Assembly: GCF_000018465.1 (NCBI RefSeq) | Contig: NC_010085.1 | Coordinates: 390,001 to 422,000, forward strand | Direction: 5' to 3' | Origin: Nitrosopumilus maritimus SCM1 | GTDB lineage: Archaea; Thermoproteota; Nitrososphaeria; Nitrososphaerales; Nitrosopumilaceae | DNA: 32,000 bases | Shown here: piece after piece, positions 1-32,000 of the stretch | Numbering within the stretch: the stretch's first letter is position 1 | Layout: every line of letters starts with the position of its first letter | The notes under the pieces: model-generated | What the model saw: only the letters and a program-made list of their open reading frames with translations | Databases searched by the model: none | Told to the model about the DNA's origin: nothing | Position numbers and translations under genes: made by a program

Positions 1-2
1 AC

Positions 3-758
3 TATGATCCTGTAAATGGATATCAAAAAGGTCACATTAGTGGTGCCAGTCTTATCTGGTGGAAACGTGACATTAATGATCCAGTTACAAGAGACATTAT
101 CTCCAAAAAACAATTTGAAGAGTTAATGGCAAAAAATGGAATTACAAAAGATACTGAGGTAGTTCTTTATGGTGACTTTAACAATTGGTTTGCAGCATTC
201 GTTTTCTGGGTTTTCAAAATCTATGGACATGAAAATCTAAAGATTATGAATGGTGGAAGAAAAAAATGGGAATTAGAAAATAGAGATTATACAACTGATG
301 AACCACAATTTGAATCAGTTACATATGATGCACAACCTCCAGATGAAGGATTACGTGCATATCTATTTGATGTAAGCCGTGCACTTGGAAAAGAAGATAC
401 TGTAATGGTTGATGTTAGATCTCCAGCTGAGTTTTCAGGAGAGATTACTGCACCACCAGAGTATCCAATGGAACATGCACAAAGAGGTGGACACATTCCT
501 GATGCAAACAATATTCCATGGGCAACTGCCGTCAATGACGCTGATGGAACTTTCAAAACAGTTGATGAACTAAAACAAAACTATGAACCAAAAGGAGTTA
601 CACCTGACAAAGATGTAATTTGTTATTGTAGAATTGGTGAACGTTCTTCACACAGTTGGTTTGTTCTAAAGTACCTACTTGGATATCCAAAGGTTCGAAA
701 CTATGATGGTTCTTGGACTGAATGGGGAAACATGATAGGAAACCCTGTGGAAAAATAA
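3..758 (+). CDS. Rhodanese-domain sulfurtransferase (thiosulfate/3-mercaptopyruvate type), 5' end cut by window edge
   Basis: Frame 3 is open from base 3 (YDPVNGYQKGHISGASLIWWKRD...) into the tracked ORF 126..758, so the Met at 126 is internal. The second rhodanese domain has the active-site loop CYCRIGERSSH and a YDGSWTEWG tail. Confidence 0.85.
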   Translation, partial: YDPVNGYQKGHISGASLIWWKRDINDPVTRDIISKKQFEELMAKNGITKDTEVVLYGDFNNWFAAFVFWVFKIYGHENLKIMNGGRKKWELENRDYTTDEPQFESVTYDAQPPDEGLRAYLFDVSRALGKEDTVMVDVRSPAEFSGEITAPPEYPMEHAQRGGHIPDANNIPWATAVNDADGTFKTVDELKQNYEPKGVTPDKDVICYCRIGERSSHSWFVLKYLLGYPKVRNYDGSWTEWGNMIGNPVEK

Positions 759-759
759 A

Positions 760-1071
760 ATGTTACTAGACCTCCCTGTTTTAAAAAAGGGATCTTTTTA
801 TTTTATCAAAGATTCTGACACCGATCTTGTTATGGAAGACAAGACAAAAAGAGGCCTTACTGTAAAGGAGACCTCCGTTGATGAAAAACTAAATGTCAAG
901 GCTGACAAAGGTATGATTCACGATATGGATGGTATTGGCCATTGGGTTCCAATTCGATGGTATTTCCCAAAGGATTCTTACGATCTTGATGCAGTTTCAA
1001 TACATGCTGAAACAATGGAAAAAAAATACACAGAATTACGTGAACTCACATGTCCTGACGATGATGACTGA
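760..1071 (+). CDS. Hypothetical protein (103 aa, acidic C-terminus)
   Basis: ORF starts 2 nt after the rhodanese stop, a coupled-translation geometry. No motif recognised. An internal Met (VMEDKTK) is an alternative start. Confidence 0.5.
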   Translation: MLLDLPVLKKGSFYFIKDSDTDLVMEDKTKRGLTVKETSVDEKLNVKADKGMIHDMDGIGHWVPIRWYFPKDSYDLDAVSIHAETMEKKYTELRELTCPDDDD

Positions 1072-1107
1072 TAACCTTTTTAAATAAAATCGATTGAGAA
1101 ATCTCAG

Positions 1108-2055
1108 ATGTCTTTACTTCTCAAAGATCGAGTTTGGTCAATGGAAGCCCCTACTGCAAAACGTGGAGTTTATCCATTACATGGATTCAAACTTGGATTG
1201 TATAGATTGCCAATTAATCTTGAAGATCCTAATGAGATAAAATCAGTCCATGATGGTCTCAAAAAGGCTTTTGAGATGGACAAGTACGCTGATAGAGTTT
1301 TTGCAACATATCGCTGGACTGAACAAAACATGGATGATCCTGATGCAAAGGGATACGAAGAAGTAGAACTATCAGTTACAGTTGAAATTGTCACTGGTGA
1401 AGTTGTAGATATTATTTATCAGATTTTCCCAATTGAAAAGTTCGGTGATCCTAATTGGGTCAAAGATTATAGAAAGAAAGCAGACCATTTTGCAAAAATG
1501 GTAATTGATACTATTTTACGTAACACTATCTTGGCAGACAAGATGATTTCTTACTTTGCAAAAGCAGAAAAAATTTCTGAAGTTGCAGCTATTCAAAAAC
1601 TTGAAGACCTTACTCCTTTAGCAAAGATTGTTCTTGGTGCAAAACCAAAACCAGTTGAGGCTACTGAAGAAGCTGAAGAAGAAGATGAAGGTGATATGGA
1701 GATTCCAGATGGTGCAAAGCCTGGACCAATTGATGTTGATTACAAACAAAAAATGAAAGCATCTACAGCATATGAAGCAGCAGAACACACAATCAAAACT
1801 TGGGGTAGAAAAGGCACCAGTAATGGAATCATGGGTGTTTGGGGAGAATTTGTTTCAGTAGATTATGATATTTGTGTAGCAGATGGTGGATGCATTGAAG
1901 CATGCCCAGTAGGTGTGTATGAGTGGTTTGATACTCCTGGAAACCCTGCATCTGACAAGAAACCACTAATGTCAAAAGAACCTGATTGTATATTCTGTCT
2001 TGCATGTGAAGGTGTATGTCCGCCACAAGCAATCAAGATCTTCGAACAAAAATAG
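1108..2055 (+). CDS. Fusion protein: unknown ~230-aa N-terminal region + acidic linker + Sulfolobus-type di-cluster (3Fe-4S/4Fe-4S) ferredoxin domain
   Basis: The C-terminal ~75 aa read DYDICVADGGCIEACPVGVYEWFDTPGNPASDKKP...CIFCLACEGVCPPQAI. This is Cx5Cx3CP plus CxxCxxCx3CP, the pattern of crenarchaeal 7Fe ferredoxins. The linker is ATEEAEEEDEGDME. Confidence 0.75.
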   Translation: MSLLLKDRVWSMEAPTAKRGVYPLHGFKLGLYRLPINLEDPNEIKSVHDGLKKAFEMDKYADRVFATYRWTEQNMDDPDAKGYEEVELSVTVEIVTGEVVDIIYQIFPIEKFGDPNWVKDYRKKADHFAKMVIDTILRNTILADKMISYFAKAEKISEVAAIQKLEDLTPLAKIVLGAKPKPVEATEEAEEEDEGDMEIPDGAKPGPIDVDYKQKMKASTAYEAAEHTIKTWGRKGTSNGIMGVWGEFVSVDYDICVADGGCIEACPVGVYEWFDTPGNPASDKKPLMSKEPDCIFCLACEGVCPPQAIKIFEQK

Positions 2056-2110
2056 TGGAAATTTATTGCAAGTATAAATAGCGAACAGTGATTCTCAGAG
2101 CTAGGGAAAA

Positions 2111-4177
2111 ATGGCAATCAACCCCTTCACTGCATTTGTATTTGATCTATTCATTATATCTGCTGTAATTATCACTGCGTATACTTGCAATTTTTACTAT
2201 CTTGCATTTTTGTCTCGAAAAAGAAAAGACAATTTACAAACAGCTGACTTGGGTACTCCGTCAATTACAATTCAATTACCAATATACAATGAAAAGTATG
2301 TCGCAAAAAGACTAGTAGATTCAGTATGTAATCTGGATTATCCTCAAGACAAAATGAGAATAATGGTGTTAGATGATTCTGATGATGATACTGTTGACCT
2401 TTTGGCACAAACTGTTGATGATTATAAGAAGAAAGGATTCCAAATCGAGCATGTGAGACGTGGAACCAGAAAAGGGTACAAGGCTGGTGCACTAAAGTAT
2501 GCAATGCAGTCAACTGATACTGAATTAGTGGCAATCTTTGATGCTGACTTTATTCCCCCAACATGGTTCCTAAAACGTGCTATTCCTCATTTTGCAAAAT
2601 CAAACATTGGTCTTGTGCAGTGTCGTTGGGGGCATGTAAATGAAAACTATTCAGCAATCACTCAAGCTCAAGCACTTAGTTTGGATTTTCATTTTCTAAT
2701 TGAACAAAAGGCAAAGAGTAATTCACATCTTTTCATGAATTTTAATGGCACTGCTGGAATCTGGAAACGTGATTGTATTGAAGATGCTGGTGGTTGGCAT
2801 ACTGCAACTTTAGTCGAAGATCTTGATCTTAGTTATAGAGCTCAAATGAAAGGTTGGAAGTGTGTCTTCTTGCCTGATGTCGTAGTTGATGCAGAACTAC
2901 CTGTTCAAATGAATGCTGCAAAACGACAACAATTTCGTTGGGCAAAAGGTTCCATCCAATGCGCATTAAAACTACTAACTGATATTACAATAAAAAGAAA
3001 AATTGCAATTGAGGCAAAGATTCAAGCTTTCATTCAACTTACACGTCATATTGTTTACCCATTAATGCTAATTCAATTTCTATCATTACCAATTTTGTTA
3101 GCTGCAAATGTCAATCTTTATGTGATTAGTTTTCTTCCTGCATTAACAATTGCAACATATCTTGCAATGGGACCTGGTGCATACATCATGATTATACAAA
3201 GCATGTATCACAAGTCGTGGAAGTCAAAAGCAAAGATACTACCTGCACTATTGGTGTATAATGCTGGGATGTCAGTTAACAATACTGTTGCAGTATTTGA
3301 TGCAGTTCTTGGAAAAAAGAATGAATTTCTTAGAACTCCAAAGTATGGTGTTCTCAAGAAAAAAGATGACTGGAAAGATAATGCATACAATTTACCTTTC
3401 TCTCAAGTAACTCTTCTTGAACTATTCTTTGGTGTGTATGGAATTTTAGGAATCTTTATCTCAATATTTTCAAACAATCCCATATTTGCACCAATTATCG
3501 CATTGCAAGCAATAGGATTCTTCTATATTGCATATCTGAGCCTCTCACACACTCGATTTAAAAGAAATAAATCAAGTACTCCAAAAATTAGAAGCAAGAA
3601 AGAGAAAATGGCTAATCTGGTTTACAAACTCTCCATGGTAGGTATTGTTGCCATCATAATCTTTGGTGGTTCTATGGCAATCTATGGTTATAGCACTGAT
3701 ATTTATCCCCTTGATAGAATGAGAGGTAATCTAGATGGAATTATTGGCTCATCTGATCCTGCTGCAATAAAGGCTCATCTATTGGCAATTCAAACTGATT
3801 TGACTGTTGTTATGGAGAATTTACCTGAAACAACAAATGCTAATGGTGAGGTTATTTCTAAAAACCCTGTTTGGATGTTCCCAACAGAATCTACAAACTT
3901 CCTTAGAATTGAAAATGCTGTAGAAACAATGACTGCAAGTATTGAAAAAATTTCTACAGTGCCAAAAGATAGTTCTGCATATCATACCGGAATGCTTGAT
4001 ATCAACAGTAGAGCTGTTTCATTGCAAACTGACATCATGGATGCAACTCCTTACATGTATGTCAGTATTCAAAATATTGCCTTTAGTACCATTTGGATTG
4101 CAGCAATCTTGGGAATCTTTGCAGCACTAAAAAGAAAGAAAGACCAACTAAAAGAAGTCGACGACGTTGGAGTCTAA
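2111..4177 (+). CDS. Family-2 glycosyltransferase, processive beta-glycan synthase type, with multi-TM region and ~190-aa C-terminal extension
   Basis: GT2 motifs are present: VLDDSDDDT, FDADF, QCRWGH, TLVEDLDLS and the processive-synthase signature QQFRWAKG (QxxRW). Multiple hydrophobic helices follow. The extra C-terminal domain is bounded by two more TM segments. Confidence 0.85.
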   Translation: MAINPFTAFVFDLFIISAVIITAYTCNFYYLAFLSRKRKDNLQTADLGTPSITIQLPIYNEKYVAKRLVDSVCNLDYPQDKMRIMVLDDSDDDTVDLLAQTVDDYKKKGFQIEHVRRGTRKGYKAGALKYAMQSTDTELVAIFDADFIPPTWFLKRAIPHFAKSNIGLVQCRWGHVNENYSAITQAQALSLDFHFLIEQKAKSNSHLFMNFNGTAGIWKRDCIEDAGGWHTATLVEDLDLSYRAQMKGWKCVFLPDVVVDAELPVQMNAAKRQQFRWAKGSIQCALKLLTDITIKRKIAIEAKIQAFIQLTRHIVYPLMLIQFLSLPILLAANVNLYVISFLPALTIATYLAMGPGAYIMIIQSMYHKSWKSKAKILPALLVYNAGMSVNNTVAVFDAVLGKKNEFLRTPKYGVLKKKDDWKDNAYNLPFSQVTLLELFFGVYGILGIFISIFSNNPIFAPIIALQAIGFFYIAYLSLSHTRFKRNKSSTPKIRSKKEKMANLVYKLSMVGIVAIIIFGGSMAIYGYSTDIYPLDRMRGNLDGIIGSSDPAAIKAHLLAIQTDLTVVMENLPETTNANGEVISKNPVWMFPTESTNFLRIENAVETMTASIEKISTVPKDSSAYHTGMLDINSRAVSLQTDIMDATPYMYVSIQNIAFSTIWIAAILGIFAALKRKKDQLKEVDDVGV

Positions 4178-5703
4178 GAAATATTTAGATCTTTTCTAAT
4201 TTCATCAACAGCTCTAATTCCATAAATGTCTCTAACTTGCTGAATTCTTACTGCTTCTTTTAACAAATCTCTTCCAATTGCATTTGTCAAAATTGAATAT
4301 ACATCACTAAATCTAATTTCCCACTTATCTGCACAATCAAGAATTTTGCTTACTGCCCATTGTCTTACTTCATGTGGTAGTGGAATCTTTTCTCCAGATT
4401 CTATCGAGATTCTATCAAATAAATTCACAATATCTGCAGTTTGTTCTGCCATCTTTTCAAGATCTTTTGCATCTCCGTATTTTGATTCTGCATTCATCCT
4501 GATGTTTGATTGATACTCTGAAAGTTTTAGCAAAGCCATCATTTCTTTTGATGAATCATCTGAAGCTTTGTTTGTTACACTTCTAACTGACTGCATCTCT
4601 TCAAACAATTTTTCAGTCTTTTTATGAAATTCTGCAGATGCAGCATCTTGTCTTTTAATGATATCTGCTGCTGATGAAATTTTTTGCTCAATGCTGTTAG
4701 TTTTATCAAATACATTTTGTTTGAATTCTGAAAGGTCGTTTTGAACCGATTTGAGACCTTCACCCACAAATGCAGTTGAATCTGCTCTATGTGATAGTGC
4801 CCCTATCTCAGTTTCAATCTTGTCAATTTTTCCTGCTAGTTCTTTTATTGATTCTAGGCTCACATTATCAACTGAATTTGCCTTTGTGGCAACTGTTTCA
4901 AATTGCTGTTTTAGGCCCTCAATTACGCCTCCAAGTGAGTCAATCTTTGCTGCTTTAGAAGAAATTGCATCAATTGTGATCTTTATTGCTTCTAATTCGG
5001 AATTAAGATTGGAACTATCTGAAACCCCGTCAGTTATTTTTGAGAGTTCTTGTTTTAGACTTTCAATAATTTGAGAACCTGTTTCAAGTTTTGCAGTTTT
5101 ACCTGAAATCTCTTCAATACTGTTTTTTAGTTTGTCCATTTCTGAACCAACTTCTAAGAAAGAGTCTGTTTTACCTGAAACTTTTCTTAAATCATCTCTT
5201 ACTTCATCAATTCTTTGAGCTATTTTGATGATCATCTGTGAATTATTTCTAATAGAATTCATACTGTCTTCTACTTGTTGAGAAATTTCTTGAGTTTTTG
5301 ATAATTTTTGTTCTTCAGAAATTCTACTGATCTCTTCTTGTAATTTTGCAGTTTGATTGTTAATCTTAGTTACTAGGTTTGATTGAGTTCTTACTTGATT
5401 TAGTCCTGCATATAGCTTTTGTGTGTCGTCTTCAATTAAGTTAAGTTGTTTTGATTGTTTTTGAATATGTTCTAATGCTGATGTTAATGAATCGATCATA
5501 CCTTTCATAGAAACTAGAACTTTTTGATTTTCTCCAAAAATCTTTGACATTACTTTGATCTCTTTTTGTAATGCTTTGTTAGAATCTGATACTGATGCTA
5601 CTTTTTTTAGTAAAACTGATGGACTTGGTTCTCTTTTTGTAACTTTTTTTGTTTCTTTTTTTGCTTTAGGAGTTGTTTTTTTCTTTGCAGTTTTTGTAGC
5701 CAT
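4174..5703 (-). CDS. Long coiled-coil protein with Lys-rich basic N-terminal tail
   Basis: 509-aa ORF. The N-terminus is MATKTAKKKTTPKAKKETKKVTKR. About 400 aa follow that are E/K/Q/S-rich with heptad-like composition, ending in a C-terminal globular ~90 aa. Its stop overlaps the GT2 stop by 4 nt (convergent). Confidence 0.6.
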   Translation of the reverse strand: MATKTAKKKTTPKAKKETKKVTKREPSPSVLLKKVASVSDSNKALQKEIKVMSKIFGENQKVLVSMKGMIDSLTSALEHIQKQSKQLNLIEDDTQKLYAGLNQVRTQSNLVTKINNQTAKLQEEISRISEEQKLSKTQEISQQVEDSMNSIRNNSQMIIKIAQRIDEVRDDLRKVSGKTDSFLEVGSEMDKLKNSIEEISGKTAKLETGSQIIESLKQELSKITDGVSDSSNLNSELEAIKITIDAISSKAAKIDSLGGVIEGLKQQFETVATKANSVDNVSLESIKELAGKIDKIETEIGALSHRADSTAFVGEGLKSVQNDLSEFKQNVFDKTNSIEQKISSAADIIKRQDAASAEFHKKTEKLFEEMQSVRSVTNKASDDSSKEMMALLKLSEYQSNIRMNAESKYGDAKDLEKMAEQTADIVNLFDRISIESGEKIPLPHEVRQWAVSKILDCADKWEIRFSDVYSILTNAIGRDLLKEAVRIQQVRDIYGIRAVDEIRKDLNIS

Positions 5704-5763
5704 ATCAATTGAAACAGAATTTAACGATAAAAAAGTTAGGTCTAAAATAAAAAATGTAAAGAG

Positions 5764-5871
5764 TTACTTGTTTACAACTTCTGGTTCATGAAGTAACTCA
5801 TGGAAGGTTTTTTCAGCCAAACCATTTGCTGTTTCGATAAAACCTCTTGTACAATATTCACATTGAATCAT
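5764..5871 (-). CDS. Candidate 35-aa C2H2-like zinc-finger micro-protein (below ORF-track threshold)
   Basis: Hand translation gives MIQCEYCTRGFIETANGLAEKTFHELLHEPEVVNK, i.e. CxxC-x16-HxxxH. A TATTAATA box lies about 23-30 nt upstream of the ATG, which is leaderless geometry. There is no independent support. Confidence 0.35.
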   Translation of the reverse strand: MIQCEYCTRGFIETANGLAEKTFHELLHEPEVVNK

Positions 5872-5896
5872 ATAGTACGGTATGGTACCGTACTAT
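5872..5896. promoter_or_regulatory. Perfect 11-bp-arm inverted repeat ATAGTACGGTA-TGG-TACCGTACTAT between TATA-like box and the small-ORF ATG
   Basis: Read directly from the sequence. It abuts the ATG at 5871 (minus strand). Its GC content is locally unusual for this AT-rich intergenic region. Confidence 0.45.
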
Positions 5897-6134
5897 TAAT
5901 ATCAAGGTAATGACAACGTAACCAATTATGCAGTCAGATACCCCAGGTCATATCTCTACATTTGATTCAGTTGACCTAATCATCACTCTGCATTTTGATA
6001 ATTGTTCCTTGGAATAAAGAGATTAACATTTTGAAATTATTTTGAGCCTGTGTTCAATTATTAGCAGTTTAGGTAATTTTACTTTCGAATTTTCAATCCG
6101 CAATGATTTTTAAACAAATTTGTTAACTGAAAAC

Positions 6135-7460
6135 ATGCAAAACATTCCACTGCAACTAAATCCTAGTGGAATCCAAAGCTCACTTAACAATACAGTTTCT
6201 AGCTTGATTGAACAGATTACTCCTGAACTTCCTCACACATCATTTGTTACTGATTTGGCCTTTATCATGATTATTGGTGCAGTTGTTACTCTTGCATTTT
6301 TCAAAATTAAGCAACCACTAATCATTGGATATCTTTTTGCAGGAATGCTCCTTGGCCCTCTTTCCCCATTTTGGTCTTGGTTACTACCTGAAGGTGGACC
6401 TCCTGGTGATGTTTTAGAGGGTGTTGGAATTTTATCTGATATTTCTGCATTACATCTTTTTGCTGAGATTGGGGTGATCTTACTTTTGTTTGTAATTGGA
6501 ATTGAGTTCCCTTATGCAAAAATTAAGAGTATAGGGCGAGTTGCAGTTGGGGTTGGAACTCTTGGTTTGTTCGCAACTTTGGGTGTGGTATTTTACACTG
6601 CTACTGCTTTGGGTCTGCAATTTATGGATGCATTATTTATTGCCGCTGCATTATCTATCTCCAGTACTGCAATCATTGTCAAAATTTTGGAAGATATGGG
6701 GAGGATCAAAAAAGAATCTTCTATTCTTGTATTGGGTATTTTGATTGTAGAAGACGTTATTGCAGTTATCTTGATTTCATCTTTACAATCAATTGCTTTA
6801 GTCGGAAGTGTTTCTATTGAATCAATAATTGTAGTTGTTCTAGTTGCAACTGGATTAATTGTTGGAACATTTACTATTGGAACTCGTGTAATACCACCAT
6901 TAATTGACAGAGTTGCTGCTGCAGAGCATCGTGAAATTTTACTTCTTAGTGTTCTTGGCGTTTGCTTTGGATATGCATTATTTGCCAATATTGTAGGATT
7001 ATCAGTCGCAATTGGTGCCTTTTTGGCAGGTGTTTTGGTAGCAGAATCAAAATCTGCTGAAGTAGCAAAACTCCTTTCTAGTCCAATTAAAGACATGTTC
7101 GTTGCAATCTTCTTTATCTCAGTTGGGGCTTTGATGGATATCTCACAACTTGGAGATTACATCTGGATAGCAATTGCATTGATTGCAGTTGCAACAGGTA
7201 TGAAATTTGGAGGAAACATGATTGGAAATATTATATTCAGACAAAAGCGTGGTAAGGCACTTCGCTCAGCATTTACTTTAGGTGCTCCAAGAGGAGAGTT
7301 CTCAATTGTAATTGTAAAAGCTGGCGTTGACATTGGTGCAGTTAGTGCTTTCTTGTTCCCATTGATAGGCATCATCTCAATAATTACCGCATTCCTTTCA
7401 CCATTCTTTGTAAAAGCAGGAGATAAAGTCGTAGAGAAATTAGAAGAAGAAGATGTCTGA
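6135..7460 (+). CDS. Monovalent cation:proton antiporter, CPA2 (Kef/NapA-like) family
   Basis: Polytopic membrane protein with about 12 hydrophobic segments. N-terminal CPA2-type motif IIGYLFAGMLLGP. The ATG at 6135 is preferred over the in-frame TTG at 6120 used by the ORF track. Confidence 0.8.
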   Translation: MQNIPLQLNPSGIQSSLNNTVSSLIEQITPELPHTSFVTDLAFIMIIGAVVTLAFFKIKQPLIIGYLFAGMLLGPLSPFWSWLLPEGGPPGDVLEGVGILSDISALHLFAEIGVILLLFVIGIEFPYAKIKSIGRVAVGVGTLGLFATLGVVFYTATALGLQFMDALFIAAALSISSTAIIVKILEDMGRIKKESSILVLGILIVEDVIAVILISSLQSIALVGSVSIESIIVVVLVATGLIVGTFTIGTRVIPPLIDRVAAAEHREILLLSVLGVCFGYALFANIVGLSVAIGAFLAGVLVAESKSAEVAKLLSSPIKDMFVAIFFISVGALMDISQLGDYIWIAIALIAVATGMKFGGNMIGNIIFRQKRGKALRSAFTLGAPRGEFSIVIVKAGVDIGAVSAFLFPLIGIISIITAFLSPFFVKAGDKVVEKLEEEDV

Positions 7461-7881
7461 TGAACTAAAACGAATGCTAGAGCAAGTTCACACTGGCATT
7501 ACTACTTTTGATTTTGAAGGAAAAGAAACTCCTTGTATTGTAATTGATGCAAAAAAATATGAAAACATTAGAGCCAAAGTTGAAGGACAGCCATTTGCAG
7601 TAAACACTGATTTGAATATCTTACAAGATGGATTGGGAAATGTCTTTGTTGAAGTTGTTTTGACTTTTTCAATTGGAAATATTTCTGAAAAGTATCTTGT
7701 AAATGCAAAGACTGATTTGCAATTCTTTGAAACACTTGCTCAAACATCCATGTTTGTACTCAATTCTCCTGAATCCCAATATGGTAAAGATAATGTCATT
7801 GCAATTCAATTACCTAGACCAGAAAAAGCCCATGATGCTCTAGAAATCATAAAATCTGCTCTTGTGCCTAAAAATCAATAG
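7453..7881 (+). CDS. Hypothetical protein (142 aa), start overlaps antiporter stop by 8 nt
   Basis: The ATGTCTGA overlap with the upstream gene suggests co-translation. No motif recognised. Confidence 0.5.
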   Translation: MSDELKRMLEQVHTGITTFDFEGKETPCIVIDAKKYENIRAKVEGQPFAVNTDLNILQDGLGNVFVEVVLTFSIGNISEKYLVNAKTDLQFFETLAQTSMFVLNSPESQYGKDNVIAIQLPRPEKAHDALEIIKSALVPKNQ

Positions 7882-7882
7882 A

Positions 7883-7959
7883 TGGTGCAGTTACCGGGAT
7901 TTGAACCCGGGTCACGTACTTGGCAAGCACGAGTACTAACCAGACTGTACTATAACTGC
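7883..7959 (-). tRNA. tRNA-Gly (anticodon GCC), CCA encoded
   Basis: Hand-folded cloverleaf: GCAGTTA/TAACTGC acceptor, GTAC/GTAC D stem, CGTGC-TTGCCAA-GTACG anticodon arm, CCGGG-TTCAAAT-CCCGG T arm, and terminal ACCA. Confidence 0.9.
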
Positions 7960-8022
7960 AACAAACCTAGAAGCTGAATTTGGATATTAAACTGTTTTTA
8001 ACTATTTTAATGAAGATTAACT

Positions 8023-8286
8023 ATGGATAAAACTCTTCTAAAAAAGATTGATGAAAAAATTCAAGAAACAATTTCTAACAAAGATGACATTAAACAATTA
8101 ATTTCTCTATTGTCTACTATTGACAATTCCAAATCTTTTGCTTTGGGTATTGTTGTTGGTAGGATATACAATGCATTTTATTATCAATCAAAACGAATTT
8201 TGAATCGGGAACCAACAAAAGATGAATTTGAAGAATTTTTAGAATATATTCAAAATAAGAAATCTGATTTGGAAAATCTATGGTGA
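8023..8286 (+). CDS. Hypothetical protein (87 aa)
   Basis: ORF only. Its 3' end overlaps the L10e 3' end by 9 nt (convergent). Confidence 0.4.
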   Translation: MDKTLLKKIDEKIQETISNKDDIKQLISLLSTIDNSKSFALGIVVGRIYNAFYYQSKRILNREPTKDEFEEFLEYIQNKKSDLENLW

Positions 8287-8787
8287 TGGTTTATTCCAAT
8301 CAAGAACTTTGATTGTTGGTGTTCCTGGTAATTTTACACATGCACTTTTGAGTGATTTCTTTGCTGCTGCTAAATGTGCATCACCATTAACGTAAAGTTC
8401 CATAATGCATTGACCTTCTCTTACTCTTGCACCTAAACTGGTTGCTTTTCCCCAAGCTCTTCTCATTCCTTCTGAAATTCTGTCTGCACCTGCAGTTGCA
8501 ATTTGTTTATTTTCTCTTAACATGTTGTGTGGATAAATTCTAAGTCTGGAATAGTATCCTGACTCACCAGTTGTTTTTTCTAGTGTTTTGTTTGCTGCCA
8601 ATCTTGTTGATTCAATTGCCATATGTCTTAACTGCATTTTTTCATTAATGCATAATTGTACACAATATTGGTAAGTTCCTCTTTTACCACCTTGAAATTT
8701 TGCAATTTTGATTTGTGGTTTACCTTTGATGTACTTTCTTCTGGTAAAGACTTGGCCATTTCCTTCTCTGTAATTGGCTCCATGCAT
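8278..8787 (-). CDS. rpl10e: 50S ribosomal protein L10e (uL16)
   Basis: MHGANYREGNGQVFTRRKYIKGKPQIKIAKF...RLRIYPHNMLRENKQIATAGADRISEGMRRAWGK is the typical L10e sequence. The start is placed at the internal Met (8787). The tracked 21-aa upstream extension has no counterpart in L10e. Confidence 0.9.
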   Translation of the reverse strand: MHGANYREGNGQVFTRRKYIKGKPQIKIAKFQGGKRGTYQYCVQLCINEKMQLRHMAIESTRLAANKTLEKTTGESGYYSRLRIYPHNMLRENKQIATAGADRISEGMRRAWGKATSLGARVREGQCIMELYVNGDAHLAAAKKSLKSACVKLPGTPTIKVLDWNKPSP

Positions 8788-8885
8788 GATATGATAACGC
8801 CTGAATCCCCATATTTTAACGGTTAGAAGAGATTTATTCGTATTTTCCAATGCTTATATGGAAATCATTTGGTTTTCTTTTCATC

Positions 8886-9449
8886 ATGGAAGAAACCCCT
8901 TTGGTCCGTGGCACATTGGTTTCAGATCAAGCCTGTATTTCTGATAAGAAAATGATTCATGAACTTGAACTAAAGGGATATGGGGAAATTGAAAAAGAAA
9001 AATTCTTCTTAAAACAATTTGAAACTCTTTATCTTCTGTATACTAACAAACTAATTCTAAAGAAAGGCAAAAAAGAAATTGATTTTGATTTTTTCATGAA
9101 TGTCTGTCAAAAGAATGATTCTGAAATTCTAACTAAATTTTTGATATACCGTGACCTTAGGAATCGTGGATATGTTGTAAAAGATGGATTTGGATTTGGT
9201 TCTGACTTTAGAGTGTATGAAAGAGGACACTTTGGTGAGAAAGGAGCAAAATTTTTGATATTTGGTCTAAATGAAGGCCAACAAGAAAAGATGGGTGCAC
9301 TACAAAAAAAGATTCAAGAGATTACTCAAATGGGAAAAGAACCAATAATTGCAGTTATTGAACGTCGTGGTGAAGTTATCTATTACAAAATTAACAAAAT
9401 GAACTTTTATGAAAACAAAGCAAGACTGGAAGAATCATTTAATCTTTGA
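8886..9449 (+). CDS. endA: tRNA-splicing endonuclease family subunit
   Basis: Core motif LIYRDLRNRGYVVKDGFGFGSDFRVYERG plus an EndA-like N-terminal domain. Start placed at MEETPLVRG (8886). See the finding on the catalytic His position. Confidence 0.8.
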   Translation: MEETPLVRGTLVSDQACISDKKMIHELELKGYGEIEKEKFFLKQFETLYLLYTNKLILKKGKKEIDFDFFMNVCQKNDSEILTKFLIYRDLRNRGYVVKDGFGFGSDFRVYERGHFGEKGAKFLIFGLNEGQQEKMGALQKKIQEITQMGKEPIIAVIERRGEVIYYKINKMNFYENKARLEESFNL

Positions 9450-10104
9450 GAACCCAATCTGTAGAATACTTTAGCAAGTTTTTTTCCTCTGCATACATAA
9501 AATCATAAACTTCCAAATGTTTTGTTTGATTTTCCCACAACTCTTCAAAGTCTTTCATCTTTCTTTGTACTCTTGATTTATCATTCCACGATGTAAACAC
9601 GTCAACTGATTCAAAGTCTCTTGTTTGTGTTGAAAATGATTCTCTTGATGTTCCTGTAAATGCAACTGCATCATCTTTGTCATCTCTAAATACTCCAATT
9701 CTTTCTGAAAAAGAATCAGCTACTTGTTCAGAATTTGGAATTGCAATCTTTAGTTCGATTTGTCCTTTGTTGACAATGTTTTGCAGCTTTTGTATTTTAG
9801 AATCTTTGATCAACTTTCCTTCAAATGATTTTGTATATTTTTCAGAAAATAGTTTTGTGAACAAATTAAGATCCTCTGTTCTGAATCTGTGACCTGTAAC
9901 CATTCTTAATTTTGCTTTTCCTATTGCAAAATTATCAAATGCCATTGCAATTGTTGCCAATGTTTGAATTGATAGAAAATCTACACATCTGTCATATTCT
10001 ATACATTGACCAAGACATGGAAAGAAAAACTCTGCAACAATATCATCAATGTCAGAACGATACTCTTCTTTTAGTTCTATGTCTCTTAATCCCACAGCAT
10101 TCAC
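9439..10104 (-). CDS. Stand-alone PLD-like domain protein (type normally fused to the N-terminus of DEAD/SNF2 helicases), catalytic residues substituted
   Basis: YRSDIDDIVAEFFFPCLGQCIEYDRCVDFLS...GKAKLRMV...SERIGVFRDDKDDAVAFTGTSRES...VDVFTSW matches my recollection of the YR...FY.P.L...YDR.VGYFS ... HEK.GIF.D...V.F.GS.NES ... VF.SW template. H, K and N are replaced by S, R and R. Confidence 0.55.
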   Translation of the reverse strand: MNAVGLRDIELKEEYRSDIDDIVAEFFFPCLGQCIEYDRCVDFLSIQTLATIAMAFDNFAIGKAKLRMVTGHRFRTEDLNLFTKLFSEKYTKSFEGKLIKDSKIQKLQNIVNKGQIELKIAIPNSEQVADSFSERIGVFRDDKDDAVAFTGTSRESFSTQTRDFESVDVFTSWNDKSRVQRKMKDFEELWENQTKHLEVYDFMYAEEKNLLKYSTDWVLKD

Positions 10105-10164
10105 TATTGAATTTGTTATTTAAAGAAATATTTTTTCAAAAATTTGCATACGCACTTGTCTTAA

Positions 10165-10557
10165 TTATTTACTAATCTTGGAAATCTGAGATATTTTTAC
10201 AATTTCCATTAGATTGTCCATGTCTATTGGTTTGTAAACAATACCATTTACTTTTAGTTTCTTGAGTTTTTCTTCAGTTAATGATGTGACATCTGCAGTT
10301 ACTGCAATTATTACAGCTTTGGAATCTTTTGCACGAATTTTTTTAATTGCATAGAATCCTGAACCATCTGGCATCATCATATCTACAAATACAATATCTG
10401 GATTGTTTGCAAAATAAAGATCAATTGCTTCTTTCCCATTGCCTCCTTTTCCAATTACCTCGATGCCTCTGTCTTCTAGCATTTCACTAAATACATCTAC
10501 TATGTCAGGCTCATCATCAACAACAATTCCTGTTATTCTCTTTGTGGAATCACTCAT
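10165..10557 (-). CDS. Receiver-only (CheY-like) response regulator, RR-A
   Basis: VVDDEPD, FVDMMMPDGSG (phospho-acceptor Asp), IAVTAD and VYKPI motifs. No output domain. Confidence 0.9.
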   Translation of the reverse strand: MSDSTKRITGIVVDDEPDIVDVFSEMLEDRGIEVIGKGGNGKEAIDLYFANNPDIVFVDMMMPDGSGFYAIKKIRAKDSKAVIIAVTADVTSLTEEKLKKLKVNGIVYKPIDMDNLMEIVKISQISKISK

Positions 10558-10566
10558 GATGTTTTT

Positions 10567-10585
10567 ATAACAAAATCTTTGTTAT
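10567..10585. promoter_or_regulatory. Perfect inverted repeat ATAACAAA-ATC-TTTGTTAT in the 34-bp divergent spacer between RR-A and HTH-A
   Basis: Read directly. It occupies more than half of the whole intergenic spacer 10558..10591. Confidence 0.35.
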
Positions 10586-10591
10586 TAAATT

Positions 10592-11197
10592 ATGCCCGGT
10601 GTTGACCGTTTCTTATCTGAATCCTTTGAGATTGCAATCAAGAAGAACCTCAAAGCAGAGGCAGAATATCAGATGAAAAAAACCATGTTTGAAAAATTTG
10701 GTATTTCCATTAGACAATCAATAGAAGACATTGAAAAATTACATCAAGTTCGAAAAGAACTTCTTGGCGAATCTGATTATTCCCAACTAAAAAAATATCT
10801 GAGTAAAATTTGTATTTTTAGAAAATCTGATGATGGAAAATATTACATAATTACAATCTTGGATGACTTTCTTAAAAGAAAATTAATGGATACAATTGGT
10901 GATGATGAATCAAGAAAAGTTCTTACAGCAATGACTGACAAGAATCGTACTACTTCTGATGTTTTAAGATTGAGAAAAATTTCAACAACTTCTGGATATA
11001 GAAAAGTTAATGCACTAATTCGTGATGGATTTTTAATCCAAACAAAACGTAAAATGGTTGAAAACAGACGTCCTGTTGATCAATACACAACATTTTATCA
11101 TAAAATCCTGTTTGAAGTAAAGAAAGATGATCTTTCATTAGAAATATTTGTCACTAAAAAATTATTTGAATCAAGCTCCCTTTTTGATATTCTTTAA
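10592..11197 (+). CDS. Putative DNA-binding protein with C-terminal winged-helix-like region, HTH-A (paralog of 27353..27952)
   Basis: Aligns end to end with HTH-B (MPGVDRFLSESFEIAIKKNL..FEKFGISIRQSIEDIEKL vs MPGLDSLLANSLKESITKDL..FEKYGISFAQSIENFDKL). The HTH-like segment is TTSDVLRLRKISTTSGYRKVNALIRDGFL. Confidence 0.6.
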   Translation: MPGVDRFLSESFEIAIKKNLKAEAEYQMKKTMFEKFGISIRQSIEDIEKLHQVRKELLGESDYSQLKKYLSKICIFRKSDDGKYYIITILDDFLKRKLMDTIGDDESRKVLTAMTDKNRTTSDVLRLRKISTTSGYRKVNALIRDGFLIQTKRKMVENRRPVDQYTTFYHKILFEVKKDDLSLEIFVTKKLFESSSLFDIL

Positions 11198-11254
11198 ACT
11201 GTTTTACTCAAATCAATAATAACATTTTTTAGCTTTGTACTAATTTGTAGAACT

Positions 11255-11536
11255 GTGAACTCAAAAGGAATTGTTGTAATTAGTGTAATTGTAATATCTC
11301 TTGTAGGTATTGCATACATGTCATCTACACAACAGTTTGATGAATCAATGACTCCCTCAATTGAAAGTAATTTATCAGTTGATCATGATACCTCATTGAG
11401 TTTAACTTATCCTGACTCCCCAGTAATATCTCATTCAAATTCTGTTGATGAATCTGATGTAGTTGTTACTGTTGATGAAGATGGAAAAAAACAATACTCA
11501 ATTGAAGTTGGAGACACTCCAATAATTCAAGAATAA
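11255..11536 (+). CDS. Small N-anchored protein S1 with C-terminal VDEDGKKQYSIEVGDTP motif
   Basis: A GTG start gives MNSKGIVVISVIVISLVGIAY, homologous to the S2 N-terminus MNSRTGIFVGLAIAVSVGIAF. It shares a C-terminal motif with S2 and with the giant ORF N-terminus. Confidence 0.65.
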   Translation: MNSKGIVVISVIVISLVGIAYMSSTQQFDESMTPSIESNLSVDHDTSLSLTYPDSPVISHSNSVDESDVVVTVDEDGKKQYSIEVGDTPIIQE

Positions 11537-11559
11537 AAAATAATTTTTAACTAAATATT

Positions 11560-12183
11560 TTATGTTGTATCTGATGTGATGTCAAATGTATATGTAATTT
11601 GTACAGTTTCACCACTGTTTAATGTAACATCTGAAGTATCAATCACTGAAAACAAAATTCCTGAAGCAGTTGCACAATTATTATAATCTGCATCACTTGC
11701 TGCACGATTTGTACATATTCCTATTGAACGAATAGTATCTCCATTAGCTACATTTGTTGAACCAGCTTGAAAAGTCAAAGGACCAACCTGTGCAGTTTGT
11801 GATGATATTGTAACTGAAGTATCTTCTTTACAATTATTTTCTGCAATTGAGTTTCCGCTATCAAATGTTGAAGCTGTATCGCTTTCTGCTGGTGTTTGTG
11901 CTTCATCACTAACACAAATTGCACCTATCTGTGTGTTATCTGATGCACTGTTTGAATCTTGAAATGTTTGTTCCAAGAGAAAAGTTTCACCTGTATCAAC
12001 TAGCCTGTTGTGAACTTGTTGTGTGAAAACATTGTTTCCATTCGCATCTATCTTTTCAATTGTTGCAAACCCGTAAAATTTTTGTTCAAAATCATTTTTT
12101 TCAAAATCAAATGGAATTACAGCTGTTGTAAATACTGTAAAAAGTACTGCGGCACTAATCGTATAGGATGTTCTTTTTTGCAT
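11560..12183 (-). CDS. Secreted 4-Cys protein P1 (207 aa), paralog of 21535..22170
   Basis: Start moved to the Met at 12183, giving a signal-like MQKRTSYTISAAVLFTVFTTAV. The tracked 33-aa extension runs through the promoter. Full-length similarity to P2 with four conserved Cys. Confidence 0.75.
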   Translation of the reverse strand: MQKRTSYTISAAVLFTVFTTAVIPFDFEKNDFEQKFYGFATIEKIDANGNNVFTQQVHNRLVDTGETFLLEQTFQDSNSASDNTQIGAICVSDEAQTPAESDTASTFDSGNSIAENNCKEDTSVTISSQTAQVGPLTFQAGSTNVANGDTIRSIGICTNRAASDADYNNCATASGILFSVIDTSDVTLNSGETVQITYTFDITSDTT

Positions 12184-12210
12184 TATATTTTGTGAAAATC
12201 GAAAATTTAC

Positions 12211-12221
12211 TAATATAGTTA
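12211..12221 (-). promoter_or_regulatory. TATA-like element TAACTATATTA of P1, identical 11-mer upstream of P2 (22195..22205)
   Basis: The plus-strand TAATATAGTTA occurs 28 nt from the P1 ATG and 25 nt from the P2 ATG. Confidence 0.5.
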
Positions 12222-12230
12222 TGGGCGAAC

Positions 12231-12244
12231 TTCCAACTTTGGAA
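12231..12244. promoter_or_regulatory. Inverted repeat TTCCA-ACTT-TGGAA (site 1 of recurrent motif)
   Basis: Perfect 5-bp arms, N4 spacer. It lies 48-61 nt upstream of the P1 ATG, just beyond its TATA box. Confidence 0.5.
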
Positions 12245-12260
12245 ATTTTTTTGTAAAAAT

Positions 12261-12276
12261 TTTCCATTTGTGGAAA
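12261..12276. promoter_or_regulatory. Inverted repeat TTTCCA-TTTG-TGGAAA (site 2)
   Basis: Perfect 6-bp arms, N4 spacer. It lies 43-58 nt upstream of the giant-ORF ATG at 12319. Confidence 0.5.
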
Positions 12277-12318
12277 GTACATTCAAGCCTTTTTAGTCGT
12301 CAAAAAATTTTTTTTTCT

Positions 12319-15300
12319 ATGAAATGGGAGATACCTCTACTGGTAAGTTTCGTATTTTTGCTCGGAATTTTTTCGTCATTTCCCGTCGTTGATAGTAATT
12401 TTACAATTGATGAAAATGGTTTGAAACATTATGTTCTAACTCCTGAAAAAAATATTTCATCATTTGATGTTGTTGCAACGTCTCTTTCTAAATACAATCG
12501 TGAAGTTGATTTTGATGAACAAGATCCGTATTTTGTTTTCTTTTTGTTCGTGTTATTGTTAGTTTTACTGTATCGTAGCAATTTCGTTTTGCAAGTAAAA
12601 CAATCTGTACTAAAAACCTTTGCATCTGATTACATCAATTTGTTTTTGAAAAATAATTTTGCACAAACATTATTTTCAGAGAACAAAATTAATCTAAAAG
12701 AAATTTTTGTTATTTTATCTTCATCAAATACAAAATTACAAAACAATTCAACTGTTTTGTATCGAAATTGTTCTAATGTATTAATAAATTCCAAGAAATT
12801 CTTTGTTTCTAAAAAAATTATCGTTGTTTTGTTGTTGTTTGTTGTTTTAATTGTTCCAGTTTATAATCATGCATATGCAGCCTCTGGTGATATTACAAAA
12901 TCTCTTGTTGATTCATTTGAGTTTGATAATCAAGCAGGTTCATACCCTGATATTATTCAAATAGATTCTAATACATTTGCAATATCTTATCAGGGACAAG
13001 GATCTGGTGTTCTTTCTGGATACATTCAAACTTTTGATATTGATAGTCTAGGAAACATTTCATCACTAAACACATTACAATTTGATCCTGATGCAATTGT
13101 ATACACTGAATTAGTTGCAGTAGATTCAGATACGTTTGCAATTGTTTACAGAAGTACTGATGCTGATGGTTTTATTCATACAGTAGACATTACTGGAGCT
13201 GGTGTAATTACAAACGGAACAAATTATGAATTCGATACTACTGCAGGTACTGATCCTCAAATAGTTGCAGTAGATTCAGATACATTTGCAGTTGTGAATC
13301 AAGGTGGTGGTGCTGATGGTTGGTTGCGAACACTAAACATATCTTCAGATGGACTAACCATTTCAGAAGAAGATAGTTTTGAATTTGATACAAATGAAGG
13401 TAGAGACAATGACATTATACAGGTAGATTCAGACACATTTTTGATTGTGTATAGGGGTGTTGAAGCTGACGGATTTGCAAAAACAATCAACATTTCAACT
13501 GATGGTACGATTAATTCTGTAGAAGACACATTAGAGTTTGAGCCTACCTTTGATGCATATCATAATGCTATTGCCCAGGTAGATTCAGACACATTTGTAG
13601 TTGCATATAGAGACATTGACAGTGATGGTCGACTAGCCACGCTTGATGTTACTAGTTCAGGCTCTATTACTCTAGTTGAGACATATGAATACGACACGAA
13701 CACTGCACAACATCCTGACATCAAGAGATTAGATGACAAATCATTTGTGATTGCATATCAGGGAGCAGGAAGTGATGGATTTATCAAAACAATTCCTATC
13801 ACTGCCTCCGGTAATATCGGAACCGTAACTGATACCTATGAATTTGATACTGGAAACGGTCGTTTCCCATCAATAATCAGTATAGATGGAAATACAGTAG
13901 CAATTGCTAGCCGTGGTGGAGGAAATGATGGTTTCTTGGATACCATATTTATCGATGTTGAACTTGCAGGCACAGATACTCCTTCTTTTGTAGAGGTTGA
14001 TGATTCATCAAAAACTGCCATAATTATGGCTAGTTCTACGCCTGTAGTCGTCAGTGAGGGTCTAAATTCTATAAATCCGGAGTTATTCCCTGCATCCACC
14101 GTTAATCCTACACATGGATTTGAAATGGGAATTTATGCCTCATCCACGCCTATTCCTGCCCATGAAGTGACAATTTCTACTATCAAGACCAATGATACCT
14201 TTGAATTTGACACTGCCGATGCAGAGACACCTGATTTGGTTCAGGTGGACACAGACACGTTTGCAGTAGTATACAAGGGAACTGATAATGATGGATTCAT
14301 CAAAACAGTAGATATCACAAGCACAGGCACGATCACTGACACTGGAAACTCCCTAGAATTTGATACTGCAGATGGATGGACACCAAATATTGTGCCTGTA
14401 GACACTGATACATTTGCAGTTGTGTATAATGGAACTGACAGTGATGGATTCGTTAAAACCTTAAATATTAGTGGAGTAGGTGCGATCACTGACACTGGAA
14501 ACTCCCTAGAATTTGATATCGCAGATGGGCTTTATCCTGATATTGTTGCAGTTGATTCAGATACATTTGCGATCGTATATACTGGAACAGATACTGATGG
14601 ATTCATTAAAACCTTAAATATTAGTGGAGTAGGTGCGATCACTGACACTGGAAACTCCTTAGAATTTGATACTGGAACTGGAATATTTCCTGATATCCTT
14701 GCAGTTGATTCAGACACTTTTGTGATTTCTTACACTGGTAACGGAAATGACGGATTTGTAAAAACGGTTGACATTACTGGCGCAGGTGTAATTAGCAGTG
14801 TAATTGACACCTTGGAATTTGATACATCCACTGCCTATGAAACATCTCTCGTAAAGATTGATGATGACACATTTGCAGTAGCATACAGAGGTCCAGGCTC
14901 TGATGGATTTGTCAAAACATTTGATATTGATAGTTCCGGAAACATCAACAATTCAATCACTGATTCACTTGAGTTTGATACTGGAAACGGCAGAGAGCCT
15001 GACATGGTTAGTCTTGGTTCTGGTAATTATGGAATAGCTTATCGTGGTAATAGTAATGATGGATTTTTTGTAATTGTAACAATTGATGATGCAGGAAACA
15101 TTGGAAACTCTGTTGTTGAATCACTTGAATACAACACATCAAATGGATATTTCCCTAGCTTAATTGGAGTTGATCTTAATACATTTGCAATTGCACATAG
15201 AGGAAATGCTGAAGATGGTTTCATTACTACTATTGACACATCAAACGAATTAGCATTTTCTGATTCAGATACTTTGGATGTTGTAGAATCTGTAGATTTA

Positions 15301-18300
15301 ATTAAAAAATATGCAATATTTGGAACTTCTGCTCCTATATTTGAACATTCAGTAATAACAACTGGCAATTCTATAATCGATGATGCAAATTCAACTCCAC
15401 TAGTAGTTTCTTCTGCTATTACACTAAAAGGATATTTCCTAAATGCAAATTCAACTCCAAATGTTTCTGATTCTGGAAATACTGTTGCACAATATACAAG
15501 AACTGCATCTGATATTTTAGATGTTGCAGAACAAAATACTGAATTTAAAAATTATACTATATCAAATTCAACAACACCCGACATTGTAAGTAGTGGAATA
15601 ATTTCATTTTCTCTTTCAGCAAACTCTACTCCACTTCTAACAAGTAACGCAACATCATCAGCTGACATCTCATCCAACTCTACTCCACTTCTCTCTAGCA
15701 ATGCCACAACTGTTGCAATGTTCGTACTTGATCCATCAACTATTCCATCTGTATCTAGTACTGCAACTGTTGCATTCACTTTGTCAGCAAACTCTACTCC
15801 ACTTCTAACAAGTAACGCAACATCATCAGCTGACATCTCATCCAACTCTACTCCTGTACTATCCAGCAACGCAACATCAACTGTCATGAGAATACTCAAC
15901 GCAACATCCATCCCATCACTATTCAGTAACGCAACATCATCAGCTGACATCTCATCCAACTCTACTCCTGTACTATCCAGCAACGCAACATCAACTGTCA
16001 TGAGAATACTCAACGCAACATCCATCCCATCACTATTCAGTAACGCAACATCATCAGCTGACATCTCATCCAACTCTACTCCTGTACTATCCAGCAACGC
16101 AACATCAACTGTCATGAGAATACTCAACGCAACATCCATCCCATCACTATTCAGTAACGCAACATCATCAGCTGACATCTCATCCAACTCTACTCCTGTA
16201 CTATCCAGCAACGCAACATCAACTGTCATGAGAATACTCAACGCAACATCCATCCCATCACTATTCAGTAACGCAACATCATCAGCTGACATCTCATCCA
16301 ACTCTACTCCTGTACTATCCAGCAACGCAACATCAACTGTCATGAGAATACTCAACGCAACATCCATCCCATCACTATTCAGTAACGCAACATCATCAGC
16401 TGACATCTCATCCAACTCTACTCCTGTACTATCCAGCAACGCAACATCAACTGTCATGAGAATACTCAACGCAACATCCATCCCATCACTATTCAGTAAC
16501 GCAACATCATCAGCTGACATCTCATCCAACTCTACTCCTGTACTATCCAGCAACGCAACATCAACTGTCATGAGAATACTCAACGCAACATCCATCCCAT
16601 CACTATTCAGTAACGCAACATCATCAGCTGACATCTCTGGTTCATCAACACCATTCCTCTCAAGTAACGCAACATCAACTGTCATGAGAATACTCAACGC
16701 AACATCCATCCCATCACTATTCAGTAACGCAACATCATCAGCTGACATCTCATCCAACTCTACTCCTGTACTATCCAGCAACGCAACATCAACTGTCATG
16801 AGAATACTCAACGCAACATCCATCCCATCACTATTCAGTAACGCAACATCATCAGCTGACATCTCTGGTTCATCAACACCATTCCTCTCAAGTAACGCAA
16901 CAGTATCACTATCTGGTTCATCAACACCATTCCTCTCAAGTAACGCAACATCAACTGGAATGTTTGACATCTCATCCAACTCTACTCCATTCCTCTCAAG
17001 TAACGCAACAGTATCACTATCTGGTTCATCAACACCATTCCTCTCAAGTAACGCAACATCAACTGTCATGAGAATACTCAACGCAACATCTGAACCAGTG
17101 ATATCAAGTAACGCTACCACTGTTGCAATGTTCAATCTTAACGCAACATCAATTCCATCACTATTTGGTAACGCAACAGTATCGCTATCTGGATCCTCTA
17201 CTCCTGTACTATCAAGTAACGCAACTTATGGAACACTTGTAGCATCAGCTAACACCACTCCATTCCTCTCAAGTAACGCAACAGTATCACTATCTGGTTC
17301 ATCAACACCATTCCTCTCAAGTAACGCAACATCAACTGTGATGCACATATTATCTGCAAACTCCAGTCCGGTTGTTTCCAGTAATGCAATTACAACTGGA
17401 ATGTTTAACATCTCAGCAAACTCTACTCCTGTACTATCAAGTAACGCAACATCAACTGTCATGAGAATACTTAACGCAACATCTGAACCAGTTCTATCTG
17501 ATGATGCACAGATAACTGGAATGTTTAACATCTCAGCAAACTCTACTCCTGTACTATCAAGTAACGCAACATCAACTGTCATGAGAATACTTAACGCAAC
17601 ATCTGAACCAGTTCTATCTGATGATGCACAGATAACTGGAATGTTTAACATCTCAGCAAACTCTACTCCTGTACTATCAAGCAACGCAACATCAACTGTC
17701 ATGAGAATACTTAACGCAACATCTGAACCAGTTCTATCTGATGATGCACAGATAACTGGAATGTTTAACATCTCAGCAAACTCTACTCCTGTACTATCAA
17801 GCAACGCAACATCAACTGTCATGAGAATACTTAACGCAACATCTGAACCAGTTCTATCTGATGATGCACAGATAACTGGAATGTTTAACATCTCAGCAAA
17901 CTCCACTCCTGTACTATCTGACAATGCTCAAGTCACTGGAATGTTCACCATCAACGCAAACTCCACTCCTGTACTATCTGACAATGCTCAAGTCACTGGA
18001 ATGTTCACCATCAACGCAAACTCCACTCCTGTACTATCTGACAATGCTCAAGTCACTGGAATGTTCACCATCAACGCAAACTCCACTCCTGTACTATCTG
18101 ACAATGCTCAAGTCACTGGAATGTTCACCATCAACGCAAACTCCACTCCTGTACTATCTGACAATGCAACAAGTGATACAGTATTTGCCTTACTAACATC
18201 TGATGCCCCAAGTCTTACAGAATCAATTGATCAAATTGAGAGATATGCAATTAATGCAATAGATGTACCTGTTATTTCAGAATCTGTTGGAAAACCAAAA

Positions 18301-20613
18301 CACTCTAAACTATTGGCTACCTCAACACCTAGAATTACAGAATTTGGATTAATCGCAGGACATTATACACTTGAAACAACTTCGATCCCAGAAATATCTC
18401 ATTCTGGAAATATCCCTCCTAGAATAACATCTGCCAATGTTACATCTACTACTCAAATTGATATTGCTTTTGAACGAAACATAGATCGTAAATCTGTAAA
18501 ACCTGCTAATTTTGTTTTGACCGATCCATCCGCTACAATAAAGGGTGTAAAAACCACAAACAATGTAATAACTTTAAGACTAGATTCGGCAATCACATCT
18601 GGCCAAACCCCAACAATTGCAATTGCTGGTAATGCTGTCAAAGATACGGATGGAAACACTGTAGATAGTGTAACTGTTACTTCGGTTGACAAAGTTCCAC
18701 CAAAAGTAAAGAAAGCTTATGCTACAACAAAGTCTAGTATAGTGATTATATTTGACAAGAATGTTACTTCACAACTATCTGATTATTCCTCTCTACAAAT
18801 TCCAACAGGAACTTCCAAGACAATCTCTGGTCATACTGCTTCAGATAATGTGGTGACCTTAACAGTAAATTCTGCAGATATAACTGCACGTGCTCATGGC
18901 ACTATTACGATTTCATCTGGTCTGACTGACACAAATGGTAATTCATTTAACACTAACCACAATCCTGTATCTGTAATATCCAATATTGAGGAAGCTCCTG
19001 TAGAATTAGATGAAGATTTTACAGATTTGGTAATTACAACTGAAGAAATTGAAATTAAAGAAATTCTGGTCAAAACAAATGTCAAGGCAAAACTTGATCT
19101 TAGTAAATCTCCAACAAAAACTACCGTAACAGAAAACAGTGTAACTAAGAATAGAGTTCAAATTACAAATGAAATGAAAATCACTTCCTCAGATGGAACT
19201 GATGAAGAAGTTCAGATAGTTATTCCAAAAGATGTTTTGGTATCTGGTCCTCAAGATAAATTTACTGGCTCCATAGATTTACCTGAACCAAAGACAAACA
19301 ATTCATGTCCAATAAACCCTGATGGTAGTCAAATAGTAAGTTGTATTGCTATAGGATTGTCTGATGACGAATTAACTTTCAACAAGGCTGTAAAGATTAC
19401 AATTCCTGGCGAAGGTTCTTTGACACCTTATTACAGTACTGATAATACTACTTGGAATGCGATATCTACACTTTGTGATGCTGCTAACACTGCAGAAGTC
19501 AATGGAGTCTCAATATCTAGTGATGGTACAAGAGAATGTTACTTTGTAGATGGATCTGATATGATAATCTGGACTACTCACTTTACAGTATTTGGTACAT
19601 TATCCTCTACCTCGACTAGTTCTAGTTCAGGAGGGGGTTCCAGTGGTGATAATTCTGCTCCTTCTATAACTACTAGTATTGGACCTTCTATTACTGATAG
19701 TGGTCTTGGAGGAATTATAGGAAATACTGATCAACCATTAGTTCCTGGAGCAGAAATCAAAAACTATCCACTTGTATTTGATGGAATTGGCTATGATGAG
19801 AATAGCTTTAATTCTGTTCATACTGCAGTCATTGAAACAGAGCAACCCTTGAATGTAATTTTGAGTCTTTATGAAAATTCAGGTGCTCAAAATATTGAAC
19901 ATGTAGAAATGTATGTCAATCATTTCGGTCCTAGAGTCCTTAATGACAGAACTGAGACTGCTATTATCTATGACAAATTTACTGGCATTGAAATTCTTGA
20001 CCCATATGGTCTAATTTCTGATGCGACTGTATTGCCTACACTTTTAGATACTCAATCTCAATTTTATTTCCAAGTGTTCTTTGAAGAAGAAATTGAACAA
20101 TCTGATGTCTTGTTTAGAGTATGGGACAAAAATAGAAATTCAGTTGAATTACATTTGTCTGATGCATTAATGGTGGTAAAAGGAGAATCATCCTCTGAAG
20201 AACGCAATGTCACTGAGTCCGGAATTGTCTCTCCAACAGACCCATCAGAATCTGAAATTGTCTCTCCAGCAGACCCATCAGAATCTGAAATTGTCTCTCC
20301 AGCAGACCCATCAGAATCTGAAATCATATCTACAGAACTTCCACCTGAATCAGAAAAAATTAAAATCCCATCTGAACCTGAACTTGGAACGTATGTAGGA
20401 ATTCCTATGGACCCAGAACCTGGTATTGATGTAAACTTGCAGATGGACCCAGAACCTGGTATTGATGTAAACTTGCAGATGGACCCAGAACCTGGTATTG
20501 ATGTAAACTTGCAGATGGACCCAGAACCTGGTATTGATGTAAACAAACCAAAATCTTTGTTGGATTCAATATCTGAATTCTTTGAGGTTCTCACAAAACT
20601 GTTGAAATTCTAA
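12319..20613 (+). CDS. Giant (~2,764 aa) N-terminally membrane-anchored surface protein: 3 hydrophobic segments, two 7-repeat propeller-like blocks, ~1,000-aa N-X-S/T-rich repeat stalk, two Ig-like domains, Cys-containing globular domains, acidic C-terminal micro-repeats
   Basis: A single uninterrupted frame of 8.3 kb in stop-rich AT-rich DNA. The first ATG is at 12319 (the track used TTG at 12268, which lies inside a promoter palindrome). Domain calls come from internal repeats read in the translation. Confidence 0.85.
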   Translation: MKWEIPLLVSFVFLLGIFSSFPVVDSNFTIDENGLKHYVLTPEKNISSFDVVATSLSKYNREVDFDEQDPYFVFFLFVLLLVLLYRSNFVLQVKQSVLKTFASDYINLFLKNNFAQTLFSENKINLKEIFVILSSSNTKLQNNSTVLYRNCSNVLINSKKFFVSKKIIVVLLLFVVLIVPVYNHAYAASGDITKSLVDSFEFDNQAGSYPDIIQIDSNTFAISYQGQGSGVLSGYIQTFDIDSLGNISSLNTLQFDPDAIVYTELVAVDSDTFAIVYRSTDADGFIHTVDITGAGVITNGTNYEFDTTAGTDPQIVAVDSDTFAVVNQGGGADGWLRTLNISSDGLTISEEDSFEFDTNEGRDNDIIQVDSDTFLIVYRGVEADGFAKTINISTDGTINSVEDTLEFEPTFDAYHNAIAQVDSDTFVVAYRDIDSDGRLATLDVTSSGSITLVETYEYDTNTAQHPDIKRLDDKSFVIAYQGAGSDGFIKTIPITASGNIGTVTDTYEFDTGNGRFPSIISIDGNTVAIASRGGGNDGFLDTIFIDVELAGTDTPSFVEVDDSSKTAIIMASSTPVVVSEGLNSINPELFPASTVNPTHGFEMGIYASSTPIPAHEVTISTIKTNDTFEFDTADAETPDLVQVDTDTFAVVYKGTDNDGFIKTVDITSTGTITDTGNSLEFDTADGWTPNIVPVDTDTFAVVYNGTDSDGFVKTLNISGVGAITDTGNSLEFDIADGLYPDIVAVDSDTFAIVYTGTDTDGFIKTLNISGVGAITDTGNSLEFDTGTGIFPDILAVDSDTFVISYTGNGNDGFVKTVDITGAGVISSVIDTLEFDTSTAYETSLVKIDDDTFAVAYRGPGSDGFVKTFDIDSSGNINNSITDSLEFDTGNGREPDMVSLGSGNYGIAYRGNSNDGFFVIVTIDDAGNIGNSVVESLEYNTSNGYFPSLIGVDLNTFAIAHRGNAEDGFITTIDTSNELAFSDSDTLDVVESVDLIKKYAIFGTSAPIFEHSVITTGNSIIDDANSTPLVVSSAITLKGYFLNANSTPNVSDSGNTVAQYTRTASDILDVAEQNTEFKNYTISNSTTPDIVSSGIISFSLSANSTPLLTSNATSSADISSNSTPLLSSNATTVAMFVLDPSTIPSVSSTATVAFTLSANSTPLLTSNATSSADISSNSTPVLSSNATSTVMRILNATSIPSLFSNATSSADISSNSTPVLSSNATSTVMRILNATSIPSLFSNATSSADISSNSTPVLSSNATSTVMRILNATSIPSLFSNATSSADISSNSTPVLSSNATSTVMRILNATSIPSLFSNATSSADISSNSTPVLSSNATSTVMRILNATSIPSLFSNATSSADISSNSTPVLSSNATSTVMRILNATSIPSLFSNATSSADISSNSTPVLSSNATSTVMRILNATSIPSLFSNATSSADISGSSTPFLSSNATSTVMRILNATSIPSLFSNATSSADISSNSTPVLSSNATSTVMRILNATSIPSLFSNATSSADISGSSTPFLSSNATVSLSGSSTPFLSSNATSTGMFDISSNSTPFLSSNATVSLSGSSTPFLSSNATSTVMRILNATSEPVISSNATTVAMFNLNATSIPSLFGNATVSLSGSSTPVLSSNATYGTLVASANTTPFLSSNATVSLSGSSTPFLSSNATSTVMHILSANSSPVVSSNAITTGMFNISANSTPVLSSNATSTVMRILNATSEPVLSDDAQITGMFNISANSTPVLSSNATSTVMRILNATSEPVLSDDAQITGMFNISANSTPVLSSNATSTVMRILNATSEPVLSDDAQITGMFNISANSTPVLSSNATSTVMRILNATSEPVLSDDAQITGMFNISANSTPVLSDNAQVTGMFTINANSTPVLSDNAQVTGMFTINANSTPVLSDNAQVTGMFTINANSTPVLSDNAQVTGMFTINANSTPVLSDNATSDTVFALLTSDAPSLTESIDQIERYAINAIDVPVISESVGKPKHSKLLATSTPRITEFGLIAGHYTLETTSIPEISHSGNIPPRITSANVTSTTQIDIAFERNIDRKSVKPANFVLTDPSATIKGVKTTNNVITLRLDSAITSGQTPTIAIAGNAVKDTDGNTVDSVTVTSVDKVPPKVKKAYATTKSSIVIIFDKNVTSQLSDYSSLQIPTGTSKTISGHTASDNVVTLTVNSADITARAHGTITISSGLTDTNGNSFNTNHNPVSVISNIEEAPVELDEDFTDLVITTEEIEIKEILVKTNVKAKLDLSKSPTKTTVTENSVTKNRVQITNEMKITSSDGTDEEVQIVIPKDVLVSGPQDKFTGSIDLPEPKTNNSCPINPDGSQIVSCIAIGLSDDELTFNKAVKITIPGEGSLTPYYSTDNTTWNAISTLCDAANTAEVNGVSISSDGTRECYFVDGSDMIIWTTHFTVFGTLSSTSTSSSSGGGSSGDNSAPSITTSIGPSITDSGLGGIIGNTDQPLVPGAEIKNYPLVFDGIGYDENSFNSVHTAVIETEQPLNVILSLYENSGAQNIEHVEMYVNHFGPRVLNDRTETAIIYDKFTGIEILDPYGLISDATVLPTLLDTQSQFYFQVFFEEEIEQSDVLFRVWDKNRNSVELHLSDALMVVKGESSSEERNVTESGIVSPTDPSESEIVSPADPSESEIVSPADPSESEIISTELPPESEKIKIPSEPELGTYVGIPMDPEPGIDVNLQMDPEPGIDVNLQMDPEPGIDVNLQMDPEPGIDVNKPKSLLDSISEFFEVLTKLLKF
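12913..13970 (+). repeat. Seven tandem ~51-aa repeats (propeller-like block 1)
   Basis: Consensus .[FY]EFDT..G..P.I..VDSDTFA[IV]VY.G...DGF.KT..I...G.I, counted 7 times before a linker. Confidence 0.7.
14198..15245 (+). repeat. Seven tandem ~51-52-aa repeats (propeller-like block 2)
   Basis: Same consensus, 7 copies. Copies 2-4 share long identical DNA stretches (for example ...ttaaaaccttaaatattagtggagtaggtgcgatcactgacactggaaactcc at about 14453 and 14609, 156 nt apart). Confidence 0.7.
15811..16836 (+). repeat. In-frame tandem array, 114-nt (38-aa) period, 9 units, first 7 apparently identical
   Basis: The unit SNATSSADISSNSTPVLSSNATSTVMRILNATSIPSLF starts at 15811, 15925, 16039 and so on (period verified at several points). 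Unit 8 carries the GSSTPFL variant. Confidence 0.9.
17401..17880 (+). repeat. In-frame tandem array, 120-nt (40-aa) period, 4 units
   Basis: The unit MFNISANSTPVLSSNATSTVMRILNATSEPVLSDDAQITG repeats at 17401, 17521, 17641 and 17761. The only difference I noticed is a synonymous agt/agc change. Confidence 0.9.
17901..18167 (+). repeat. In-frame tandem array, 60-nt (20-aa) period, ~4.4 units
   Basis: The unit NSTPVLSDNAQVTGMFTINA. The lines at 17941, 18001 and 18061 are identical 60-mers. Confidence 0.9.
18415..18980 (+). other. Two consecutive Ig-like (bacterial Big_5/SbsA-like) domains within the giant ORF
   Basis: Pattern ...ITSANVTSTTQIDIAFERNIDRKSVKPANFVLTD...ITLRLDSAI...IAIAGNAVKDTDGNTV, then a second copy, KKAYATTKSSIVIIFDKNV...VTLTVNSADI...ITISSGLTDTNGNSF. 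Recognised by eye only. Confidence 0.5.
20227..20325 (+). repeat. 33-nt x3 in-frame micro-repeat (VSP[TA]DPSESEI)
   Basis: Read directly; units start at 20227, 20260 and 20293. Confidence 0.85.
20407..20546 (+). repeat. 36-nt x~3.9 in-frame micro-repeat (MDPEPGIDVNLQ)
   Basis: Read directly; units start at 20407, 20443, 20479 and 20515. Confidence 0.85.
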
Positions 20614-20756
20614 GTTTGTGAAAATAAGATATGGATAAACTGGTAGTTGACATCTTGTTATCCCTATATTGTGAATTCGTTAATGAATTTGGTTACAAAA
20701 ATCACGTGCTTAAAAAATGACAAATCGCATTTAAATAATGCCGATGGTCCTTACTG

Positions 20757-21020
20757 ATGATGAATAGTAGGACTGGAATCTTTGTTGGACTTGCAATCGC
20801 AGTATCTGTTGGAATTGCATTTGCAGCTTCATATTCTTCTGTGAATACATCTGACTCTGAAAAATTTGAATCAGTTGTAGATATGACCGTTGAACCTAGC
20901 AGTCCTCATATTGATGATGGTGCACTTGTTGGTATTGAAAATGAAAATTATGCTGTAAATGAAGATGGTAAACGTCATTATACTTTAGTGGCAGAAACAT
21001 CTCCTGTAGTTTCTCCTTAA
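20757..21020 (+). CDS. Small N-anchored protein S2 with C-terminal VNEDGKRHYTLVAETSP motif
   Basis: Paralog of S1 (shared N-terminus and C-terminal motif). A TTTAAATA box lies about 20-27 nt upstream of the ATG. Confidence 0.65.
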   Translation: MMNSRTGIFVGLAIAVSVGIAFAASYSSVNTSDSEKFESVVDMTVEPSSPHIDDGALVGIENENYAVNEDGKRHYTLVAETSPVVSP

Positions 21021-21034
21021 ATATAGTCTAAAAG

Positions 21035-21481
21035 TTATGACTTAGAATCTGTTATTTCTTCCCATGGTGAAACAAAATATTCGTATTTGTTTGGGTGTTT
21101 TGGTGATTCTTCTACCACAAACCAAACATTGAGTCTAGATTTGTCTCCCTCTAATAGATCACATGGTATTGATAATGTTTCATCATTTCTATCATACTTT
21201 AGTTCTTCAATGATATTTTCAGATTTTACAAAATATTGATGGTCGACTATCTTATCAAAATTTTTAGCAGAAACTATACAATTGTCGTTCTCTGTATCTA
21301 AAATTTCAATTGGGATGGATGAACGAACAATATTTCTTTCAATCACTTCCTCCCAAACAACTGGTGTGTATTGGTTAAAGAACAAAAACACAAGACTATT
21401 TTCATTTGTAGCAAAAATCAAAATTAATCCCGCTGCTATTGCCAATCCTATTAAGACGATTTTGTCATTTTTTGAGCTCAA
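21035..21481 (-). CDS. N-terminally anchored hypothetical protein (148 aa)
   Basis: MSSKNDKIVLIGLAIAAGLILIF is a TM segment followed by a ~115-aa soluble domain with 2 Cys. No motif recognised. Confidence 0.55.
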   Translation of the reverse strand: MSSKNDKIVLIGLAIAAGLILIFATNENSLVFLFFNQYTPVVWEEVIERNIVRSSIPIEILDTENDNCIVSAKNFDKIVDHQYFVKSENIIEELKYDRNDETLSIPCDLLEGDKSRLNVWFVVEESPKHPNKYEYFVSPWEEITDSKS

Positions 21482-21534
21482 CGTACTGTCCTCTTACTTG
21501 GTACTAATAAAAATATAAAAAAAATGTATTTTGA

Positions 21535-22170
21535 CTAAGTTCCATCTGACTGTAGATTAAATGTGTATGTGATATCTACTGTCTCACCACTTGCTAAAGT
21601 AACATCTGATGTGTCAACTACAGCAAACAATGTTGTTGTACAATCACGAACATCATTATCTGAAGAGTCTGCATCACAAATTCCTATTGCTTCAACAGTG
21701 CTGCCTGCAAATAGGTTGTTACCAGTACCAGTACCTGCTGTAAATGTTAATGGTCCTATTGTTGCAATTTGAGAAGTACTGTCAACAGAACCATCTGTTT
21801 TACAGTTTTCTTCATCATCAGCACCACCTTCTGCTGCATCATGGTCTGTGTTGAATGTAGTGTTTGAGGTTGATTCAGCATATGATTCTGCAGCTGTTGC
21901 AGTTGTAAGGCAGATTGCACCAATTTGTGTAGCGTCAGTACCAATATCTGTTACTCCGGTAAATGCATTAGCAATTAGAAGATCTTCACCTTCATCAAAC
22001 AATTGATTGTGTACTGTTTGTGAAAGCATTTCATTTCCATTTGCATCGTGATATGTCATTGTGGCTTGTCCGTATAGGTTAAAGCCATCGTTAGTCATTG
22101 ATTGTGTTCCTGCGGGAATTACTAGAATTGCAATTAATCCTAGTAGTCCCATAGAAGCTATCTTGTACAT
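21535..22170 (-). CDS. Secreted 4-Cys protein P2 (211 aa), paralog of P1
   Basis: Signal peptide MYKIASMGLLGLIAILVIPAG. Blocks conserved with P1: DANGN, VHN.L.D.GE, TQIGAIC, NCK.D.SV, GPLTF.AG, IGIC, DTSDVTL.SGETV.ITYTF. Confidence 0.75.
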   Translation of the reverse strand: MYKIASMGLLGLIAILVIPAGTQSMTNDGFNLYGQATMTYHDANGNEMLSQTVHNQLFDEGEDLLIANAFTGVTDIGTDATQIGAICLTTATAAESYAESTSNTTFNTDHDAAEGGADDEENCKTDGSVDSTSQIATIGPLTFTAGTGTGNNLFAGSTVEAIGICDADSSDNDVRDCTTTLFAVVDTSDVTLASGETVDITYTFNLQSDGT

Positions 22171-22212
22171 TAAACAAAAAACTTGTACTGTTGTTAATAT
22201 AGTTAATTTCTA

Positions 22213-22230
22213 TTTCCCATTGATGGAAAA
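22213..22230. promoter_or_regulatory. Inverted repeat TTTCCCA-TTGA-TGGAAAA (site 3, one arm mismatch)
   Basis: It lies 43-60 nt upstream of the P2 ATG, the same position relative to the shared TATA 11-mer as site 1 at P1. Confidence 0.45.
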
Positions 22231-22262
22231 ATCCAATCTGTGGCTAAAAATTATTTTTCAAA

Positions 22263-22284
22263 TATTTCCCAACATTGGGAAATA
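22263..22284. promoter_or_regulatory. Inverted repeat TATTTCCCA-ACAT-TGGGAAATA (site 4, perfect 9-bp arms)
   Basis: Read directly. It sits in the P2/kinase divergent region, 85-106 nt upstream of the kinase ATG. Confidence 0.5.
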
Positions 22285-22368
22285 CTTCTGAGTTTAATTT
22301 TGAAAAATATGTTTCATTTTTTTTGAAAAATAATTCAAGATAAATAACATTGATGTAGATTTTTTTTA

Positions 22369-24171
22369 ATGAAAATAAAGTCAAAACTATTTTTTGGTTT
22401 TGCAGTAGTTGTATCAATCACATTATTTTTAGGAATATTGACAAACTCTCAATCAAATATTGCGTCAGATGATTTCAAATCCATTGCCGAACGCGATCTT
22501 TTAGTTATACAAAATGCTGAAAAACTACAAAGACTTGCTGTAGATTCTGAGAATGGTCAAAGAGGATTTATCATTACTGGCAATGAATCATTTCTGGAAC
22601 CATACAATAGAGGTGTAGATGAATTCTTTGTTTTACTTGAAGAAGAAAAAAACCTGGTGTCTTACAATCCATCACAAGTAGAAAAATTAGAACATATTTC
22701 TCAACTATTTTCTGATTGGATAGAATCTGCTGGTTCTCCTGAAATTGAACTTGCAAGACAAATCCATTCTTCCCAAGATGATGCTCTGGAATCCATATTG
22801 TCTAATGAATCTGATATAATTTTAGATGAAATATATCAAATAATTTTGTTATTGGAAGGAAATTTACGAGATTCTGAAAATGTGGATGGATTTTTGCTAC
22901 TTGGAAAAATCAAGGCAGATATCTATGATACTGAGGTATCTCAACGAGAATATTTGATCTCAGGAAACGAAGATTTTCTTGTCTCATTTAATAGTGTCAA
23001 AATAGAATTACGTGAAAATATTCAGAATTTAGAAAATATTCTAAAAGATGATGAAGAGAACCTCCAGTTGATTTACTCCATTGGTAAACTATATCAAAAA
23101 TGGGATCAAGAAGTCGTTTATCCCAACATTGAGTCTAGAAGAAATATTGTCGAAAATTACAATTTGAATGAAGCCTCAATCCTACTTGAAAAAGAAACTG
23201 GAAAGAGAATTCTTGATGAGATAAGAACGGAATTTTCTGAATTTATTCAAATTGAAAATGAAAACACACAACAACGATTGGAAAACTCTTTGAATAATCA
23301 AGAACTTGTTCGAAATGTAATCATTATTGTGCTTGTTGCTAGTGTCGTATCTGCAGTGGTTTTGGCATTTCTTATCCTAAATTCTGTTTTAAACCCTTTA
23401 TCAAAATTAGAAAAAGTCATTCAACAGTTCAAAGAAGGAGATTATGCCCAAAAAATAGATATCAATTCTAATGATGAATTGGGAGATTTTTCAAAATCAT
23501 TTGATGCGATTAGAGAAATTTTAATCAAAAAAGAAAAACTCAAAAACATTGGTGAGCTGGCAACTCGACTCGCTCATGATTTGCGAAATCCCCTAGCTGT
23601 TATTCAGGGTGCAGTAAATTTGATGAAAACTGATTTGCAAGAAAAAGATGAAAGTCTTGATAAACGCTTTAGAATGATTGATGCGGCAATTTTGAGAATG
23701 ACTCATCAAATCAATGACGTAATGGATTTTGTACGAGTTTCAAATCTTCAAATCGAAACTCATTCCTTATTGGAACTCTTACAGTCCTCCATATCTAGAA
23801 CAACTAAAAATGATTCAATTACAATTGAATTGCCTGAAAACGACATAAAACTACGATGTGATGCCCATAAACTGGATATTTTGTTTGTAAATTTACTATC
23901 TAACGCAATTGATGCTGTTAAAGAAAATGGAACAATCAAAATCCGCTTTTTTGATGAAACGTCTCATGTGAAGATAGAGCTTGAAGACTCTGGATCTCCA
24001 ATCCCTCCTAACATTCTTGAAGAAATGTTTGAACCATTGTTTACTACAAAACAAGTTGGTACTGGTTTAGGGCTTGCAAGCTGTAAAAATATTGTAGAAC
24101 AACATCGTGGTGAAATTTCAGCAAAAACCAATCCTACTGTCATATCTCTAACTTTATCAAAGACTCTGTAA
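22369..24171 (+). CDS. Sensor histidine kinase: TM - extracellular CHASE3-like domain - TM - HAMP - HisKA - HATPase_c
   Basis: CHASE3-type signature ENGQRGFIITGNESFLEPY (with a second half, SQREYLISGNEDFLVSF). Second TM IIIVLVASVVSAVVLAFLIL. H-box LATRLAHDLRNPL, N-box LLSNAIDAV, G-boxes EDSGSPIP and GTGLGLASC. Confidence 0.9.
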   Translation: MKIKSKLFFGFAVVVSITLFLGILTNSQSNIASDDFKSIAERDLLVIQNAEKLQRLAVDSENGQRGFIITGNESFLEPYNRGVDEFFVLLEEEKNLVSYNPSQVEKLEHISQLFSDWIESAGSPEIELARQIHSSQDDALESILSNESDIILDEIYQIILLLEGNLRDSENVDGFLLLGKIKADIYDTEVSQREYLISGNEDFLVSFNSVKIELRENIQNLENILKDDEENLQLIYSIGKLYQKWDQEVVYPNIESRRNIVENYNLNEASILLEKETGKRILDEIRTEFSEFIQIENENTQQRLENSLNNQELVRNVIIIVLVASVVSAVVLAFLILNSVLNPLSKLEKVIQQFKEGDYAQKIDINSNDELGDFSKSFDAIREILIKKEKLKNIGELATRLAHDLRNPLAVIQGAVNLMKTDLQEKDESLDKRFRMIDAAILRMTHQINDVMDFVRVSNLQIETHSLLELLQSSISRTTKNDSITIELPENDIKLRCDAHKLDILFVNLLSNAIDAVKENGTIKIRFFDETSHVKIELEDSGSPIPPNILEEMFEPLFTTKQVGTGLGLASCKNIVEQHRGEISAKTNPTVISLTLSKTL

Positions 24172-24188
24172 TTGATAGGTTTGGGACT

Positions 24189-24422
24189 TTAGGCATTTTC
24201 AGACAATTTTCTGATATGGCTTTTTATTGATTGCTCACTTGCCAGATTTAATGCTCTTTGCAACTCTTTTTGATATGCTTCAACATTTTTCTGATTTCCT
24301 TTAATTATCTCACATTCTTCAACTAGTGGCAGTGACTGAAAATTCTTGTATTGTTCATATGTGACGGTACAAGTATAATGATTGTCTTCCTCTTTGAATC
24401 TATATTTTATTTTAAATGCCAT
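24189..24422 (-). CDS. Small hypothetical protein (77 aa), tandem paralog of 24519..24758
   Basis: Shared pattern [IR]KY[RK]FK....Y.C.VTY.QY.NF..L....ECEI. Confidence 0.55.
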   Translation of the reverse strand: MAFKIKYRFKEEDNHYTCTVTYEQYKNFQSLPLVEECEIIKGNQKNVEAYQKELQRALNLASEQSIKSHIRKLSENA

Positions 24423-24518
24423 AACATATGAGCCTCATATTAACATATTTAGTTTCGCTATTAATTAACTTGTGCTATTAATTATACTTGCACTTTATTC
24501 TTTTTTTTGAGAATGTAG

Positions 24519-24758
24519 CTAGACGTATTTTTCAGGACATGACAGTTTCTTGATGGGTGTTAACTCGTTTTTACATGCCATGTATAATGCCTCTTCTATT
24601 TCATTTTGCATACTTTGCTGTAATACTTCATCCTTGTTTGTTATTTCACATTCATCAATTGCAGATAAATTTCTAAAATTGATGTATTGTGGGTATGTTA
24701 CTGCACAAGAGTAGGACTGAGGATCGCCTTTGAACTTATATCTTATCCTCAATGGCAT
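24519..24758 (-). CDS. Small hypothetical protein (79 aa), tandem paralog of 24189..24422
   Basis: See the paralog. Both have TATA-like AT-rich upstream regions. Confidence 0.55.
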   Translation of the reverse strand: MPLRIRYKFKGDPQSYSCAVTYPQYINFRNLSAIDECEITNKDEVLQQSMQNEIEEALYMACKNELTPIKKLSCPEKYV

Positions 24759-24852
24759 ATGCTCATACTATTTTGACTTGTATATAGGGATTATGTATTT
24801 CATAACTTATGATAATGAAAACATACTTGAATCAGTTATTGATTGATAAATT

Positions 24853-25629
24853 ATGGGTGAACCCGATGTTGTACCTGAAAGACTATCAAATCCTCTAAAT
24901 CGATACATCATTTTTGGAATTTTGGTAGCGGGAGTTATCATTTTCACATCAATGAATGTGTTCAATGAAGATGATGTGAGCATTTTTGCATTTGTTATCT
25001 CGGTTTCACTTACAATCTGTCTTTCTATATTTTGCTTCATTGTATCAAAGAAACACGAAACAGGCCTTTTAGCCAAATCTTATCTTTCCTTGGGCTTAGG
25101 ATTTACTTCCTATCTTGTGGCTGAATTATTGTATTATACATTTGACTTAATCCTGGGAATTGAGGCTTATCCTTCAATTGCTGATATCTTCTTTTTTGCT
25201 CTCTATCCCTTTGTTCTAGGCCATCTGCTCTTAAACATCAGATATTTTCATTCAGGTTACACCACTTTAGAAAAAATCTGGATTCCGATAATCCCTATTA
25301 TTGCATTAATTGTCTATGTTGCTTTGTCTCTAAGCATCCCTGATGCTGAATTGAATTTTGACTTTTACTATGGTTTTATTTTTGTAACTGGCGCATCTTT
25401 CACATTATCTTTTACCATTTTGGGGGCTTCTATTTTTAGACAAGGAATATTGGGCGCAGTTTGGTTGCTACTCGTTATTGGACTGATGATTAATGCTGCT
25501 GGAGATGTTTGGTACTATCATCTAGAAATATTTGGCCTGTATTTTGATGCTCATCCTGTAACTACTGTTTGGTATGTTGCAAATATGTTCATCATCTATG
25601 CTTTATGGAAACAGCTTAAAACTACCTAG
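24853..25629 (+). CDS. Polytopic membrane protein (258 aa, ~7-8 TM), unknown function
   Basis: Hydrophobic segments throughout. No motif recognised. Confidence 0.6.
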   Translation: MGEPDVVPERLSNPLNRYIIFGILVAGVIIFTSMNVFNEDDVSIFAFVISVSLTICLSIFCFIVSKKHETGLLAKSYLSLGLGFTSYLVAELLYYTFDLILGIEAYPSIADIFFFALYPFVLGHLLLNIRYFHSGYTTLEKIWIPIIPIIALIVYVALSLSIPDAELNFDFYYGFIFVTGASFTLSFTILGASIFRQGILGAVWLLLVIGLMINAAGDVWYYHLEIFGLYFDAHPVTTVWYVANMFIIYALWKQLKTT

Positions 25630-26150
25630 ATTGATACCCATTCAGATTCTGCATTGAATTTTGATTTGTATCTCCTCATTCTTTTTAGCACTAACTCTGC
25701 AGTATTTCTGACACTTTCATTCTCATCCTGACATGATCTTTTCATTGCATCTATCTGATCAGTTGCTCTGATGATCATTAAACACTCAGTTGCTTCATGA
25801 CGTACTAGTGGACTAGGATCATAATTTGCAGCATATGCAAGTTCTGGAATAATTCTTCTCATGTTTCTAGCTGCTATCTGATAACATACTTCATGGCGTA
25901 CAACATCATTATCATCATTTTTCAAAACCCATGCAAACAAATCTGTCGTCTTTTCAAACAGTGGTCCTTTAAGACCAACCTCCACTGGTATTTCTCCTGC
26001 AAGCCATACGGCATCCCATCTTTCAGATTCATCTTTTGATGTCTTGAATATCTCTTCTAATTTCAAAAATCTCTCTTCAAGTGGCATAGCCTTGATAATT
26101 TTATCAAACTCGTCTGGAATATTGACTGTACTCATGGTAGGTGATAACAT
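25626..26150 (-). CDS. HEAT-repeat (PBS-lyase HEAT-like) protein
   Basis: Repeated D..[SDN].VR.EA...L units: DESERWDAVWLAGEI, DDNDVVRHEVCYQIA, DPSPLVRHEATECLMII, DENESVRNTAELVL. Confidence 0.7.
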   Translation of the reverse strand: MLSPTMSTVNIPDEFDKIIKAMPLEERFLKLEEIFKTSKDESERWDAVWLAGEIPVEVGLKGPLFEKTTDLFAWVLKNDDNDVVRHEVCYQIAARNMRRIIPELAYAANYDPSPLVRHEATECLMIIRATDQIDAMKRSCQDENESVRNTAELVLKRMRRYKSKFNAESEWVSI

Positions 26151-26241
26151 GTGAATTTACTACTATTTCAATTTTTGGCAAATTATTAGGATATAGATAT
26201 ATGCTTATTCCCATTATTGGAACTCATGGGTCAAATCAATA

Positions 26242-27243
26242 ATGAGCGTGGTATCTAAATTCCAGCCCACCTATGAAAACTTAAGAAAATCAAAAATCAA
26301 TAAAATTTCCCTATTTTCAAAATTAAAAAGTAAAACCGTCGGTGTGGGTTTTTTATTTGCTATTTTAGCTGCTGCATTTTCGGCATTACCTAATGTTATA
26401 CCAAAGTCATTTTTGGATGCACATGCTGTAGATACTTCAACAATTCCAAATCCCCTGATGTTGGTTTTTGTGATTTATGTTGTAAACAGTTTACTGTTTT
26501 CTCCATTTCGTAAGTCTCAAAGAGAACATGAAGTAAAAAAAACAAGTCGAATGACTTTGTTTTTGTTAATATTGCTTGGAGCAGTAGAGGCCTCAGGAAC
26601 ATTAACTTATACATTTGGACTCCAAGAAACTAGTGCAACAAATGCTTCTATCTTAGTAAATTCTGAAACTGTTTTTGCCATTTTACTAGGCATTATGATC
26701 TTTAGAGAAAAATTAAGTAAACAAGAAGTTTTGCCATTTTTCCTAATTGTTGCAGGTTCAATCTTGATTCCCGTTGGTGCTGATATTCAAAACAACGAAT
26801 GGGAATTGTCTGATTTCATGATGGGTGATTTACTTATTGTTATGTCTGGATTTTTTTACTGTCTTGACACCTTTATTGCCAAAAAACTAGATGATTCCAT
26901 CAAAACTCGTCATATAGTCCACATTATGTCCTGCACTGGTGCAATAATGACTTTGGGATTAATGTTGTTCTTTGAAATCCCATTTGATATTTCGTTTGAG
27001 GAATTATCTGTAATGTCTTTTGTTGGATTTTTGGGAATTGGTGTTACTATGATGTTTTTTGTCATTGCATTAAGATTAATTGGTGCTGTAAGGACTGTTC
27101 TAATTTACTCATCTACGACTATATTTAGCATAGTCTATTCAATTTTGATTTTATCTGAAGGGCTTACAATTTTGAATATTGTATCTACATCTAGCGTGCT
27201 AATTGGGTTGTTTGTTCTTCGTAATAGGGTGGGGTCTGATTAA
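26242..27243 (+). CDS. EamA/DMT-superfamily transporter
   Basis: About 10 TM segments in two halves, with typical EamA-like segments (ASILVNSETVFAILLGIMIFREKLS; VLIYSSTTIFSIVYSILILSEGLT). Confidence 0.7.
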   Translation: MSVVSKFQPTYENLRKSKINKISLFSKLKSKTVGVGFLFAILAAAFSALPNVIPKSFLDAHAVDTSTIPNPLMLVFVIYVVNSLLFSPFRKSQREHEVKKTSRMTLFLLILLGAVEASGTLTYTFGLQETSATNASILVNSETVFAILLGIMIFREKLSKQEVLPFFLIVAGSILIPVGADIQNNEWELSDFMMGDLLIVMSGFFYCLDTFIAKKLDDSIKTRHIVHIMSCTGAIMTLGLMLFFEIPFDISFEELSVMSFVGFLGIGVTMMFFVIALRLIGAVRTVLIYSSTTIFSIVYSILILSEGLTILNIVSTSSVLIGLFVLRNRVGSD

Positions 27244-27266
27244 GGTATGATGTTCTTATATTTATA

Positions 27267-27282
27267 TTCCCAAATTCGGGAA
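27267..27282. promoter_or_regulatory. Inverted repeat TTCCCA-AATT-CGGGAA (site 5, one inner mismatch)
   Basis: It lies 71-86 nt upstream of the HTH-B ATG. Confidence 0.4.
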
Positions 27283-27352
27283 CCACTATCTTATAAGAAT
27301 AACTCTGATTCCCTTGCATAATATTAATAACTAATAACAAAATATCAATAGT

Positions 27353-27952
27353 ATGCCTGGATTAGACAGTCTTCTTGCTAACTCCTTGAAGGAATCCATT
27401 ACAAAAGATCTTGGAAAAGGTATGGTTAAAAAAATCGAAGATCGTTTGTTTGAAAAATATGGTATTTCATTTGCTCAGTCAATTGAGAATTTTGATAAAT
27501 TAGATCTAGTTCTAAGGGAATTCTTTGGCAAGGGAACAGATGGTTTAGAGAAAAAATTCTTTGAAACAATCTTTCAATCAAAATCAAAGAACTCAAAGGA
27601 TGGATGGTACCAATTACGTGATGAAAACTTGTCACAAATGATTCTACAGTCTTTTGGTGATCCTGAAAAAAAGGCAATTTTAGAATCAGCTACTGAAACT
27701 CCAAAAATAATCACTGACATCATTAAAGATTGTAATCTATCTCAGACATCTGGTTACAGAAAAATTAACAGTTTAATCGATGACGGTTTACTCTATAAAA
27801 CAGGACATATTGTTCGTGACAATAAAAAAATCAACAAGTATGTCTGCTCATTTAGTAATCTTCGAATTAATATTGAAAATAAAAAGACAAGTGTGGAATT
27901 ACAGTTAATGGATAATGAGCAGAGCTTATTTGTTCAAACCATCAAAGCTTAG
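27353..27952 (+). CDS. Putative DNA-binding protein HTH-B (paralog of 10592..11197)
   Basis: Full-length similarity to HTH-A. The HTH-like segment is IITDIIKDCNLSQTSGYRKINSLIDDGLL. Confidence 0.6.
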   Translation: MPGLDSLLANSLKESITKDLGKGMVKKIEDRLFEKYGISFAQSIENFDKLDLVLREFFGKGTDGLEKKFFETIFQSKSKNSKDGWYQLRDENLSQMILQSFGDPEKKAILESATETPKIITDIIKDCNLSQTSGYRKINSLIDDGLLYKTGHIVRDNKKINKYVCSFSNLRINIENKKTSVELQLMDNEQSLFVQTIKA

Positions 27953-28159
27953 ATACAAATTCATTGTTACAGATTTTGGAATAGAGAAATAACTGATTTT
28001 AATTCATTATCTGATTCCATCTAATCTAACACAAAACTATCCTAATTAGATACCTGAAATTCCTAAATTCAATCAAATATTGTTGAATTCTTAAGATTAT
28101 ACCGTATGAAACCAATAATCTATTACTACGCAGTAAAAAATGACTAACGGTTAAATATC

Positions 28160-28177
28160 ATTTCCAGATATGGAAAT
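28160..28177. promoter_or_regulatory. Inverted repeat ATTTCCA-GATA-TGGAAAT (site 6, perfect 7-bp arms)
   Basis: It lies 7-24 nt upstream of the RR-B ATG, downstream of a TTAAATAT box. That is an operator-like position over the expected transcription start. Confidence 0.5.
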
Positions 28178-28183
28178 AATACC

Positions 28184-28570
28184 ATGAAGACAGCAATTGT
28201 TGTAGATAACGATCATGATATTGTTGAGGTATTTTCTGACCTTTTAGAGATGCTAGAATTTGATGTTATTTCTAAAGGATATGATGGCGGCGATGCTATA
28301 ACAATGTATGAAAAATTCAAACCAGATGTAATTTTCATGGATGTGCATATGGAAGAAATGCATGGAGATCAAGCACTAAAAGAAATTAGAACAATTGACA
28401 AGGATGTAAAGGTAGTAATGGTAACTGGGGATATGTCAAAATCTATGGAAGATACATTGGAAAAATATGGTGCATCGGCAATAATTCACAAACCCTTTGA
28501 CATTAAAATCATAAATGAAATTATTACTGAACTAGAAAATGCAACTTCTATAGTAATCCAAAAAGCATAA
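28184..28570 (+). CDS. Receiver-only (CheY-like) response regulator, RR-B
   Basis: VVDNDHD, FMDVHMEEMHG (acceptor Asp), VMVTGD and IHKPF motifs. No output domain. Confidence 0.9.
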   Translation: MKTAIVVDNDHDIVEVFSDLLEMLEFDVISKGYDGGDAITMYEKFKPDVIFMDVHMEEMHGDQALKEIRTIDKDVKVVMVTGDMSKSMEDTLEKYGASAIIHKPFDIKIINEIITELENATSIVIQKA

Positions 28571-28603
28571 TCCTTTTTCGTTCATAGTTTGGATTAAACA
28601 GAA

Positions 28604-28681
28604 TGGTGCTCCCACCGGGATTTGAACCCGGGTCACAGCCTTGAGAGGGCTGTATGCTTAACCGGACTACACTATGGGAGC
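28604..28681 (-). tRNA. tRNA-Glu (anticodon CUC), CCA encoded
   Basis: Hand-folded: GCTCCCA/TGGGAGC acceptor, CAGCC-CTCTCAA-GGCTG anticodon arm, CCGGG-TTCAAAT-CCCGG T arm, and ACCA end. Confidence 0.9.
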
Positions 28682-28791
28682 TTAATCAAAAACAATCCTG
28701 TCTCAATTTAAAGGAAATGTTTTGACTTTACATGAATTTGTTAAACTTTGTGAGTTAGGCCATTTATAGAAAATCTGTCATATTATTTTCC

Positions 28792-29673
28792 ATGGATTTG
28801 CAAAAAATTCCTGAAAAATTAGGGTTGTCTGATTTTCCTGTAGGTTTAGGTGGTTGTAGAATTTCTGACCATTTTTTTGATTCCTGTGGATATGACGTTG
28901 TTGTCTTTGATGAAAAAGATGAGCCTGATAAAATTGTCTCAATTGATAATGAAATGTTTGTTCTTCATCATGGAACATTTTCTGAAACAAATTCAAAGAA
29001 ACTTTTGCAATATGATAATTTGAAAATAATTCAAGATGCTTCCTGGGATCTTCGAATGTTTCTATCAAAAATTAAAGAAAAGCACTCAGCACTGTTTGCT
29101 GACTATGCAAAAAACTCTTTGATTGAATCTATGTTTTGCTGCCAAAAGGCAAAAGAATCCATTGACAACTCTGATGACTTTGCCCCCTGTTGGCAAAAAT
29201 GTGCATCATTTTATCTGGCTGATGCAATTACTTCGCTAAATAACAAAAGATTGGGTGCCTCACATATGCTTGATTTTTTGAGAAAGTTTGCAAAAAGCCC
29301 AATTAATGAACACATCTCTGTTGTAACTCAGACAGTCGGAATAGAGAGAGCAACTCCTGTTTTACTTGAGCGTATGGTAAAGTCTACCGTGGGATTTTCT
29401 GATATGGTTGAAAAAAACAATCATTCTCAGATTATTCAAAAAACACATGACTATTTTGTGAAAAATTCAATGCTTTCTGATTGTTATTTTTACCTGGGAT
29501 ATGTCAATAAAGAAAATTTCATAAAAATCAAAAATACTTTGAGCAAAAATCATGATCTCATTCATGTATTAAAAACGGCATTTGATGTCGAAGCTGATTT
29601 AGAATTATTAAAACAACAATCTGATCTTATTAAAAAATCATGTAATGCAATTCTTGAGGCTGCATCCAAATAG
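28792..29673 (+). CDS. Hypothetical protein (293 aa)
   Basis: Long ORF with coding-like composition. There is only a weak by-eye resemblance of GLGGCRISDHFFDSCGYDVVVFD to a degenerate nucleotidyltransferase G[GS]-x(n)-D-x-D loop, which is not enough for a call. Confidence 0.5.
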   Translation: MDLQKIPEKLGLSDFPVGLGGCRISDHFFDSCGYDVVVFDEKDEPDKIVSIDNEMFVLHHGTFSETNSKKLLQYDNLKIIQDASWDLRMFLSKIKEKHSALFADYAKNSLIESMFCCQKAKESIDNSDDFAPCWQKCASFYLADAITSLNNKRLGASHMLDFLRKFAKSPINEHISVVTQTVGIERATPVLLERMVKSTVGFSDMVEKNNHSQIIQKTHDYFVKNSMLSDCYFYLGYVNKENFIKIKNTLSKNHDLIHVLKTAFDVEADLELLKQQSDLIKKSCNAILEAASK

Positions 29674-29726
29674 ATTTTCTTAATTCATGTACTAACCTTT
29701 TAAAACAAGTATGATTATGTTTTCTC

Positions 29727-29870
29727 ATGACAGATCAAGCATGTGGATGCGAAGCTGATAGCGGCGATCCTGATTACTCATGTGATTGTGCAATGCAAGG
29801 TCATTGTATCTGTAGCGCAGACTGCAAATGTGGTACTGACGTTTGTAAAGAAGCTACTAAAGACATGTAA
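29727..29870 (+). CDS. Candidate 47-aa metallothionein-like Cys-rich protein (below ORF-track threshold)
   Basis: Hand translation gives MTDQACGCEADSGDPDYSCDCAMQGHCICSADCKCGTDVCKEATKDM, with 9 Cys in 47 aa and four CxC motifs. A TTTTAAAA box lies about 22-29 nt upstream of the ATG. Confidence 0.55.
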   Translation: MTDQACGCEADSGDPDYSCDCAMQGHCICSADCKCGTDVCKEATKDM

Positions 29871-29905
29871 TTGGATTTTTCCAATTTTTTCTTTTATTTT
29901 TAAAA

Positions 29906-30073
29906 TTATTCTTCCTCTTCCTCAAATCCCCAAGATTTTACTAACTCTTTTTGGAATTTGTCATTCTGTTTTGCATCTAGTGCGTATCCACAGTTCTTGT
30001 GTGTTGGAACAACGTTCATTCCATCTAGTTTGAATTCCACTTCATACAAGTGAACTTTGGAGCATTCGCACAT
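29906..30073 (-). CDS. Small protein (55 aa) with CxC...HxxC and poly-Glu tail
   Basis: MCECSKVHLYEVEFKLDGMNVVPTHKNCGYALDAKQNDKFQKELVKSWGFEEEEE. Start placed at the only ATG (30073); the tracked start at 30121 is a CTG. An AAATATAG box lies about 27 nt upstream. Confidence 0.45.
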   Translation of the reverse strand: MCECSKVHLYEVEFKLDGMNVVPTHKNCGYALDAKQNDKFQKELVKSWGFEEEEE

Positions 30074-30165
30074 GTCTATCCAGTCTCTAAATTTTCCTCT
30101 ATATTTGCTTATTTGAAGCAAGTTGAATAACGTTTAACTATCTCTTTTGATAATTTTTTTTAGAT

Positions 30166-31641
30166 TTGAATAAACTGTTAATTCTTCCAATTTTCATGAC
30201 GGTATTTTTGGGTACTTTGATGATGCCTTCAGCTTTTGCACAATTTCAATCTGGAGGTGTAGATATGCCTGGAACATGGTATGTTGGTGAAGGCCTCAAA
30301 CACGGCGATTATTTTTCTTACAATCTTTGTCATGTTGACTATAAGGAATGTGCTGAATTTGGTCTAGATATGTGGATTAAAGGAGATATTCAATCTGGCA
30401 GTGAAACAAAGTGGTTAGCTGAAGTTGTTGTATATGATGGCAACAAAGTTGTTGTCGGTGAAATGGAATTAGGAAAGATTGCTCCTGAACCAACTGGTGG
30501 AAGTGAAGAACTAGGTGTGTATAGAGGTGCATTCAAATCTTCAGTTGCATGGTTATCTGCATTTGCAACATCTGATTCTGGAACTAGTGGAAAAGGACCA
30601 AAGGCATTTAGTGCAACTTCATGGGGAAAGATTGGAAACATTGGTGGAGAACAAGTACTTCCCATGAAGATTGAAACAATTACTATTTCATCTGGAACTT
30701 GGGAAACTGTACAAATGGGATGGCGTACTGGTGGACAAACAAGCAAAGTTTGGATTGTAGATGAATTTCCATTTCCTGTAAAAGCCCATACGTTAACTCA
30801 TGTTTCAGAGGGAATTCCTCCAGCTGAATACAAATTTGAATTACTAGATTACAAAGAAAACGTTTCAACAAGCCCTTTTTCAGGAATTGTATCTACTGTT
30901 GACACTTTTTCAGAACAAGGATGTGATACTGATTTTGAACGAGATGTCACTATAAAAAAACCTACAAACAACTTTGATTATCAAATTCATGTATTCTATG
31001 GACCTGAAGAACCAGTACAAGGTTGTGAGATGCAATGGCTAATAAAATTTATCAGCAAATTTGACGATACTGAATTTTTGAACCAAGTCCAATTTGATTT
31101 TCTAGTAGTAGATGATAACTTGACTCCATTACGTTCAATGGCTCAAGATGAAGGAAGACAGTATCTCTACTCTCCATCTGGACAATACATTCTTGATATG
31201 GTAGTCCAAGAACCACCTGGCAAAGTAAACTATGTTATTTGGGTTTATGGATTAGCTCCTGAAGGAATAGTACCTGGTTCTGCTGCAGATTATTTACAAA
31301 TTCCTGTAACTGTTTTTGCCAGTGAAGGAAGTACTCCGGTAGTTTCTCCACCTTTTGAAACAACATCTCAGGAAATACCTGAATGGATTAAGAATAATGC
31401 AGGCTGGTGGGCAGAAGGTGCAATTGATGATGGTTCATTTGTTCAAGGAATTCAATTCTTAATCAAAGAAGGAATTATGCAAATTCCTCCAACTACACAA
31501 GGAACTAGTTCTTCTAATGAAATTCCCTCTTGGATAAAGCAAAATGCTGCATGGTGGGCAGAAGGTGCAATTGATGATGGTTCATTTGTTCAAGGAATCC
31601 AATTCTTAATCAAAGAAGGAATAATGAGTATCTCTTCTTAA
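30166..31641 (+). CDS. Secreted protein (491 aa) with duplicated C-terminal WWAEGAIDDGSFVQGIQFLIKEGIM module
   Basis: A TTG start gives the signal peptide MNKLLILPIFMTVFLGTLMMPSAFA|QF. Two 36-aa C-terminal repeats follow. Confidence 0.75.
   Translation: MNKLLILPIFMTVFLGTLMMPSAFAQFQSGGVDMPGTWYVGEGLKHGDYFSYNLCHVDYKECAEFGLDMWIKGDIQSGSETKWLAEVVVYDGNKVVVGEMELGKIAPEPTGGSEELGVYRGAFKSSVAWLSAFATSDSGTSGKGPKAFSATSWGKIGNIGGEQVLPMKIETITISSGTWETVQMGWRTGGQTSKVWIVDEFPFPVKAHTLTHVSEGIPPAEYKFELLDYKENVSTSPFSGIVSTVDTFSEQGCDTDFERDVTIKKPTNNFDYQIHVFYGPEEPVQGCEMQWLIKFISKFDDTEFLNQVQFDFLVVDDNLTPLRSMAQDEGRQYLYSPSGQYILDMVVQEPPGKVNYVIWVYGLAPEGIVPGSAADYLQIPVTVFASEGSTPVVSPPFETTSQEIPEWIKNNAGWWAEGAIDDGSFVQGIQFLIKEGIMQIPPTTQGTSSSNEIPSWIKQNAAWWAEGAIDDGSFVQGIQFLIKEGIMSISS
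31372..31626 (+). repeat. Two 108-nt copies (31372..31479, 31519..31626) encoding EIP.WIK.NA.WWAEGAIDDGSFVQGIQFLIKEGIM
   Basis: Read directly. The copies are 147 nt apart, and the core of about 70 nt is nearly identical at the DNA level. Confidence 0.85.
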
Positions 31642-31687
31642 TTACCTACATTCAAATTGTGAATACTGGAAAAATTTTTGAAGAAAA

Positions 31688-32000
31688 ATGGTTGGTCTTT
31701 TCAAACATCCTAAACGAAAAATTAGAAAATTAACTGCACAAGGAAACTATGAAGATGCCATAAAATTAGGAAAAAGTTTGGAATCTGAATATTCTGATGA
31801 TTCTGACTTTATGTTCATCATGGGCAGTGTCTACTTTTTAGTAGATGAACCAAAAAATGCTCTGCCATATTTTGAAAAAGCTTTCCAACTAAATTCTGAT
31901 GACCTTGAGATGCTTAGACTCAAAACTAATGTCCACTTGGCTTTGGAGCAAAAATCTGAAGCCATTGATTGTTGTGAACACATTCTAAAAATTGATCCAA
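31688..32000 (+). CDS. TPR-repeat protein, 3' end cut by window edge
   Basis: Hand translation gives MVGLFKHPKRKIRKLTAQGNYEDAIKLGKSLESEYSDDSDFMFIMGSVYFLVDEPKNALPYFEKAFQLNSDDLEMLRLKTNVHLALEQKSEAIDCCEHILKIDP, with TPR-like A..YFEKA..L.P periodicity. It is open to the window end. Confidence 0.65.
   Translation, partial: MVGLFKHPKRKIRKLTAQGNYEDAIKLGKSLESEYSDDSDFMFIMGSVYFLVDEPKNALPYFEKAFQLNSDDLEMLRLKTNVHLALEQKSEAIDCCEHILKIDP

Follow-up and report, generated by a model that had tools for sequence, protein, structure and literature searches.

A conserved S-P-Q gene cassette linked to giant surface-protein genes in Nitrosopumilales

We identified a conserved cassette of three small genes, S, P and Q, which is linked to genes for giant surface proteins in Nitrosopumilales. 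The cassette was recognized in a 32,000-nucleotide stretch of the Nitrosopumilus maritimus SCM1 genome (contig NC_010085.1, positions 390,001 to 422,000; hereafter the window), and both the S-P-Q module and its linkage to the giants are well supported. The cassette proteins and the giants probably act together at the cell surface, because they have in common a peptide motif, a control site and chromosomal adjacency. Our favored reading, to which we give slightly less than an even chance, is that S-P-Q is an undescribed, jointly regulated envelope cassette of the Nitrosopumilales that works with the giants, docking or organizing them via the motif.

The cassette and its genomic setting

All open reading frames listed in a first-pass annotation of the window were recovered at the coordinates that it gave. 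Two of these, P1 (11560-12183, minus strand, 207 aa) and P2 (21535-22170, minus strand, 211 aa), encode predicted secreted beta-sandwich proteins that align end to end at 44% identity (E 3e-45), and are thus paralogs. The full-length alignment and the four conserved cysteines claimed in the annotation were both borne out, with the cysteines (C87, C123, C165 and C177 in P2 numbering) unchanged in 28 P family members. P would be exported via a Sec-type signal peptide and would fold as a disulfide-bonded beta-sandwich. P2 is the first gene of a pair with Q (21035-21481, minus strand), which lies directly downstream and encodes a 148-aa protein with a predicted N-terminal membrane anchor, a compact ectodomain of ~90 aa, two invariant cysteines and a KYEYF.T.W tail. 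The AF2 model of Q has pLDDT >90 at residues ~50-140, and its fold found no match in the PDB; all 21 Q homologs are unnamed. Q would be held at the outer membrane face by its N-terminal TM helix, and, judged from the sequences, an extracytoplasmic location fits the invariant cysteine pairs of P and Q and their hydrophobic N-termini.

The S genes encode small, predicted envelope proteins. S1 (11255-11536, plus strand, 93 aa) consists of an N-terminal hydrophobic segment, an acidic linker rich in Ser and, at the C-terminus, the motif VVTVDEDGKKQYSIEVGDTPIIQE, and S2 (20757-21020, plus strand, 87 aa) has an N-terminal segment ending in AFA/AS and the C-terminal motif NYAVNEDGKRHYTLVAETSPVVSP. The two are 26% identical (E 2e-7) and both score ~1e-11 with an HMM of 24 positions that was made from 35 non-redundant S tails, which confirms the common N-terminal hydrophobic segment and C-terminal motif that had been proposed for them. 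A total of 43 distinct S proteins, S1 among them, adjoin P genes. In these proteins an acidic, flexible tether, 27-80 aa long, leads to a conserved C-terminal peptide of 24 residues. Their N-terminal segment could serve either as an anchor or as a signal peptide that is cleaved: A-x-A-like sites, such as that of S2, occur in several of them, and many begin with [KR]-G followed by ~18 hydrophobic residues, as in class III signal peptides. The Gly ahead of the helix is not conserved among the 43 S N-termini (NSKVVGG, NRKVVGG, NSKVISA).

We surveyed gene order in about 90 related Nitrosopumilales loci, gathered by searching for P. Q adjoins P, downstream on the same strand, for 43 of the 47 evaluable P genes, and the four P genes without Q form a single orthologous group, comprising P1 of the window and its counterparts in loci L005, L007 and L033. 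Of 35 evaluable cassettes, about 30 have an adjoining S gene (counted from the locus tables), which is either upstream in the same orientation or downstream and convergent. The first-pass annotation had described a recurring pair of S and P. The recurrence stands, but the true unit is the three-gene S-P-Q cassette, in which the 148-aa Q is a near-obligate third member rather than an extra, and from which the left copy, S1-P1, has lost Q. In Cenarchaeum symbiosum and L099, the two lineages examined in which P genes lack an adjacent Q, neither an S protein nor the leader motif described below was found; in C. symbiosum, P occurs without S, Q or a giant, with one copy adjoining AglB and other copies in paralog arrays.

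The P family is small and narrow (180 hits; 178 representatives at 50% identity among 1.84 billion proteins), and all of the source names or titles seen for P relatives were Nitrosopumilus, Thaumarchaeota or Cenarchaeum. Neither P, Q and S nor the giant leader scored above the curated cut-off in Pfam-A, NCBIfam or PADLOC. Pfam gave only sub-threshold noise for P, Q and S, NCBIfam gave nothing for P, Q, S1 and the leader and noise for S2, and PADLOC gave no match to P, Q or S. A P family profile (hmmsearch, alignment A1) had 0 matches at E<=10 among 177,635 PDB sequences. These profile searches agree with the earlier description of P and S as unclassifiable.

The two S-P copies bracket the window giant, as had been noted previously. 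Three closely related Nitrosopumilus genomes have inherited this arrangement as synteny, so the bracketing alone counts as one event. Independent support for the linkage comes from the more distant loci. By our count, at least 13 of the approximately 18 evaluable lineages encode a large secreted protein of the repeat, Ig or lectin type within ~5 kb, and the positional link of P and S to large surface-protein genes that had been proposed for the window holds in many divergent Nitrosopumilales lineages. Examples of these large proteins, besides that of the window, measure 1845 aa in L051 and >1024 aa in L071 (both with Laminin_G_3 and MG2), >1021 aa in L039, >1221 aa in L060 and >800 aa in L062, L065 and L080; L099 has two, of 2242 aa and 3183 aa. 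The giants of L051 and L099 have an ordinary signal peptide and lack the S-like leader. No giant was found beside the cassette in L023, where both flanks are visible, or on the visible flank of L011 and L025. Rearrangements were also observed, with a block comprising the 77-aa protein gene, the histidine kinase gene, P2 and Q inverted in L001, and a deletion in L033 that joins the giant N-terminus to the kinase.

The giant protein and its control region

The window giant is a protein of 2764 aa, most likely starting at the ATG at 12319 (MKWEIPLL...) rather than at TTG 12268. Its leader (~205 aa; 12319-12933, plus strand) contains, in order, TM1, an S-like motif NFTIDENGLKHYVLTPE (nt 12397-12447), TM2, a basic loop of ~75 aa and TM3, which ends in a signal-peptidase-like AYA/AS (the slash marks the putative cleavage point); no internal start codon was found ahead of TM3. 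The S motif had been placed after the first hydrophobic segment of the giant. The S-tail HMM supports this, with a match at residues 27-40 (domain E 7e-5 against 3,547 ORFs), but the giant carries only the first half of the motif, the hairpin F-x-I-DENG-x-K-HY-x-L. The other matches at E<=0.02 in the 3,547-ORF set are S proteins and one weak stalk segment from L065. The leader is kept in 12 loci from five lineages, attached to unrelated passengers and with the giant divergent from P or from S-P-Q each time, and by consensus it opens with a TM segment and then F-x-x-DENG-x-[KR]-HY, which corresponds to the hairpin half of the S motif. In L005 and L007 the leader is 96-97% identical to that of the window, and the passengers there are 33-77% identical. 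Cleavage of TM3 at AYA/A, if real, would part the passenger from the motif, which complicates a simple anchoring model.

The passenger (12934-20613, plus strand) consists of ~17 copies of a ~48-aa repeat (FEFDT..P.I..VDSDTFA..Y.G..DGF), a Ser/Thr stalk and C-terminal PE-rich repeats. The stalk is sequon-rich and built of near-identical tandem repeats; TRF found units of 114 bp x9.3 (97% matches), 120 bp x4.4 (99%) and 36 bp x3.8 (100%) in the giant gene. Residues 1130-2000 (870 aa) hold 74 N-x-S/T sequons, or 8.5 per 100 aa, in comparison to a mean of 0.44 per 100 aa in nine other window proteins. Pfam gave no match to the giant at E<=0.01. Its C-terminus, ending in KPKSLLDSISEFFEVLTKLLKF, contains no TM helix or sorting signal and matches no NCBIfam or Pfam sorting domain; anchoring by archaeosortase with PGF-CTERM or PEF-CTERM was rejected, as there is no tripartite C-terminal signal.

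The palindrome TYCCA-N4-TGGRA occurs six times in the window, where 0.18 copies are expected, and none of 100 shuffles reached six. At least 14 other loci have it too, 45-150 bp ahead of the first gene of the cassette. P1 and the giant have one common 135-bp control region with two copies, in which a TATA-like TAACTATATTA (12211-12221, minus strand) and palindromes at 12231-12244 and 12262-12275 together span 12211-12275. This layout is kept in L005, L007 and L033 and partly in L006 and L031. The divergent control region of P2 and a kinase gene (22195-22280) likewise contains TAACTATATTA (22195-22205, minus strand) and palindromes at 22215-22228 and 22267-22280, and is kept in L001, L002, L028 and L092. 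In both P promoters TAACTATATTA is located ~35 nt upstream of the ATG. The common promoter architecture reported in the first-pass annotation was thus found for P1 and P2. The fifth palindrome (26209-26222) lies upstream of an EamA-family transporter gene (26242-27243), and the sixth (28162-28175) directly upstream of a receiver gene (28184-28570).

The latter is a paralog of a stand-alone response-regulator receiver gene that flanks the module (10165-10557, minus strand, 130 aa; Pfam Response_reg E 2.5e-23). Paired with this receiver gene is one for a putative wHTH regulator of 201 aa (10592-11197, plus strand), which is weakly Lrs14/Sta1-like (NCBIfam E 9e-4 for Sta1 and 7e-3 for Lrs14, neither reaching the cut-off) and has a paralog of 30% identity at 27353-27952, adjoining the second receiver gene. 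Speculatively, it is a candidate for the palindrome-binding protein. The gene divergent from P2 encodes a membrane sensor histidine kinase of 600 aa (22369-24171, plus strand; NCBIfam kinase matches down to 8e-42), the L009 ortholog of which has CHASE3, HisKA and HATPase_c domains. The adjacency of kinase and P2 is kept in L001, L002, L009, L028 and L092. Beyond the kinase lie genes for two small NitrOD1-type proteins of 77 aa and 79 aa (24189-24758, minus strand), a thaumarchaeal signaling output domain; they are 38% identical paralogs, and the 79-aa protein matches Pfam NitrOD1 with E 6e-12. The adjacent kinase and receivers, and the common cis element at the promoters, are as expected for a two-component-regulated gene set.

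The sharing of the motif, the predicted topology, the gene order and the co-regulation lead us to infer a docking, assembly or processing role for the cassette, together with the binding and anchoring steps that follow. The C-terminal peptide of S would be a docking epitope for the ectodomains of Q and/or P, and giants would offer the hairpin half of this peptide right after their first TM segment. P and Q would assemble at the membrane-proximal base of the giant, and on S, and this assembly would retain, organize or mature the surface fiber. P1, the giant gene, P2 and the sensor kinase would be co-switched by one dimeric regulator that binds TYCCA-N4-TGGRA and is itself under two-component control. 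A bolder version, possible but on balance doubtful, is a new archaeal surface-display apparatus, in which a membrane-proximal socket of Q and P captures a dedicated beta-hairpin “handle” (F-x-I-DENG-x-K-HY) on free S tethers and at the N-terminus of interchangeable giant fibers. If this were true, hypervariable passengers could be swapped on one anchoring and regulatory chassis, and the role would parallel those of sortase/LPXTG or chaperone-usher, yet the apparatus would be unrelated to these and specific to ammonia-oxidizing archaea.

Comparison with known systems

The VARTIG module of Thermococcales is defined by arCOG07710 Ig proteins, in which the C-terminal Ig domain is hypervariable, and has variable genes downstream; no counterpart was reported outside Thermococcales (Makarova et al. 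2021, PMC8416519). Both VARTIG and S-P-Q are archaeal and lineage-specific and combine a large hypervariable secreted protein with small uncharacterized secreted or membrane proteins. They have no sequence relationship, and here the small genes P, Q and S are conserved whereas the whole passenger varies. Membership of the window giant in VARTIG was rejected, as Pfam gave it no Ig-family match at E<=0.01. S resembles archaeal type IV pilins and class III signal-peptide proteins in having a short basic N-terminus, often ending in Gly, and ~18 hydrophobic residues. S differs by its disordered tether and 24-aa motif, has no pilin beta-sandwich and is not accompanied by pilus machinery; identity as a type IV pilin was rejected, since the Gly is not conserved and a PilB-type ATPase, a PilC-type protein and a prepilin peptidase are absent nearby. 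In bacterial systems that retain and release giant adhesins, such as LapA with LapG and LapD and the RTX adhesins, an N-terminal module keeps a giant repeat adhesin at the cell surface, with small envelope partners encoded alongside and control by signal transduction. Any resemblance of the giant and cassette to these would be by analogy only: the window is from a single-membrane archaeon, with no T1SS, LapG-type protease, LapD or homology.

The Nitrosopumilales rank among the ocean's most abundant microbes, and to our knowledge almost nothing is known of their cell surface beyond the S-layer. Giant hypervariable surface proteins are presumed to be virus targets and to mediate attachment. The conserved partner cassette, the N-terminal “handle” on giants and the common operator sequence provide entry points to this surface, opening up the questions of which proteins hold the fibers, how their expression is switched and how passengers are exchanged while the anchoring machinery is kept. 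Three large families annotated as “hypothetical protein” also gain a context.

Alternative explanations and the fold of P

We regard it as unlikely that S-P-Q is an independent envelope module that is co-resident with giants in a hypervariable surface island, the hairpin being a generic membrane-proximal element. The region is rearrangement-prone (the L001 inversion, the L033 deletion fusion and the near-identical tandem repeats), cassettes without a nearby giant and giants without the motif both exist, and P is able to stand alone; co-residence is nevertheless at odds with the divergent leader/P layout kept in five lineages whose P proteins are 35-66% identical to P1, with the placement of the giant and P1 on one 135-bp control region with two cassette palindromes, and with the specificity of the motif match within the 3,547-ORF set. 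It is quite improbable that P, with Q and S, is a lectin- or chaperone-like glycosylation accessory that acts with the oligosaccharyltransferase at the outer membrane face on sequon-rich giants. The sequon density of the giant stalk relative to the nine window proteins would suit such a role, as would a GT2+GtrA/DPMS-type dolichol-phosphate-sugar-synthase-like gene abutting the L051 cassette, genes with similar size and end sequences abutting those of L070 and L071, a C. symbiosum P gene divergent from AglB/STT3, and the likeness of the P fold to viral tail-associated proteins, which may often be glycan binders. Glycosylation genes are, however, adjacent in 3-4 lineages only, no sugar-binding motif was identified in P, the S-type motif in leaders is left unexplained, and N-glycosylation was not detected in cultured Nitrosopumilus piranensis (PMC12153357). 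Very improbable, in our view, is peptide signaling, in which S would be a secreted pro-peptide whose C-terminal 24-mer is sensed by the CHASE3 histidine kinase, with P and Q processing or binding it. S does have the build of a pro-peptide (signal peptide, variable pro-region and conserved C-terminal peptide), some with A-x-A-like sites, the kinase, receivers and NitrOD1 proteins cluster with the cassette, and the palindrome also precedes a receiver gene, but the hairpin is also built into the N-terminus of giant structural proteins, most cassettes of other lineages have no adjoining kinase, and receiver genes are so numerous in thaumarchaeal genomes that their adjacency is weak evidence. Still less probable is a small filament in which S is pilin-like or a base, P polymerizes, and giants are alternative tip or base subunits joined via hairpin strand exchange. 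The small secreted beta-sandwich protein P resembles subunits of archaeal threads and bundling pili, and many S N-termini, with [KR]-G and a hydrophobic stretch, are class III-like; against this, the pre-helix Gly is not conserved, no assembly ATPase, PilC-like protein or prepilin peptidase occurs in any neighborhood, the Foldseek search of the PDB gave no pilin or thread subunit, and the S-motif HMM does not match P.

The predicted model of P2 is moderately confident (pLDDT 70). A Foldseek search of BFVD with the P model gave 20 matches at E<=1e-3 (best 1.5e-7; TM-scores 0.43-0.66, target-normalized), and the fold match to viral proteins carries moderate confidence because of the pLDDT of the query. 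The matches include proteins of the haloarchaeal tailed viruses HHTV-1 (R4T6G8) and HGTV-1 (R4TMF4) and two annotated podovirus “tail fiber” proteins, from Xanthomonas phi31 and Stenotrophomonas Ponderosa, and the top match in the PDB is a chain of the HFTV1 tail model. P1 shows a weak full-length match to phrog_5417 (E 7.5e-6); P2 matched nothing in the same search. On its predicted structure, P resembles only small uncharacterized tail-associated proteins of tailed viruses, of similar length. These likenesses might mark P as a captured viral tail protein, serving as a receptor mimic or decoy, or as a prophage remnant, with a virus-related function, which is the least probable of the explanations weighed here. 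No P relative was found among the 2.9 million viral contigs of IMG/VR, tblastn against a phage collection gave one marginal match (E 0.06, a crAss-like phage), there were zero PADLOC matches, and the window flanks are cellular and syntenic. P differs from the viral proteins by its Sec signal peptide and its four invariant, potentially disulfide-forming cysteines, which suit an envelope protein resident in the host, and its genes are chromosomal, in syntenic positions of cellular genomes. A fold known only from uncharacterized viral tail-associated proteins is now linked, through predicted structures, to a cellular envelope protein.

The S-P-Q cassette and its proteins

The ORFs of the first-pass annotation all lie where it placed them. 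P1 (11560-12183, minus strand) and P2 (21535-22170, minus strand), two secreted beta-sandwich paralogs, align over their full length with 44% identity (E 3e-45), and the small envelope proteins S1 (11255-11536) and S2 (20757-21020) share weak but significant similarity (26% identity, E 2e-7). The statement that P, S and the 148-aa N-anchored protein (Q) belong to no named family also held, nothing scoring above threshold in Pfam, NCBIfam or PADLOC, and literature searches found no descriptions of the S, P or Q families. A defence system was rejected since there was no PADLOC match. A search with P2 returned 180 relatives, none of them named, and a P profile gave only 178 matches among 1.84 billion cluster representatives; the P family is small and narrow.

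We mapped S, P, Q and giant-protein segments onto the loci containing P, which comprise 8 from genomes and 80 from metagenomes, plus a few found by exact look-up (L numbers). In 43 of the 47 cases with enough flanking sequence, P has a Q homolog a short distance downstream in the same orientation; the remaining 4 are orthologous P1 copies that make up a single group (window, L005, L007 and L033). Beside P we found 43 distinct S proteins, placed either immediately ahead of it in the same orientation (S->P->Q, e.g. L011, L023, L039, L051, L065 and L076) or convergent downstream (P->Q-> <-S, e.g. L002, L004, L036 and L073). The S + P pairing first proposed is widespread, but the unit is the triad S-P-Q. 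Its recurrence on both flanks of the giant surface-protein gene extends to two complete Nitrosopumilus MAG chromosomes syntenic with the window (NZ_OZ253671 and NZ_OZ253550), with two P paralogs 12-15 kb apart around the giant gene, but this is inherited synteny and represents one event. It is well supported that S-P-Q is a conserved, undescribed extracytoplasmic cassette of ammonia-oxidising Thaumarchaeota. Cenarchaeum symbiosum A (DP000238; L095 5792-8816, L097/L098) has at least five P-like genes, with no Q or S detected nearby. Three form a tandem array, their beta-sandwich carrying large insertions, and one gene is oriented divergently from that of the oligosaccharyltransferase AglB/STT3.

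P has a Sec-type N-terminus, four invariant cysteines and a best-conserved stretch of Q-T-V-H-N-Q-L-x-D-x-G-E. An AlphaFold2 model from a 28-sequence alignment predicts a beta-sandwich (pLDDT 70, pTM 0.68). In Foldseek comparisons no PDB match was convincing, the top one being a 953-aa chain from the model of the HFTV1 tail (9h4p_BD, E 0.017), for which the HFTV1 structure paper offered no domain-level explanation. Predicted viral structures yielded 20 matches at E<=1e-3, mostly uncharacterised tailed-virus proteins of ~150-215 aa, including those of haloarchaeal HHTV-1 and HGTV-1, together with two annotated podovirus tail fibres and a few lipothrixvirus proteins. P1 also matches phrog_5417 (function not assigned, E 7.5e-6), and the lone, marginal tblastn phage match sits among unannotated crAss-like genes. 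Since no P relatives were found in the IMG/VR viral contigs searched, we consider P to be a cellular gene.

Q has a TM helix at its N-terminus, followed by a compact ectodomain modelled at pLDDT above 90 over residues ~50-140, with two invariant cysteines and no structural match in the PDB. A Cys-His-Asp hydrolase, considered from the invariant residues, was dismissed because no fold match was found and the two cysteines are more simply explained as a disulfide. In the S proteins (76-128 aa), a hydrophobic segment at the N-terminus is joined by an acidic linker rich in Ser, Glu and Asp (27-80 aa, net charge -10 on average) to a C-terminal motif that hardly varies, [FY][FY]-I-D-E-[DN]-G-x-K-[HR]-Y-x-I-x-[AV]-x-D-[SA]-P-x-L-x-[DE]. 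We rejected S as a type IV pilin, as the glycine is not conserved and no assembly machinery is present. Mimicry of the P N-terminal hairpin by the first half of the motif (the S hairpin) was also discarded, the S-motif HMM missing the P ORFs.

Some P homologs (P0228, P0231, P0218, P0219, P0210 and L099 8001-8747) are membrane-anchored rather than secreted, through an N-terminal TM helix and a ~100-aa linker. One linker contains the S-like segment 'FYVDGNGDYQEI'. The arrangement may represent a naturally occurring fusion of an anchor to P. Against the sister genomes L001/L002, the window P2 keeps 67-73% identity, less than its neighbours Q (78-79%) and the kinase (84-90%), and P1 keeps 85-93%; P2 may be under diversifying selection.

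Giant neighbours and their shared leader

Large secreted proteins lie less than ~5 kb from the cassette in at least 13 of the ~18 lineages that can be judged, counted among P-bearing loci since the loci were ascertained through P. The neighbouring protein has 2764 aa in the window, 1845 aa in L051 (Laminin_G_3 + MG2), >1024 aa in L071 (Laminin_G_3 + MG2 plus Filamin), >1021 aa in L039, >1221 aa in L060 (Big_5), >800 aa in each of L062, L065 and L080, and 804 aa in L036 (beta-propeller + PKD/Ig). Two proteins of 2242 aa and 3183 aa are encoded directly downstream of the TM-anchored P in L099. No giant is in view beside the cassette on either flank of L023, nor on the one visible flank of L011 and L025. 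A non-random association of the cassette with large, variable surface proteins is well supported, as the first-pass annotation had anticipated. No P or Q domains were found inside the giants, the sole P match in a long ORF being a start-codon artefact of a high-GC contig.

The giant ORF of the window was listed as 12268-20613, and its start is most likely the ATG at 12319 (MKWEIPLL...). It has no Pfam match at E<=0.01, and its N-terminus has no above-threshold assignment in Pfam, NCBIfam or PADLOC. The same N-terminal leader begins the giants of window/L005/L007/L033, L006/L031/L056, L060/L073, L076 and L075/L087; those of L051 and L099 have an ordinary signal peptide without the leader motif. 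The leader contains TM1, then [DN]-x-N-F-x-x-D-E-N-G-x-[KR]-H-Y-x-[LM]-x-P-E, then ...R-Y-[NDE]...D. An HMM built from S tails alone recovers the giant leaders, including that of the window (domain E 7e-5 in a 3,547-ORF set), which covers HMM positions 1-14; the S motif claimed for the giant protein is real in its first half. Behind the motif, four of the five lineages have TM2, a basic ~75-aa loop and a TM3 resembling a signal peptide (AYA|A or VYA|A); the motif of L075/L087 leads straight into the passenger, as we call the remainder of the protein. Since the window giant has no start codon ahead of TM3 and, from the leader on, the L060 ORF stays open for over 1,221 aa, the leader belongs to the giant polypeptide. 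Passengers behind the shared leader are mutually unrelated, and between the window and the two sister genomes identity is 96-97% in the leader and 33-77% in the passenger. All five lineages have the gene with the leader arranged divergently to P or S-P-Q. A peptide motif common to the cassette and to a dedicated N-terminal leader of large proteins is well supported. The 191-aa leader had no match in a 5.8-billion-protein database, probably a word-index and composition problem.

The stalk of the window giant (15268-18300, residues ~1130-2000) has 74 N-x-S/T sequons in 870 aa (8.5 per 100 aa, versus 0.44 in other window proteins). Its DNA is formed by near-identical tandem repeats (114 bp x9.3 at 97%, 120 bp x4.4 at 99%), and long antisense ORFs within it (e.g. 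15552-17135, 527 aa) are repeat by-products, not genes. The S tail was rejected as a single stalk-repeat copy, since no stalk segment matched the S-motif HMM significantly (domain E above 1, except one at 0.021 in L065). In one lineage (L036 9474-10649, L004 6037-7212), a secreted matrixin-type (Peptidase_M10) + Big_7 protein is encoded ~1 kb beyond the P-Q-S cassette.

Shared control sites and signalling genes

The promoter architecture said to be shared by P1 and P2 comprises TAACTATATTA ~35 nt before the ATG and two TYCCA-N4-TGGRA palindromes in each upstream region. Six copies of the palindrome occur in the 32-kb window against 0.18 expected, a number reached in 0 of 100 shuffles. They lie in the 135-bp P1/giant divergent region (12231-12244 and 12262-12275), in the P2/kinase divergent region (22215-22228 and 22267-22280), upstream of an EamA-family transporter gene (26209-26222) and directly upstream of a receiver gene (28162-28175). 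The leading gene of the cassette, S or P, is preceded by the palindrome at a distance of 45-150 bp in at least 14 further loci. A common operator for the cassette and the giant gene is well supported, and the sites suggest a small regulon with possible autoregulation.

The gene divergent from P2 encodes a CHASE3 histidine kinase, and each of two receiver-only proteins is paired with a wHTH protein that weakly resembles Lrs14/Sta1. These pairs of a receiver and a 201-aa wHTH-like gene (10165-11197 and 27353-28570) are diverged paralogs (39% and 30% identity), located ~16 kb apart on both sides of the region as a second, outer bracketing layer. Beside the kinase are two stand-alone NitrOD1 ('Nitrosopumilus output domain 1') proteins (24189-24422 and 24519-24758, 38% identical). 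Three receiver genes are found upstream of P in L004, L029, L036 and L047.

Possible roles and rearrangement of the region

We tentatively propose, at slightly less than even odds, that the ectodomains of Q and/or P recognise the shared hairpin as a docking epitope, and that P-Q assembles at the base of the giant, close to the membrane, as well as on the tethered S proteins. P-Q would then serve in fibre retention, organisation or maturation under two-component control. The S motif was likewise not found in the two examined lineages having P without an adjacent Q, which hints that Q is its partner.

Among less likely explanations, cassette and giants may simply co-reside in a flexible surface island, or the cassette could encode a peptide-signalling circuit, a virus-related decoy or a small filament. 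An accessory role in glycosylation is another less likely reading. It is favoured by the sequon-rich stalk of the window giant and by a GT2 + GtrA/DPMS-TM gene (dolichol-phosphate-sugar synthase type) that abuts the cassette in L051 (11181-12353), with genes of like size and end sequences in the same position in L070 (111-1271) and L071 (571-1719); however, cultured N. piranensis shows no N-glycosylation (PMC12153357).

As for known systems, the concept closest to the S-P-Q module is the VARTIG module of Thermococcales (PMC8416519), to which it has no homology and whose logic is inverted here, the accessory genes being constant and the passenger variable. Bacterial LapA-type retention systems offer a functional analogy only. 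Comparison with type IV pilins, archaeosortase substrates, VARTIG and all curated families placed the module in none of them, and its sole positive relation is the resemblance of the predicted P fold to uncharacterised viral tail-associated proteins. We regard the module as categorically new in components and architecture.

The wider region is flanked by tRNA-Gly(GCC) (7883-7959) and tRNA-Glu(CTC) (28604-28681), and no integrase or other mobile-element gene was seen in it. In NZ_OZ253550 (L001 7425-11412), the block comprising the 77-aa NitrOD1 gene, the kinase, P2 and Q is inverted relative to the window (20757-24758), L002 and L009; inverted repeats sought in the window at the breakpoints were not convincing. 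In the metagenomic relative L033 (556-2631), a 691-aa ORF joins the leader and initial repeats of the giant in frame to the C-terminal half of the kinase. Its structure implies that the remainder of the giant was deleted along with S2, Q, P2 and the N-terminal part of the kinase; the island can be lost.

Follow-up and report, generated by a model that had tools for sequence, protein, structure and literature searches.

The window, a 32-kb stretch of Nitrosopumilus maritimus SCM1, harbored genes for two paralogous proteins, P1a and P1b (45% identity), an adhesin-like giant protein (giant), a CHASE3 sensor kinase, a HEAT-repeat protein, an EamA/DMT transporter, two response regulators (RR-A and RR-B), and two wHTH proteins (HTH-A and HTH-B) (Table 1). 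P1a (Nmar_0455) and giant (Nmar_0456) correspond to the P1 and giant genes of the original prediction. Both response regulators are REC-only proteins of 128-130 aa, and RR-B retains the acidic pocket and the phospho-acceptor Asp, Thr, and Lys; HTH-A and HTH-B are without a REC domain. The assignment of Nmar_0453 and Nmar_0464 to arCOG03067 is the annotation of the sources (PMC12448741 supplement; PMC5847659), and searches of Pfam and NCBIfam returned no significant family for HTH-A/B, P1a/b, or Nmar_0458.

Table 1. Genes, TATA-like boxes, and palindromic sites in the window, with log2 fold changes in biofilm versus planktonic cells (PMC12448741) and matches to the 12 scored bases of the consensus.
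Feature	Coordinates	Strand	Description	Match	log2FC
RR-A (Nmar_0452)	10165..10557	-	REC-only response regulator; Pfam Response_reg E=2.5e-23; divergent from HTH-A		
HTH-A (Nmar_0453)	10592..11197	+	wHTH, arCOG03067, candidate binder; part of a conserved cassette		-0.48
P1a (Nmar_0455)	11560..12183	-	secreted or membrane-anchored; fold without known match		+3.05
P1a TATA-like box	12211..12218	-	TAATATAG (CTATATTA in gene orientation); centre ~31 nt before ATG		
Site A	12230..12245	.	CTTCCA-ACTT-TGGAAA; 11 bp upstream of P1a TATA-like box	11/12	
Site B	12261..12276	.	TTTCCA-TTTG-TGGAAA; 13 bp upstream of giant TATA-like box	12/12	
giant TATA-like box	12290..12297	+	TTTTTAGT; centre ~25 nt before ATG		
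giant (Nmar_0456)	12319..20613	+	adhesin-like, 2764 aa		+6.04
Nmar_0458	21035-21481	-	widely conserved pair with P1b (pair span 21035..22170)		+1.89
P1b (Nmar_0459)	21535-22170	-	paralog of P1a		+4.11
Site C	22214..22229	.	TTCCCATTGATGGAAA, TTCCCA-TTGA-TGGAAA; 11 bp upstream of P1b TATA-like box 22195-22202	12/12	
Site D	22266..22281	.	TTCCCAACATTGGGAA, TTCCCA-ACAT-TGGGAA; distal site, P1b/CHASE3-kinase divergent region	12/12	
Sensor kinase (Nmar_0460)	22369..24171	+	CHASE3-HAMP-HisKA-HATPase		+1.67
HEAT-repeat gene (Nmar_0462)	25626-26150	-			-2.96
Weak site E'	26166..26181	.	TTTCAA-TTTT-TGGCAA; between shared TATA-like stretch and HEAT ATG (26150)	10/12	
Site E	26208..26223	.	TTCCCATTATTGGAAC, TTCCCA-TTAT-TGGAAC; 5 bp downstream of TATA-like stretch 26191-26202	11/12	
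EamA/DMT transporter gene (Nmar_0463)	26242-27243	+			-2.74
Site F	27267..27282	.	TTCCCAAATTCGGGAA, TTCCCA-AATT-CGGGAA; ends 70 nt upstream of HTH-B ATG	11/12	
HTH-B (Nmar_0464)	27353..27952	+	arCOG03067, prime candidate binder		-1.37
Site G	28161..28176	.	TTTCCAGATATGGAAA, TTTCCA-GATA-TGGAAA; 2 bp downstream of TATA-like TTAAATAT (28151-28158)	12/12	
RR-B (Nmar_0465)	28184..28570	+	REC-only response regulator		-2.43

The P1a and giant genes are divergently transcribed from a 135-bp gap between their start codons (12183, minus strand, and 12319). Within this gap we found TTCCAACTTTGGAA at 12231-12244, 48-61 nt from the P1a ATG, and TTTCCATTTGTGGAAA at 12261-12276, 43-58 nt from the giant ATG. 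These results confirm the two palindromes of the original prediction, which had placed them about 43-61 nt from the nearest start codon and just distal to TATA-like elements; the sites lie 11-13 bp beyond the boxes. Site A is centred 54.5 nt from the P1a ATG and site B 50.5 nt from the giant ATG, with 31 bp between the two centres. The TAATATAG box is common to P1a and P1b, and in both promoters the CCA core begins exactly 14 nt beyond it. The position of the putative giant box fits a leaderless or short-leader mRNA.

Additional copies had been predicted at 22213, 22263, 27267, and 28160. All four exist, with small coordinate offsets and one extra C per half-site, and the site at 26208-26223 and the weak site at 26166-26181 had been missed. 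Site D is 58 bp upstream of the conserved TATA-like box of the kinase gene (22340-22347), site E is 18 nt before the EamA ATG, site F is 38 bp upstream of the conserved ATTAATAA box of the HTH-B gene, and site G is only 7 nt before the RR-B ATG.

The recurrence of this palindrome is real and far from chance. Exact TTCCA-N4-TGGAA occurs three times in the window (12231, 12262, and 28162) against 0.03 expected, and three copies were reached in none of 100 shuffles. The relaxed consensus, TTYCCA-N4-TGGRAA, is a 16-bp palindrome with 12 scored bases, for which at least 11 matching bases were taken as the cut-off. All seven matches at this cut-off are in intergenic DNA (3.2 kb, ~10% of the window) and none is in the 28.8 kb of coding DNA, while 2000 simulations of intergenic DNA under a Markov null gave 0.07 matches on average and never more than 3. 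When all 5-Nk-5 palindromes in the intergenic DNA were enumerated with no prior choice, TTCCA-N4-TGGAA was the sole three-copy palindrome with G/C in its half-sites, and three copies were reached in 0 of 300 simulations. The CCA-N4-TGG core by itself was not enriched in the window (7 matches versus 5.4 expected), indicating that the signal requires the full half-site.

The same bias was observed on a larger scale, and the non-random, intergenic occurrence that had been predicted was borne out. The window and 89 loci (369 kb) contained 42 matches of at least 11/12, ~37 of them intergenic, corresponding to densities of 0.45 per kb in intergenic and 0.017 per kb in coding DNA (~26-fold); perfect matches were intergenic in 15 of 15 cases after discounting one spurious extended ORF. 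In related Nitrosopumilaceae (~495 kb of DNA), it was nearly restricted to the promoters of the same genes.

Conservation in relatives is concentrated in the half-sites. Site A is conserved in four loci (L001, L002, L011, and L097), which also share the REC/HTH-small-P1/giant cassette and the block AAGCCTTTTTAGTCGTC at the giant promoter; at site B the orthologs keep the half-sites around CAAA, ATAT, or TTTT spacers. In L097, in which HTH-A is 62% identical, both P1/giant sites are present, 32 bp apart and with TTTT spacers. In P1a/P1b orthologs down to 53% protein identity, the site at -58/-61 and a second site are kept, with the spacers AAGT, TAAT, AGAA, AATA, TCAA, and TCAG. P1 homologs below ~50% identity are mostly without the exact motif upstream, and several have TTCCA-N3/4-GG variants. 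Site C is conserved in three loci (L005, L007, and L036). The half-sites of site D are kept in L005 and L007 with spacers ATAA (same strand) and ATAC, and its distance to the kinase TATA-like box is not fixed, as L007 has a 22-bp deletion between them. Site E is identical in L005 and has equivalents before EamA in L090-L093, and a counterpart of E' is found as a second site in L005, L092, and L093, the same three loci that repeat the TATA-site-ATG layout of site G. A site upstream of the HTH gene was found in each of L090-L095.

In addition, the motif accompanies the HTH-B gene set in six to seven additional genomes or contigs of Nitrosopumilus (three named species, two strains, and two metagenome contigs), in which the HEAT, HTH, EamA, and REC genes are syntenic. 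In 87.6 kb around the HTH-B homologs of six of these, all 12 matches of at least 11/12 belong to the signalling gene set, the flanks being free of them. The HTH-B upstream site is present in SCM1 and all seven further genomes or contigs examined, in degraded form in L005. Also, a REC gene adjoins the HTH gene or is within two genes of it in SCM1 (both paralogs), L001, L002, L005, L011, and L090-L098. No site was found in the 34-bp HTH-A/RR-A promoter, nor within 16 kb at the HTH-A ortholog locus L096.

The core spacing of CCA-N4-TGG is constant, both in the seven sites of the window and among all 48 distinct sites, and the 4-bp spacer is free, with 27 different spacers among the 48. The Y/R position varies independently between the half-sites (T.A 18, C.A 7, C.G 6, and T.G 3). 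As in an operator, the half-sites are reverse-complementary at a fixed spacing, the sites are enriched in non-coding DNA near gene starts, and half-sites are conserved while spacers and flanks drift. Kept half-sites with a variable spacer suggest the footprint of a dimeric DNA-binding protein rather than a hairpin. The palindromes are therefore probably a family of operators with the consensus TTYCCA-N4-TGGRAA, each bound by a dimeric transcription factor. Paired sites are spaced 31-32, ~43-44, 52-54, or 68 bp from centre to centre; a helical phasing of the pairs was considered and dropped, as these spacings are not consistently in phase.

The log2 fold changes in Table 1 were taken from the supplement of an RNA-seq comparison of biofilm and planktonic cells of N. 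maritimus (PMC12448741). In biofilm, Nmar_0455, 0456, 0458, 0459, and 0460 were induced and Nmar_0462, 0463, 0464, and 0465 were reduced; Nmar_0456 was the top induced gene, and Nmar_0459 reached 26,000 TPM (PMC12448741). P1 and giant, previously proposed to be functionally linked, were thus co-induced. HTH-A was expressed at a TPM of 11-23 with no significant change, and the NitrOD1 gene (24519-24758) and Nmar_0461, both without a site, had values of -3.70 and -1.54 (PMC12448741). That paper contains no promoter or motif analysis, and no mention of Nmar_0456-0465 was found in the main text of other papers in the literature searched.

With TATA-like boxes and position classes inferred from sequence and the usual TATA-to-ATG distance in the window, the direction of the change follows the position of the site. 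P1a, giant, and P1b, with a site 11-13 bp upstream of the box, were induced (+3.0 to +6.0), and RR-B (REC), EamA, and HEAT, with a site 2-9 bp downstream of the box, were repressed (-2.4 to -3.0). The kinase, with its site farther upstream of the box, was also induced. HTH-B, with a site upstream of its proximal box, fell and is the single gene that does not fit the pattern simply. This pattern comes from one contrast in one study, with nine genes of one 18-kb region, so regional or indirect effects are possible; no mapped transcription start sites of N. maritimus were found in the papers searched. The activator-type position claimed for P1/giant in the original prediction holds. At 26208 and 28161 the site is between the TATA-like box and the ATG, a repressor-type position, and these genes had lower expression in biofilm. 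An operator of a dual regulator thus describes the element better than a purely activating site.

From these positions, it is likely that the operator is bound by one regulator whose action depends on where it sits. A single regulator, active in surface growth, would occupy all sites; upstream of the box it would help to recruit TBP/TFB, and downstream it would block RNA polymerase. We slightly favor, from gene context and predicted fold, an ArsR-like wHTH protein of arCOG03067 as the binder, namely HTH-B (Nmar_0464), possibly with its paralog HTH-A (Nmar_0453). In HTH-B, an N-terminal helical domain precedes an ArsR/SmtB-like wHTH at residues ~104-165. The AF2 model (pLDDT 82.8) has the same ArsR/SmtB-like wHTH, with NolR, CzrA, and P. 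furiosus Phr as the best fold matches; when PDB sequences were searched with the HTH profile, no match had an E-value below 0.04. The TSGYRK recognition helix is invariant and the same in HTH-A and HTH-B, which are 29% identical outside it. Taken together, an operator family, a position-dependent dual regulator, and an arCOG03067 binder would best explain the data, and we consider this combination reasonably probable as a whole.

It is unlikely, in our view, that one motif serves two regulons, with HTH-A activating the adhesin promoters, HTH-B repressing or autoregulating its HEAT/EamA/REC set, and each protein having its own REC partner, so that the opposite expression changes would reflect two signals and not site position. 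Such a division would agree with the synteny of HTH-A/RR-A with P1a, giant, and two sites in SCM1, L001, L002, L011, and L097, with the presence of the HTH-B set and its sites in species whose fetched loci have no P1/giant genes, and with the divergence of the paralogs outside the recognition helix. However, with an identical recognition helix and no systematic sequence difference between the two groups of sites, cross-binding is expected; P1b and the kinase have the same sites yet are ~10 kb from HTH-A, and HTH-A itself is weakly expressed and unchanged in biofilm.

Rather less likely still, the operator may be real and bound by an unlinked transcription factor, for example the TrmB-family Nmar_0034, the arCOG03067 neighbours being targets only. 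Nmar_0034 was induced in biofilm (log2FC +2.21, PMC12448741), in several species the sites upstream of HTH-B also serve as operators of the HEAT gene and do not necessarily imply autoregulation, and binding by arCOG03067 proteins is so far a prediction. Nevertheless, all seven further genomes or contigs have the motif together with the HTH-B gene although gene order is shuffled, and the HTH-B neighbourhood has no other conserved DNA-binding gene.

The proposed regulator can be compared with known archaeal systems. TrmBL1/Tgr, with the Thermococcales glycolytic motif TATCAC-N5-GTGATA, and SurR activate or repress according to where their site is located: a palindrome upstream of BRE/TATA leads to activation and one downstream of TATA to repression. 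As in these systems, one palindrome is found at many promoters here, and the 7 genes with a site next to a TATA-like box rise or fall in biofilm in agreement with this rule. Unlike TrmBL1/Tgr, the motif is different, the candidate protein combines an ArsR-like wHTH and an N-terminal helical domain and has no match to TrmB in Pfam (none for HTH-A or HTH-B even at E<=1), the targets are surface adhesins and signalling rather than sugar metabolism, and the proposed input is a two-component system rather than a sugar ligand. By this analogy, the candidate regulator would work like the TrmBL1/Tgr/SurR type without being a family member, its predicted fold matching a generic ArsR/SmtB wHTH. Small wHTH proteins of the Lrs14/AbfR1 type also control biofilm and surface structures in Sulfolobus. 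HTH-A gave weak, sub-threshold NCBIfam matches to the Sta1 (E = 9e-4) and Lrs14 (7e-3) models; unlike Lrs14/AbfR1, it scores far under the family cut-offs (19 versus 80 bits) and is ~200 aa long, its wHTH being in the C-terminal half.

EarA, which regulates the archaellum in euryarchaea, is a wHTH protein that activates an operon for this surface structure and binds ~9-11 bp upstream of BRE (PMC10665913, PMC5512572), and arCOG03067 has been reported adjoining flaB genes in euryarchaea (PMC4858521). HTH-A/B resemble EarA as wHTH proteins with a link to surface structures, and at L098 a 34%-identical homolog neighbours both an archaellum operon and a REC gene. In contrast to the TTYCCA-N4-TGGRAA palindrome, EarA sites are repeated 6-mers (TACATA, or A(C/G)(C/G)TACA(T/C)), and no TACATA repeats were noticed on reading the conserved P1/giant promoter sequences. 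Repressor-type sites or a REC partner are not described for EarA, which is here compared with HTH-A/B by its published description. The NrpR nitrogen operator of Methanococcus maripaludis, GGAA-N6-TTCC (PMC2723118), shares the letters of the four-base half-site, the 6-bp gap between blocks, and its role as an archaeal repressor operator near the promoter, but the reversed order of the half-sites makes it a different palindrome. An NrpR-type operator was rejected on this order and on its absence from the window (0 matches, versus 8 for TTCC-N6..8-GGAA); no NrpR-like protein is encoded nearby.

As in FilI/FilR1/FilR2 and LtrK/LtrR, a sensor kinase, REC, and wHTH are encoded together here; REC and HTH domains are fused in FilR1 and LtrR, whereas they are separate proteins in N. 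maritimus. Galperin et al. 2018 (PMC5847659) explicitly named Nmar_0452 and Nmar_0453 as possible REC-HTH partners. The thaumarchaeal REC-arCOG03067 pairs had no proposed DNA target, for which the motif gives a candidate. Tentatively, the neighbouring REC-only response regulators, once phosphorylated by the CHASE3 kinase, may determine the activity of the regulator, and HTH-B and RR-B would be under negative feedback. As the HTH-B transcript is down in biofilm, control of HTH-B activity would have to be post-translational. In a more speculative and somewhat doubtful version, a split response regulator, the phosphorylated REC-only protein would dock on the N-terminal helical domain of the arCOG03067 wHTH and switch its binding to TTYCCA-N4-TGGRAA, so that surface settling would turn the giant-adhesin/P1 genes on and its own signalling genes off.

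Bare receiver domains with no known output make up about three quarters of the response regulators of thaumarchaea (PMC5847659), and no regulator-operator pair described for the host phylum was found in the literature searched. If true, the split response regulator would be the first described thaumarchaeal two-component route to transcription and would form a planktonic-to-biofilm switch in a globally abundant nitrifier; if the regulon is genome-wide, it would define how marine ammonia oxidisers are programmed for surface attachment. At the level of regulation, the motif also provides an explanation for the strongest response to biofilm growth reported for N. maritimus. A test would be concrete and cheap: the organism is a cultured model, one 18-kb region contains seven operators, two proteins of ~200 aa are candidate binders and two REC proteins candidate partners, and the existing RNA-seq contrast already splits the targets into induced and repressed.

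The inverted repeats could also function as hairpins in RNA or DNA (a 5' element of the transcript, a terminator, or a cruciform), as most copies fold with a 5-9 bp stem and a 4-nt loop (-4.1 to -10.3 kcal/mol, z-scores -2.2 to -3.9), but this is very improbable. Site E is conserved yet reaches just -2.5 kcal/mol (z = -0.6), the half-sites are kept as sequence with no compensatory change, and the variable Y/R position disrupts pairing in about one third of the distinct sites. Sites A-D are upstream of TATA-like boxes in divergent promoters, with no T-run after them and no Rfam family match. With stabilities weak or absent, no covariation, and no Rfam match, a hairpin or RNA element was rejected in favor of the operator. 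Least credible of all is a relic of P1-promoter segmental duplication or chance in AT-rich DNA: P1a and P1b are paralogs and have the TAATATAG box equally far from the site, but the shuffles, simulations, and unbiased palindrome enumeration exclude a chance or low-complexity artefact, and a duplication relic was rejected because the motif is also present at non-paralogous REC, EamA, HEAT, and HTH promoters and stays intact while flanks and spacer diverge.

A conserved, position-fixed palindromic element marks a small regulon in the window, made up of adhesin genes and signalling genes, and the two halves of this regulon respond oppositely in biofilm. The original prediction had placed two palindromes between the start codons of P1 and the giant adhesin-like protein, and both were confirmed in the sequence of the 135-bp gap (TTCCAACTTTGGAA at 12231-12244 and TTTCCATTTGTGGAAA at 12261-12276). 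Exact TTCCA-N4-TGGAA occurs three times in 32 kb, where 0.03 copies would be expected, and 100 dinucleotide shuffles never yielded three. Recurrence of the same half-sites elsewhere had also been claimed; these copies exist, with a third C in one or both half-sites, and the true consensus is therefore TTYCCA-N4-TGGRAA. Seven sites match it at 11 or more of 12 positions, starting at 12230 (A), 12261 (B), 22214 (C), 22266 (D), 26208 (E), 27267 (F), and 28161 (G). All seven are intergenic (3.2 kb) and none is coding (28.8 kb), while a first-order Markov null for the window's intergenic DNA gave a mean of 0.07. So that the proposed pattern was not the sole one tested, all 5-Nk-5 palindromes (k = 0-10) were counted in the window's intergenic DNA. 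Apart from TTCCA-N4-TGGAA, no palindrome with G/C in the half-sites had three copies, and no G/C-containing half-site palindrome did so in 300 simulated sets. The core CCA-N4-TGG by itself was not enriched in the window. The shuffles, the Markov null, and the site locations bear out the view that the motif is non-random and intergenic.

The palindromes are surrounded by two paralogous gene sets, in a window with a G+C content of ~34% and tRNA-intron endonuclease and L10e genes as archaeal markers. The P1 protein is 100% identical to Nmar_0455 of N. maritimus SCM1, an assignment with which the base composition and the marker genes agree.

Features of the window in gene order, with log2FC for biofilm versus planktonic cells (one contrast; supplementary table of PMC12448741)
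Feature	Set	Position	Strand	Remarks	log2FC
tRNA		7886-7959	minus	Rfam RF00005	
RR-A (Nmar_0452)	1	10165-10557	minus	REC only; divergent from HTH-A	-0.79 (adjusted P 0.006, outside the study's cut-offs)
HTH-A (Nmar_0453)	1	10592-11197		between RR-A and small secreted protein gene	-0.48 (not significant)
Small secreted protein	1	11255-11536			
P1a (Nmar_0455)	1	11560-12183	minus	divergent from giant	+3.05
Giant protein (Nmar_0456)	1	12319-20613		first row of significantly-changed-genes sheet, apparently sorted by log2FC	+6.04
Small secreted protein	2	20757-21020			
Nmar_0458 and P1b (Nmar_0459)	2	21035-22170	minus	P1b: 26,171 TPM in biofilm	+1.89 (Nmar_0458); +4.11 (P1b)
CHASE3 histidine kinase (Nmar_0460)	2	22369-24171		divergent from P1b	+1.67
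NitrOD1 (Nitrosopumilus output domain 1)	2	24189-24422	minus	stand-alone	
NitrOD1	2	24519-24758	minus	stand-alone	-3.70
Membrane protein	2				
HEAT (Nmar_0462)	2		minus	divergent from EamA	-2.96
EamA transporter (Nmar_0463)	2				-2.74
HTH-B (Nmar_0464)	2	27353-27952			-1.37
RR-B (Nmar_0465)	2	28184-28570			-2.43
tRNA		28607-28681	minus	Rfam RF00005; adjoins RR-B; tRNA-Glu in PMC12448741, induced	+2.04

The typical TATA-like box of the window (TTTAAATA or a relative) has its centre 25-31 nt before the ATG, a spacing that points to mRNAs that are mostly leaderless or have short leaders; a literature search found no TSS map for N. maritimus, and the TATA positions are inferred from sequence. Upstream of the boxes of P1a, giant, and P1b, sites A, B, and C, respectively, end at a distance of 11-13 bp, and the two P1 promoters share a TAATATAG box, with the CCA core beginning exactly 14 nt beyond it in each. 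At EamA, 5 bp separate a TATA-like stretch from site E downstream of it, and the EamA ATG follows 18 nt after the site; a weaker site, E' (26166), occupies the opposite side of this stretch before the HEAT ATG. Site G has the RR-B box 2 bp before it and the RR-B ATG 7 nt after. The activator-type position originally proposed thus holds for sites A and B, but other promoters of the window carry the same element in repressor positions. At HTH-B, site F precedes the conserved ATTAATAA box by 38 bp; at the kinase, 58 bp separate site D from the conserved TATA-like box, a distance that is not conserved. Other species repeat the layouts TATA-site-ATG (REC, EamA, HEAT) and site-TATA (P1).

Loci around P1 homologs were fetched (10 genomic and 79 metagenomic), and the DNA upstream of 66 P1 starts was extracted. 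All P1a/P1b orthologs of the genus-level clade (L001, L002, L003, L005, L007, L011, L012, L013, and L036; protein identity down to 53%) have one site that begins 58-61 nt upstream of the ATG and a second one 31-68 bp beyond it. The conservation expected of orthologous promoters was found in the half-sites, which are constant, while the 4-bp spacer varies (AAGT, TAAT, AGAA, AATA, TCAA, TCAG) and the DNA between and around the sites is divergent. The window and 89 loci (369 kb) contained 42 matches of at least 11/12, about 37 of them intergenic, and all 15 perfect matches are intergenic, as the two scored as coding fall where the P1 ORF had been spuriously extended upstream. The 48 distinct sites have 27 different spacers, all A/T-rich. 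Y/R is the only variable half-site position (T.A 18, C.A 7, C.G 6, and T.G 3 of 37), and its independent change on the two sides is predicted by protein recognition of each half-site, not by a base-paired stem. In L097 (HTH-A 62% identical), the order REC|HTH-small-P1|giant is kept, with two sites 32 bp apart and TTTT spacers. Some distant P1 homologs (35-39% identity; L060:3712, L067:279, L069:2107) are preceded at ~80 nt by a 5-bp-spacer variant, TTTCCA-ATATT-TGGAAA, and other distant lineages (L018-L033) have TTCCA-N3/4-GG variants.

HTH-B has more than 500 homologs, and six loci were inspected (N. piranensis, N. ureiphilus, strains K4 and S6, and two metagenome contigs; 87.6 kb). HEAT, HTH, EamA, and REC remain clustered in them despite shuffled gene order, often with NitrOD1 and a 258-aa membrane protein within the cluster. 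A site precedes the HTH gene in all six. EamA and REC also have sites in front of them, those of REC directly adjoining the gene (0-4 nt from the ATG in K4 and S6). All 12 matches of at least 11/12 in the 87.6 kb fall inside the HTH-B gene set, with none in the flanking ribosomal, replication, and metabolic genes; the motif travels with this gene set. Additionally, L094 has a site in a REC/NitrOD1 divergent promoter (position 3706). In the promoter of a 127-aa membrane-anchored protein without Pfam match (L003:1851-2249, L012:2307-2708), a TATA-like box is closely followed by a site (TATCCAAAATTGGGAA / TTTCCAATATTGGATA), with the ATG 2 nt further on; this protein is probably a further repressed regulon member in other Nitrosopumilus lineages.

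Nmar_0455-0459 form a strongly induced adhesion region in a 2025 AOA biofilm study, which contains no promoter or motif analysis (PMC12448741). In its single contrast, every site-bearing promoter in the window responds. The sign tracks site position: genes with a site upstream of the inferred TATA are induced, and those with a site between it and the ATG are repressed. HTH-B is the exception, with its site upstream of the proximal box, yet its transcript falls; this decrease may reflect EamA read-through. It also coincides with biofilm growth, when the mechanism proposed below would require active protein. Two nearby biofilm-repressed genes, Nmar_0461 and the NitrOD1 gene at 24519-24758 (13-fold decrease), lack any site, and no TTYCCA-N4-TGGRAA match of at least 10/12 was found near the latter.

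The element is probably the operator of a dimeric regulator, which would activate from just upstream of BRE/TATA and repress between TATA and the start site. This regulator is plausibly HTH-B and/or HTH-A. More tentatively, the REC proteins encoded nearby and the CHASE3 kinase might control its activity, and HTH-B and RR-B might be under negative feedback. Both HTH proteins are annotated as arCOG03067, an ArsR-type HTH (PMC12448741 supplement). Pfam and NCBIfam searches gave sub-threshold wHTH matches only. The AlphaFold model of HTH-B (pLDDT 82.8) has five N-terminal helices, a wHTH (~residues 104-165), and a C-terminal beta-sheet, and this wHTH matches the fold of ArsR/SmtB-family repressors (NolR, CzrA, SmtB) and the P. 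furiosus heat-shock regulator Phr. These repressors and Phr are dimeric, and NolR, SmtB/CzrA repressors, and Phr bind inverted repeats. The putative recognition helix, TSGYRK-N-LI, is invariant across the HTH-A/HTH-B family, which fits the invariant half-site. Thaumarchaeal REC-only genes adjoin arCOG03067 genes, with Nmar_0452-0453 named as possible interaction partners (PMC5847659), and the sequences of RR-A and RR-B retain the phosphorylation residues. In L098 (Ga0556610_012175, 1352-7660), an HTH-A homolog (34% identical) divergent from a REC-only gene directly follows an archaellum operon (archaellin, FlaF-like, ATPases), an arrangement that fits the reported link of arCOG03067 to flaB genes (PMC4858521) and possible kinship with EarA.

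As a cis-element, the palindrome is new, yet of a familiar class. It resembles the operators of Thermococcales TrmBL1/Tgr and SurR, whose effect depends on position, with its own action inferred from sequence and one expression contrast, and differs from the TrmBL1/Tgr system in that the candidate protein is outside the TrmB family. EarA likewise activates surface-structure genes from just upstream of BRE, as predicted here, and perhaps shares ancestry with arCOG03067 proteins, but its sites are TACATA 6-mers, another kind of site. FilR1 and LtrR are fused HTH-REC regulators and differ from the present system because its REC and HTH domains sit on separate proteins. An NrpR operator was ruled out, as the NrpR site, GGAA-N6-TTCC (PMC2723118), is absent from the window. 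The element provides a specific, testable DNA target both for two-component signalling in thaumarchaea and for the adhesin response in biofilm.

P1 and Nmar_0458 are a conserved gene pair: a homolog of the latter (148 aa) almost always follows P1 (window 21035-22170 and about 60 loci), and P1a is without this partner. The P1 AlphaFold model (pLDDT 77) is beta-rich with four invariant Cys, and comparison with the PDB gave no credible fold match. In L004, L017, L020, and L024, whose P1 homologs have 47-49% identity, the P1 gene is immediately preceded by three REC-only genes in tandem, which ties the P1 family to two-component genes even without the exact motif. In distant lineages, the gene directly before P1, in the same orientation, belongs to the small-secreted-protein family. 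Both small secreted proteins and the giant N-terminus (residues ~30-45) have the motif D-E-(D/N)-G-x-K-(H/Q)-Y...P. Long near-identical Ser/Thr/Asn-rich tandem repeats (NATS.P..SSNATS...) of the giant gene (15000-19000) produce a strong negative GC skew (to -0.55) and long minus-strand ORFs (e.g., 15552-17135), which are shadow ORFs and not genes. In addition, a single 691-aa ORF (L011:556-2631, minus; contig Ga0209047_1004469) fuses the giant N-terminus, with a signal/TM region and about four DSDTFA...DGF repeats, in frame to a TM-HAMP-HisKA-HATPase kinase part whose CHASE3 domain is replaced, and represents either a natural adhesin-sensor deletion fusion or an assembly chimera.

What the first reader, a model, noticed from the sequence alone, without database searches (positions are those of the whole stretch)
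12319..20613. 2,764-aa modular surface protein with an N-terminal (not C-terminal) membrane anchor
One uninterrupted 8.3-kb frame encodes, in order: three hydrophobic segments; 7+7 propeller-like repeats; a ~1,000-aa repeat stalk; two Ig-like domains; a domain with 4 Cys (NNSCPINPDGSQIVSCIAIG...STLCDAANTAEV...TRECYFVDGSDMIIWTTHFTVFGT); a Ser/Gly linker (SSTSTSSSSGGGSSGD); a further globular domain; acidic PE-rich micro-repeats; and an amphipathic tail (LLDSISEFFEVLTKLLKF). There is no C-terminal TM segment and no sorting signal that I recognise. Hence the putative ligand-binding propellers sit next to the membrane and the acidic C-terminus would be distal. This is the inverse of typical stalk-then-head adhesin layouts. 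Giant hypervariable surface proteins are known in marine archaeal genomic islands, but this architecture is not one I can assign to a described family.
Basis: partly seen in the sequence, partly recalled or inferred. Interest (0 to 1): 0.7.

Follow-up and report, generated by a model that had tools for sequence, protein, structure and literature searches.

The report
Biofilm-induced giant archaeal surface adhesin
The 8.3-kb gene is real and is Nmar_0456 of the marine ammonia-oxidising archaeon Nitrosopumilus maritimus, already reported as its most strongly biofilm-induced gene and a putative giant adhesin; its unusual three-segment N-terminal membrane leader may be cut off rather than serve as the anchor.

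Summary
ATG 12319 to stop 20613 encodes 2,764 aa. In order: three N-terminal hydrophobic segments, 7+7 propeller blades, about 48 stalk units of 16-20 aa, two Big_5 Ig domains, a 4-Cys domain, a Ser/Gly linker, a beta-sandwich domain, acidic PE repeats and an amphipathic tail. There is no C-terminal TM segment and no PEFG-CTERM signal.

The window is Nitrosopumilus maritimus SCM1 and the protein is Nmar_0456. A 2025 ISME J paper reports it as the top biofilm-induced gene (log2FC 6.0) and calls it a large adhesion protein. So the function is largely known; the anchoring and architecture are not.

- The N-terminal extension is translated (dN/dS 0.13-0.33) and fits an in-out-in-out topology.
- Its third segment aligns with the cleavable signal peptide of homologs and keeps an AxA site in all orthologs.
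- So the "anchor" may be cut off.
- The architecture belongs to a large, unnamed family seen so far only in Nitrosopumilales genomes. That family normally has a plain signal peptide and C-terminal attachment modules.

New here: a portable three-part leader, a conserved accessory-gene cassette, and twofold stalk-length variation between strains.

The parts
12319..20613 (+). Complete gene Nmar_0456 (2,764 aa), a giant surface protein
   Evidence: start codon supported by orthologs
12331..12390 (+). Hydrophobic segment 1 (aa 5-24), predicted in-to-out
   Evidence: Kyte-Doolittle 2.2; AF2 helix 4-19; conserved in L001-L003 and L016
12397..12447 (+). Invariant loop-1 motif NFTIDENGLKHYVLTPE within an acidic loop (net charge -6), predicted outside
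   Evidence: the same motif type is found in the small neighbour protein and in L016
12529..12573 (+). Hydrophobic segment 2 (aa 71-85), predicted out-to-in
12574..12816 (+). Basic loop (aa 86-166; net +6 counted over aa 87-164, the flanking residues 86, 165 and 166 are also basic), predicted cytoplasmic
   Evidence: AF2 gives low-confidence helices
12817..12879 (+). Hydrophobic segment 3 plus the c-region ending AYA (aa 167-187). This is the family's ancestral signal peptide; the putative signal-peptidase site lies between A187 and A188
   Evidence: alignment to N-terminal signal peptides of P0114 and P0014; A/V at -3 and A at -1 in all orthologs read and AFA|AP in L016
12886..13962 (+). Seven-bladed beta-propeller 1 (aa 190-548)
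   Evidence: AF2 pLDDT above 90 with 28 strands; best PDB matches are Photorhabdus PLL/PHL lectins, TM 0.74-0.78
14200..15288 (+). Beta-propeller 2 (aa 628-990), seven 51-52-aa blades of the same type
   Evidence: 153-nt tandem repeat
15391..18348 (+). Stalk of about 48 units of 16-20 aa (STPVLSSNATSTVMRILNAT and variants), with 80 N-X-S/T sequons
   Evidence: the stalk is twice as long in the L005 ortholog
18415..18972 (+). Two Big_5 (PF13205) Ig-like domains (aa 2033-2218)
19024..19602 (+). Cys domain (CysD, aa ~2236-2428), beta-rich, with no Pfam model
19603..19650 (+). Ser/Gly linker SSTSTSSSSGGGSSGD
   Evidence: predicted disordered in AF2
19765..20178 (+). C-terminal beta-sandwich domain (CTD, aa 2483-2620), with no Pfam model
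20200..20544 (+). Acidic Pro/Glu-rich micro-repeats, predicted disordered
20554..20610 (+). Conserved amphipathic C-terminal helix SLLDSISEFFEVLTKLLKF
11560..12282 (-). Divergently transcribed neighbour Nmar_0455 (arCOG08819 family), induced in biofilm. The true start is probably near 12180, because orthologs are 206 aa
20757..21020 (+). Small 87-aa protein (Nmar_0457 by position): an N-terminal hydrophobic segment followed by the motif NYAVNEDGKRHYTL
   Evidence: counterpart in L016
21035..21481 (-). Nmar_0458-family accessory protein
21535..22170 (-). Nmar_0459, a paralog of Nmar_0455, very highly expressed in biofilm

Best explanation
Nmar_0456 is a functional, biofilm-induced giant cell-surface adhesin of Nitrosopumilus maritimus.

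Export and topology. The protein is exported by the Sec pathway. Its first 187 aa form a three-part membrane leader: segment 1 (in-to-out), an acidic outside loop with an invariant motif, segment 2 (out-to-in), a basic cytoplasmic loop, and segment 3 (in-to-out). Everything after aa 188 is therefore extracellular.

The ectodomain, in order:
- two seven-bladed beta-propellers whose closest solved folds are bacterial sugar-binding lectins; these are the probable ligand-binding heads;
- a fast-evolving, length-polymorphic stalk of 20-aa Ser/Thr/Asn-rich units, which in SCM1 is probably heavily N-glycosylated;
- two Big_5 Ig domains;
- a family-wide C-terminal module: Cys domain, Ser/Gly linker, beta-sandwich, acidic spacer and an amphipathic helix.

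Evolutionary origin. The protein derives from a large family, seen so far only in Nitrosopumilales genomes, with the layout signal peptide - propeller - Ig - CysD - CTD. This lineage duplicated the propeller, expanded the stalk, and added two TM segments upstream of the old signal peptide. It also replaced the family's usual C-terminal helical or PEFG-CTERM attachment module with a 19-aa amphipathic helix.

Anchoring, which is inferred and not shown. I put about 50% on segment 3 still being cleaved at AYA|AS. In that case the adhesin is not covalently held by its N-terminus. It would instead be retained through its C-terminal module, the S-layer, the co-induced neighbour proteins or the matrix.
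For: Identity and expression.
- The sequence is an exact match to ABX12352.1 of N. maritimus SCM1.
- In PMC12448741, Nmar_0456 has log2FC 6.04, padj 3.5e-194 and TPM 226.6 in biofilm against 6.0 in planktonic culture. It has the largest fold change in that list and is labelled 'large adhesion protein'.

The gene is functional.
- A complete Nitrosopumilus genome (L005) carries an uninterrupted ortholog of at least 3,604 aa.
- The leader is under purifying selection: dN/dS is 0.13-0.33, with no indels or stops across four lineages.

Topology.
- Only three hydrophobic segments exist.
- Loop 1 has net charge -6 and loop 2 net +6.

Domains.
- Propeller 1 is modelled with pLDDT above 90, and its best PDB matches are PLL/PHL lectins with TM 0.74-0.78.
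- Two Big_5 domains are present.
- CysD and CTD are modelled at pLDDT 70-89.

Family.
- A search with the C-terminal module found 1,425 clusters.
- Homologs P0114 and P0133 have the layout SP + propeller + Ig + CysD + CTD.
- All ten genome loci recovered are Nitrosopumilales.

Segment 3 is the old signal peptide.
- It aligns with the signal peptides of homologs.
- The AxA site is conserved in orthologs and in the divergent leader of L016.

C-terminal end.
- The tail helix is conserved in orthologs and strongly amphipathic.
- There is no PEFG-CTERM signal.

Glycosylation.
- The stalk has 80 sequons against 32 expected from composition.
- The S-layer protein of N. maritimus carries 17 N-glycans at N-X-S/T sites (PMC11153153).
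Against: - No protein-level evidence for this protein was found. The held supplements of one proteome paper do not mention it.
- The adhesin function rests on transcript induction and domain content, not on a mutant or a binding assay.
- The resemblance to lectins is fold-level only (11-12% identity), and seven-bladed propellers are generic.
- The related Np. piranensis showed no detectable N-glycosylation (PMC12153357). The L005 ortholog has a much lower sequon density, 68 in 3,604 aa, so glycosylation of the stalk may not be essential.
- Cleavage at AYA|AS is inferred from sequence rules only. A conserved 160-aa two-TM extension is easier to explain if it stays attached.
- AF2 gave low confidence for the leader and for the stalk-like linker.
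Confidence: 0.6

Rival explanations
1. All three N-terminal segments stay attached and form a polytopic membrane anchor. The propellers sit next to the membrane, under the S-layer. The stalk projects the C-terminal Cys domain, beta-sandwich, acidic region and helix outward as the adhesive tip. This polarity resembles that of N-terminally retained RTX adhesins.
For: - The leader is under purifying selection along its whole length, including segment 1, segment 2 and the basic loop.
- There are no other hydrophobic segments.
- The PEFG-CTERM signal is absent.
- This orthogroup has both gained the two-TM extension and lacks the C-terminal helical module found in most family members. That pattern looks like an anchor swap.
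- The CTD gives weak CBM9 and Ig-like fold matches, which are compatible with a binding tip.
Against: - Segment 3 has every hallmark of a cleaved signal peptide and is homologous to one.
- The AxA site is retained even in the divergent L016 leader.
- Family members with PEFG-CTERM are anchored at the opposite end.
- The propellers, the best candidate ligand binders, would be buried beneath a near-continuous S-layer (PMC11153153).
Confidence: 0.35
2. The protein is not primarily an adhesin. It could be a hypervariable glycan-coated surface shield or decoy that diversifies cell-surface epitopes against viruses or grazers, or a particle- or polysaccharide-capturing lectin. On this view the biofilm induction is secondary.
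For: - Stalk length varies twofold and repeat units are recently expanded.
- The gene is repeatedly truncated or deleted in natural populations: L002 lies next to an IS element, and L001 and L015 carry an in-frame deletion.
- Distribution among AOA genomes is irregular (PMC12448741).
- The propeller fold is lectin-like.
Against: - Transcript abundance in planktonic culture is only 6 TPM, which is too low for a constitutive shield.
- Transcript level rises 66-fold on surfaces, together with other surface genes.
Confidence: 0.1
3. The long frame is an annotation artefact or a decaying pseudogene, or the true gene starts at the internal TTG at 12757, which would give a plain signal peptide.
For: - The first 600 nt are AT-rich, 28% GC.
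- A TTG at 12757 precedes the signal-peptide-like segment.
- The L003 ortholog is split into several frames.
Against: - The 160 upstream codons have dN/dS 0.13-0.33 with no stops or indels in four lineages.
- The same three-part leader recurs on a different ectodomain in L016.
- L005 carries an intact ortholog.
- The gene is strongly and specifically expressed.
- An additional internal start cannot be excluded.
Confidence: 0.03

Closest known systems
'Large adhesion proteins' of S-layer-bearing ammonia-oxidising archaea (Nmar_0455-0459 and NVIE_000940-001020 regions; PMC12448741)
   Same: This is the same protein. It is biofilm-induced, listed under arCOG02562 'beta-propeller repeat containing protein', and proposed to mediate attachment-first biofilm formation and to sit in the S-layer.
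   Different: That paper does not discuss domain architecture, topology, signal peptide, anchoring or length variation. Text searches for 'transmembrane', 'signal peptide' and 'AlphaFold' found nothing.
Unnamed Nitrosopumilales family: signal peptide - DSDTF-type propeller - Ig - CysD - Ser/Gly linker - CTD - acidic spacer - C-terminal module (e.g. P0114, P0133)
   Same: The propeller blades are homologous, as are the CysD and CTD domains, and the domain order is the same.
   Different: Those members have a plain N-terminal signal peptide. They usually end in a helical module of about 60 aa (WAGY...IPxWVK...EFvxALxYL), in IPxWIKNNAGWW repeats, or in PEFG-CTERM. Nmar_0456 has a two-TM extension upstream of the signal peptide, two propellers, a stalk of about 1,000 aa, and only a 19-aa amphipathic helix at the end.
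Photorhabdus PLL/PHL seven-bladed propeller lectins (PDB 5MXG, 6RG2, 8Q82)
   Same: They are the best structural matches to propeller 1. Foldseek E-values are 2e-12 to 1e-11 and the target-normalised TM-score is 0.74-0.78.
   Different: Sequence identity is 9-12% and there is no sequence-family match. Sugar-binding residues were not examined. The PLL/PHL proteins are small soluble lectins, not domains of a giant protein.
N-terminally retained giant RTX adhesins (LapA, MpIBP, SiiE type; from my own knowledge)
   Same: They are giant proteins with a long repetitive extender and binding modules. The polarity 'anchor at the N-terminus, tip at the C-terminus' would match if the leader stays attached.
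   Different: Those adhesins are bacterial and secreted by type I systems. They have an outer-membrane retention module, Ca-binding RTX repeats and BIg extender domains. None of these was detected here, and the archaeon has no outer membrane.
Serine-rich repeat glycoprotein adhesins of Gram-positive bacteria (GspB/Fap1 type) and extended signal peptides of giant autotransporters (from my own knowledge)
   Same: They have an unusually long N-terminal leader ahead of the cleavage site, and a long Ser-rich, glycosylated repeat stalk carrying a binding region.
   Different: No KxYKxGKxW signal, no LPXTG and no accessory Sec genes were found. The predicted glycosylation here is N-linked. The leader here contains two additional membrane-spanning segments.
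PEFG-CTERM / archaeosortase-type sorting of thaumarchaeal surface proteins (TIGR04296)
   Same: Relatives in the same CTD family use it; the P0145 tail scores 44 bits. The PE-rich repeats here contain the sequence 'PEPG'.
   Different: The tail of Nmar_0456 does not match TIGR04296 even at E<=10. It is amphipathic and charged, not a TM helix.

Membership tests
PEFG-CTERM sorting-signal proteins (TIGR04296) | C-terminal PEFG motif followed by a hydrophobic TM helix and a basic tail | tested here: not met
   NCBIfam scan of the last 71 aa at E<=10 gave no TIGR04296 hit. The positive control, the P0145 tail, scored 44.2 bits against a cut-off of 25. No hydrophobic segment lies in the C-terminal region.
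Big_5 bacterial Ig-like domain (PF13205) | Match to the Pfam model above the gathering threshold | tested here: met
   aa 2033-2218 scanned alone: E 2.4e-12, 48 bits against a cut-off of 23.6, in two stretches. The ortholog P0109 carries a precomputed PF13205 hit.
PLL/PHL-type propeller lectins | Seven-bladed beta-propeller fold | tested here: met
   The AF2 model has pLDDT above 90 and 28 strands. Foldseek TM-score is 0.74-0.78 to 5MXG, 6RG2 and 8Q82.
PLL/PHL-type propeller lectins | Sequence-family membership and conserved inter-blade sugar-binding residues | tested here: inconclusive
   Identity is only 9-12% and phmmer finds no PDB match. The binding-site residues were not compared.
Nitrosopumilales propeller-Ig-CysD-CTD surface proteins (undescribed family) | Homologous CysD and CTD domains in this order near the C-terminus, downstream of variable heads | tested here: met
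   phmmer with aa 2219-2626 found 1,425 clusters at E<=1e-3. Of the top 150, 29 have both domains in order. P0114 and P0133 also share the propeller.
Nitrosopumilales propeller-Ig-CysD-CTD surface proteins (undescribed family) | Plain N-terminal signal peptide directly before the first domain | tested here: not met
   Here the homologous signal peptide starts 166 aa from the N-terminus, behind two further hydrophobic segments.
Sec signal peptide / signal peptidase I substrate | Basic n-region, h-region of 7-17 hydrophobic residues, and small uncharged residues at -3 and -1 | tested here: met
   The sequence is KKFFVSKK / IIVVLLLFVVLIVPVY / NHAYA|AS. Position -1 is A and -3 is A or V in all six orthologs whose junction was read. 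This was judged by inspection; no dedicated predictor was available.
Sec signal peptide / signal peptidase I substrate | Actual cleavage of the precursor | not testable with these tools
   This needs N-terminomics or Edman sequencing of the native protein.
RTX / LapA-type giant adhesins | C-terminal RTX nonapeptide repeats with a T1SS signal, and an N-terminal retention module | tested here: not met
   No Pfam or NCBIfam match of that kind was found on the whole protein.
Serine-rich repeat glycoprotein adhesins | KxYKxGKxW-type signal peptide and an LPXTG anchor | tested here: not met
   NCBIfam gave 0 families on the whole protein and on aa 1-194.
arCOG02562 (beta-propeller repeat containing protein) | Assignment by arCOG profile | not tested
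   The assignment is taken from the supplement of PMC12448741. No arCOG library was available here.

The most novel reading that the evidence does not exclude
The N-terminal leader has three parts: TM1, an outside loop with the invariant motif I-D-x-x-G-x-K-H-x-V-L, then TM2, a basic loop and a cleavable signal peptide. This leader, together with the co-conserved small genes, may form a previously undescribed, dedicated export-and-tethering system for giant adhesins in S-layered Nitrosopumilales.

The small genes are:
- an 87-97-aa membrane protein with the same motif;
- the Nmar_0455/0459 paralogs;
- Nmar_0458.

In this reading the adhesin is cut from its own leader. It is then held non-covalently by the membrane-displayed motif, by the accessory proteins, or through the S-layer. 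Different ectodomains can be plugged into the same cassette, as seen in L016.
Probability: 0.15. Interest if true: 0.75.

Novelty: new variant of a known kind. Interest (0 to 1): 0.5.

Why it matters
Ammonia-oxidising archaea are among the most abundant microbes in the ocean, and N. maritimus SCM1 is their model organism. How cells enclosed in a near-continuous S-layer attach to particles is unknown. This gene shows the strongest transcriptional response to surface growth.

Three questions turn a transcriptomic hit into a testable mechanism for marine-snow colonisation:
- which end of the protein is attached to the cell;
- whether the lectin-like propellers or the C-terminal module form the adhesive tip;
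- whether the three-part leader and its conserved accessory genes form a dedicated anchoring device.

The analysis also defines two unnamed domains that are widespread in this family (CysD and CTD), a portable leader, and a locus that varies in natural populations by repeat expansion, truncation and in-frame deletion.

Tried and rejected
Searches that found nothing
- Pfam and NCBIfam on the whole protein gave nothing above threshold.
- PDB sequence searches with the propeller, the C-terminal region, the family terminal module, Nmar_0458 and Nmar_0459 found nothing.
- A genome scan with aa 1-644 found no locus, because the peptide patterns were too strict.
- The exact protein is not on record in the contig index.

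Searches that were limited
- The third word-indexed homolog search, using a 15-sequence profile, returned only 6 proteins. Low-complexity words probably saturated the candidate list.

Hypotheses tested
- Is the C-terminal helix a remnant of the family's WAGY module? An HMM built from 35 modules against the tail scored -4.1 bits. The result is not significant, so the idea remains only an impression.
- Is loop 1 homologous to Nmar_0457? Pairwise BLAST gave E 0.8. The motif match to the L016 small protein gave E 0.002. This is suggestive only.
- Does the gene start only at the internal TTG 12757? Rejected on purifying selection and on recurrence of the leader.
- Is it a pseudogene? Rejected.
- Does the composition anomaly indicate horizontal transfer? 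GC rises to 0.435 and GC skew falls to -0.55 at 16-17 kb. Both are explained by the Ser/Thr/Asn codon repeats of the stalk.

Literature
- I looked for proteomic detection. The held supplements of PMC6593220 do not mention the protein, and PMC12974425 has no held supplements.
- One cluster look-up, spent on the taxonomy of metagenomic family members, returned no names.
Full report
1. Observation

The window contains one uninterrupted frame from a TTG at 12268 to the stop at 20613. The first ATG is at 12319 and gives 2,764 aa. The ATG is the real start. All orthologs begin MKWE(I/L)PLL, and two of them have stop codons a few codons upstream. The GenBank protein of exactly this sequence is also 2,764 aa.

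- Kyte-Doolittle peaks occur only at aa 5-24, 71-85 and 167-182. None lies in the remaining ~2,580 aa.
- There are fourteen blade repeats of about 51 aa, in two sets of seven.
- The stalk has about 48 units of 16-20 aa. The consensus is STPVLSSNATSTVMRILNAT, encoded by tandem DNA arrays that are 94-99% identical.
- Two Ig-like domains pass the Pfam Big_5 threshold when scanned alone.
- Four cysteines lie at aa 2330, 2342, 2386 and 2407.
- After these come a Ser/Gly linker and a further beta-sandwich domain.
- The C-terminal region ends in perfect 33- and 36-nt PE-rich micro-repeats and a predicted C-terminal helix.
- That helix has a hydrophobic moment of 0.55, which only 0.05% of shuffles reach.

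2. Identity and what is already known

Exact-sequence look-up identifies the window as Nitrosopumilus maritimus SCM1. The protein is ABX12352.1 / WP_012214839.1 / A9A166, named 'beta strand repeat-containing protein' or 'hypothetical'. The neighbours are Nmar_0452 (response regulator) and Nmar_0460 (CHASE3 histidine kinase).

A 2025 ISME J paper on AOA biofilms (PMC12448741) lists Nmar_0456 under locus tag NMAR_RS02435, with these values:
- log2 fold change 6.04, the largest in the list;
- adjusted p 3.5e-194;
- TPM 226.6 in biofilm against 6.0 in planktonic culture.

[quoted passage not shown] The authors call Nmar_0455-0459 an adhesion region. They propose that the adhesin sits in the S-layer, do not exclude the EPS, and note that N. 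piranensis lacks these genes. The paper's text contains nothing on topology, signal peptides or domain structure. So the function 'biofilm adhesin' is published. The architecture and the anchoring question are not.

3. The N-terminal region

The first 160 codons are AT-rich, but they are clearly translated. Between the window and three orthologous loci (L001, L002, L003) there are no indels or stops. Substitutions concentrate at third codon positions, and dN/dS is 0.13-0.33.

Charge distribution fits a topology with a short N-terminus inside, then TM1. Next is an acidic 46-aa loop outside (net -6), then TM2, then a basic 81-aa loop inside (net +6, not counting the flanking KK). TM3 follows, and everything after it is outside. 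AF2 places helices on the three segments, but with low confidence.

The key point is the nature of segment 3. It has the sequence KKFFVSKK - IIVVLLLFVVLIVPVY - NHAYA|ASGDI. In homologs that have a plain N-terminal signal peptide, the propeller begins at the same junction: P0114 ...SVPLSYA|AQGDIGSVVDSLEFD and P0014 ...APKLASA|APGDIGDAVIESLEFD. These align column for column with the window's AYA|ASGDITKSLVDSFEFD. Position -1 is Ala and position -3 is Ala or Val in all six orthologs whose junction was read.

Segment 3 is therefore the family's ancestral cleavable signal peptide, with a lineage-specific two-TM extension added upstream of it.

A metagenome scan with the leader found a divergent second example, L016. 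It has MKWEIPLLL..., a loop with SYIDSDGIKHHVAV, a second TM, a basic loop, and a third segment ending FAFA|AP. That leader is attached to a different ectodomain. The three-part leader is thus a portable module, and it keeps its AxA site.

This tilts me towards cleavage (about 50%) over retention (about 35%), but neither is shown. In favour of retention are the selection on the whole extension and the fact that this orthogroup lacks the C-terminal attachment modules of its relatives.

4. The ectodomain

Propeller 1 (aa 190-548) is modelled with pLDDT above 90 as seven four-stranded blades. The best solved matches are the Photorhabdus PLL/PHL lectins, with E 2e-12 and TM 0.74-0.78, ahead of generic WD40-like propellers. 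This is compatible with sugar binding but does not prove it. Relatives of the propeller are widespread in secreted bacterial proteins, many carrying T9SS sorting domains or LamG.

The stalk carries 80 N-X-S/T sequons against 32 expected from its composition. N. maritimus does N-glycosylate such sites on its S-layer protein, with 17 glycans per monomer (PMC11153153). The stalk is therefore probably a glycan-coated rod or thread in SCM1. Two caveats apply:
- the L005 ortholog has far fewer sequons per residue;
- Np. piranensis showed no N-glycosylation (PMC12153357).

AF2 gave low confidence for the stalk-like linker between the propellers, so the stalk's conformation is open.

The C-terminal model shows two beta-rich domains, CysD (pLDDT 70-87) and CTD (76-89). 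It also shows disordered Ser/Gly and PE regions and the terminal helix. Foldseek finds only generic V-set Ig, CBM9 and transglutaminase-barrel matches at E about 1e-3.

5. The family

An exhaustive phmmer search with aa 2219-2626 found 1,425 clusters at 50% identity, 329 of them at E<=1e-10. CysD and CTD are separable domains. Of the top 150 hits, 29 have both domains, 64 have only CysD and 53 have only CTD. In most members the CTD lies 90-150 aa from the C-terminus. It is followed by an acidic PE-rich spacer and then one of three endings:
- a helical module of about 60 aa (consensus ...WAGYSSESASDSELLEALGIEG..IPSWVKK...W...G.I...EFVNALKYL...);
- tandem IPxWIKNNAGWWAxG motifs;
- rarely, a PEFG-CTERM signal, as in P0145, which matches TIGR04296.

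None of these domains has a Pfam model.

Members such as P0114 (1,417 aa) and P0133 (1,169 aa) combine a plain signal peptide, the same propeller, Ig domains, CysD and CTD. All ten genome loci recovered with CTD patterns are Nitrosopumilus, Nitrosarchaeum or other Nitrosopumilales.

The architecture is therefore not unassignable. It is a derived member of a large, undescribed family seen so far only in Nitrosopumilales genomes. The constant C-terminal part of that family is the likelier cell-proximal end in its relatives.

Nmar_0456 and its orthologs (P0109, P0110, P0116, L005) are distinguished by the tail SLLDSISEFFEVLTKLLKF in place of those modules. A test of the tail as a remnant of the helical module was not significant.

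6. Variation at the locus

- L005, a complete Nitrosopumilus sp. chromosome (NZ_OZ253671.1), has an uninterrupted ortholog of at least 3,604 aa. It has 7+7 blades and a stalk of about 2,070 aa, against about 1,040 aa here.
- L004 has an ortholog of over 3,080 aa with one frameshift, at 1.9x coverage.
- L003/L006 has a version of about 11.6 kb split into several frames.
- L002 is truncated at about aa 712 and is followed by unrelated genes and an IS240/rve transposase.
- L001 and L015 are independent contigs from two different metagenomes. Both carry the same in-frame deletion, which fuses aa 1-364 to the last 329 aa of the downstream histidine kinase.

The gene is thus intact and under selection in some strains. 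In others it has been expanded, truncated or deleted, as expected for a flexible surface-protein locus.

7. The cassette

Nmar_0455 and Nmar_0459 are paralogs (44% identity). They flank the gene in the orthologous loci and are induced in biofilm, with Nmar_0459 reaching 26,171 TPM. Nmar_0458 and a small 87-aa membrane protein (20757-21020) are also conserved neighbours.

The small protein ends in N[YF]xVNEDGKRHYTL, which resembles the invariant loop-1 motif NFTIDENGLKHYVL of the leader. The derived pattern occurs only at these two places in the six-frame translation of the window.

L016 has the same set of genes beside its different leader-bearing giant protein:
- a homolog of Nmar_0458 (E 5e-29);
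- a homolog of Nmar_0459 (E 2e-26);
- a 97-aa protein ending FYIDDKGIKHFVL.

This suggests a conserved accessory system, whose role in export, tethering or matrix formation is unknown.

8. Mechanism and verdict

Shown:
- the gene is real and intact;
- it is expressed on surfaces;
- its product is predicted to be extracellular after aa 188;
- it is built from the listed domains;
- it belongs to the family described in section 5.

Inferred:
- adhesion is its function, from published induction and domain content;
- the propellers bind ligands;
- the stalk is N-glycosylated.

Unresolved: how it stays on the cell.

Interest is moderate. The function is not a surprise and is already in the literature. 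The three-part leader, the unnamed domains and the conserved cassette are new and testable in a key model organism.

Noticed in passing
L001 2464-4539 and L015 4001-6076 (window equivalents 12319-13410 joined to about 23182-24171): Two contigs from different metagenome sources (an ENA assembly and a JGI metagenome) carry the same 691-aa in-frame fusion. It joins the first 364 aa of the giant protein (leader plus about 3.5 blades) to the TM-HAMP-HisKA-HATPase part of the downstream CHASE3 kinase ortholog. The chimera is topologically consistent and looks like a real deletion allele.
   Followed up: partly
window 20757-21020 (+); L003 12586-12849; L004 9434-9697; L016 1283-1576 (-): A conserved small membrane protein (87-97 aa) ends in a motif of the type IDxxGxKH(Y/F)xL. 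The same type of motif is invariant in loop 1 of the giant protein's leader (aa 27-43). It could be a shared docking motif, or a clue to the evolutionary origin of the leader.
   Followed up: partly
window 11560-12282 (-), 21035-21481 (-), 21535-22170 (-); L016 162-1250: Nmar_0455 and Nmar_0459 are paralogs (44% identity). With Nmar_0458 they form a conserved set of accessory genes around leader-bearing giant proteins, including one with a different ectodomain (L016). Nmar_0459 reaches about 26,000 TPM in biofilm. None has a Pfam, NCBIfam or PDB sequence match.
   Followed up: partly
L002 5781-8603: In this Logan contig the ortholog stops at about aa 712-733. It is followed by unrelated genes and an rve/DDE_Tnp_IS240 transposase, so the gene is truncated by a rearrangement in that population, or the contig is misassembled.
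   Followed up: partly
window 15552-17135 (-), 17226-17924 (-), 15039-15368 (-), 20064-20594 (-): Long open frames on the opposite strand inside the gene are shadows of the codon-biased repeats. In L003 a gene caller actually annotated a series of 88-aa minus-strand ORFs of this kind in place of the stalk.
   Followed up: yes
window 15001-19000: GC skew is strongly negative (down to -0.55) and GC is raised (up to 0.435) over the stalk. This reflects the Ser/Thr/Asn/Ala codon repeats, not foreign origin.
   Followed up: yes
proteins P0112-P0161 (family members, not in the window): Two recurrent C-terminal modules have no Pfam model. One is a helical module of about 60 aa, 'WAGY...IPxWVK...EFvxALxYL'. 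The other is tandem 'IPxWIKNNAGWWAxGxIxDxxFxxGIqYL' motifs. They follow the CTD in many Nitrosopumilales surface proteins and are candidates for a common cell-attachment device.
   Followed up: partly
L003 829-12445 (same genome as L006): In a complete 1.59-Mb Nitrosopumilus sp. chromosome, the ortholog of about 11.6 kb is split into at least four frames (1385, 355, 88, 1181 and 995 aa). Either it is a pseudogene or it contains long-read errors in the repeats.
   Followed up: no
window 2111-4177 (+): A 688-aa family-2 glycosyltransferase, similar to cellulose or PNAG synthase, lies 8 kb upstream. It could be relevant to matrix or glycan synthesis, but no link to the adhesin was examined.
   Followed up: no
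window 22369-24171 (+) and 10165-10557 (-): A CHASE3-HAMP histidine kinase (Nmar_0460, log2FC +1.67 in biofilm) and a stand-alone receiver protein (Nmar_0452) bracket the adhesion region. They may regulate it. The kinase gene is inverted in L003.
   Followed up: no

Follow-up and report, generated by a model that had tools for sequence, protein, structure and literature searches.

The repeat stalk of the biofilm-induced adhesion protein Nmar_0456 of Nitrosopumilus maritimus: anatomy, variation between species and a possible spacer role

In the ocean, ammonia-oxidising archaea rank with the most abundant microbes, and their attachment to particles is poorly understood. The strongest biofilm-responding gene of a model species, Nmar_0456, holds a fast-evolving, length-variable repeat stalk that has no Pfam or NCBIfam match and no sequence relative among solved structures. 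This gene lies in the window analysed here, a stretch of 32,000 nucleotides of Nitrosopumilus maritimus SCM1 in which an initial annotation had read the stalk as a mucin-like brush of N-glycans. The question is what such a stalk is for: a glycan-covered disordered polypeptide, a folded spacer, an adhesive surface in itself, or in part a product of genome assembly.

Gene identity and layout

The gene order of the window is exactly that of Nmar_0448-0466 of N. maritimus SCM1, and the open reading frame containing the stalk is therefore Nmar_0456; its neighbouring reading frames and both tRNAs all stand in the published order from Nmar_R0018 to Nmar_R0019. The frame is open from 12268 (12268-20613, 2781 aa, about 8.3 kb), and the complete gene encodes 2764 aa counted from the ATG. 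An internal TTG start before the third hydrophobic segment was rejected because database gene calls begin with MKWEIP at 12319, and it is also opposed by the codon-position substitution pattern, which is that of coding sequence from the same position. That the arrays are of non-coding or antisense origin was rejected as well, since the sense frame is unbroken over 8.3 kb and is expressed; on the antisense strand, the repeats give rise as a by-product to reading frames at 15552-17135 and 17226-17924. Nmar_0456 has been labelled a "large adhesion protein" and is the top biofilm-induced gene in N. maritimus (log2FC 6.04, padj 3.5e-194; PMC12448741). The paralogous pair that flanks it agrees with a common family of Nmar_0455 and Nmar_0459 (44% identity, E 3e-45); Nmar_0455 is co-induced in the biofilm (log2FC 3.05), and Nmar_0459 reaches a TPM of 26,171 in biofilm compared to 2,135 in planktonic culture (PMC12448741).

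The protein begins with a signal/anchor module, followed by two presumed seven-bladed propellers and then the stalk; behind the stalk come Ig-like domains, further beta domains and a C-terminal helix (Table 1). The signal-peptide-like N-terminus predicts a giant secreted or surface protein. The third hydrophobic segment could be a signal peptide that is cleaved off, the topology and cleavage of this module being inferred. Compared to the ortholog in L004, one of three relatives (L001, L002, L004) used throughout, residues 1-140 have 96% DNA identity and residues 18-110 have no second-codon-position changes. The 14 repeats of about 51 aa that follow, defined by the spacing of the motif [VI]D.DTFA[IV], are presumed to form two beta-propellers; tandem arrays of 153 nt found here by TRF are 75-83% identical. 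The protein is placed in arCOG02562, 'Beta-propeller repeat containing protein', and the homologs found with the whole protein in a word-indexed search all align to the propeller region alone. The whole protein had no significant match when scanned against Pfam and NCBIfam, and sequence searches of the PDB with the propeller, stalk and C-terminal parts gave none below E 0.1. A faint match to SWM_repeat falls in the region of the two Ig-like domains, and PF13205 is recorded on the ortholog P0027.

The AF2 model of the C-terminal 730 aa, built from a 6-sequence alignment, is of low confidence (mean pLDDT 50), and its Foldseek matches are generic tandem-Ig structures and nothing else. The first of the two further all-beta domains has many paralogs in the metagenome-assembled genome (MAG) OZ241981.1, where giant paralogs have a C-terminal domain in common. 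A stalk-motif pattern matched none of these paralogs, but it was over-strict, as it also missed the known stalk of CENSYa_0582 from Cenarchaeum symbiosum, and the result carries no information. The C-terminal tail is conserved in the orthologs and similar in CENSYa_0582 and its relative CENSYa_0848, while its short arrays in L001 and L002 are identical inside each genome and different between genomes. No archaeal C-terminal anchor was recognised in the protein.

Table 1. Features of Nmar_0456 and its flanking paralogs, in window coordinates.
Feature	Position	Strand	Remarks
Nmar_0455	11563-12183	-	small secreted protein; paralog of Nmar_0459
Nmar_0456	12319-20613	+	complete gene
N-terminal module	12319-12882	+	three hydrophobic segments, read from the translation
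Hydrophobic segment 1	12319-12396	+	signal-peptide-like
Hydrophobic segment 2	12529-12576	+	
Hydrophobic segment 3	12811-12879	+	ends AYA|AS
Propeller repeats	12883-15282	+	two sets of seven
Linker between propeller sets	13963-14187	+	about 75 aa, includes stalk-like STP units
Stalk	15370-18420	+	1,017 aa
Diverged 5' edge of stalk	15370-15810	+	unique units, one of them 40 aa
114-nt (38-aa) array	15811-16865	+	9.3 copies
Heterogeneous block	16837-17393	+	16-, 19- and 20-aa units, 'VSLS' and 'YGTL' types
120-nt (40-aa) array	17394-17913	+	4.4 copies
60-nt (20-aa) array	17914-18153	+	four identical copies of LSDNAQVTGMFTINANSTPV
Diverged 3' edge of stalk	18154-18420	+	TSDAPSLTES..., AIDVPVISES..., TSTPRITEF..., TSIPEISHS...
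Two Ig-like beta-sandwich domains (Big_5/SbsA-like)	18421-19035	+	AF2, 6-sequence alignment, pLDDT 65-85
Two more all-beta domains	19318-20190	+	AF2 secondary structure, pLDDT 50-70, low confidence
Ser/Gly-rich linker	19606-19770	+	splits the two further all-beta domains
Acidic proline-rich short arrays	20223-20544	+	TRF
33 nt x3.1 array	20223-20324	+	within the acidic proline-rich tail
36 nt x3.8 array	20407-20544	+	100% identical copies
C-terminal amphipathic helix	20551-20610	+	KSLLDSISEFFEVLTKLLKF; AF2 helix, model residues 714-729
Nmar_0459	21538-22170	-	small secreted paralog of Nmar_0455

Repeat arrays and their variation between species

The repeat stalk of about 1,000 aa first noticed in the sequence is real and stays in frame within the one reading frame throughout. 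It is made of about 52 units anchored by proline, of which 31 are distinct, with an invariant Pro, a polar turn of the form x-[ST]-x-P ... [SD]-[ND]-A-[TQ] and then alternating hydrophobic residues. Unit lengths are 16, 18, 19 and 20 aa; the range of 19-20 aa proposed by the initial annotation fits the majority (30 units of 20 aa) but is slightly narrow, as 13 units have 18 aa and five have 16 aa. The arrays were located with TRF and then compared unit by unit, and what had been claimed of them by eye was borne out, as were the diverged edge units quoted with it. In the 114-nt array, units 1-7 (15811-16608) are identical over 798 bp and unit 9 is identical as well, while unit 8 is a hybrid with a 15-nt patch matching the next unit type. 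The four full units of the 120-nt array differ by a single synonymous T/C change, split 2+2, and the 60-nt array has the four copies expected. Lys and Arg are scarce in the stalk, and the 114-nt unit yields a 38-aa tryptic peptide, ILNATSIPSLFSNATSSADISSNSTPVLSSNATSTVMR.

The stalk was compared in four Nitrosopumilus genomes, SCM1 and the three relatives, which are different species, with 72-86% DNA identity in the single-copy parts of the gene. Between conserved anchors, which lie at 15223-15453 and 18388-18627 of the window, it measures 3165 nt in SCM1, the shortest of the four, and 5275, 6258 and 6427 nt in the relatives, a range of about two-fold in which the exact lengths of L001 and L002 are approximate because both loci are out of frame (L002 is a contig of 1.93x coverage, and the L001 arrays have about 3% indels). 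The order of the blocks is kept, but the blocks that are amplified differ from genome to genome. The heterogeneous block, present in about one copy in SCM1, is a 273-nt repeat amplified 7-9x in relatives (7.2 copies in L001 and 9.1 in L004), and the 60-nt unit type has 13.4 copies in L004, 8.8 in L001 and 4 in SCM1. The 5' edge aligns one-to-one and without gaps across the four genomes, with ISFS, VAMFVL and AFTLS kept. Stalk units are 92-98% identical within a genome compared to 65-85% between genomes. Because lengths differ two-fold, different blocks are amplified, and units are more alike within than between genomes, both homogenisation of the arrays by concerted evolution or recent amplification, as suspected from SCM1 alone, and length variation between related species are supported.

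The perfect identity and low copy number in SCM1 could also be partly an artefact, with unplaceable reads collapsed or homogenised by consensus in the finished genome, so that the real array is longer or more heterogeneous. The SCM1 stalk is indeed about half the length of its relatives' stalks, its perfect tract spans 798 bp, and the exact protein occurs on one contig only among about 15 billion proteins, with no independent confirming assembly. However, the reading frame is intact through all arrays, the block order is shared among genomes, and complete-chromosome MAG relatives have arrays of the same kind with 93-99% identity, one of them in an intact ORF of 3799 aa. High within-array identity is therefore a real feature of the locus, and an assembly artefact seems rather improbable as an account of the SCM1 array. 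In genomes built from short reads or from error-prone long reads, mis-assembly or breakage of this locus is likely; the frame is broken in two of the three relatives. PCR across the array would offer a handle for strain typing.

Searches with the stalk alone returned little. A word-indexed homolog search gave a single match, a fragment of L001 named 'beta strand repeat-containing protein' by NCBI, and an exhaustive search of representatives gave 72 weak matches, many of them to proteins, leucine-rich repeats for instance, that have a period of 20 residues but no relation to the stalk. A metagenome scan found short contigs alone, none reaching the stalk.

Sequons, fold and a possible spacer

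Mucin PTS domains and the archaeal halomucin are long Ser/Thr-rich tandem repeats of giant extracellular proteins with variable repeat number. The stalk of Nmar_0456 resembles them in its long Ser/Thr-rich repeats, its variable repeat number and its high potential glycan density, although glycosylation is O-linked in mucins and would be N-linked at sequons here. The stalk contains 83 N-X-S/T sequons in 1017 aa (8.2 per 100 aa), whereas 33.9 +/- 4.3 are expected from composition shuffles. The share of Asn residues that lie in sequons is 85% for the stalk, 21% for the propellers and 11% for the C-terminal part. Since each unit is a copy of others, few independent events lie behind these statistics. 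The extreme density and the dozens of potential sites proposed by the initial annotation are therefore present, while its figure of about four sequons per unit applies to the 38- and 40-aa units but not to the 60-nt array, which has one per 20-aa unit. They lie on a polypeptide predicted to be secreted, and N-glycosylation is active in the organism, as would be expected for an AglB substrate: the S-layer protein NmSLP of N. maritimus has 17 Asn-linked glycan densities at N-X-S/T (PMC11153153).

These observations, together with a content of Ser, Thr and Asn of 46%, would be consistent with a disordered, mucin-like polypeptide that is extended and shielded by a dense brush of AglB-added N-glycans. 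The sister lineage L002 also retains 124 sequons in 1712 aa despite independently expanded arrays. In L001 and L004, however, STAT or SDAT stands in place of SNAT, and because of this replacement the L004 stalk has only 2.7 sequons per 100 aa and its 114-nt array 7 in 667 aa (1.0 per 100 aa). A glycan brush therefore cannot be the conserved function, and sequon richness is, as far as these sequences go, clade-specific and not a conserved property of the stalk. Glycoproteomics of N. piranensis detected no N-glycosylation (PMC12153357).

Composition also argues against disorder of the PTS type. Ser and Thr make up 36% of the stalk, Pro only 5.5% and hydrophobic residues (VILMFWY) 28%; with a net charge of about zero, its mean hydropathy of 0.52 is above the charge-hydropathy boundary of 0.42 and falls in the folded range. 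All unit types keep their hydrophobic positions: in two genomes, positions 7, 11, 16-17 and 19, with Pro5, are conserved across distinct units, and it is the polar positions that change between N, D, T and S. The same hydrophobic stretches can be seen by eye in the acidic and mostly Asn-poor Cenarchaeum stalks. A folded beta-rich rod is thus likelier than a mucin-like stalk. Partial disorder is possible, given the Ser, Thr and Asn content, and a regular solenoid would be unusual with units of 16, 18 and 20 aa that vary in length inside the strand segment. The sequon density behind the mucin-like brush of the initial annotation is real and NmSLP is glycosylated, but the brush as a general account of the stalk is unlikely.

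The AF2 model of the stalk shows strict 20-residue strand periodicity at pLDDT 83-93, with strands that coincide with the hydrophobic positions and loops that hold the sequon Asn residues. The input of this model was one single sequence, made up of near-perfect repeats of 20 residues, and the same run gave low pLDDT for the diverged edge units and even for the Ig domain. AF2 is reported to give beta-solenoids that are high in confidence yet not realistic from perfect repeats, including 36 of 50 random 20-residue repeats (PMC11795689). Because of this over-prediction, the modelled solenoid, which may be an artefact, is weak evidence for the fold and leaves some room for the mucin-like brush. 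The best Foldseek matches of the model are autotransporter beta-helices, and these are non-significant (best E 0.012, TM <= 0.35).

The reading preferred here, with a probability of roughly 60%, is that the stalk is the spacer of a biofilm-induced adhesin, a beta-rich, solenoid-like rod whose length is changed by block recombination. The fold, rod length, spacer function, orientation on the cell and glycan occupancy that we infer would fit together as follows. Each unit would form one rung of the rod, which would measure about 25 nm in SCM1 and 40-50 nm in the relatives and would hold the propeller end of the adhesin at a set distance from its Ig/C-terminal end. The near-identical DNA is repeated in blocks that comprise two to five units, which would allow unequal recombination or replication slippage to add, delete and homogenise blocks and so keep reshaping the array; through this turnover both the length and any substitutions spread along the array could shift fast between lineages. 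In the lineage of N. maritimus, Asn in an N-X-S/T context occupies the polar turn positions, and the rod could therefore bear up to 83 loop N-glycans. The locus offers a handle on whether lineages tune the reach of the adhesin or its glycan shielding.

Comparison with known surface proteins

Periscope proteins are bacterial surface proteins of variable length, such as SasG, Aap, Rib, SraP and ShdA, the last with PATR beta-helix repeats (PMC9704523). Nmar_0456 resembles them in having a central tandem-repeat tract that is near-identical at the DNA level and that differs in repeat number between relatives (here between species, among four genomes), in its link to biofilm and adhesion, and in the proposal that the tract is a rod setting the projection of a functional domain, a rod that in Nmar_0456 is modelled. 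It differs in that its host is archaeal, archaea being unmentioned in the review (PMC9704523), in that its units of 16-20 aa, with higher-order repeats of 38, 40 and 91 aa, are not autonomous domains of about 50-165 residues, and in that it has no cell-wall anchor motif. The locus thus offers a handle on whether the periscope principle extends to archaea with S-layers. We propose only tentatively that Nmar_0456 and its relatives may be the first archaeal counterpart of periscope proteins and a new beta-solenoid family, restricted to Nitrosopumilaceae and with 16-20 residues per rung, in which concerted evolution would tune the length of the rod (from about 25 to about 50 nm) and, as single Asn, Thr and Asp substitutions spread along entire arrays, switch it in different lineages between a heavily N-glycosylated state and one free of glycans.

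The repeats of Ag43, AIDA-I and TibA, of about 19 residues, are beta-helix rungs, and AIDA-I and TibA are heavily glycosylated. The stalk shares with these autotransporters its repeat period (16-20 aa, compared to about 19-20), an adhesin or biofilm role and, if the modelled fold and glycans exist, dense glycosylation of a beta-solenoid. However, it has no sequence or Pfam relation to them, and there is neither a beta-barrel translocator nor an outer membrane, the C-terminus of Nmar_0456 being Ig-like domains followed by a helix. Autotransporter glycosylation is O-linked heptose added in the cytoplasm, while that of Nmar_0456 would be N-linked, by AglB, outside the membrane. By analogy with these proteins the repeat region might itself be adhesive, a beta-sheet surface for cell-cell self-association or surface binding in which more units give more avidity. 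Nmar_0456 is the gene most strongly induced in the biofilm, the nearest fold matches, although non-significant, are self-associating autotransporter beta-helices including the glycosylated TibA, and regular Thr/Ser/Asn ladders would be exposed on a rod. Yet no significant structural or sequence relation to the Ag43, AIDA-I and TibA families was found, and the protein has binding modules of a more usual kind, namely its pair of propellers and its several beta or Ig-like domains. Adhesive repeats are a poor bet compared to a spacer.

Two giant proteins of C. symbiosum appear to be true but distant homologs of the stalk: CENSYa_0582 (3077 aa) and CENSYa_0848 (3666 aa), annotated only as hypothetical proteins, match it with E values of 5e-11 and 3e-13 and have 20/40-residue periodicity. 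They share with Nmar_0456, in this order, N-terminal propeller-type repeats, a stalk of 20-aa repeats, a D/P/E-rich tail and a terminal amphipathic helix; Pfam matches identify the propellers of CENSYa_0582 and, behind its stalk, a Big_5 domain, while the layout of CENSYa_0848 was read from sequence. Their propellers belong to other families (SGL/lactonase-like), and the units of their stalks, which follow the acidic pattern [ST]D[AST]P.[IV].D..., are mostly Asn-poor and by eye have few sequons. The acidic units at the 3' edge of the SCM1 stalk resemble these units. Nmar_0456 fits an undescribed grouping of Nitrosopumilaceae proteins with propellers, stalk and Ig domains that includes CENSYa_0582 and CENSYa_0848, a grouping defined here and not a curated family. 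NVIE_001020 of Nitrososphaera viennensis has been placed together with Nmar_0456 among the biofilm-induced large adhesion proteins of S-layer-bearing ammonia-oxidising archaea (PMC12448741), a likeness that is the grouping of those authors.

Gene identity and anatomy of the stalk

The repeat stalk lies in frame within one giant ORF. All ORFs and both tRNAs of the window match the published SCM1 gene order, which runs from Nmar_R0018 (tRNA-Gly) through L16, tRNA-intron lyase, a response regulator, Nmar_0453-0460 (Nmar_0460 being a CHASE3 kinase), HEAT, DMT transporter, and response regulator genes to Nmar_R0019 (tRNA-Glu); on gene order, the ORF is identified as Nmar_0456, assigned to arCOG02562 (Beta-propeller repeat containing protein). 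In a literature search, Nmar_0456 was unmentioned in main texts and was named in the datasets of the biofilm transcriptome study of Dreer et al. (PMC12448741), where it tops the list of upregulated N. maritimus genes (Dataset S5), with a TPM of 226.6 in biofilm versus 6.05 in planktonic cells (log2FC 6.04; Dataset S6).

The three DNA arrays described in the initial annotation were confirmed by Tandem Repeats Finder and unit-by-unit comparison. Unit 8 of the 114-nt array contains a 15-nt patch that is the same as the following unit type, and is therefore a hybrid. The protein units are indeed proline-anchored, the proline being invariant, but they are 16, 18, 19, or 20 amino acids long (31 are distinct) rather than 19-20. 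The high sequon density also held, with 83 N-X-S/T sequons versus 33.9 +/- 4.3 in composition shuffles, and 85% of the stalk asparagines lie in sequon context, compared with 21% for the propellers and 11% for the C-terminal part. About four sequons per higher-order unit was an accurate description except for the 60-nt array, which has one per unit. Three further ORFs over the stalk were rejected as genes, being by-products of the repeat arrays; in L001, an orthologous locus, ORFs of this kind are annotated as a series of 88-aa genes.

Coordinates of features in the window and in orthologous loci
Sequence	Feature	Coordinates	Strand	Details
window	Nmar_0456	12268-20613	+	2781 aa; 2764 aa from ATG at 12319
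window	conserved 5' module	12180-12690		promoter region and first 140 codons
L004	conserved 5' module	667-1180
window	propeller repeats	12883-15282		~51 aa, FEFDT...VDSDTFAVVY.G...DGF.KT
window	stalk	15370-18420	+	1017 aa; ~52 units
window	114-nt array	from 15811	+	x9.3; units 1-7 (798 bp) and unit 9 identical
window	120-nt array	from 17394	+	x4.4; one synonymous T/C difference
window	60-nt array	17914-18153	+	x4, all identical
window	antisense ORF	15552-17135	-	527 aa
window	antisense ORF	17226-17924	-	232 aa
window	other-frame ORF	17924-18196	+	90 aa
window	C-terminal short arrays	20407-20544; 20223-20324
window	C-terminal tail	20551-20610		KSLLDSISEFFEVLTKLLKF
window	Nmar_0455	11563-12183	-	small secreted paralog
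window	Nmar_0459	21538-22170	-	small secreted paralog
window	Nmar_0461-0465	24853-28570
window	short motif, Nmar_0456	12400-12440		DENGLKHYVLTPE
window	short motif, Nmar_0457	20940-20985		NEDGKRHYTLVAE
L001	ortholog	880-12445		114 nt x about 21, 273 nt x7.2, 60 nt x8.8
L001	C-terminal short array	12239-12376
L002	ortholog	46-9289		114 nt x17.7, 108/444 nt x15.7/3.9
L002	C-terminal short array	9083-9220
L004	ortholog			114 nt x17.5, 273 nt x9.1, 60 nt x13.4

Orthologous stalks and concerted evolution

Three orthologous loci with conserved synteny were retrieved with the C-terminal region of Nmar_0456: L001 (= L003; NZ_OZ253550.1, a Nitrosopumilus MAG), L002 (an ENA contig), and L004 (NZ_OZ253671.1, with an intact 3799-aa ORF). 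Measured from one conserved anchor to the other, the stalk is 3165 nt long in the window and 6258 nt in L004; the lengths in L002 (5275 nt) and L001 (6427 nt) are approximate, since both are out of frame, possibly through sequencing errors. In these two the ortholog is fragmented into several gene calls with frame breaks within or beside the arrays. Errors in sequencing or assembly may account for the breaks, coverage of L002 being just 1.93x, or the genes may conceivably be real pseudogenes. Partial collapse of the SCM1 array in assembly is an unlikely reading of its length. Block types keep the same order (5' edge, 38-aa SADIS/VM..L, YGTL, 20-aa TGMFTI units, 3' edge), and the amplified blocks differ from genome to genome. 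Identity among 114-nt units is 92-98% inside a genome versus 65-85% between genomes, where single-copy parts of the gene are 72-86% identical, a pattern characteristic of concerted evolution or of independent amplification in the recent past. The initial annotation had proposed concerted evolution, which is borne out, as are differing array lengths among related genomes. A 36-nt C-terminal array of this gene (MDPEPGIDVNLQ, x3.8) is a miniature case of concerted evolution: in three genomes its copies are equal in number and show 99-100% identity within the genome, but the sequence differs from genome to genome. In L004 there may be roughly one copy less, judging from the protein sequence.

The stalk is proposed to act as a spacer of variable length in an adhesin induced in biofilm. 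Its higher-order repeats, nearly identical in DNA, would permit unequal recombination or slippage, by which stalk blocks would be gained, lost, and homogenised; gain or loss would alter the length of the rod, perhaps also within the strain, and homogenisation could carry single substitutions (Asn to Thr or Asp) into dozens of units at once. That the stalk of this adhesin is itself an adhesive or self-associating surface seems decidedly unlikely. The alternatives considered here overlap with one another and with the spacer reading, and their likelihoods are not meant to sum to one.

Possible glycosylation and proposed fold of the stalk

The sequons had suggested a mucin-like glycan brush. N. 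maritimus N-glycosylates its S-layer protein at N-X-S/T (17 glycan densities per monomer; PMC11153153), which makes the predicted N-glycosylation of the stalk plausible in N. maritimus; N. piranensis has no detectable N-glycosylation (PMC12153357). However, the density of sequons is not matched by a mucin-like composition: the stalk consists of 28% hydrophobic residues and 5.5% proline, with a net charge close to zero and a mean hydropathy well to the folded side of the charge-hydropathy boundary. Distinct units of both the window and L004 have proline at position 5 and hydrophobic residues at positions 7, 11, 16-17, and 19, with N, D, T, and S interchanging at the polar positions. Across four genomes, the 5' edge, which has not been homogenised, forms an ungapped alignment in which ISFS, VAMFVL, and AFTLS are retained. 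An exhaustive search of 1.84 billion representatives with the stalk gave only 72 weak matches; among those sharing the motif are two giant proteins of Cenarchaeum symbiosum, CENSYa_0582 and CENSYa_0848, whose stalk units, unlike those of Nmar_0456, are acidic and mostly Asn-poor with few sequons. Sequon richness is common to the window and L002 (124 in 1712 aa), whereas L001 and L004 have STAT or SDAT in place of SNAT; sequon density in L004 is 2.7 per 100 aa overall, falling to 1.0 in its 114-nt array. Richness is clade-specific, and a brush is unlikely to be the conserved nature of the stalk. A disordered glycan brush is accordingly doubtful, and glycosylation, if present, would have been overlaid on the stalk in particular lineages and would not explain why the stalk exists.

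A folded beta-rich rod is favoured with moderate confidence, mainly on conserved hydrophobic periodicity and composition. If the usual beta-strand spacing of 0.48 nm is assumed as the rise per rung, 52 units would form a rod of about 25 nm, and those of relatives would reach 40-50 nm. A single-sequence AlphaFold2 run on 17335-18597 gave pLDDT of 83-93 over the arrays and low scores for diverged units and the Ig domain. Each 20-aa unit was modelled with one two-residue and one eight-residue strand, the strands falling on conserved hydrophobic positions and the sequon asparagines in loops. The top fold matches were the autotransporter beta-helices of Ag43, Hap, pertactin, and TibA, none significant. 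The model is weakly suggestive of a solenoid; AlphaFold2 can give confident but unrealistic beta-solenoids from perfect repeats (PMC11795689).

Relatives, flanking domains, and neighbouring genes

The closest concept is that of bacterial Periscope Proteins (PMC9704523), which the archaeal stalk resembles in DNA identity and, between species, in length variation; however, Periscope domains are autonomous and exceed 50 residues, unlike the stalk units. The stalk belongs neither to the autotransporter families nor to a Pfam or NCBIfam family; the proteins truly related to it are giant, unannotated ones from Nitrosopumilaceae. The stalk is useful for the biology of ammonia-oxidising archaea and for assembly quality control, but not conceptually surprising. 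CENSYa_0582 and CENSYa_0848 have a similar propeller-stalk-tail layout, the former with a Pfam Big_5 match after the stalk.

Sequence searches of Pfam, NCBIfam, and PDB found no significant match in any part of Nmar_0456. The N-terminus has three hydrophobic segments, the first signal-peptide-like and the third ending AYA|AS. Its 5' module, including the signal peptide and second hydrophobic segment, has 96-97% DNA identity to L004 versus 61-83% for the remainder, with no second-codon-position changes in amino acids 18-110, which suggests unusual conservation or recent recombination. The 14 propeller repeats (7 + 7) match no Pfam or NCBIfam model, and only this region has many homologs. Many are ~4300-aa proteins with a T9SS C-terminal sorting domain (PF18962); these are presumably bacterial, in which case the module would be common to different domains of life. 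Two Ig-like domains and two other beta domains follow the stalk, together with disordered Ser/Gly and acidic Pro-rich segments in which 33- and 36-nt arrays occur; the protein ends in an amphipathic helix. The tail, predicted helical and kept in orthologs, resembles the C-termini of CENSYa_0848 (ILDGIIDFVRSLLGL) and CENSYa_0582 (FLDRIIEFFASLFG), and in all three a D/P/E-rich stretch directly precedes it. The tail may act as a signal for sorting or anchoring, and any orientation of the protein on the cell is likewise presumptive; we know of no earlier description of such a tail in this role. In OZ241981.1 (a Nitrosopumilus MAG, 2.04 Mb; L005-L019), at least 13 loci have giant ORFs of ~1000 to >4100 aa; these form a large family of paralogs, giant proteins of the cell surface that have in common the beta domain lying after the Ig domains in Nmar_0456.

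Nmar_0455 and Nmar_0459, on either side of Nmar_0456, are 44% identical, have the arCOG annotation "expansion in Thaumarchaeota", and are co-induced in biofilm (PMC12448741). Nmar_0459 reaches a biofilm TPM of 26,171 and could therefore be a candidate matrix or fibre subunit partnering the adhesin. Nmar_0455-0460 are mostly biofilm-induced, except Nmar_0457 (log2FC -0.6), while Nmar_0461-0465 (histidine kinase-like, HEAT, DMT transporter, ArsR-like, and response regulator genes) are repressed (log2FC -1.4 to -3.0; PMC12448741); these adjoining, oppositely regulated blocks each contain two-component genes. By eye, the N-terminal module of Nmar_0456 and the 87-aa Nmar_0457 have a short motif in common directly after each signal peptide.

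Follow-up and report, generated by a model that had tools for sequence, protein, structure and literature searches.

A promoter architecture shared by two paralogous secreted-protein genes of Nitrosopumilus maritimus, and a palindromic motif that links them to a signalling cluster

What reads the DNA between P2, a gene for a secreted protein, and the sensor histidine kinase gene that diverges from it, and could the same reader act on other genes nearby? Few microbes in the ocean are as abundant as the ammonia-oxidising archaea, and to our knowledge almost nothing has been established about how these archaea regulate their genes. About three-quarters of their response regulators are bare receiver domains whose output is not known (PMC5847659). 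The 32,000-nucleotide stretch of the N. maritimus SCM1 genome analysed here (hereafter, the window) brings together within 20 kb a short motif, a few target promoters of fixed geometry, two candidate DNA-binding proteins, two receivers, and a sensor kinase. For positions 22195–22284 taken as a whole, the best explanation, which we favor with moderate confidence, is that they hold the archaeal core promoter of P2 together with two predicted sites for a dimeric factor. A full-text literature search found no description of this motif or regulon.

P2 (21535–22170, minus strand) encodes a protein of 211 aa from a Nitrosopumilus-specific family, and sequence comparison identifies a paralog, P1 (11560–12183, minus strand), with which it shares 44% identity. 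The first-pass annotation of the window had noted that the same 11-mer lies upstream of both genes, at nearly the same distance from the ATG and followed by a palindrome at the same relative position, and had concluded that promoter architecture was retained with the paralogs. These observations hold. The 11-mer TAATATAGTTA lies at 22195–22205 and 12211–12221 and nowhere else in the window as an exact copy (a whole-window count of 2 versus 0.03 expected, with 0 of 100 shuffles reaching 2); it stands 25 nt from the start codon of P2 (ATG 22170) and 28 nt from that of P1 (ATG 12183), and an identical gap of 8 nt separates it from the 16-bp palindrome core in P2 (22206–22213) and P1 (12222–12229). 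When 351 pairs of upstream regions from the window were compared, P1/P2 proved to be the pair with the longest word shared in register.

An archaeal core promoter is an A/T-rich element of about 8 bp centered about 26 nt upstream of the transcription start. We read the minus-strand P2 element (coding-strand TAACTATATTA, −35 to −25 from the ATG) as a putative TATA box with adjoining BRE-side bases and its P1 counterpart (minus strand, −38 to −28 from ATG 12183) as the equivalent. Within the P2 upstream region, CTATATTAAC falls at −32 to −23 from the ATG, the same place as the TATA-like element of most genes in the window, a position that fits leaderless mRNAs; the P2 element would thus be placed for a leaderless or near-leaderless message. 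The segment TA-CTATATTA is invariant across nine aligned P-type promoters and is more strongly conserved than its flanks, as is typical of an archaeal BRE and TATA core promoter; this segment and the P1 11-mer are also kept in two P1-type loci (L081 and L083). Across related loci, the whole arrangement of TATA/BRE element, 8-nt gap, and palindrome persists in both P2-type (L001, L002, L007, L021, L078, L079, and L080) and P1-type (L081, L083, L005, and L044) promoters, while the surrounding bases and the palindrome centers drift, and it is under selection. By the first-pass annotation's own criterion, its reading would fail if related P-family promoters lacked the motif; in those compared from the marine Nitrosopumilus clade, the motif is present.

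The palindrome itself can be written as tTYCCA-N4-TGGRAa, a motif of 16 bp. In the window, TYCC-N6-GGRA matches 8 times (0.97 expected) and TYCCA-N4-TGGRA 6 times (0.18 expected), both counts above those of every shuffle. A weight-matrix scan of the window returns seven sites scoring at least 17, all of them intergenic, with the next best at 11.2; two lie between P1 and the giant gene, two between P2 and the kinase gene, and one each between the HEAT and EamA genes, upstream of the winged-helix gene, and upstream of the receiver-only regulator gene. In 203 kb of related loci, the true inverted repeat with this spacing occurs at 16 intergenic sites, or 20 when four sites are added that a crude open reading frame mask had labeled coding (through spurious in-frame extensions across promoters) and that we reassigned from the gene map; in the same 203 kb, spacers of 4 or 5 give no match, the everted form gives one, and the direct form gives three. 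Positions that played no part in site selection are biased as well, with A at position 5 and T at position 10 in 89% of cases and the flanking T/A in 76%. In the nine aligned P-type promoters, the T-CCA/TGG-A bases of both sites are invariant and the N4 center and flanks vary. With its fixed half-site spacing, conserved half-sites, free central spacer, intergenic enrichment, and fixed position relative to the core promoter, the palindrome is best read as the predicted binding site of a dimeric transcription factor. In more distant P-family clades, from sediment and soil, the motif is missing and different palindromes occur. Since our counts cover the window and related loci (a genome-collection scan with a P-family profile gave 6 loci, and a metagenome scan gave 67, mostly on short contigs), the regulon could be larger than the sampled loci show.

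Two of the strong sites lie in the P2/kinase region. The proximal one, TTCCCATTGATGGAAA (22214–22229; score 20.7), is centered 51.5 nt ahead of the P2 start codon, with 8 nt between it and the 11-mer, and it is identical in L001, L002, and L078 and conserved at the same position in L007, L079, L080, and L021. The version given in the first-pass annotation, TTTCCCA-TTGA-TGGAAAA, is present at 22213–22230, with one mismatched arm position. The distal site, TATTTCCCAA-CA-TTGGGAAATA (22263–22284, core 22266–22281), scores 21.2 and is indeed the best copy of the motif, as had been proposed; it had been described as TATTTCCCA-ACAT-TGGGAAATA with perfect 9-bp arms, and that part needs amending, as the arms are perfect over 10 bp around a 2-nt center. 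Its arms TTCCCA/TGGGAA are kept in L001, L002, and L078, and its center varies (ATGT, TTAT, GTAT, and ATAT).

Who, then, uses the distal site? The gene on the other side (22369–24171, plus strand) encodes a sensor histidine kinase with Pfam CHASE3, HAMP, HisKA, and HATPase_c domains, and its physical link to P2 is strong: the divergent arrangement of the kinase gene with P2 and o21035 recurs in eight P2-type contigs and three genomic contexts, with the whole cassette inverted in L001. The further suggestion that the kinase gene shares the operator stands on different ground. The kinase gene appears to have its own TATA-like element, GATAAATAAC (22339–22348, plus strand, −30 to −21 from the ATG), at the position typical of genes in the window and with equivalent bases kept in L001 and L002, and the distal palindrome lies at a distance from the kinase start codon that differs between loci (73–116 nt), so a shared operator is unproven. 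The word operator, in the repressor sense, is also a poor fit at the P promoters, where the site immediately precedes BRE/TATA, as the sites of archaeal activators usually do. The distal site is probably auxiliary, cooperating with the proximal site, or else a remote upstream site for the kinase gene.

The P1 side of the window repeats the pattern. The giant repetitive surface protein (about 2760 aa; 12319–20613, plus strand) is encoded divergently from P1, and between the two genes lie CTTCCAACTTTGGAAA (12230–12245; score 17.2), centered 54.5 nt upstream of the P1 ATG, and TTTCCATTTGTGGAAA (12261–12276; score 20.7), centered 50.5 nt upstream of ATG 12319. Both are kept in L081 and L083, and in L005 the counterpart of the second lies 52.5 nt from a giant-like gene. 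Across nine P-type promoters, centers of the proximal sites are held within a narrow range: −51 in P2, L001, L002, L005, L007, L021, and L044, with L023 at −50 and P1 at −54. The spacing between paired sites is 31–32, 43–44, 52–53, or 63–64 nt, versus 68 nt in L005 and L044, values suggestive of helical phasing that fall into too few independent classes to decide the matter.

The first-pass annotation caught only part of the picture, for the motif also marks a conserved cluster of winged-helix, receiver, EamA, and HEAT genes. In the window, this cluster comprises a HEAT-repeat protein gene (25626–26150, minus strand), an EamA-family transporter gene (26242–27243, plus strand), a gene for a winged-helix protein of 199 aa (27353–27952, plus strand), and a gene for a receiver-only response regulator (28184–28570, plus strand; Pfam Response_reg), the conserved neighbor and probable partner of the winged-helix protein. 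Palindrome TTCCCATTATTGGAAC (26208–26223; score 20.0) follows a TATA-like run, with 18 nt separating it from the EamA ATG; it is identical in L001 and present in L078, and its counterparts in N. piranensis and N. ureiphilus lie directly before the EamA start. Upstream of the receiver gene, TTTCCAGATATGGAAA (28161–28176; score 19.7) is found between the putative TATA element TTAAATAT (28151–28158) and the ATG, a layout that is the same in L001 and L076; in five genomes, the response-regulator and EamA genes carry the site between TATA and start codon. The seventh site, TTCCCAAATTCGGGAA (27267–27282; score 18.4), is 78.5 nt upstream of the winged-helix gene and is degenerate in other genomes (L001, L074, L075, and L076, at −77.5 to −79.5). 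A TATA-like run directly before this site was considered as the winged-helix promoter and set aside, because its sequence is not kept in N. piranensis, N. ureiphilus, or strain K4; the conserved TATA of that gene is ATAATATTAATAAC, at −35 to −22.

The four genes are neighbors in the window, L001, L078, N. piranensis, N. ureiphilus, and strain K4, in an order that differs among genomes and with the motif carried in each; the remaining ~85 kb of the 20-kb loci bearing the cluster yielded no other high-scoring site. In cultured species such as N. piranensis, we found the motif-bearing cluster but not the P-family genes or the CHASE3 kinase. The window has a second pair of the same kind, in which a paralogous winged-helix gene (10592–11197, plus strand; 30% identity) and a second receiver-only regulator gene (10165–10557, minus strand; Pfam Response_reg) diverge from one another and the winged-helix paralog adjoins P1/giant in the window, L081, and L083. 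Its promoter was searched for a copy of the motif, and none was found; the candidate TTCTCTTTGTGGAA (10536–10549), 50 nt upstream of the paralog, was dismissed because it is not conserved in L081–L083. The translations show the H-box of the kinase (AHDLRNP) as well as the receivers' acidic and Asp residues, features that characterize a two-component system.

What kind of protein is the 199-aa candidate? An AlphaFold model (pLDDT 81.7, and 88–95 over residues 91–170) places an ArsR-like winged helix at its C terminus, and the top Foldseek matches are NolR, CzrA, SmtB, CadC, Phr, and PH1932, with weak E-values (about 2e-3), a target-relative TM-score of about 0.6, and an rmsd of 2.5 Å over 75 residues, which supports a winged helix-turn-helix fold. 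Family models are less decisive: Pfam matches to TrmB, HTH_27, HTH_20, ArsR, and HTH_45 all fall below threshold, and in a PDB profile search, an AsnC regulator is matched with E = 0.019 and ArsR with E = 0.16. The recognition-helix residues TSGYRKxNxLI are invariant across the family, the 10592–11197 paralog included. Based on co-localization and the modeled fold, we propose that the palindrome is most likely bound by the 27353–27952 protein and possibly by its paralog as well.

Do the repeats have to be protein-binding sites at all? Inverted repeats could act as RNA, whether as stem-loops in 5′ leaders or as terminators or stabilizers of divergent transcripts, and the best copy does fold to −10.6 kcal/mol (z = −3.65), with 12253–12284 and 28153–28184 showing a modest advantage over shuffled sequence. 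The proximal P2 site and the 12230 site (two of the five sites) fold no better than shuffles, however (z = −0.8), and each proximal site precedes the TATA box of the gene from which it keeps its fixed distance. It is also the specific bases that are conserved and not the pairing, the TTCCCA...TGGAAA hybrids (with a C-A mismatch in the EamA direction) being unchanged across genomes, and we found neither a T-run after the repeats nor an Rfam match; on folding, hybrid half-sites, T-run, and Rfam alike, an RNA hairpin or intrinsic terminator fails, and we hold an RNA role to be very improbable. We give still less credence to the idea that the shared layout is a functionless leftover of P1/P2 duplication or gene conversion and that the other motif copies arose by chance. 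Inherited upstream similarity is conceivable for paralogs at 44% identity, but the two upstream regions are unrelated outside the 11-mer and palindrome arms, unconstrained noncoding DNA would be randomized at this protein divergence, these elements stay unchanged between loci even where protein identity is 57–82%, and motif counts that exceed every shuffle argue against chance. A specialized BRE/TATA variant is another matter: the 11-mer is unusually conserved for a generic TATA box, and genes of the TFIIB family are found close to related cassettes in L076, L079, and L080, so might it set selectivity for one TFB/TBP paralog, with the palindromes secondary and architectural? In the P-type promoters of three loci (L005, L044, and L023), the TATA sequence is a different one, TTTAATAAAATAA, but the palindrome stays at about −51 (−50 in L023), which makes it the more constant feature, and no consistently linked TFB gene was found; we judge this explanation improbable.

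Granting that a dimeric factor binds the palindromes, the most serious doubt is whether that factor is encoded here. It could be an Lrp/AsnC-, TrmB-, or MarR-type protein encoded elsewhere, with the winged-helix and receiver genes as mere targets, and several facts would suit such a protein: the winged-helix link to the motif rests on co-localization and fold, the promoter of the paralog beside P1 lacks a site, and in L079 and L080, the kinase/P2 cassette carries both sites apart from a 27353-type cluster within the available sequence. Arguing the other way, the motif travels with the winged-helix/receiver/EamA/HEAT cluster in five genomes through several rearrangements and is absent from the other ~85 kb of those loci. 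Prokaryotic regulators most often have sites in their own cluster, as autoregulation needs, which also counts against a distant factor. We therefore regard a factor encoded elsewhere as unlikely, though well above the other alternatives in our estimation, and continue with the winged-helix protein as the candidate.

If the winged-helix protein is the factor, what would it do? Archaeal activators at the BRE side recruit TBP and TFB, and archaeal repressors between TATA and start codon block RNA polymerase. We posit a small local regulon in marine Nitrosopumilus that would take in the P-family secreted proteins with their o21035 partner, the giant surface protein, and the signalling cluster. An ArsR-like winged-helix dimer would occupy the palindromes; its activity would be set by the adjacent receiver-only regulators, which would in turn be phosphorylated by histidine kinases such as the CHASE3 kinase beside P2. 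At the P and giant-gene promoters, where the site abuts the BRE side and is centered about 51 nt before the ATG, binding would activate, and at the response-regulator and EamA genes, where it falls between TATA box and start codon, binding would repress and provide negative feedback. Site position thus suggests activation at surface-protein promoters and repression at the factor's own cluster; as factors bound upstream of BRE can repress too, the direction of regulation is a guess from position. In this scheme, the receiver-only regulators and the separate ArsR-like winged-helix proteins would together make up a "split" response regulator, with the signal running from CHASE3 kinase to receiver to a dimer on TTYCCA-N4-TGGRAA, turning P-family and giant genes on and feeding back on the cluster. 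We offer this as a tentative possibility, one that we would stop short of calling probable.

How does this compare with known systems? In Pyrococcus furiosus, heat-shock regulation is the task of Phr, which binds as a dimer to a palindrome immediately 3′ of TATA and blocks RNA polymerase. The candidate resembles Phr (PDB 2p4w) in its size of about 200 aa and, by Foldseek, its winged-helix fold, and the response-regulator and EamA sites have the Phr geometry. It differs in that the winged helix is N-terminal in Phr and C-terminal, behind a helical domain, in 27353–27952; sequence similarity is below threshold, the window also has sites upstream of BRE, and the input, heat in Phr, would here likely be a receiver protein. 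Ptr2 (Methanocaldococcus), TFB-RF1 (Pyrococcus), EarA, and ArnR (the last two at archaellum promoters) are archaeal activators that bind just upstream of BRE. Like the predicted P-promoter factor, they have sites abutting the BRE side and cell-surface targets, but their protein families and motifs differ, and activation in the present case is a prediction. Bacterial ArsR/SmtB repressors are proteins of about 100 aa that sense metals or redox state and bind inverted repeats as dimers; NolR, CzrA, SmtB, and CadC give the best structural matches to the candidate's DNA-binding domain, and the candidate has in addition an N-terminal helical and a C-terminal beta domain.

Comparable in gene content are the thaumarchaeal receiver-only regulators found next to ArsR/HTH_20-type genes (arCOG03067; e.g., Nmar_0452-0453), whose interaction is untested (Galperin et al. 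2018, PMC5847659). As in those pairs, a stand-alone receiver sits beside a small winged-helix gene in the window, divergently at 10165–11197 and in tandem at 27353–28570; the paper reports gene neighborhood only, without motif, targets, or kinase, and the HTH_20 matches in the window are below threshold. In Methanosaeta harundinacea, the FilI kinase is described as working with FilR1, a DNA-binding winged-helix regulator, and FilR2, a receiver-only regulator (PMC3991700, as summarized in PMC5847659), a combination like the one proposed here. According to that summary, winged helix and receiver are fused in a single FilR1 protein; here they are encoded by separate genes, so any signal would need to pass by protein-protein contact.

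If the split-regulator model is correct, it would supply the first regulon and DNA motif to be defined for any thaumarchaeal two-component system and would explain in concrete terms how the receiver-only regulators of archaea act on transcription. With motif, targets, and candidates inside 20 kb and the cluster present in cultured species, receiver-only control is directly testable. The findings also suggest that very large surface proteins are expressed under regulation, a point relevant to attachment and to interactions with viruses or grazers. What the P proteins themselves do is less easily read: P2 gave no Pfam match, its AlphaFold model (pLDDT 72) returned no informative fold match, and a weak likeness to a Haloferax virus tail protein (E = 0.015, TM 0.35) was not taken as a basis for assigning function. 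Their genomic partner is clearer. The gene o21035 (21035–21481, minus strand), which encodes a membrane-anchored protein of 148 aa, always lies directly 3′ of P-family genes and is therefore a probable operon partner; by tblastn, this synteny is seen in L001, L002, L004, L018, L022, L027, L028, L039, and L057.

The upstream regions of P1 (11560-12183, minus strand) and P2 (21535-22170, minus strand), paralogous secreted-protein genes whose products are 44% identical, share a layout that is well above chance. The identical 11-mer TAATATAGTTA stands at 22195-22205, 25 nt from the minus-strand start codon of P2 (22170), and at 12211-12221, 28 nt from that of P1 (12183), with no third copy in the window (two exact copies versus 0.03 expected). 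At both promoters, exactly 8 nt separate the 11-mer from a 16-bp palindromic core. The P2 palindrome (22213-22230) has a single mismatch in its arms, and the distal one at 22263-22284, on the side of the divergent CHASE3 histidine kinase gene (22369-24171, plus strand), is a perfect 10+2+10 inverted repeat. In 351 pairwise comparisons of window upstream regions, the longest in-register shared word is that of P1 and P2. Each sequence detail given in the first-pass annotation proves accurate. The claim of the first-pass annotation that promoter architecture was retained between the P paralogs, together with a common regulatory motif, is borne out; its label “operator” is probably wrong at the P promoters. 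Given that the window (G+C content of ~33%) comes from a marine ammonia-oxidizing archaeon, archaeal promoter rules apply, under which a BRE and TATA box precede the start site by ~26 nt and mRNAs are often leaderless. The feature is of an ordinary kind, a predicted transcription factor site in archaeal promoters. Its surroundings include genes for ribosomal protein L10e, a tRNA-splicing endonuclease, the CHASE3 kinase, and two receiver-only response regulators, and window proteins are 60 to 97% identical to those of Nitrosopumilus genomes.

How far does the motif extend beyond P1 and P2? With generalized arms, TYCC-N6-GGRA has eight window matches versus 0.97 expected, seven of them intergenic; TYCCA-N4-TGGRA has six versus 0.18. 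An alignment of 26 sites, drawn from the window and from related loci, shows bias even in columns that the search pattern left free (89% for A at position 5 and for T at position 10; 76% for the flanking T/A), and we therefore write the motif as tTYCCA-N4-TGGRAa. A weight matrix scan of the window returns seven sites scoring 17 to 21, all intergenic, versus 11.2 for the best background; the matrix was partly trained on these seven, so this gap is descriptive, and the independent evidence is that from other genomes. Two sites lie between P1 and the giant repetitive surface-protein gene (12230-12245 and 12261-12276), and two between P2 and the kinase gene (22214-22229 and 22266-22281). Of the others, that at 26208-26223 lies between the genes for a HEAT-repeat protein and an EamA transporter, that at 27267-27282 precedes by 78 nt a 199-aa gene without a Pfam match, and that at 28161-28176 stands directly ahead of a receiver-only regulator gene. 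Related loci totaling 203 kb contain 16 intergenic matches to the inverted form at the motif spacing (20 with the ORF mask corrected) and none to variants with a spacer of 4 or 5, with one match to the everted and three to the direct form; N7 and N8 matches are the same sites read through CCC/GGG runs. A literature search found no account of this motif. A weak copy with one mismatch, TTTCAATTTTTGGCAA at 26166-26181 (TTTCAATTTTTGGAAA at 11997-12012 of L076, a related locus), lies ~23 nt upstream of the HEAT gene start codon and is kept in two distant genomes; it may be a low-affinity site over the HEAT gene core promoter.

Related loci from genome and metagenome scans and contig look-ups (L numbers) include P2-type loci (L001, L002, L007, L021, L078, L079, and L080; proteins ~62 to 82% identical to P2) and P1-type loci (L081, L083, L005, L044, and L023). 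Across nine aligned promoters, T-CCA and TGG-A in both palindromes and TA-CTATATTA in the core element are invariant, and variation falls in the flanks and in the central four bases of each palindrome; the distal site, TTCCCA-ATGT-TGGGAA in the window, has the center TTAT in L001, GTAT in L002, and ATAT in L078. Between the center of the proximal site and the start codon, the distance is 51 nt for P2, L001, L002, L005, L007, L021, and L044, 50 nt for L023, and 54 nt for P1, and this ~51-nt position holds despite another TATA sequence (TTTAATAAAATAA) in L005, L044, and L023. The second site between P1 and the giant gene (12319-20613, plus strand) is 50.5 nt from the giant gene start codon (52.5 nt in L005), such that each divergent gene has its own site at an equal distance; L081 and L083 keep both sites and the 11-mer. 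The motif is absent from more distant P-family clades (sediment and soil), where different inverted repeats take the corresponding position, a pattern that suggests that a regulator and its site co-diverged with the P family. These other-clade repeats, conserved before the TATA box, include TGTGTG...CACACA or CCAATTTGG with TCCATATGGGA, and the P-family genes of these clades (L008-L017, L019, and L024-L058) come after a gene ending ...ENGTKHYV....

The proposal that the sensor is tied to the surface-protein module stands in its physical part. The kinase gene, divergent from P2 and o21035 (a membrane-anchored protein gene; 21035-21481, minus strand), is found in the window, L078, L001, L002, L021, L079, and L080. 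This cassette (21035-24171) is inverted as a unit relative to its neighbors in L001, a related complete genome (8003-11112), and has another genomic context in L079 and L080, where its neighbors are radical-SAM, HTH_5, and CoA-ligase genes; the three cassette genes therefore move together, and the recurrence of the pair across loci and contexts indicates that the link is real. That the kinase gene shares the site is conjectural: a separate TATA-like element, GATAAATAAC, stands before it at −30 to −21, the usual position for window genes, and is kept in L001 and L002, and the distance from the distal palindrome to the kinase ATG is 95.5 nt in the window, 94.5 nt in L001, 73.5 nt in L002, ~92 nt in L078 and L080, and 115.5 nt in L021, in contrast to the fixed ~51 nt at the P and giant genes. 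The distal palindrome is clearly under selection; it may serve the kinase gene or act jointly with the proximal palindrome of the P2 promoter. The seemingly empty 680-bp gap after the kinase gene holds two small genes (24189-24422 and 24519-24758, both minus strand) for stand-alone NitrOD1 domains (PF18549; 43.7 and 45.8 bits, cutoff of 25), otherwise fused to receiver domains in Nitrosopumilus; the pair recurs in L078, and one such gene adjoins a receiver gene in L076. Neither gene is preceded by a tTYCCA-N4-TGGRAa palindrome; ATATGAG-C-CTCATAT (24426-24440; 7-bp arms) is immediately upstream of the first, and the similar ATGCTCATAC precedes the second.

The 199-aa gene (27353-27952, plus strand) has a paralog at 10592-11197 (plus strand; 30% identity), and each adjoins a receiver-only regulator gene (28184-28570, plus strand, and 10165-10557, minus strand; products 39% identical). 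Its homologs are widespread in Nitrosopumilus, and in N. piranensis, N. ureiphilus, strain K4, L001, and L078 the gene is always near receiver, EamA, HEAT-repeat, and 258-aa membrane protein genes. Gene order varies, and none of these clusters lacks the motif. In the window, L001, and K4, it separates the TATA box of the receiver gene from the start codon; in N. piranensis and N. ureiphilus, it holds this position at the EamA gene. Upstream of the winged-helix gene, at 77.5 to 79.5 nt, stands a more degenerate copy, which in the latter two species separates the start of the divergent HEAT gene from its TATA box; the rest of these 20-kb loci has no further high-scoring site. The 34-nt gap between the other, divergent receiver/winged-helix pair is filled by a perfect palindrome, ATAACAAA-ATC-TTTGTTAT (10567-10585; 8-bp arms), kept in L081, L082, and L083 and overlapping the facing TATA-like elements TTTTTATAA and, on the opposite strand, TTTAATAAC. 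It may be merely two back-to-back core promoters, or it could be the operator of the 10592-11197 paralog.

The AlphaFold model of the 199-aa protein (pLDDT of 81.7; 88 to 95 across residues 91 to 170) combines an N-terminal helical domain with a winged helix-turn-helix and a beta sheet at the C terminus. The closest solved structures are ArsR/SmtB-type winged helices (NolR, CzrA, SmtB, and CadC) and the archaeal regulators Phr and PH1932, with weak E values (~2e-3) and target-relative TM-scores of ~0.6; Pfam gives only subthreshold matches, to TrmB, HTH_20, ArsR, and HTH_45. Residues T132, G134, Y135, R136, and N139 of the predicted recognition helix are invariant family-wide, paralog included, and thus the two paralogs could recognize a common half-site. 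In thaumarchaea, as Galperin and co-workers pointed out, receiver-only genes are in some cases divergent from ArsR/HTH_20 genes, with a putative interaction of the products; they described no motif or targets for such pairs (PMC5847659).

We posit that a dimeric winged-helix factor binds the palindrome; from binding onward, every step is what we infer. At the P and giant gene promoters, the palindrome, 8 nt from the BRE/TATA block on its upstream side, would be in an activator position; the archaeal activators Ptr2, TFB-RF1, and EarA act from this side. At the receiver and EamA genes, it spans the stretch from TATA box to start site, a putative repressor position, and the archaeal repressors Phr, MDR1, and LrpA act there. 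Given these two positions, one factor could turn on surface proteins and damp its own signaling cluster, with the receiver proteins providing the input and kinases, e.g., the CHASE3 sensor, acting upstream of these proteins.

Could other readings account for the palindromes? The binding factor may instead be encoded elsewhere in the genome, although this is less likely. A role at the RNA level is improbable: of five sites, two show folding no better than that of shuffled sequence, the TATA box is downstream of the proximal sites, pairing is disrupted by conserved hybrid half-sites, no T-run follows the repeats, and the only Rfam matches are two tRNAs. A neutral relic of the P1/P2 duplication is excluded by the conservation pattern. 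The 11-mer may be a specialized TATA/BRE read by a TFB paralog, but the palindrome is more constant than the 11-mer. What makes these sites of value is that they form a compact candidate, open to test, for the first thaumarchaeal two-component regulon.

The tRNA genes are tRNA-Gly(GCC) (7883-7959, minus strand) and tRNA-Glu(CTC) (28604-28681, minus strand), the latter directly after the palindrome-bearing receiver gene. The giant gene contains near-perfect long tandem repeats within 15811-18169 and 20407-20544 (114 bp × 9.3, 97% identity; 120 bp × 4.4, 99%; 36 bp × 3.8, 100%) that code for Ser/Thr/Asn-rich units; GC skew is strongly negative at 16 to 18 kb, and gene calls differ among relatives (pieces in L081; two open reading frames, of 733 and at least 2,356 aa, in L078). 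Finally, the 416-bp gap upstream of an Na+/H+ exchanger gene holds the palindrome ATAGTACGGTA-TGG-TACCGTACTAT (5872-5896; 11-bp arms), whose G+C content is unusually high for the genome and which has an exact copy in L081 (5236-5260).
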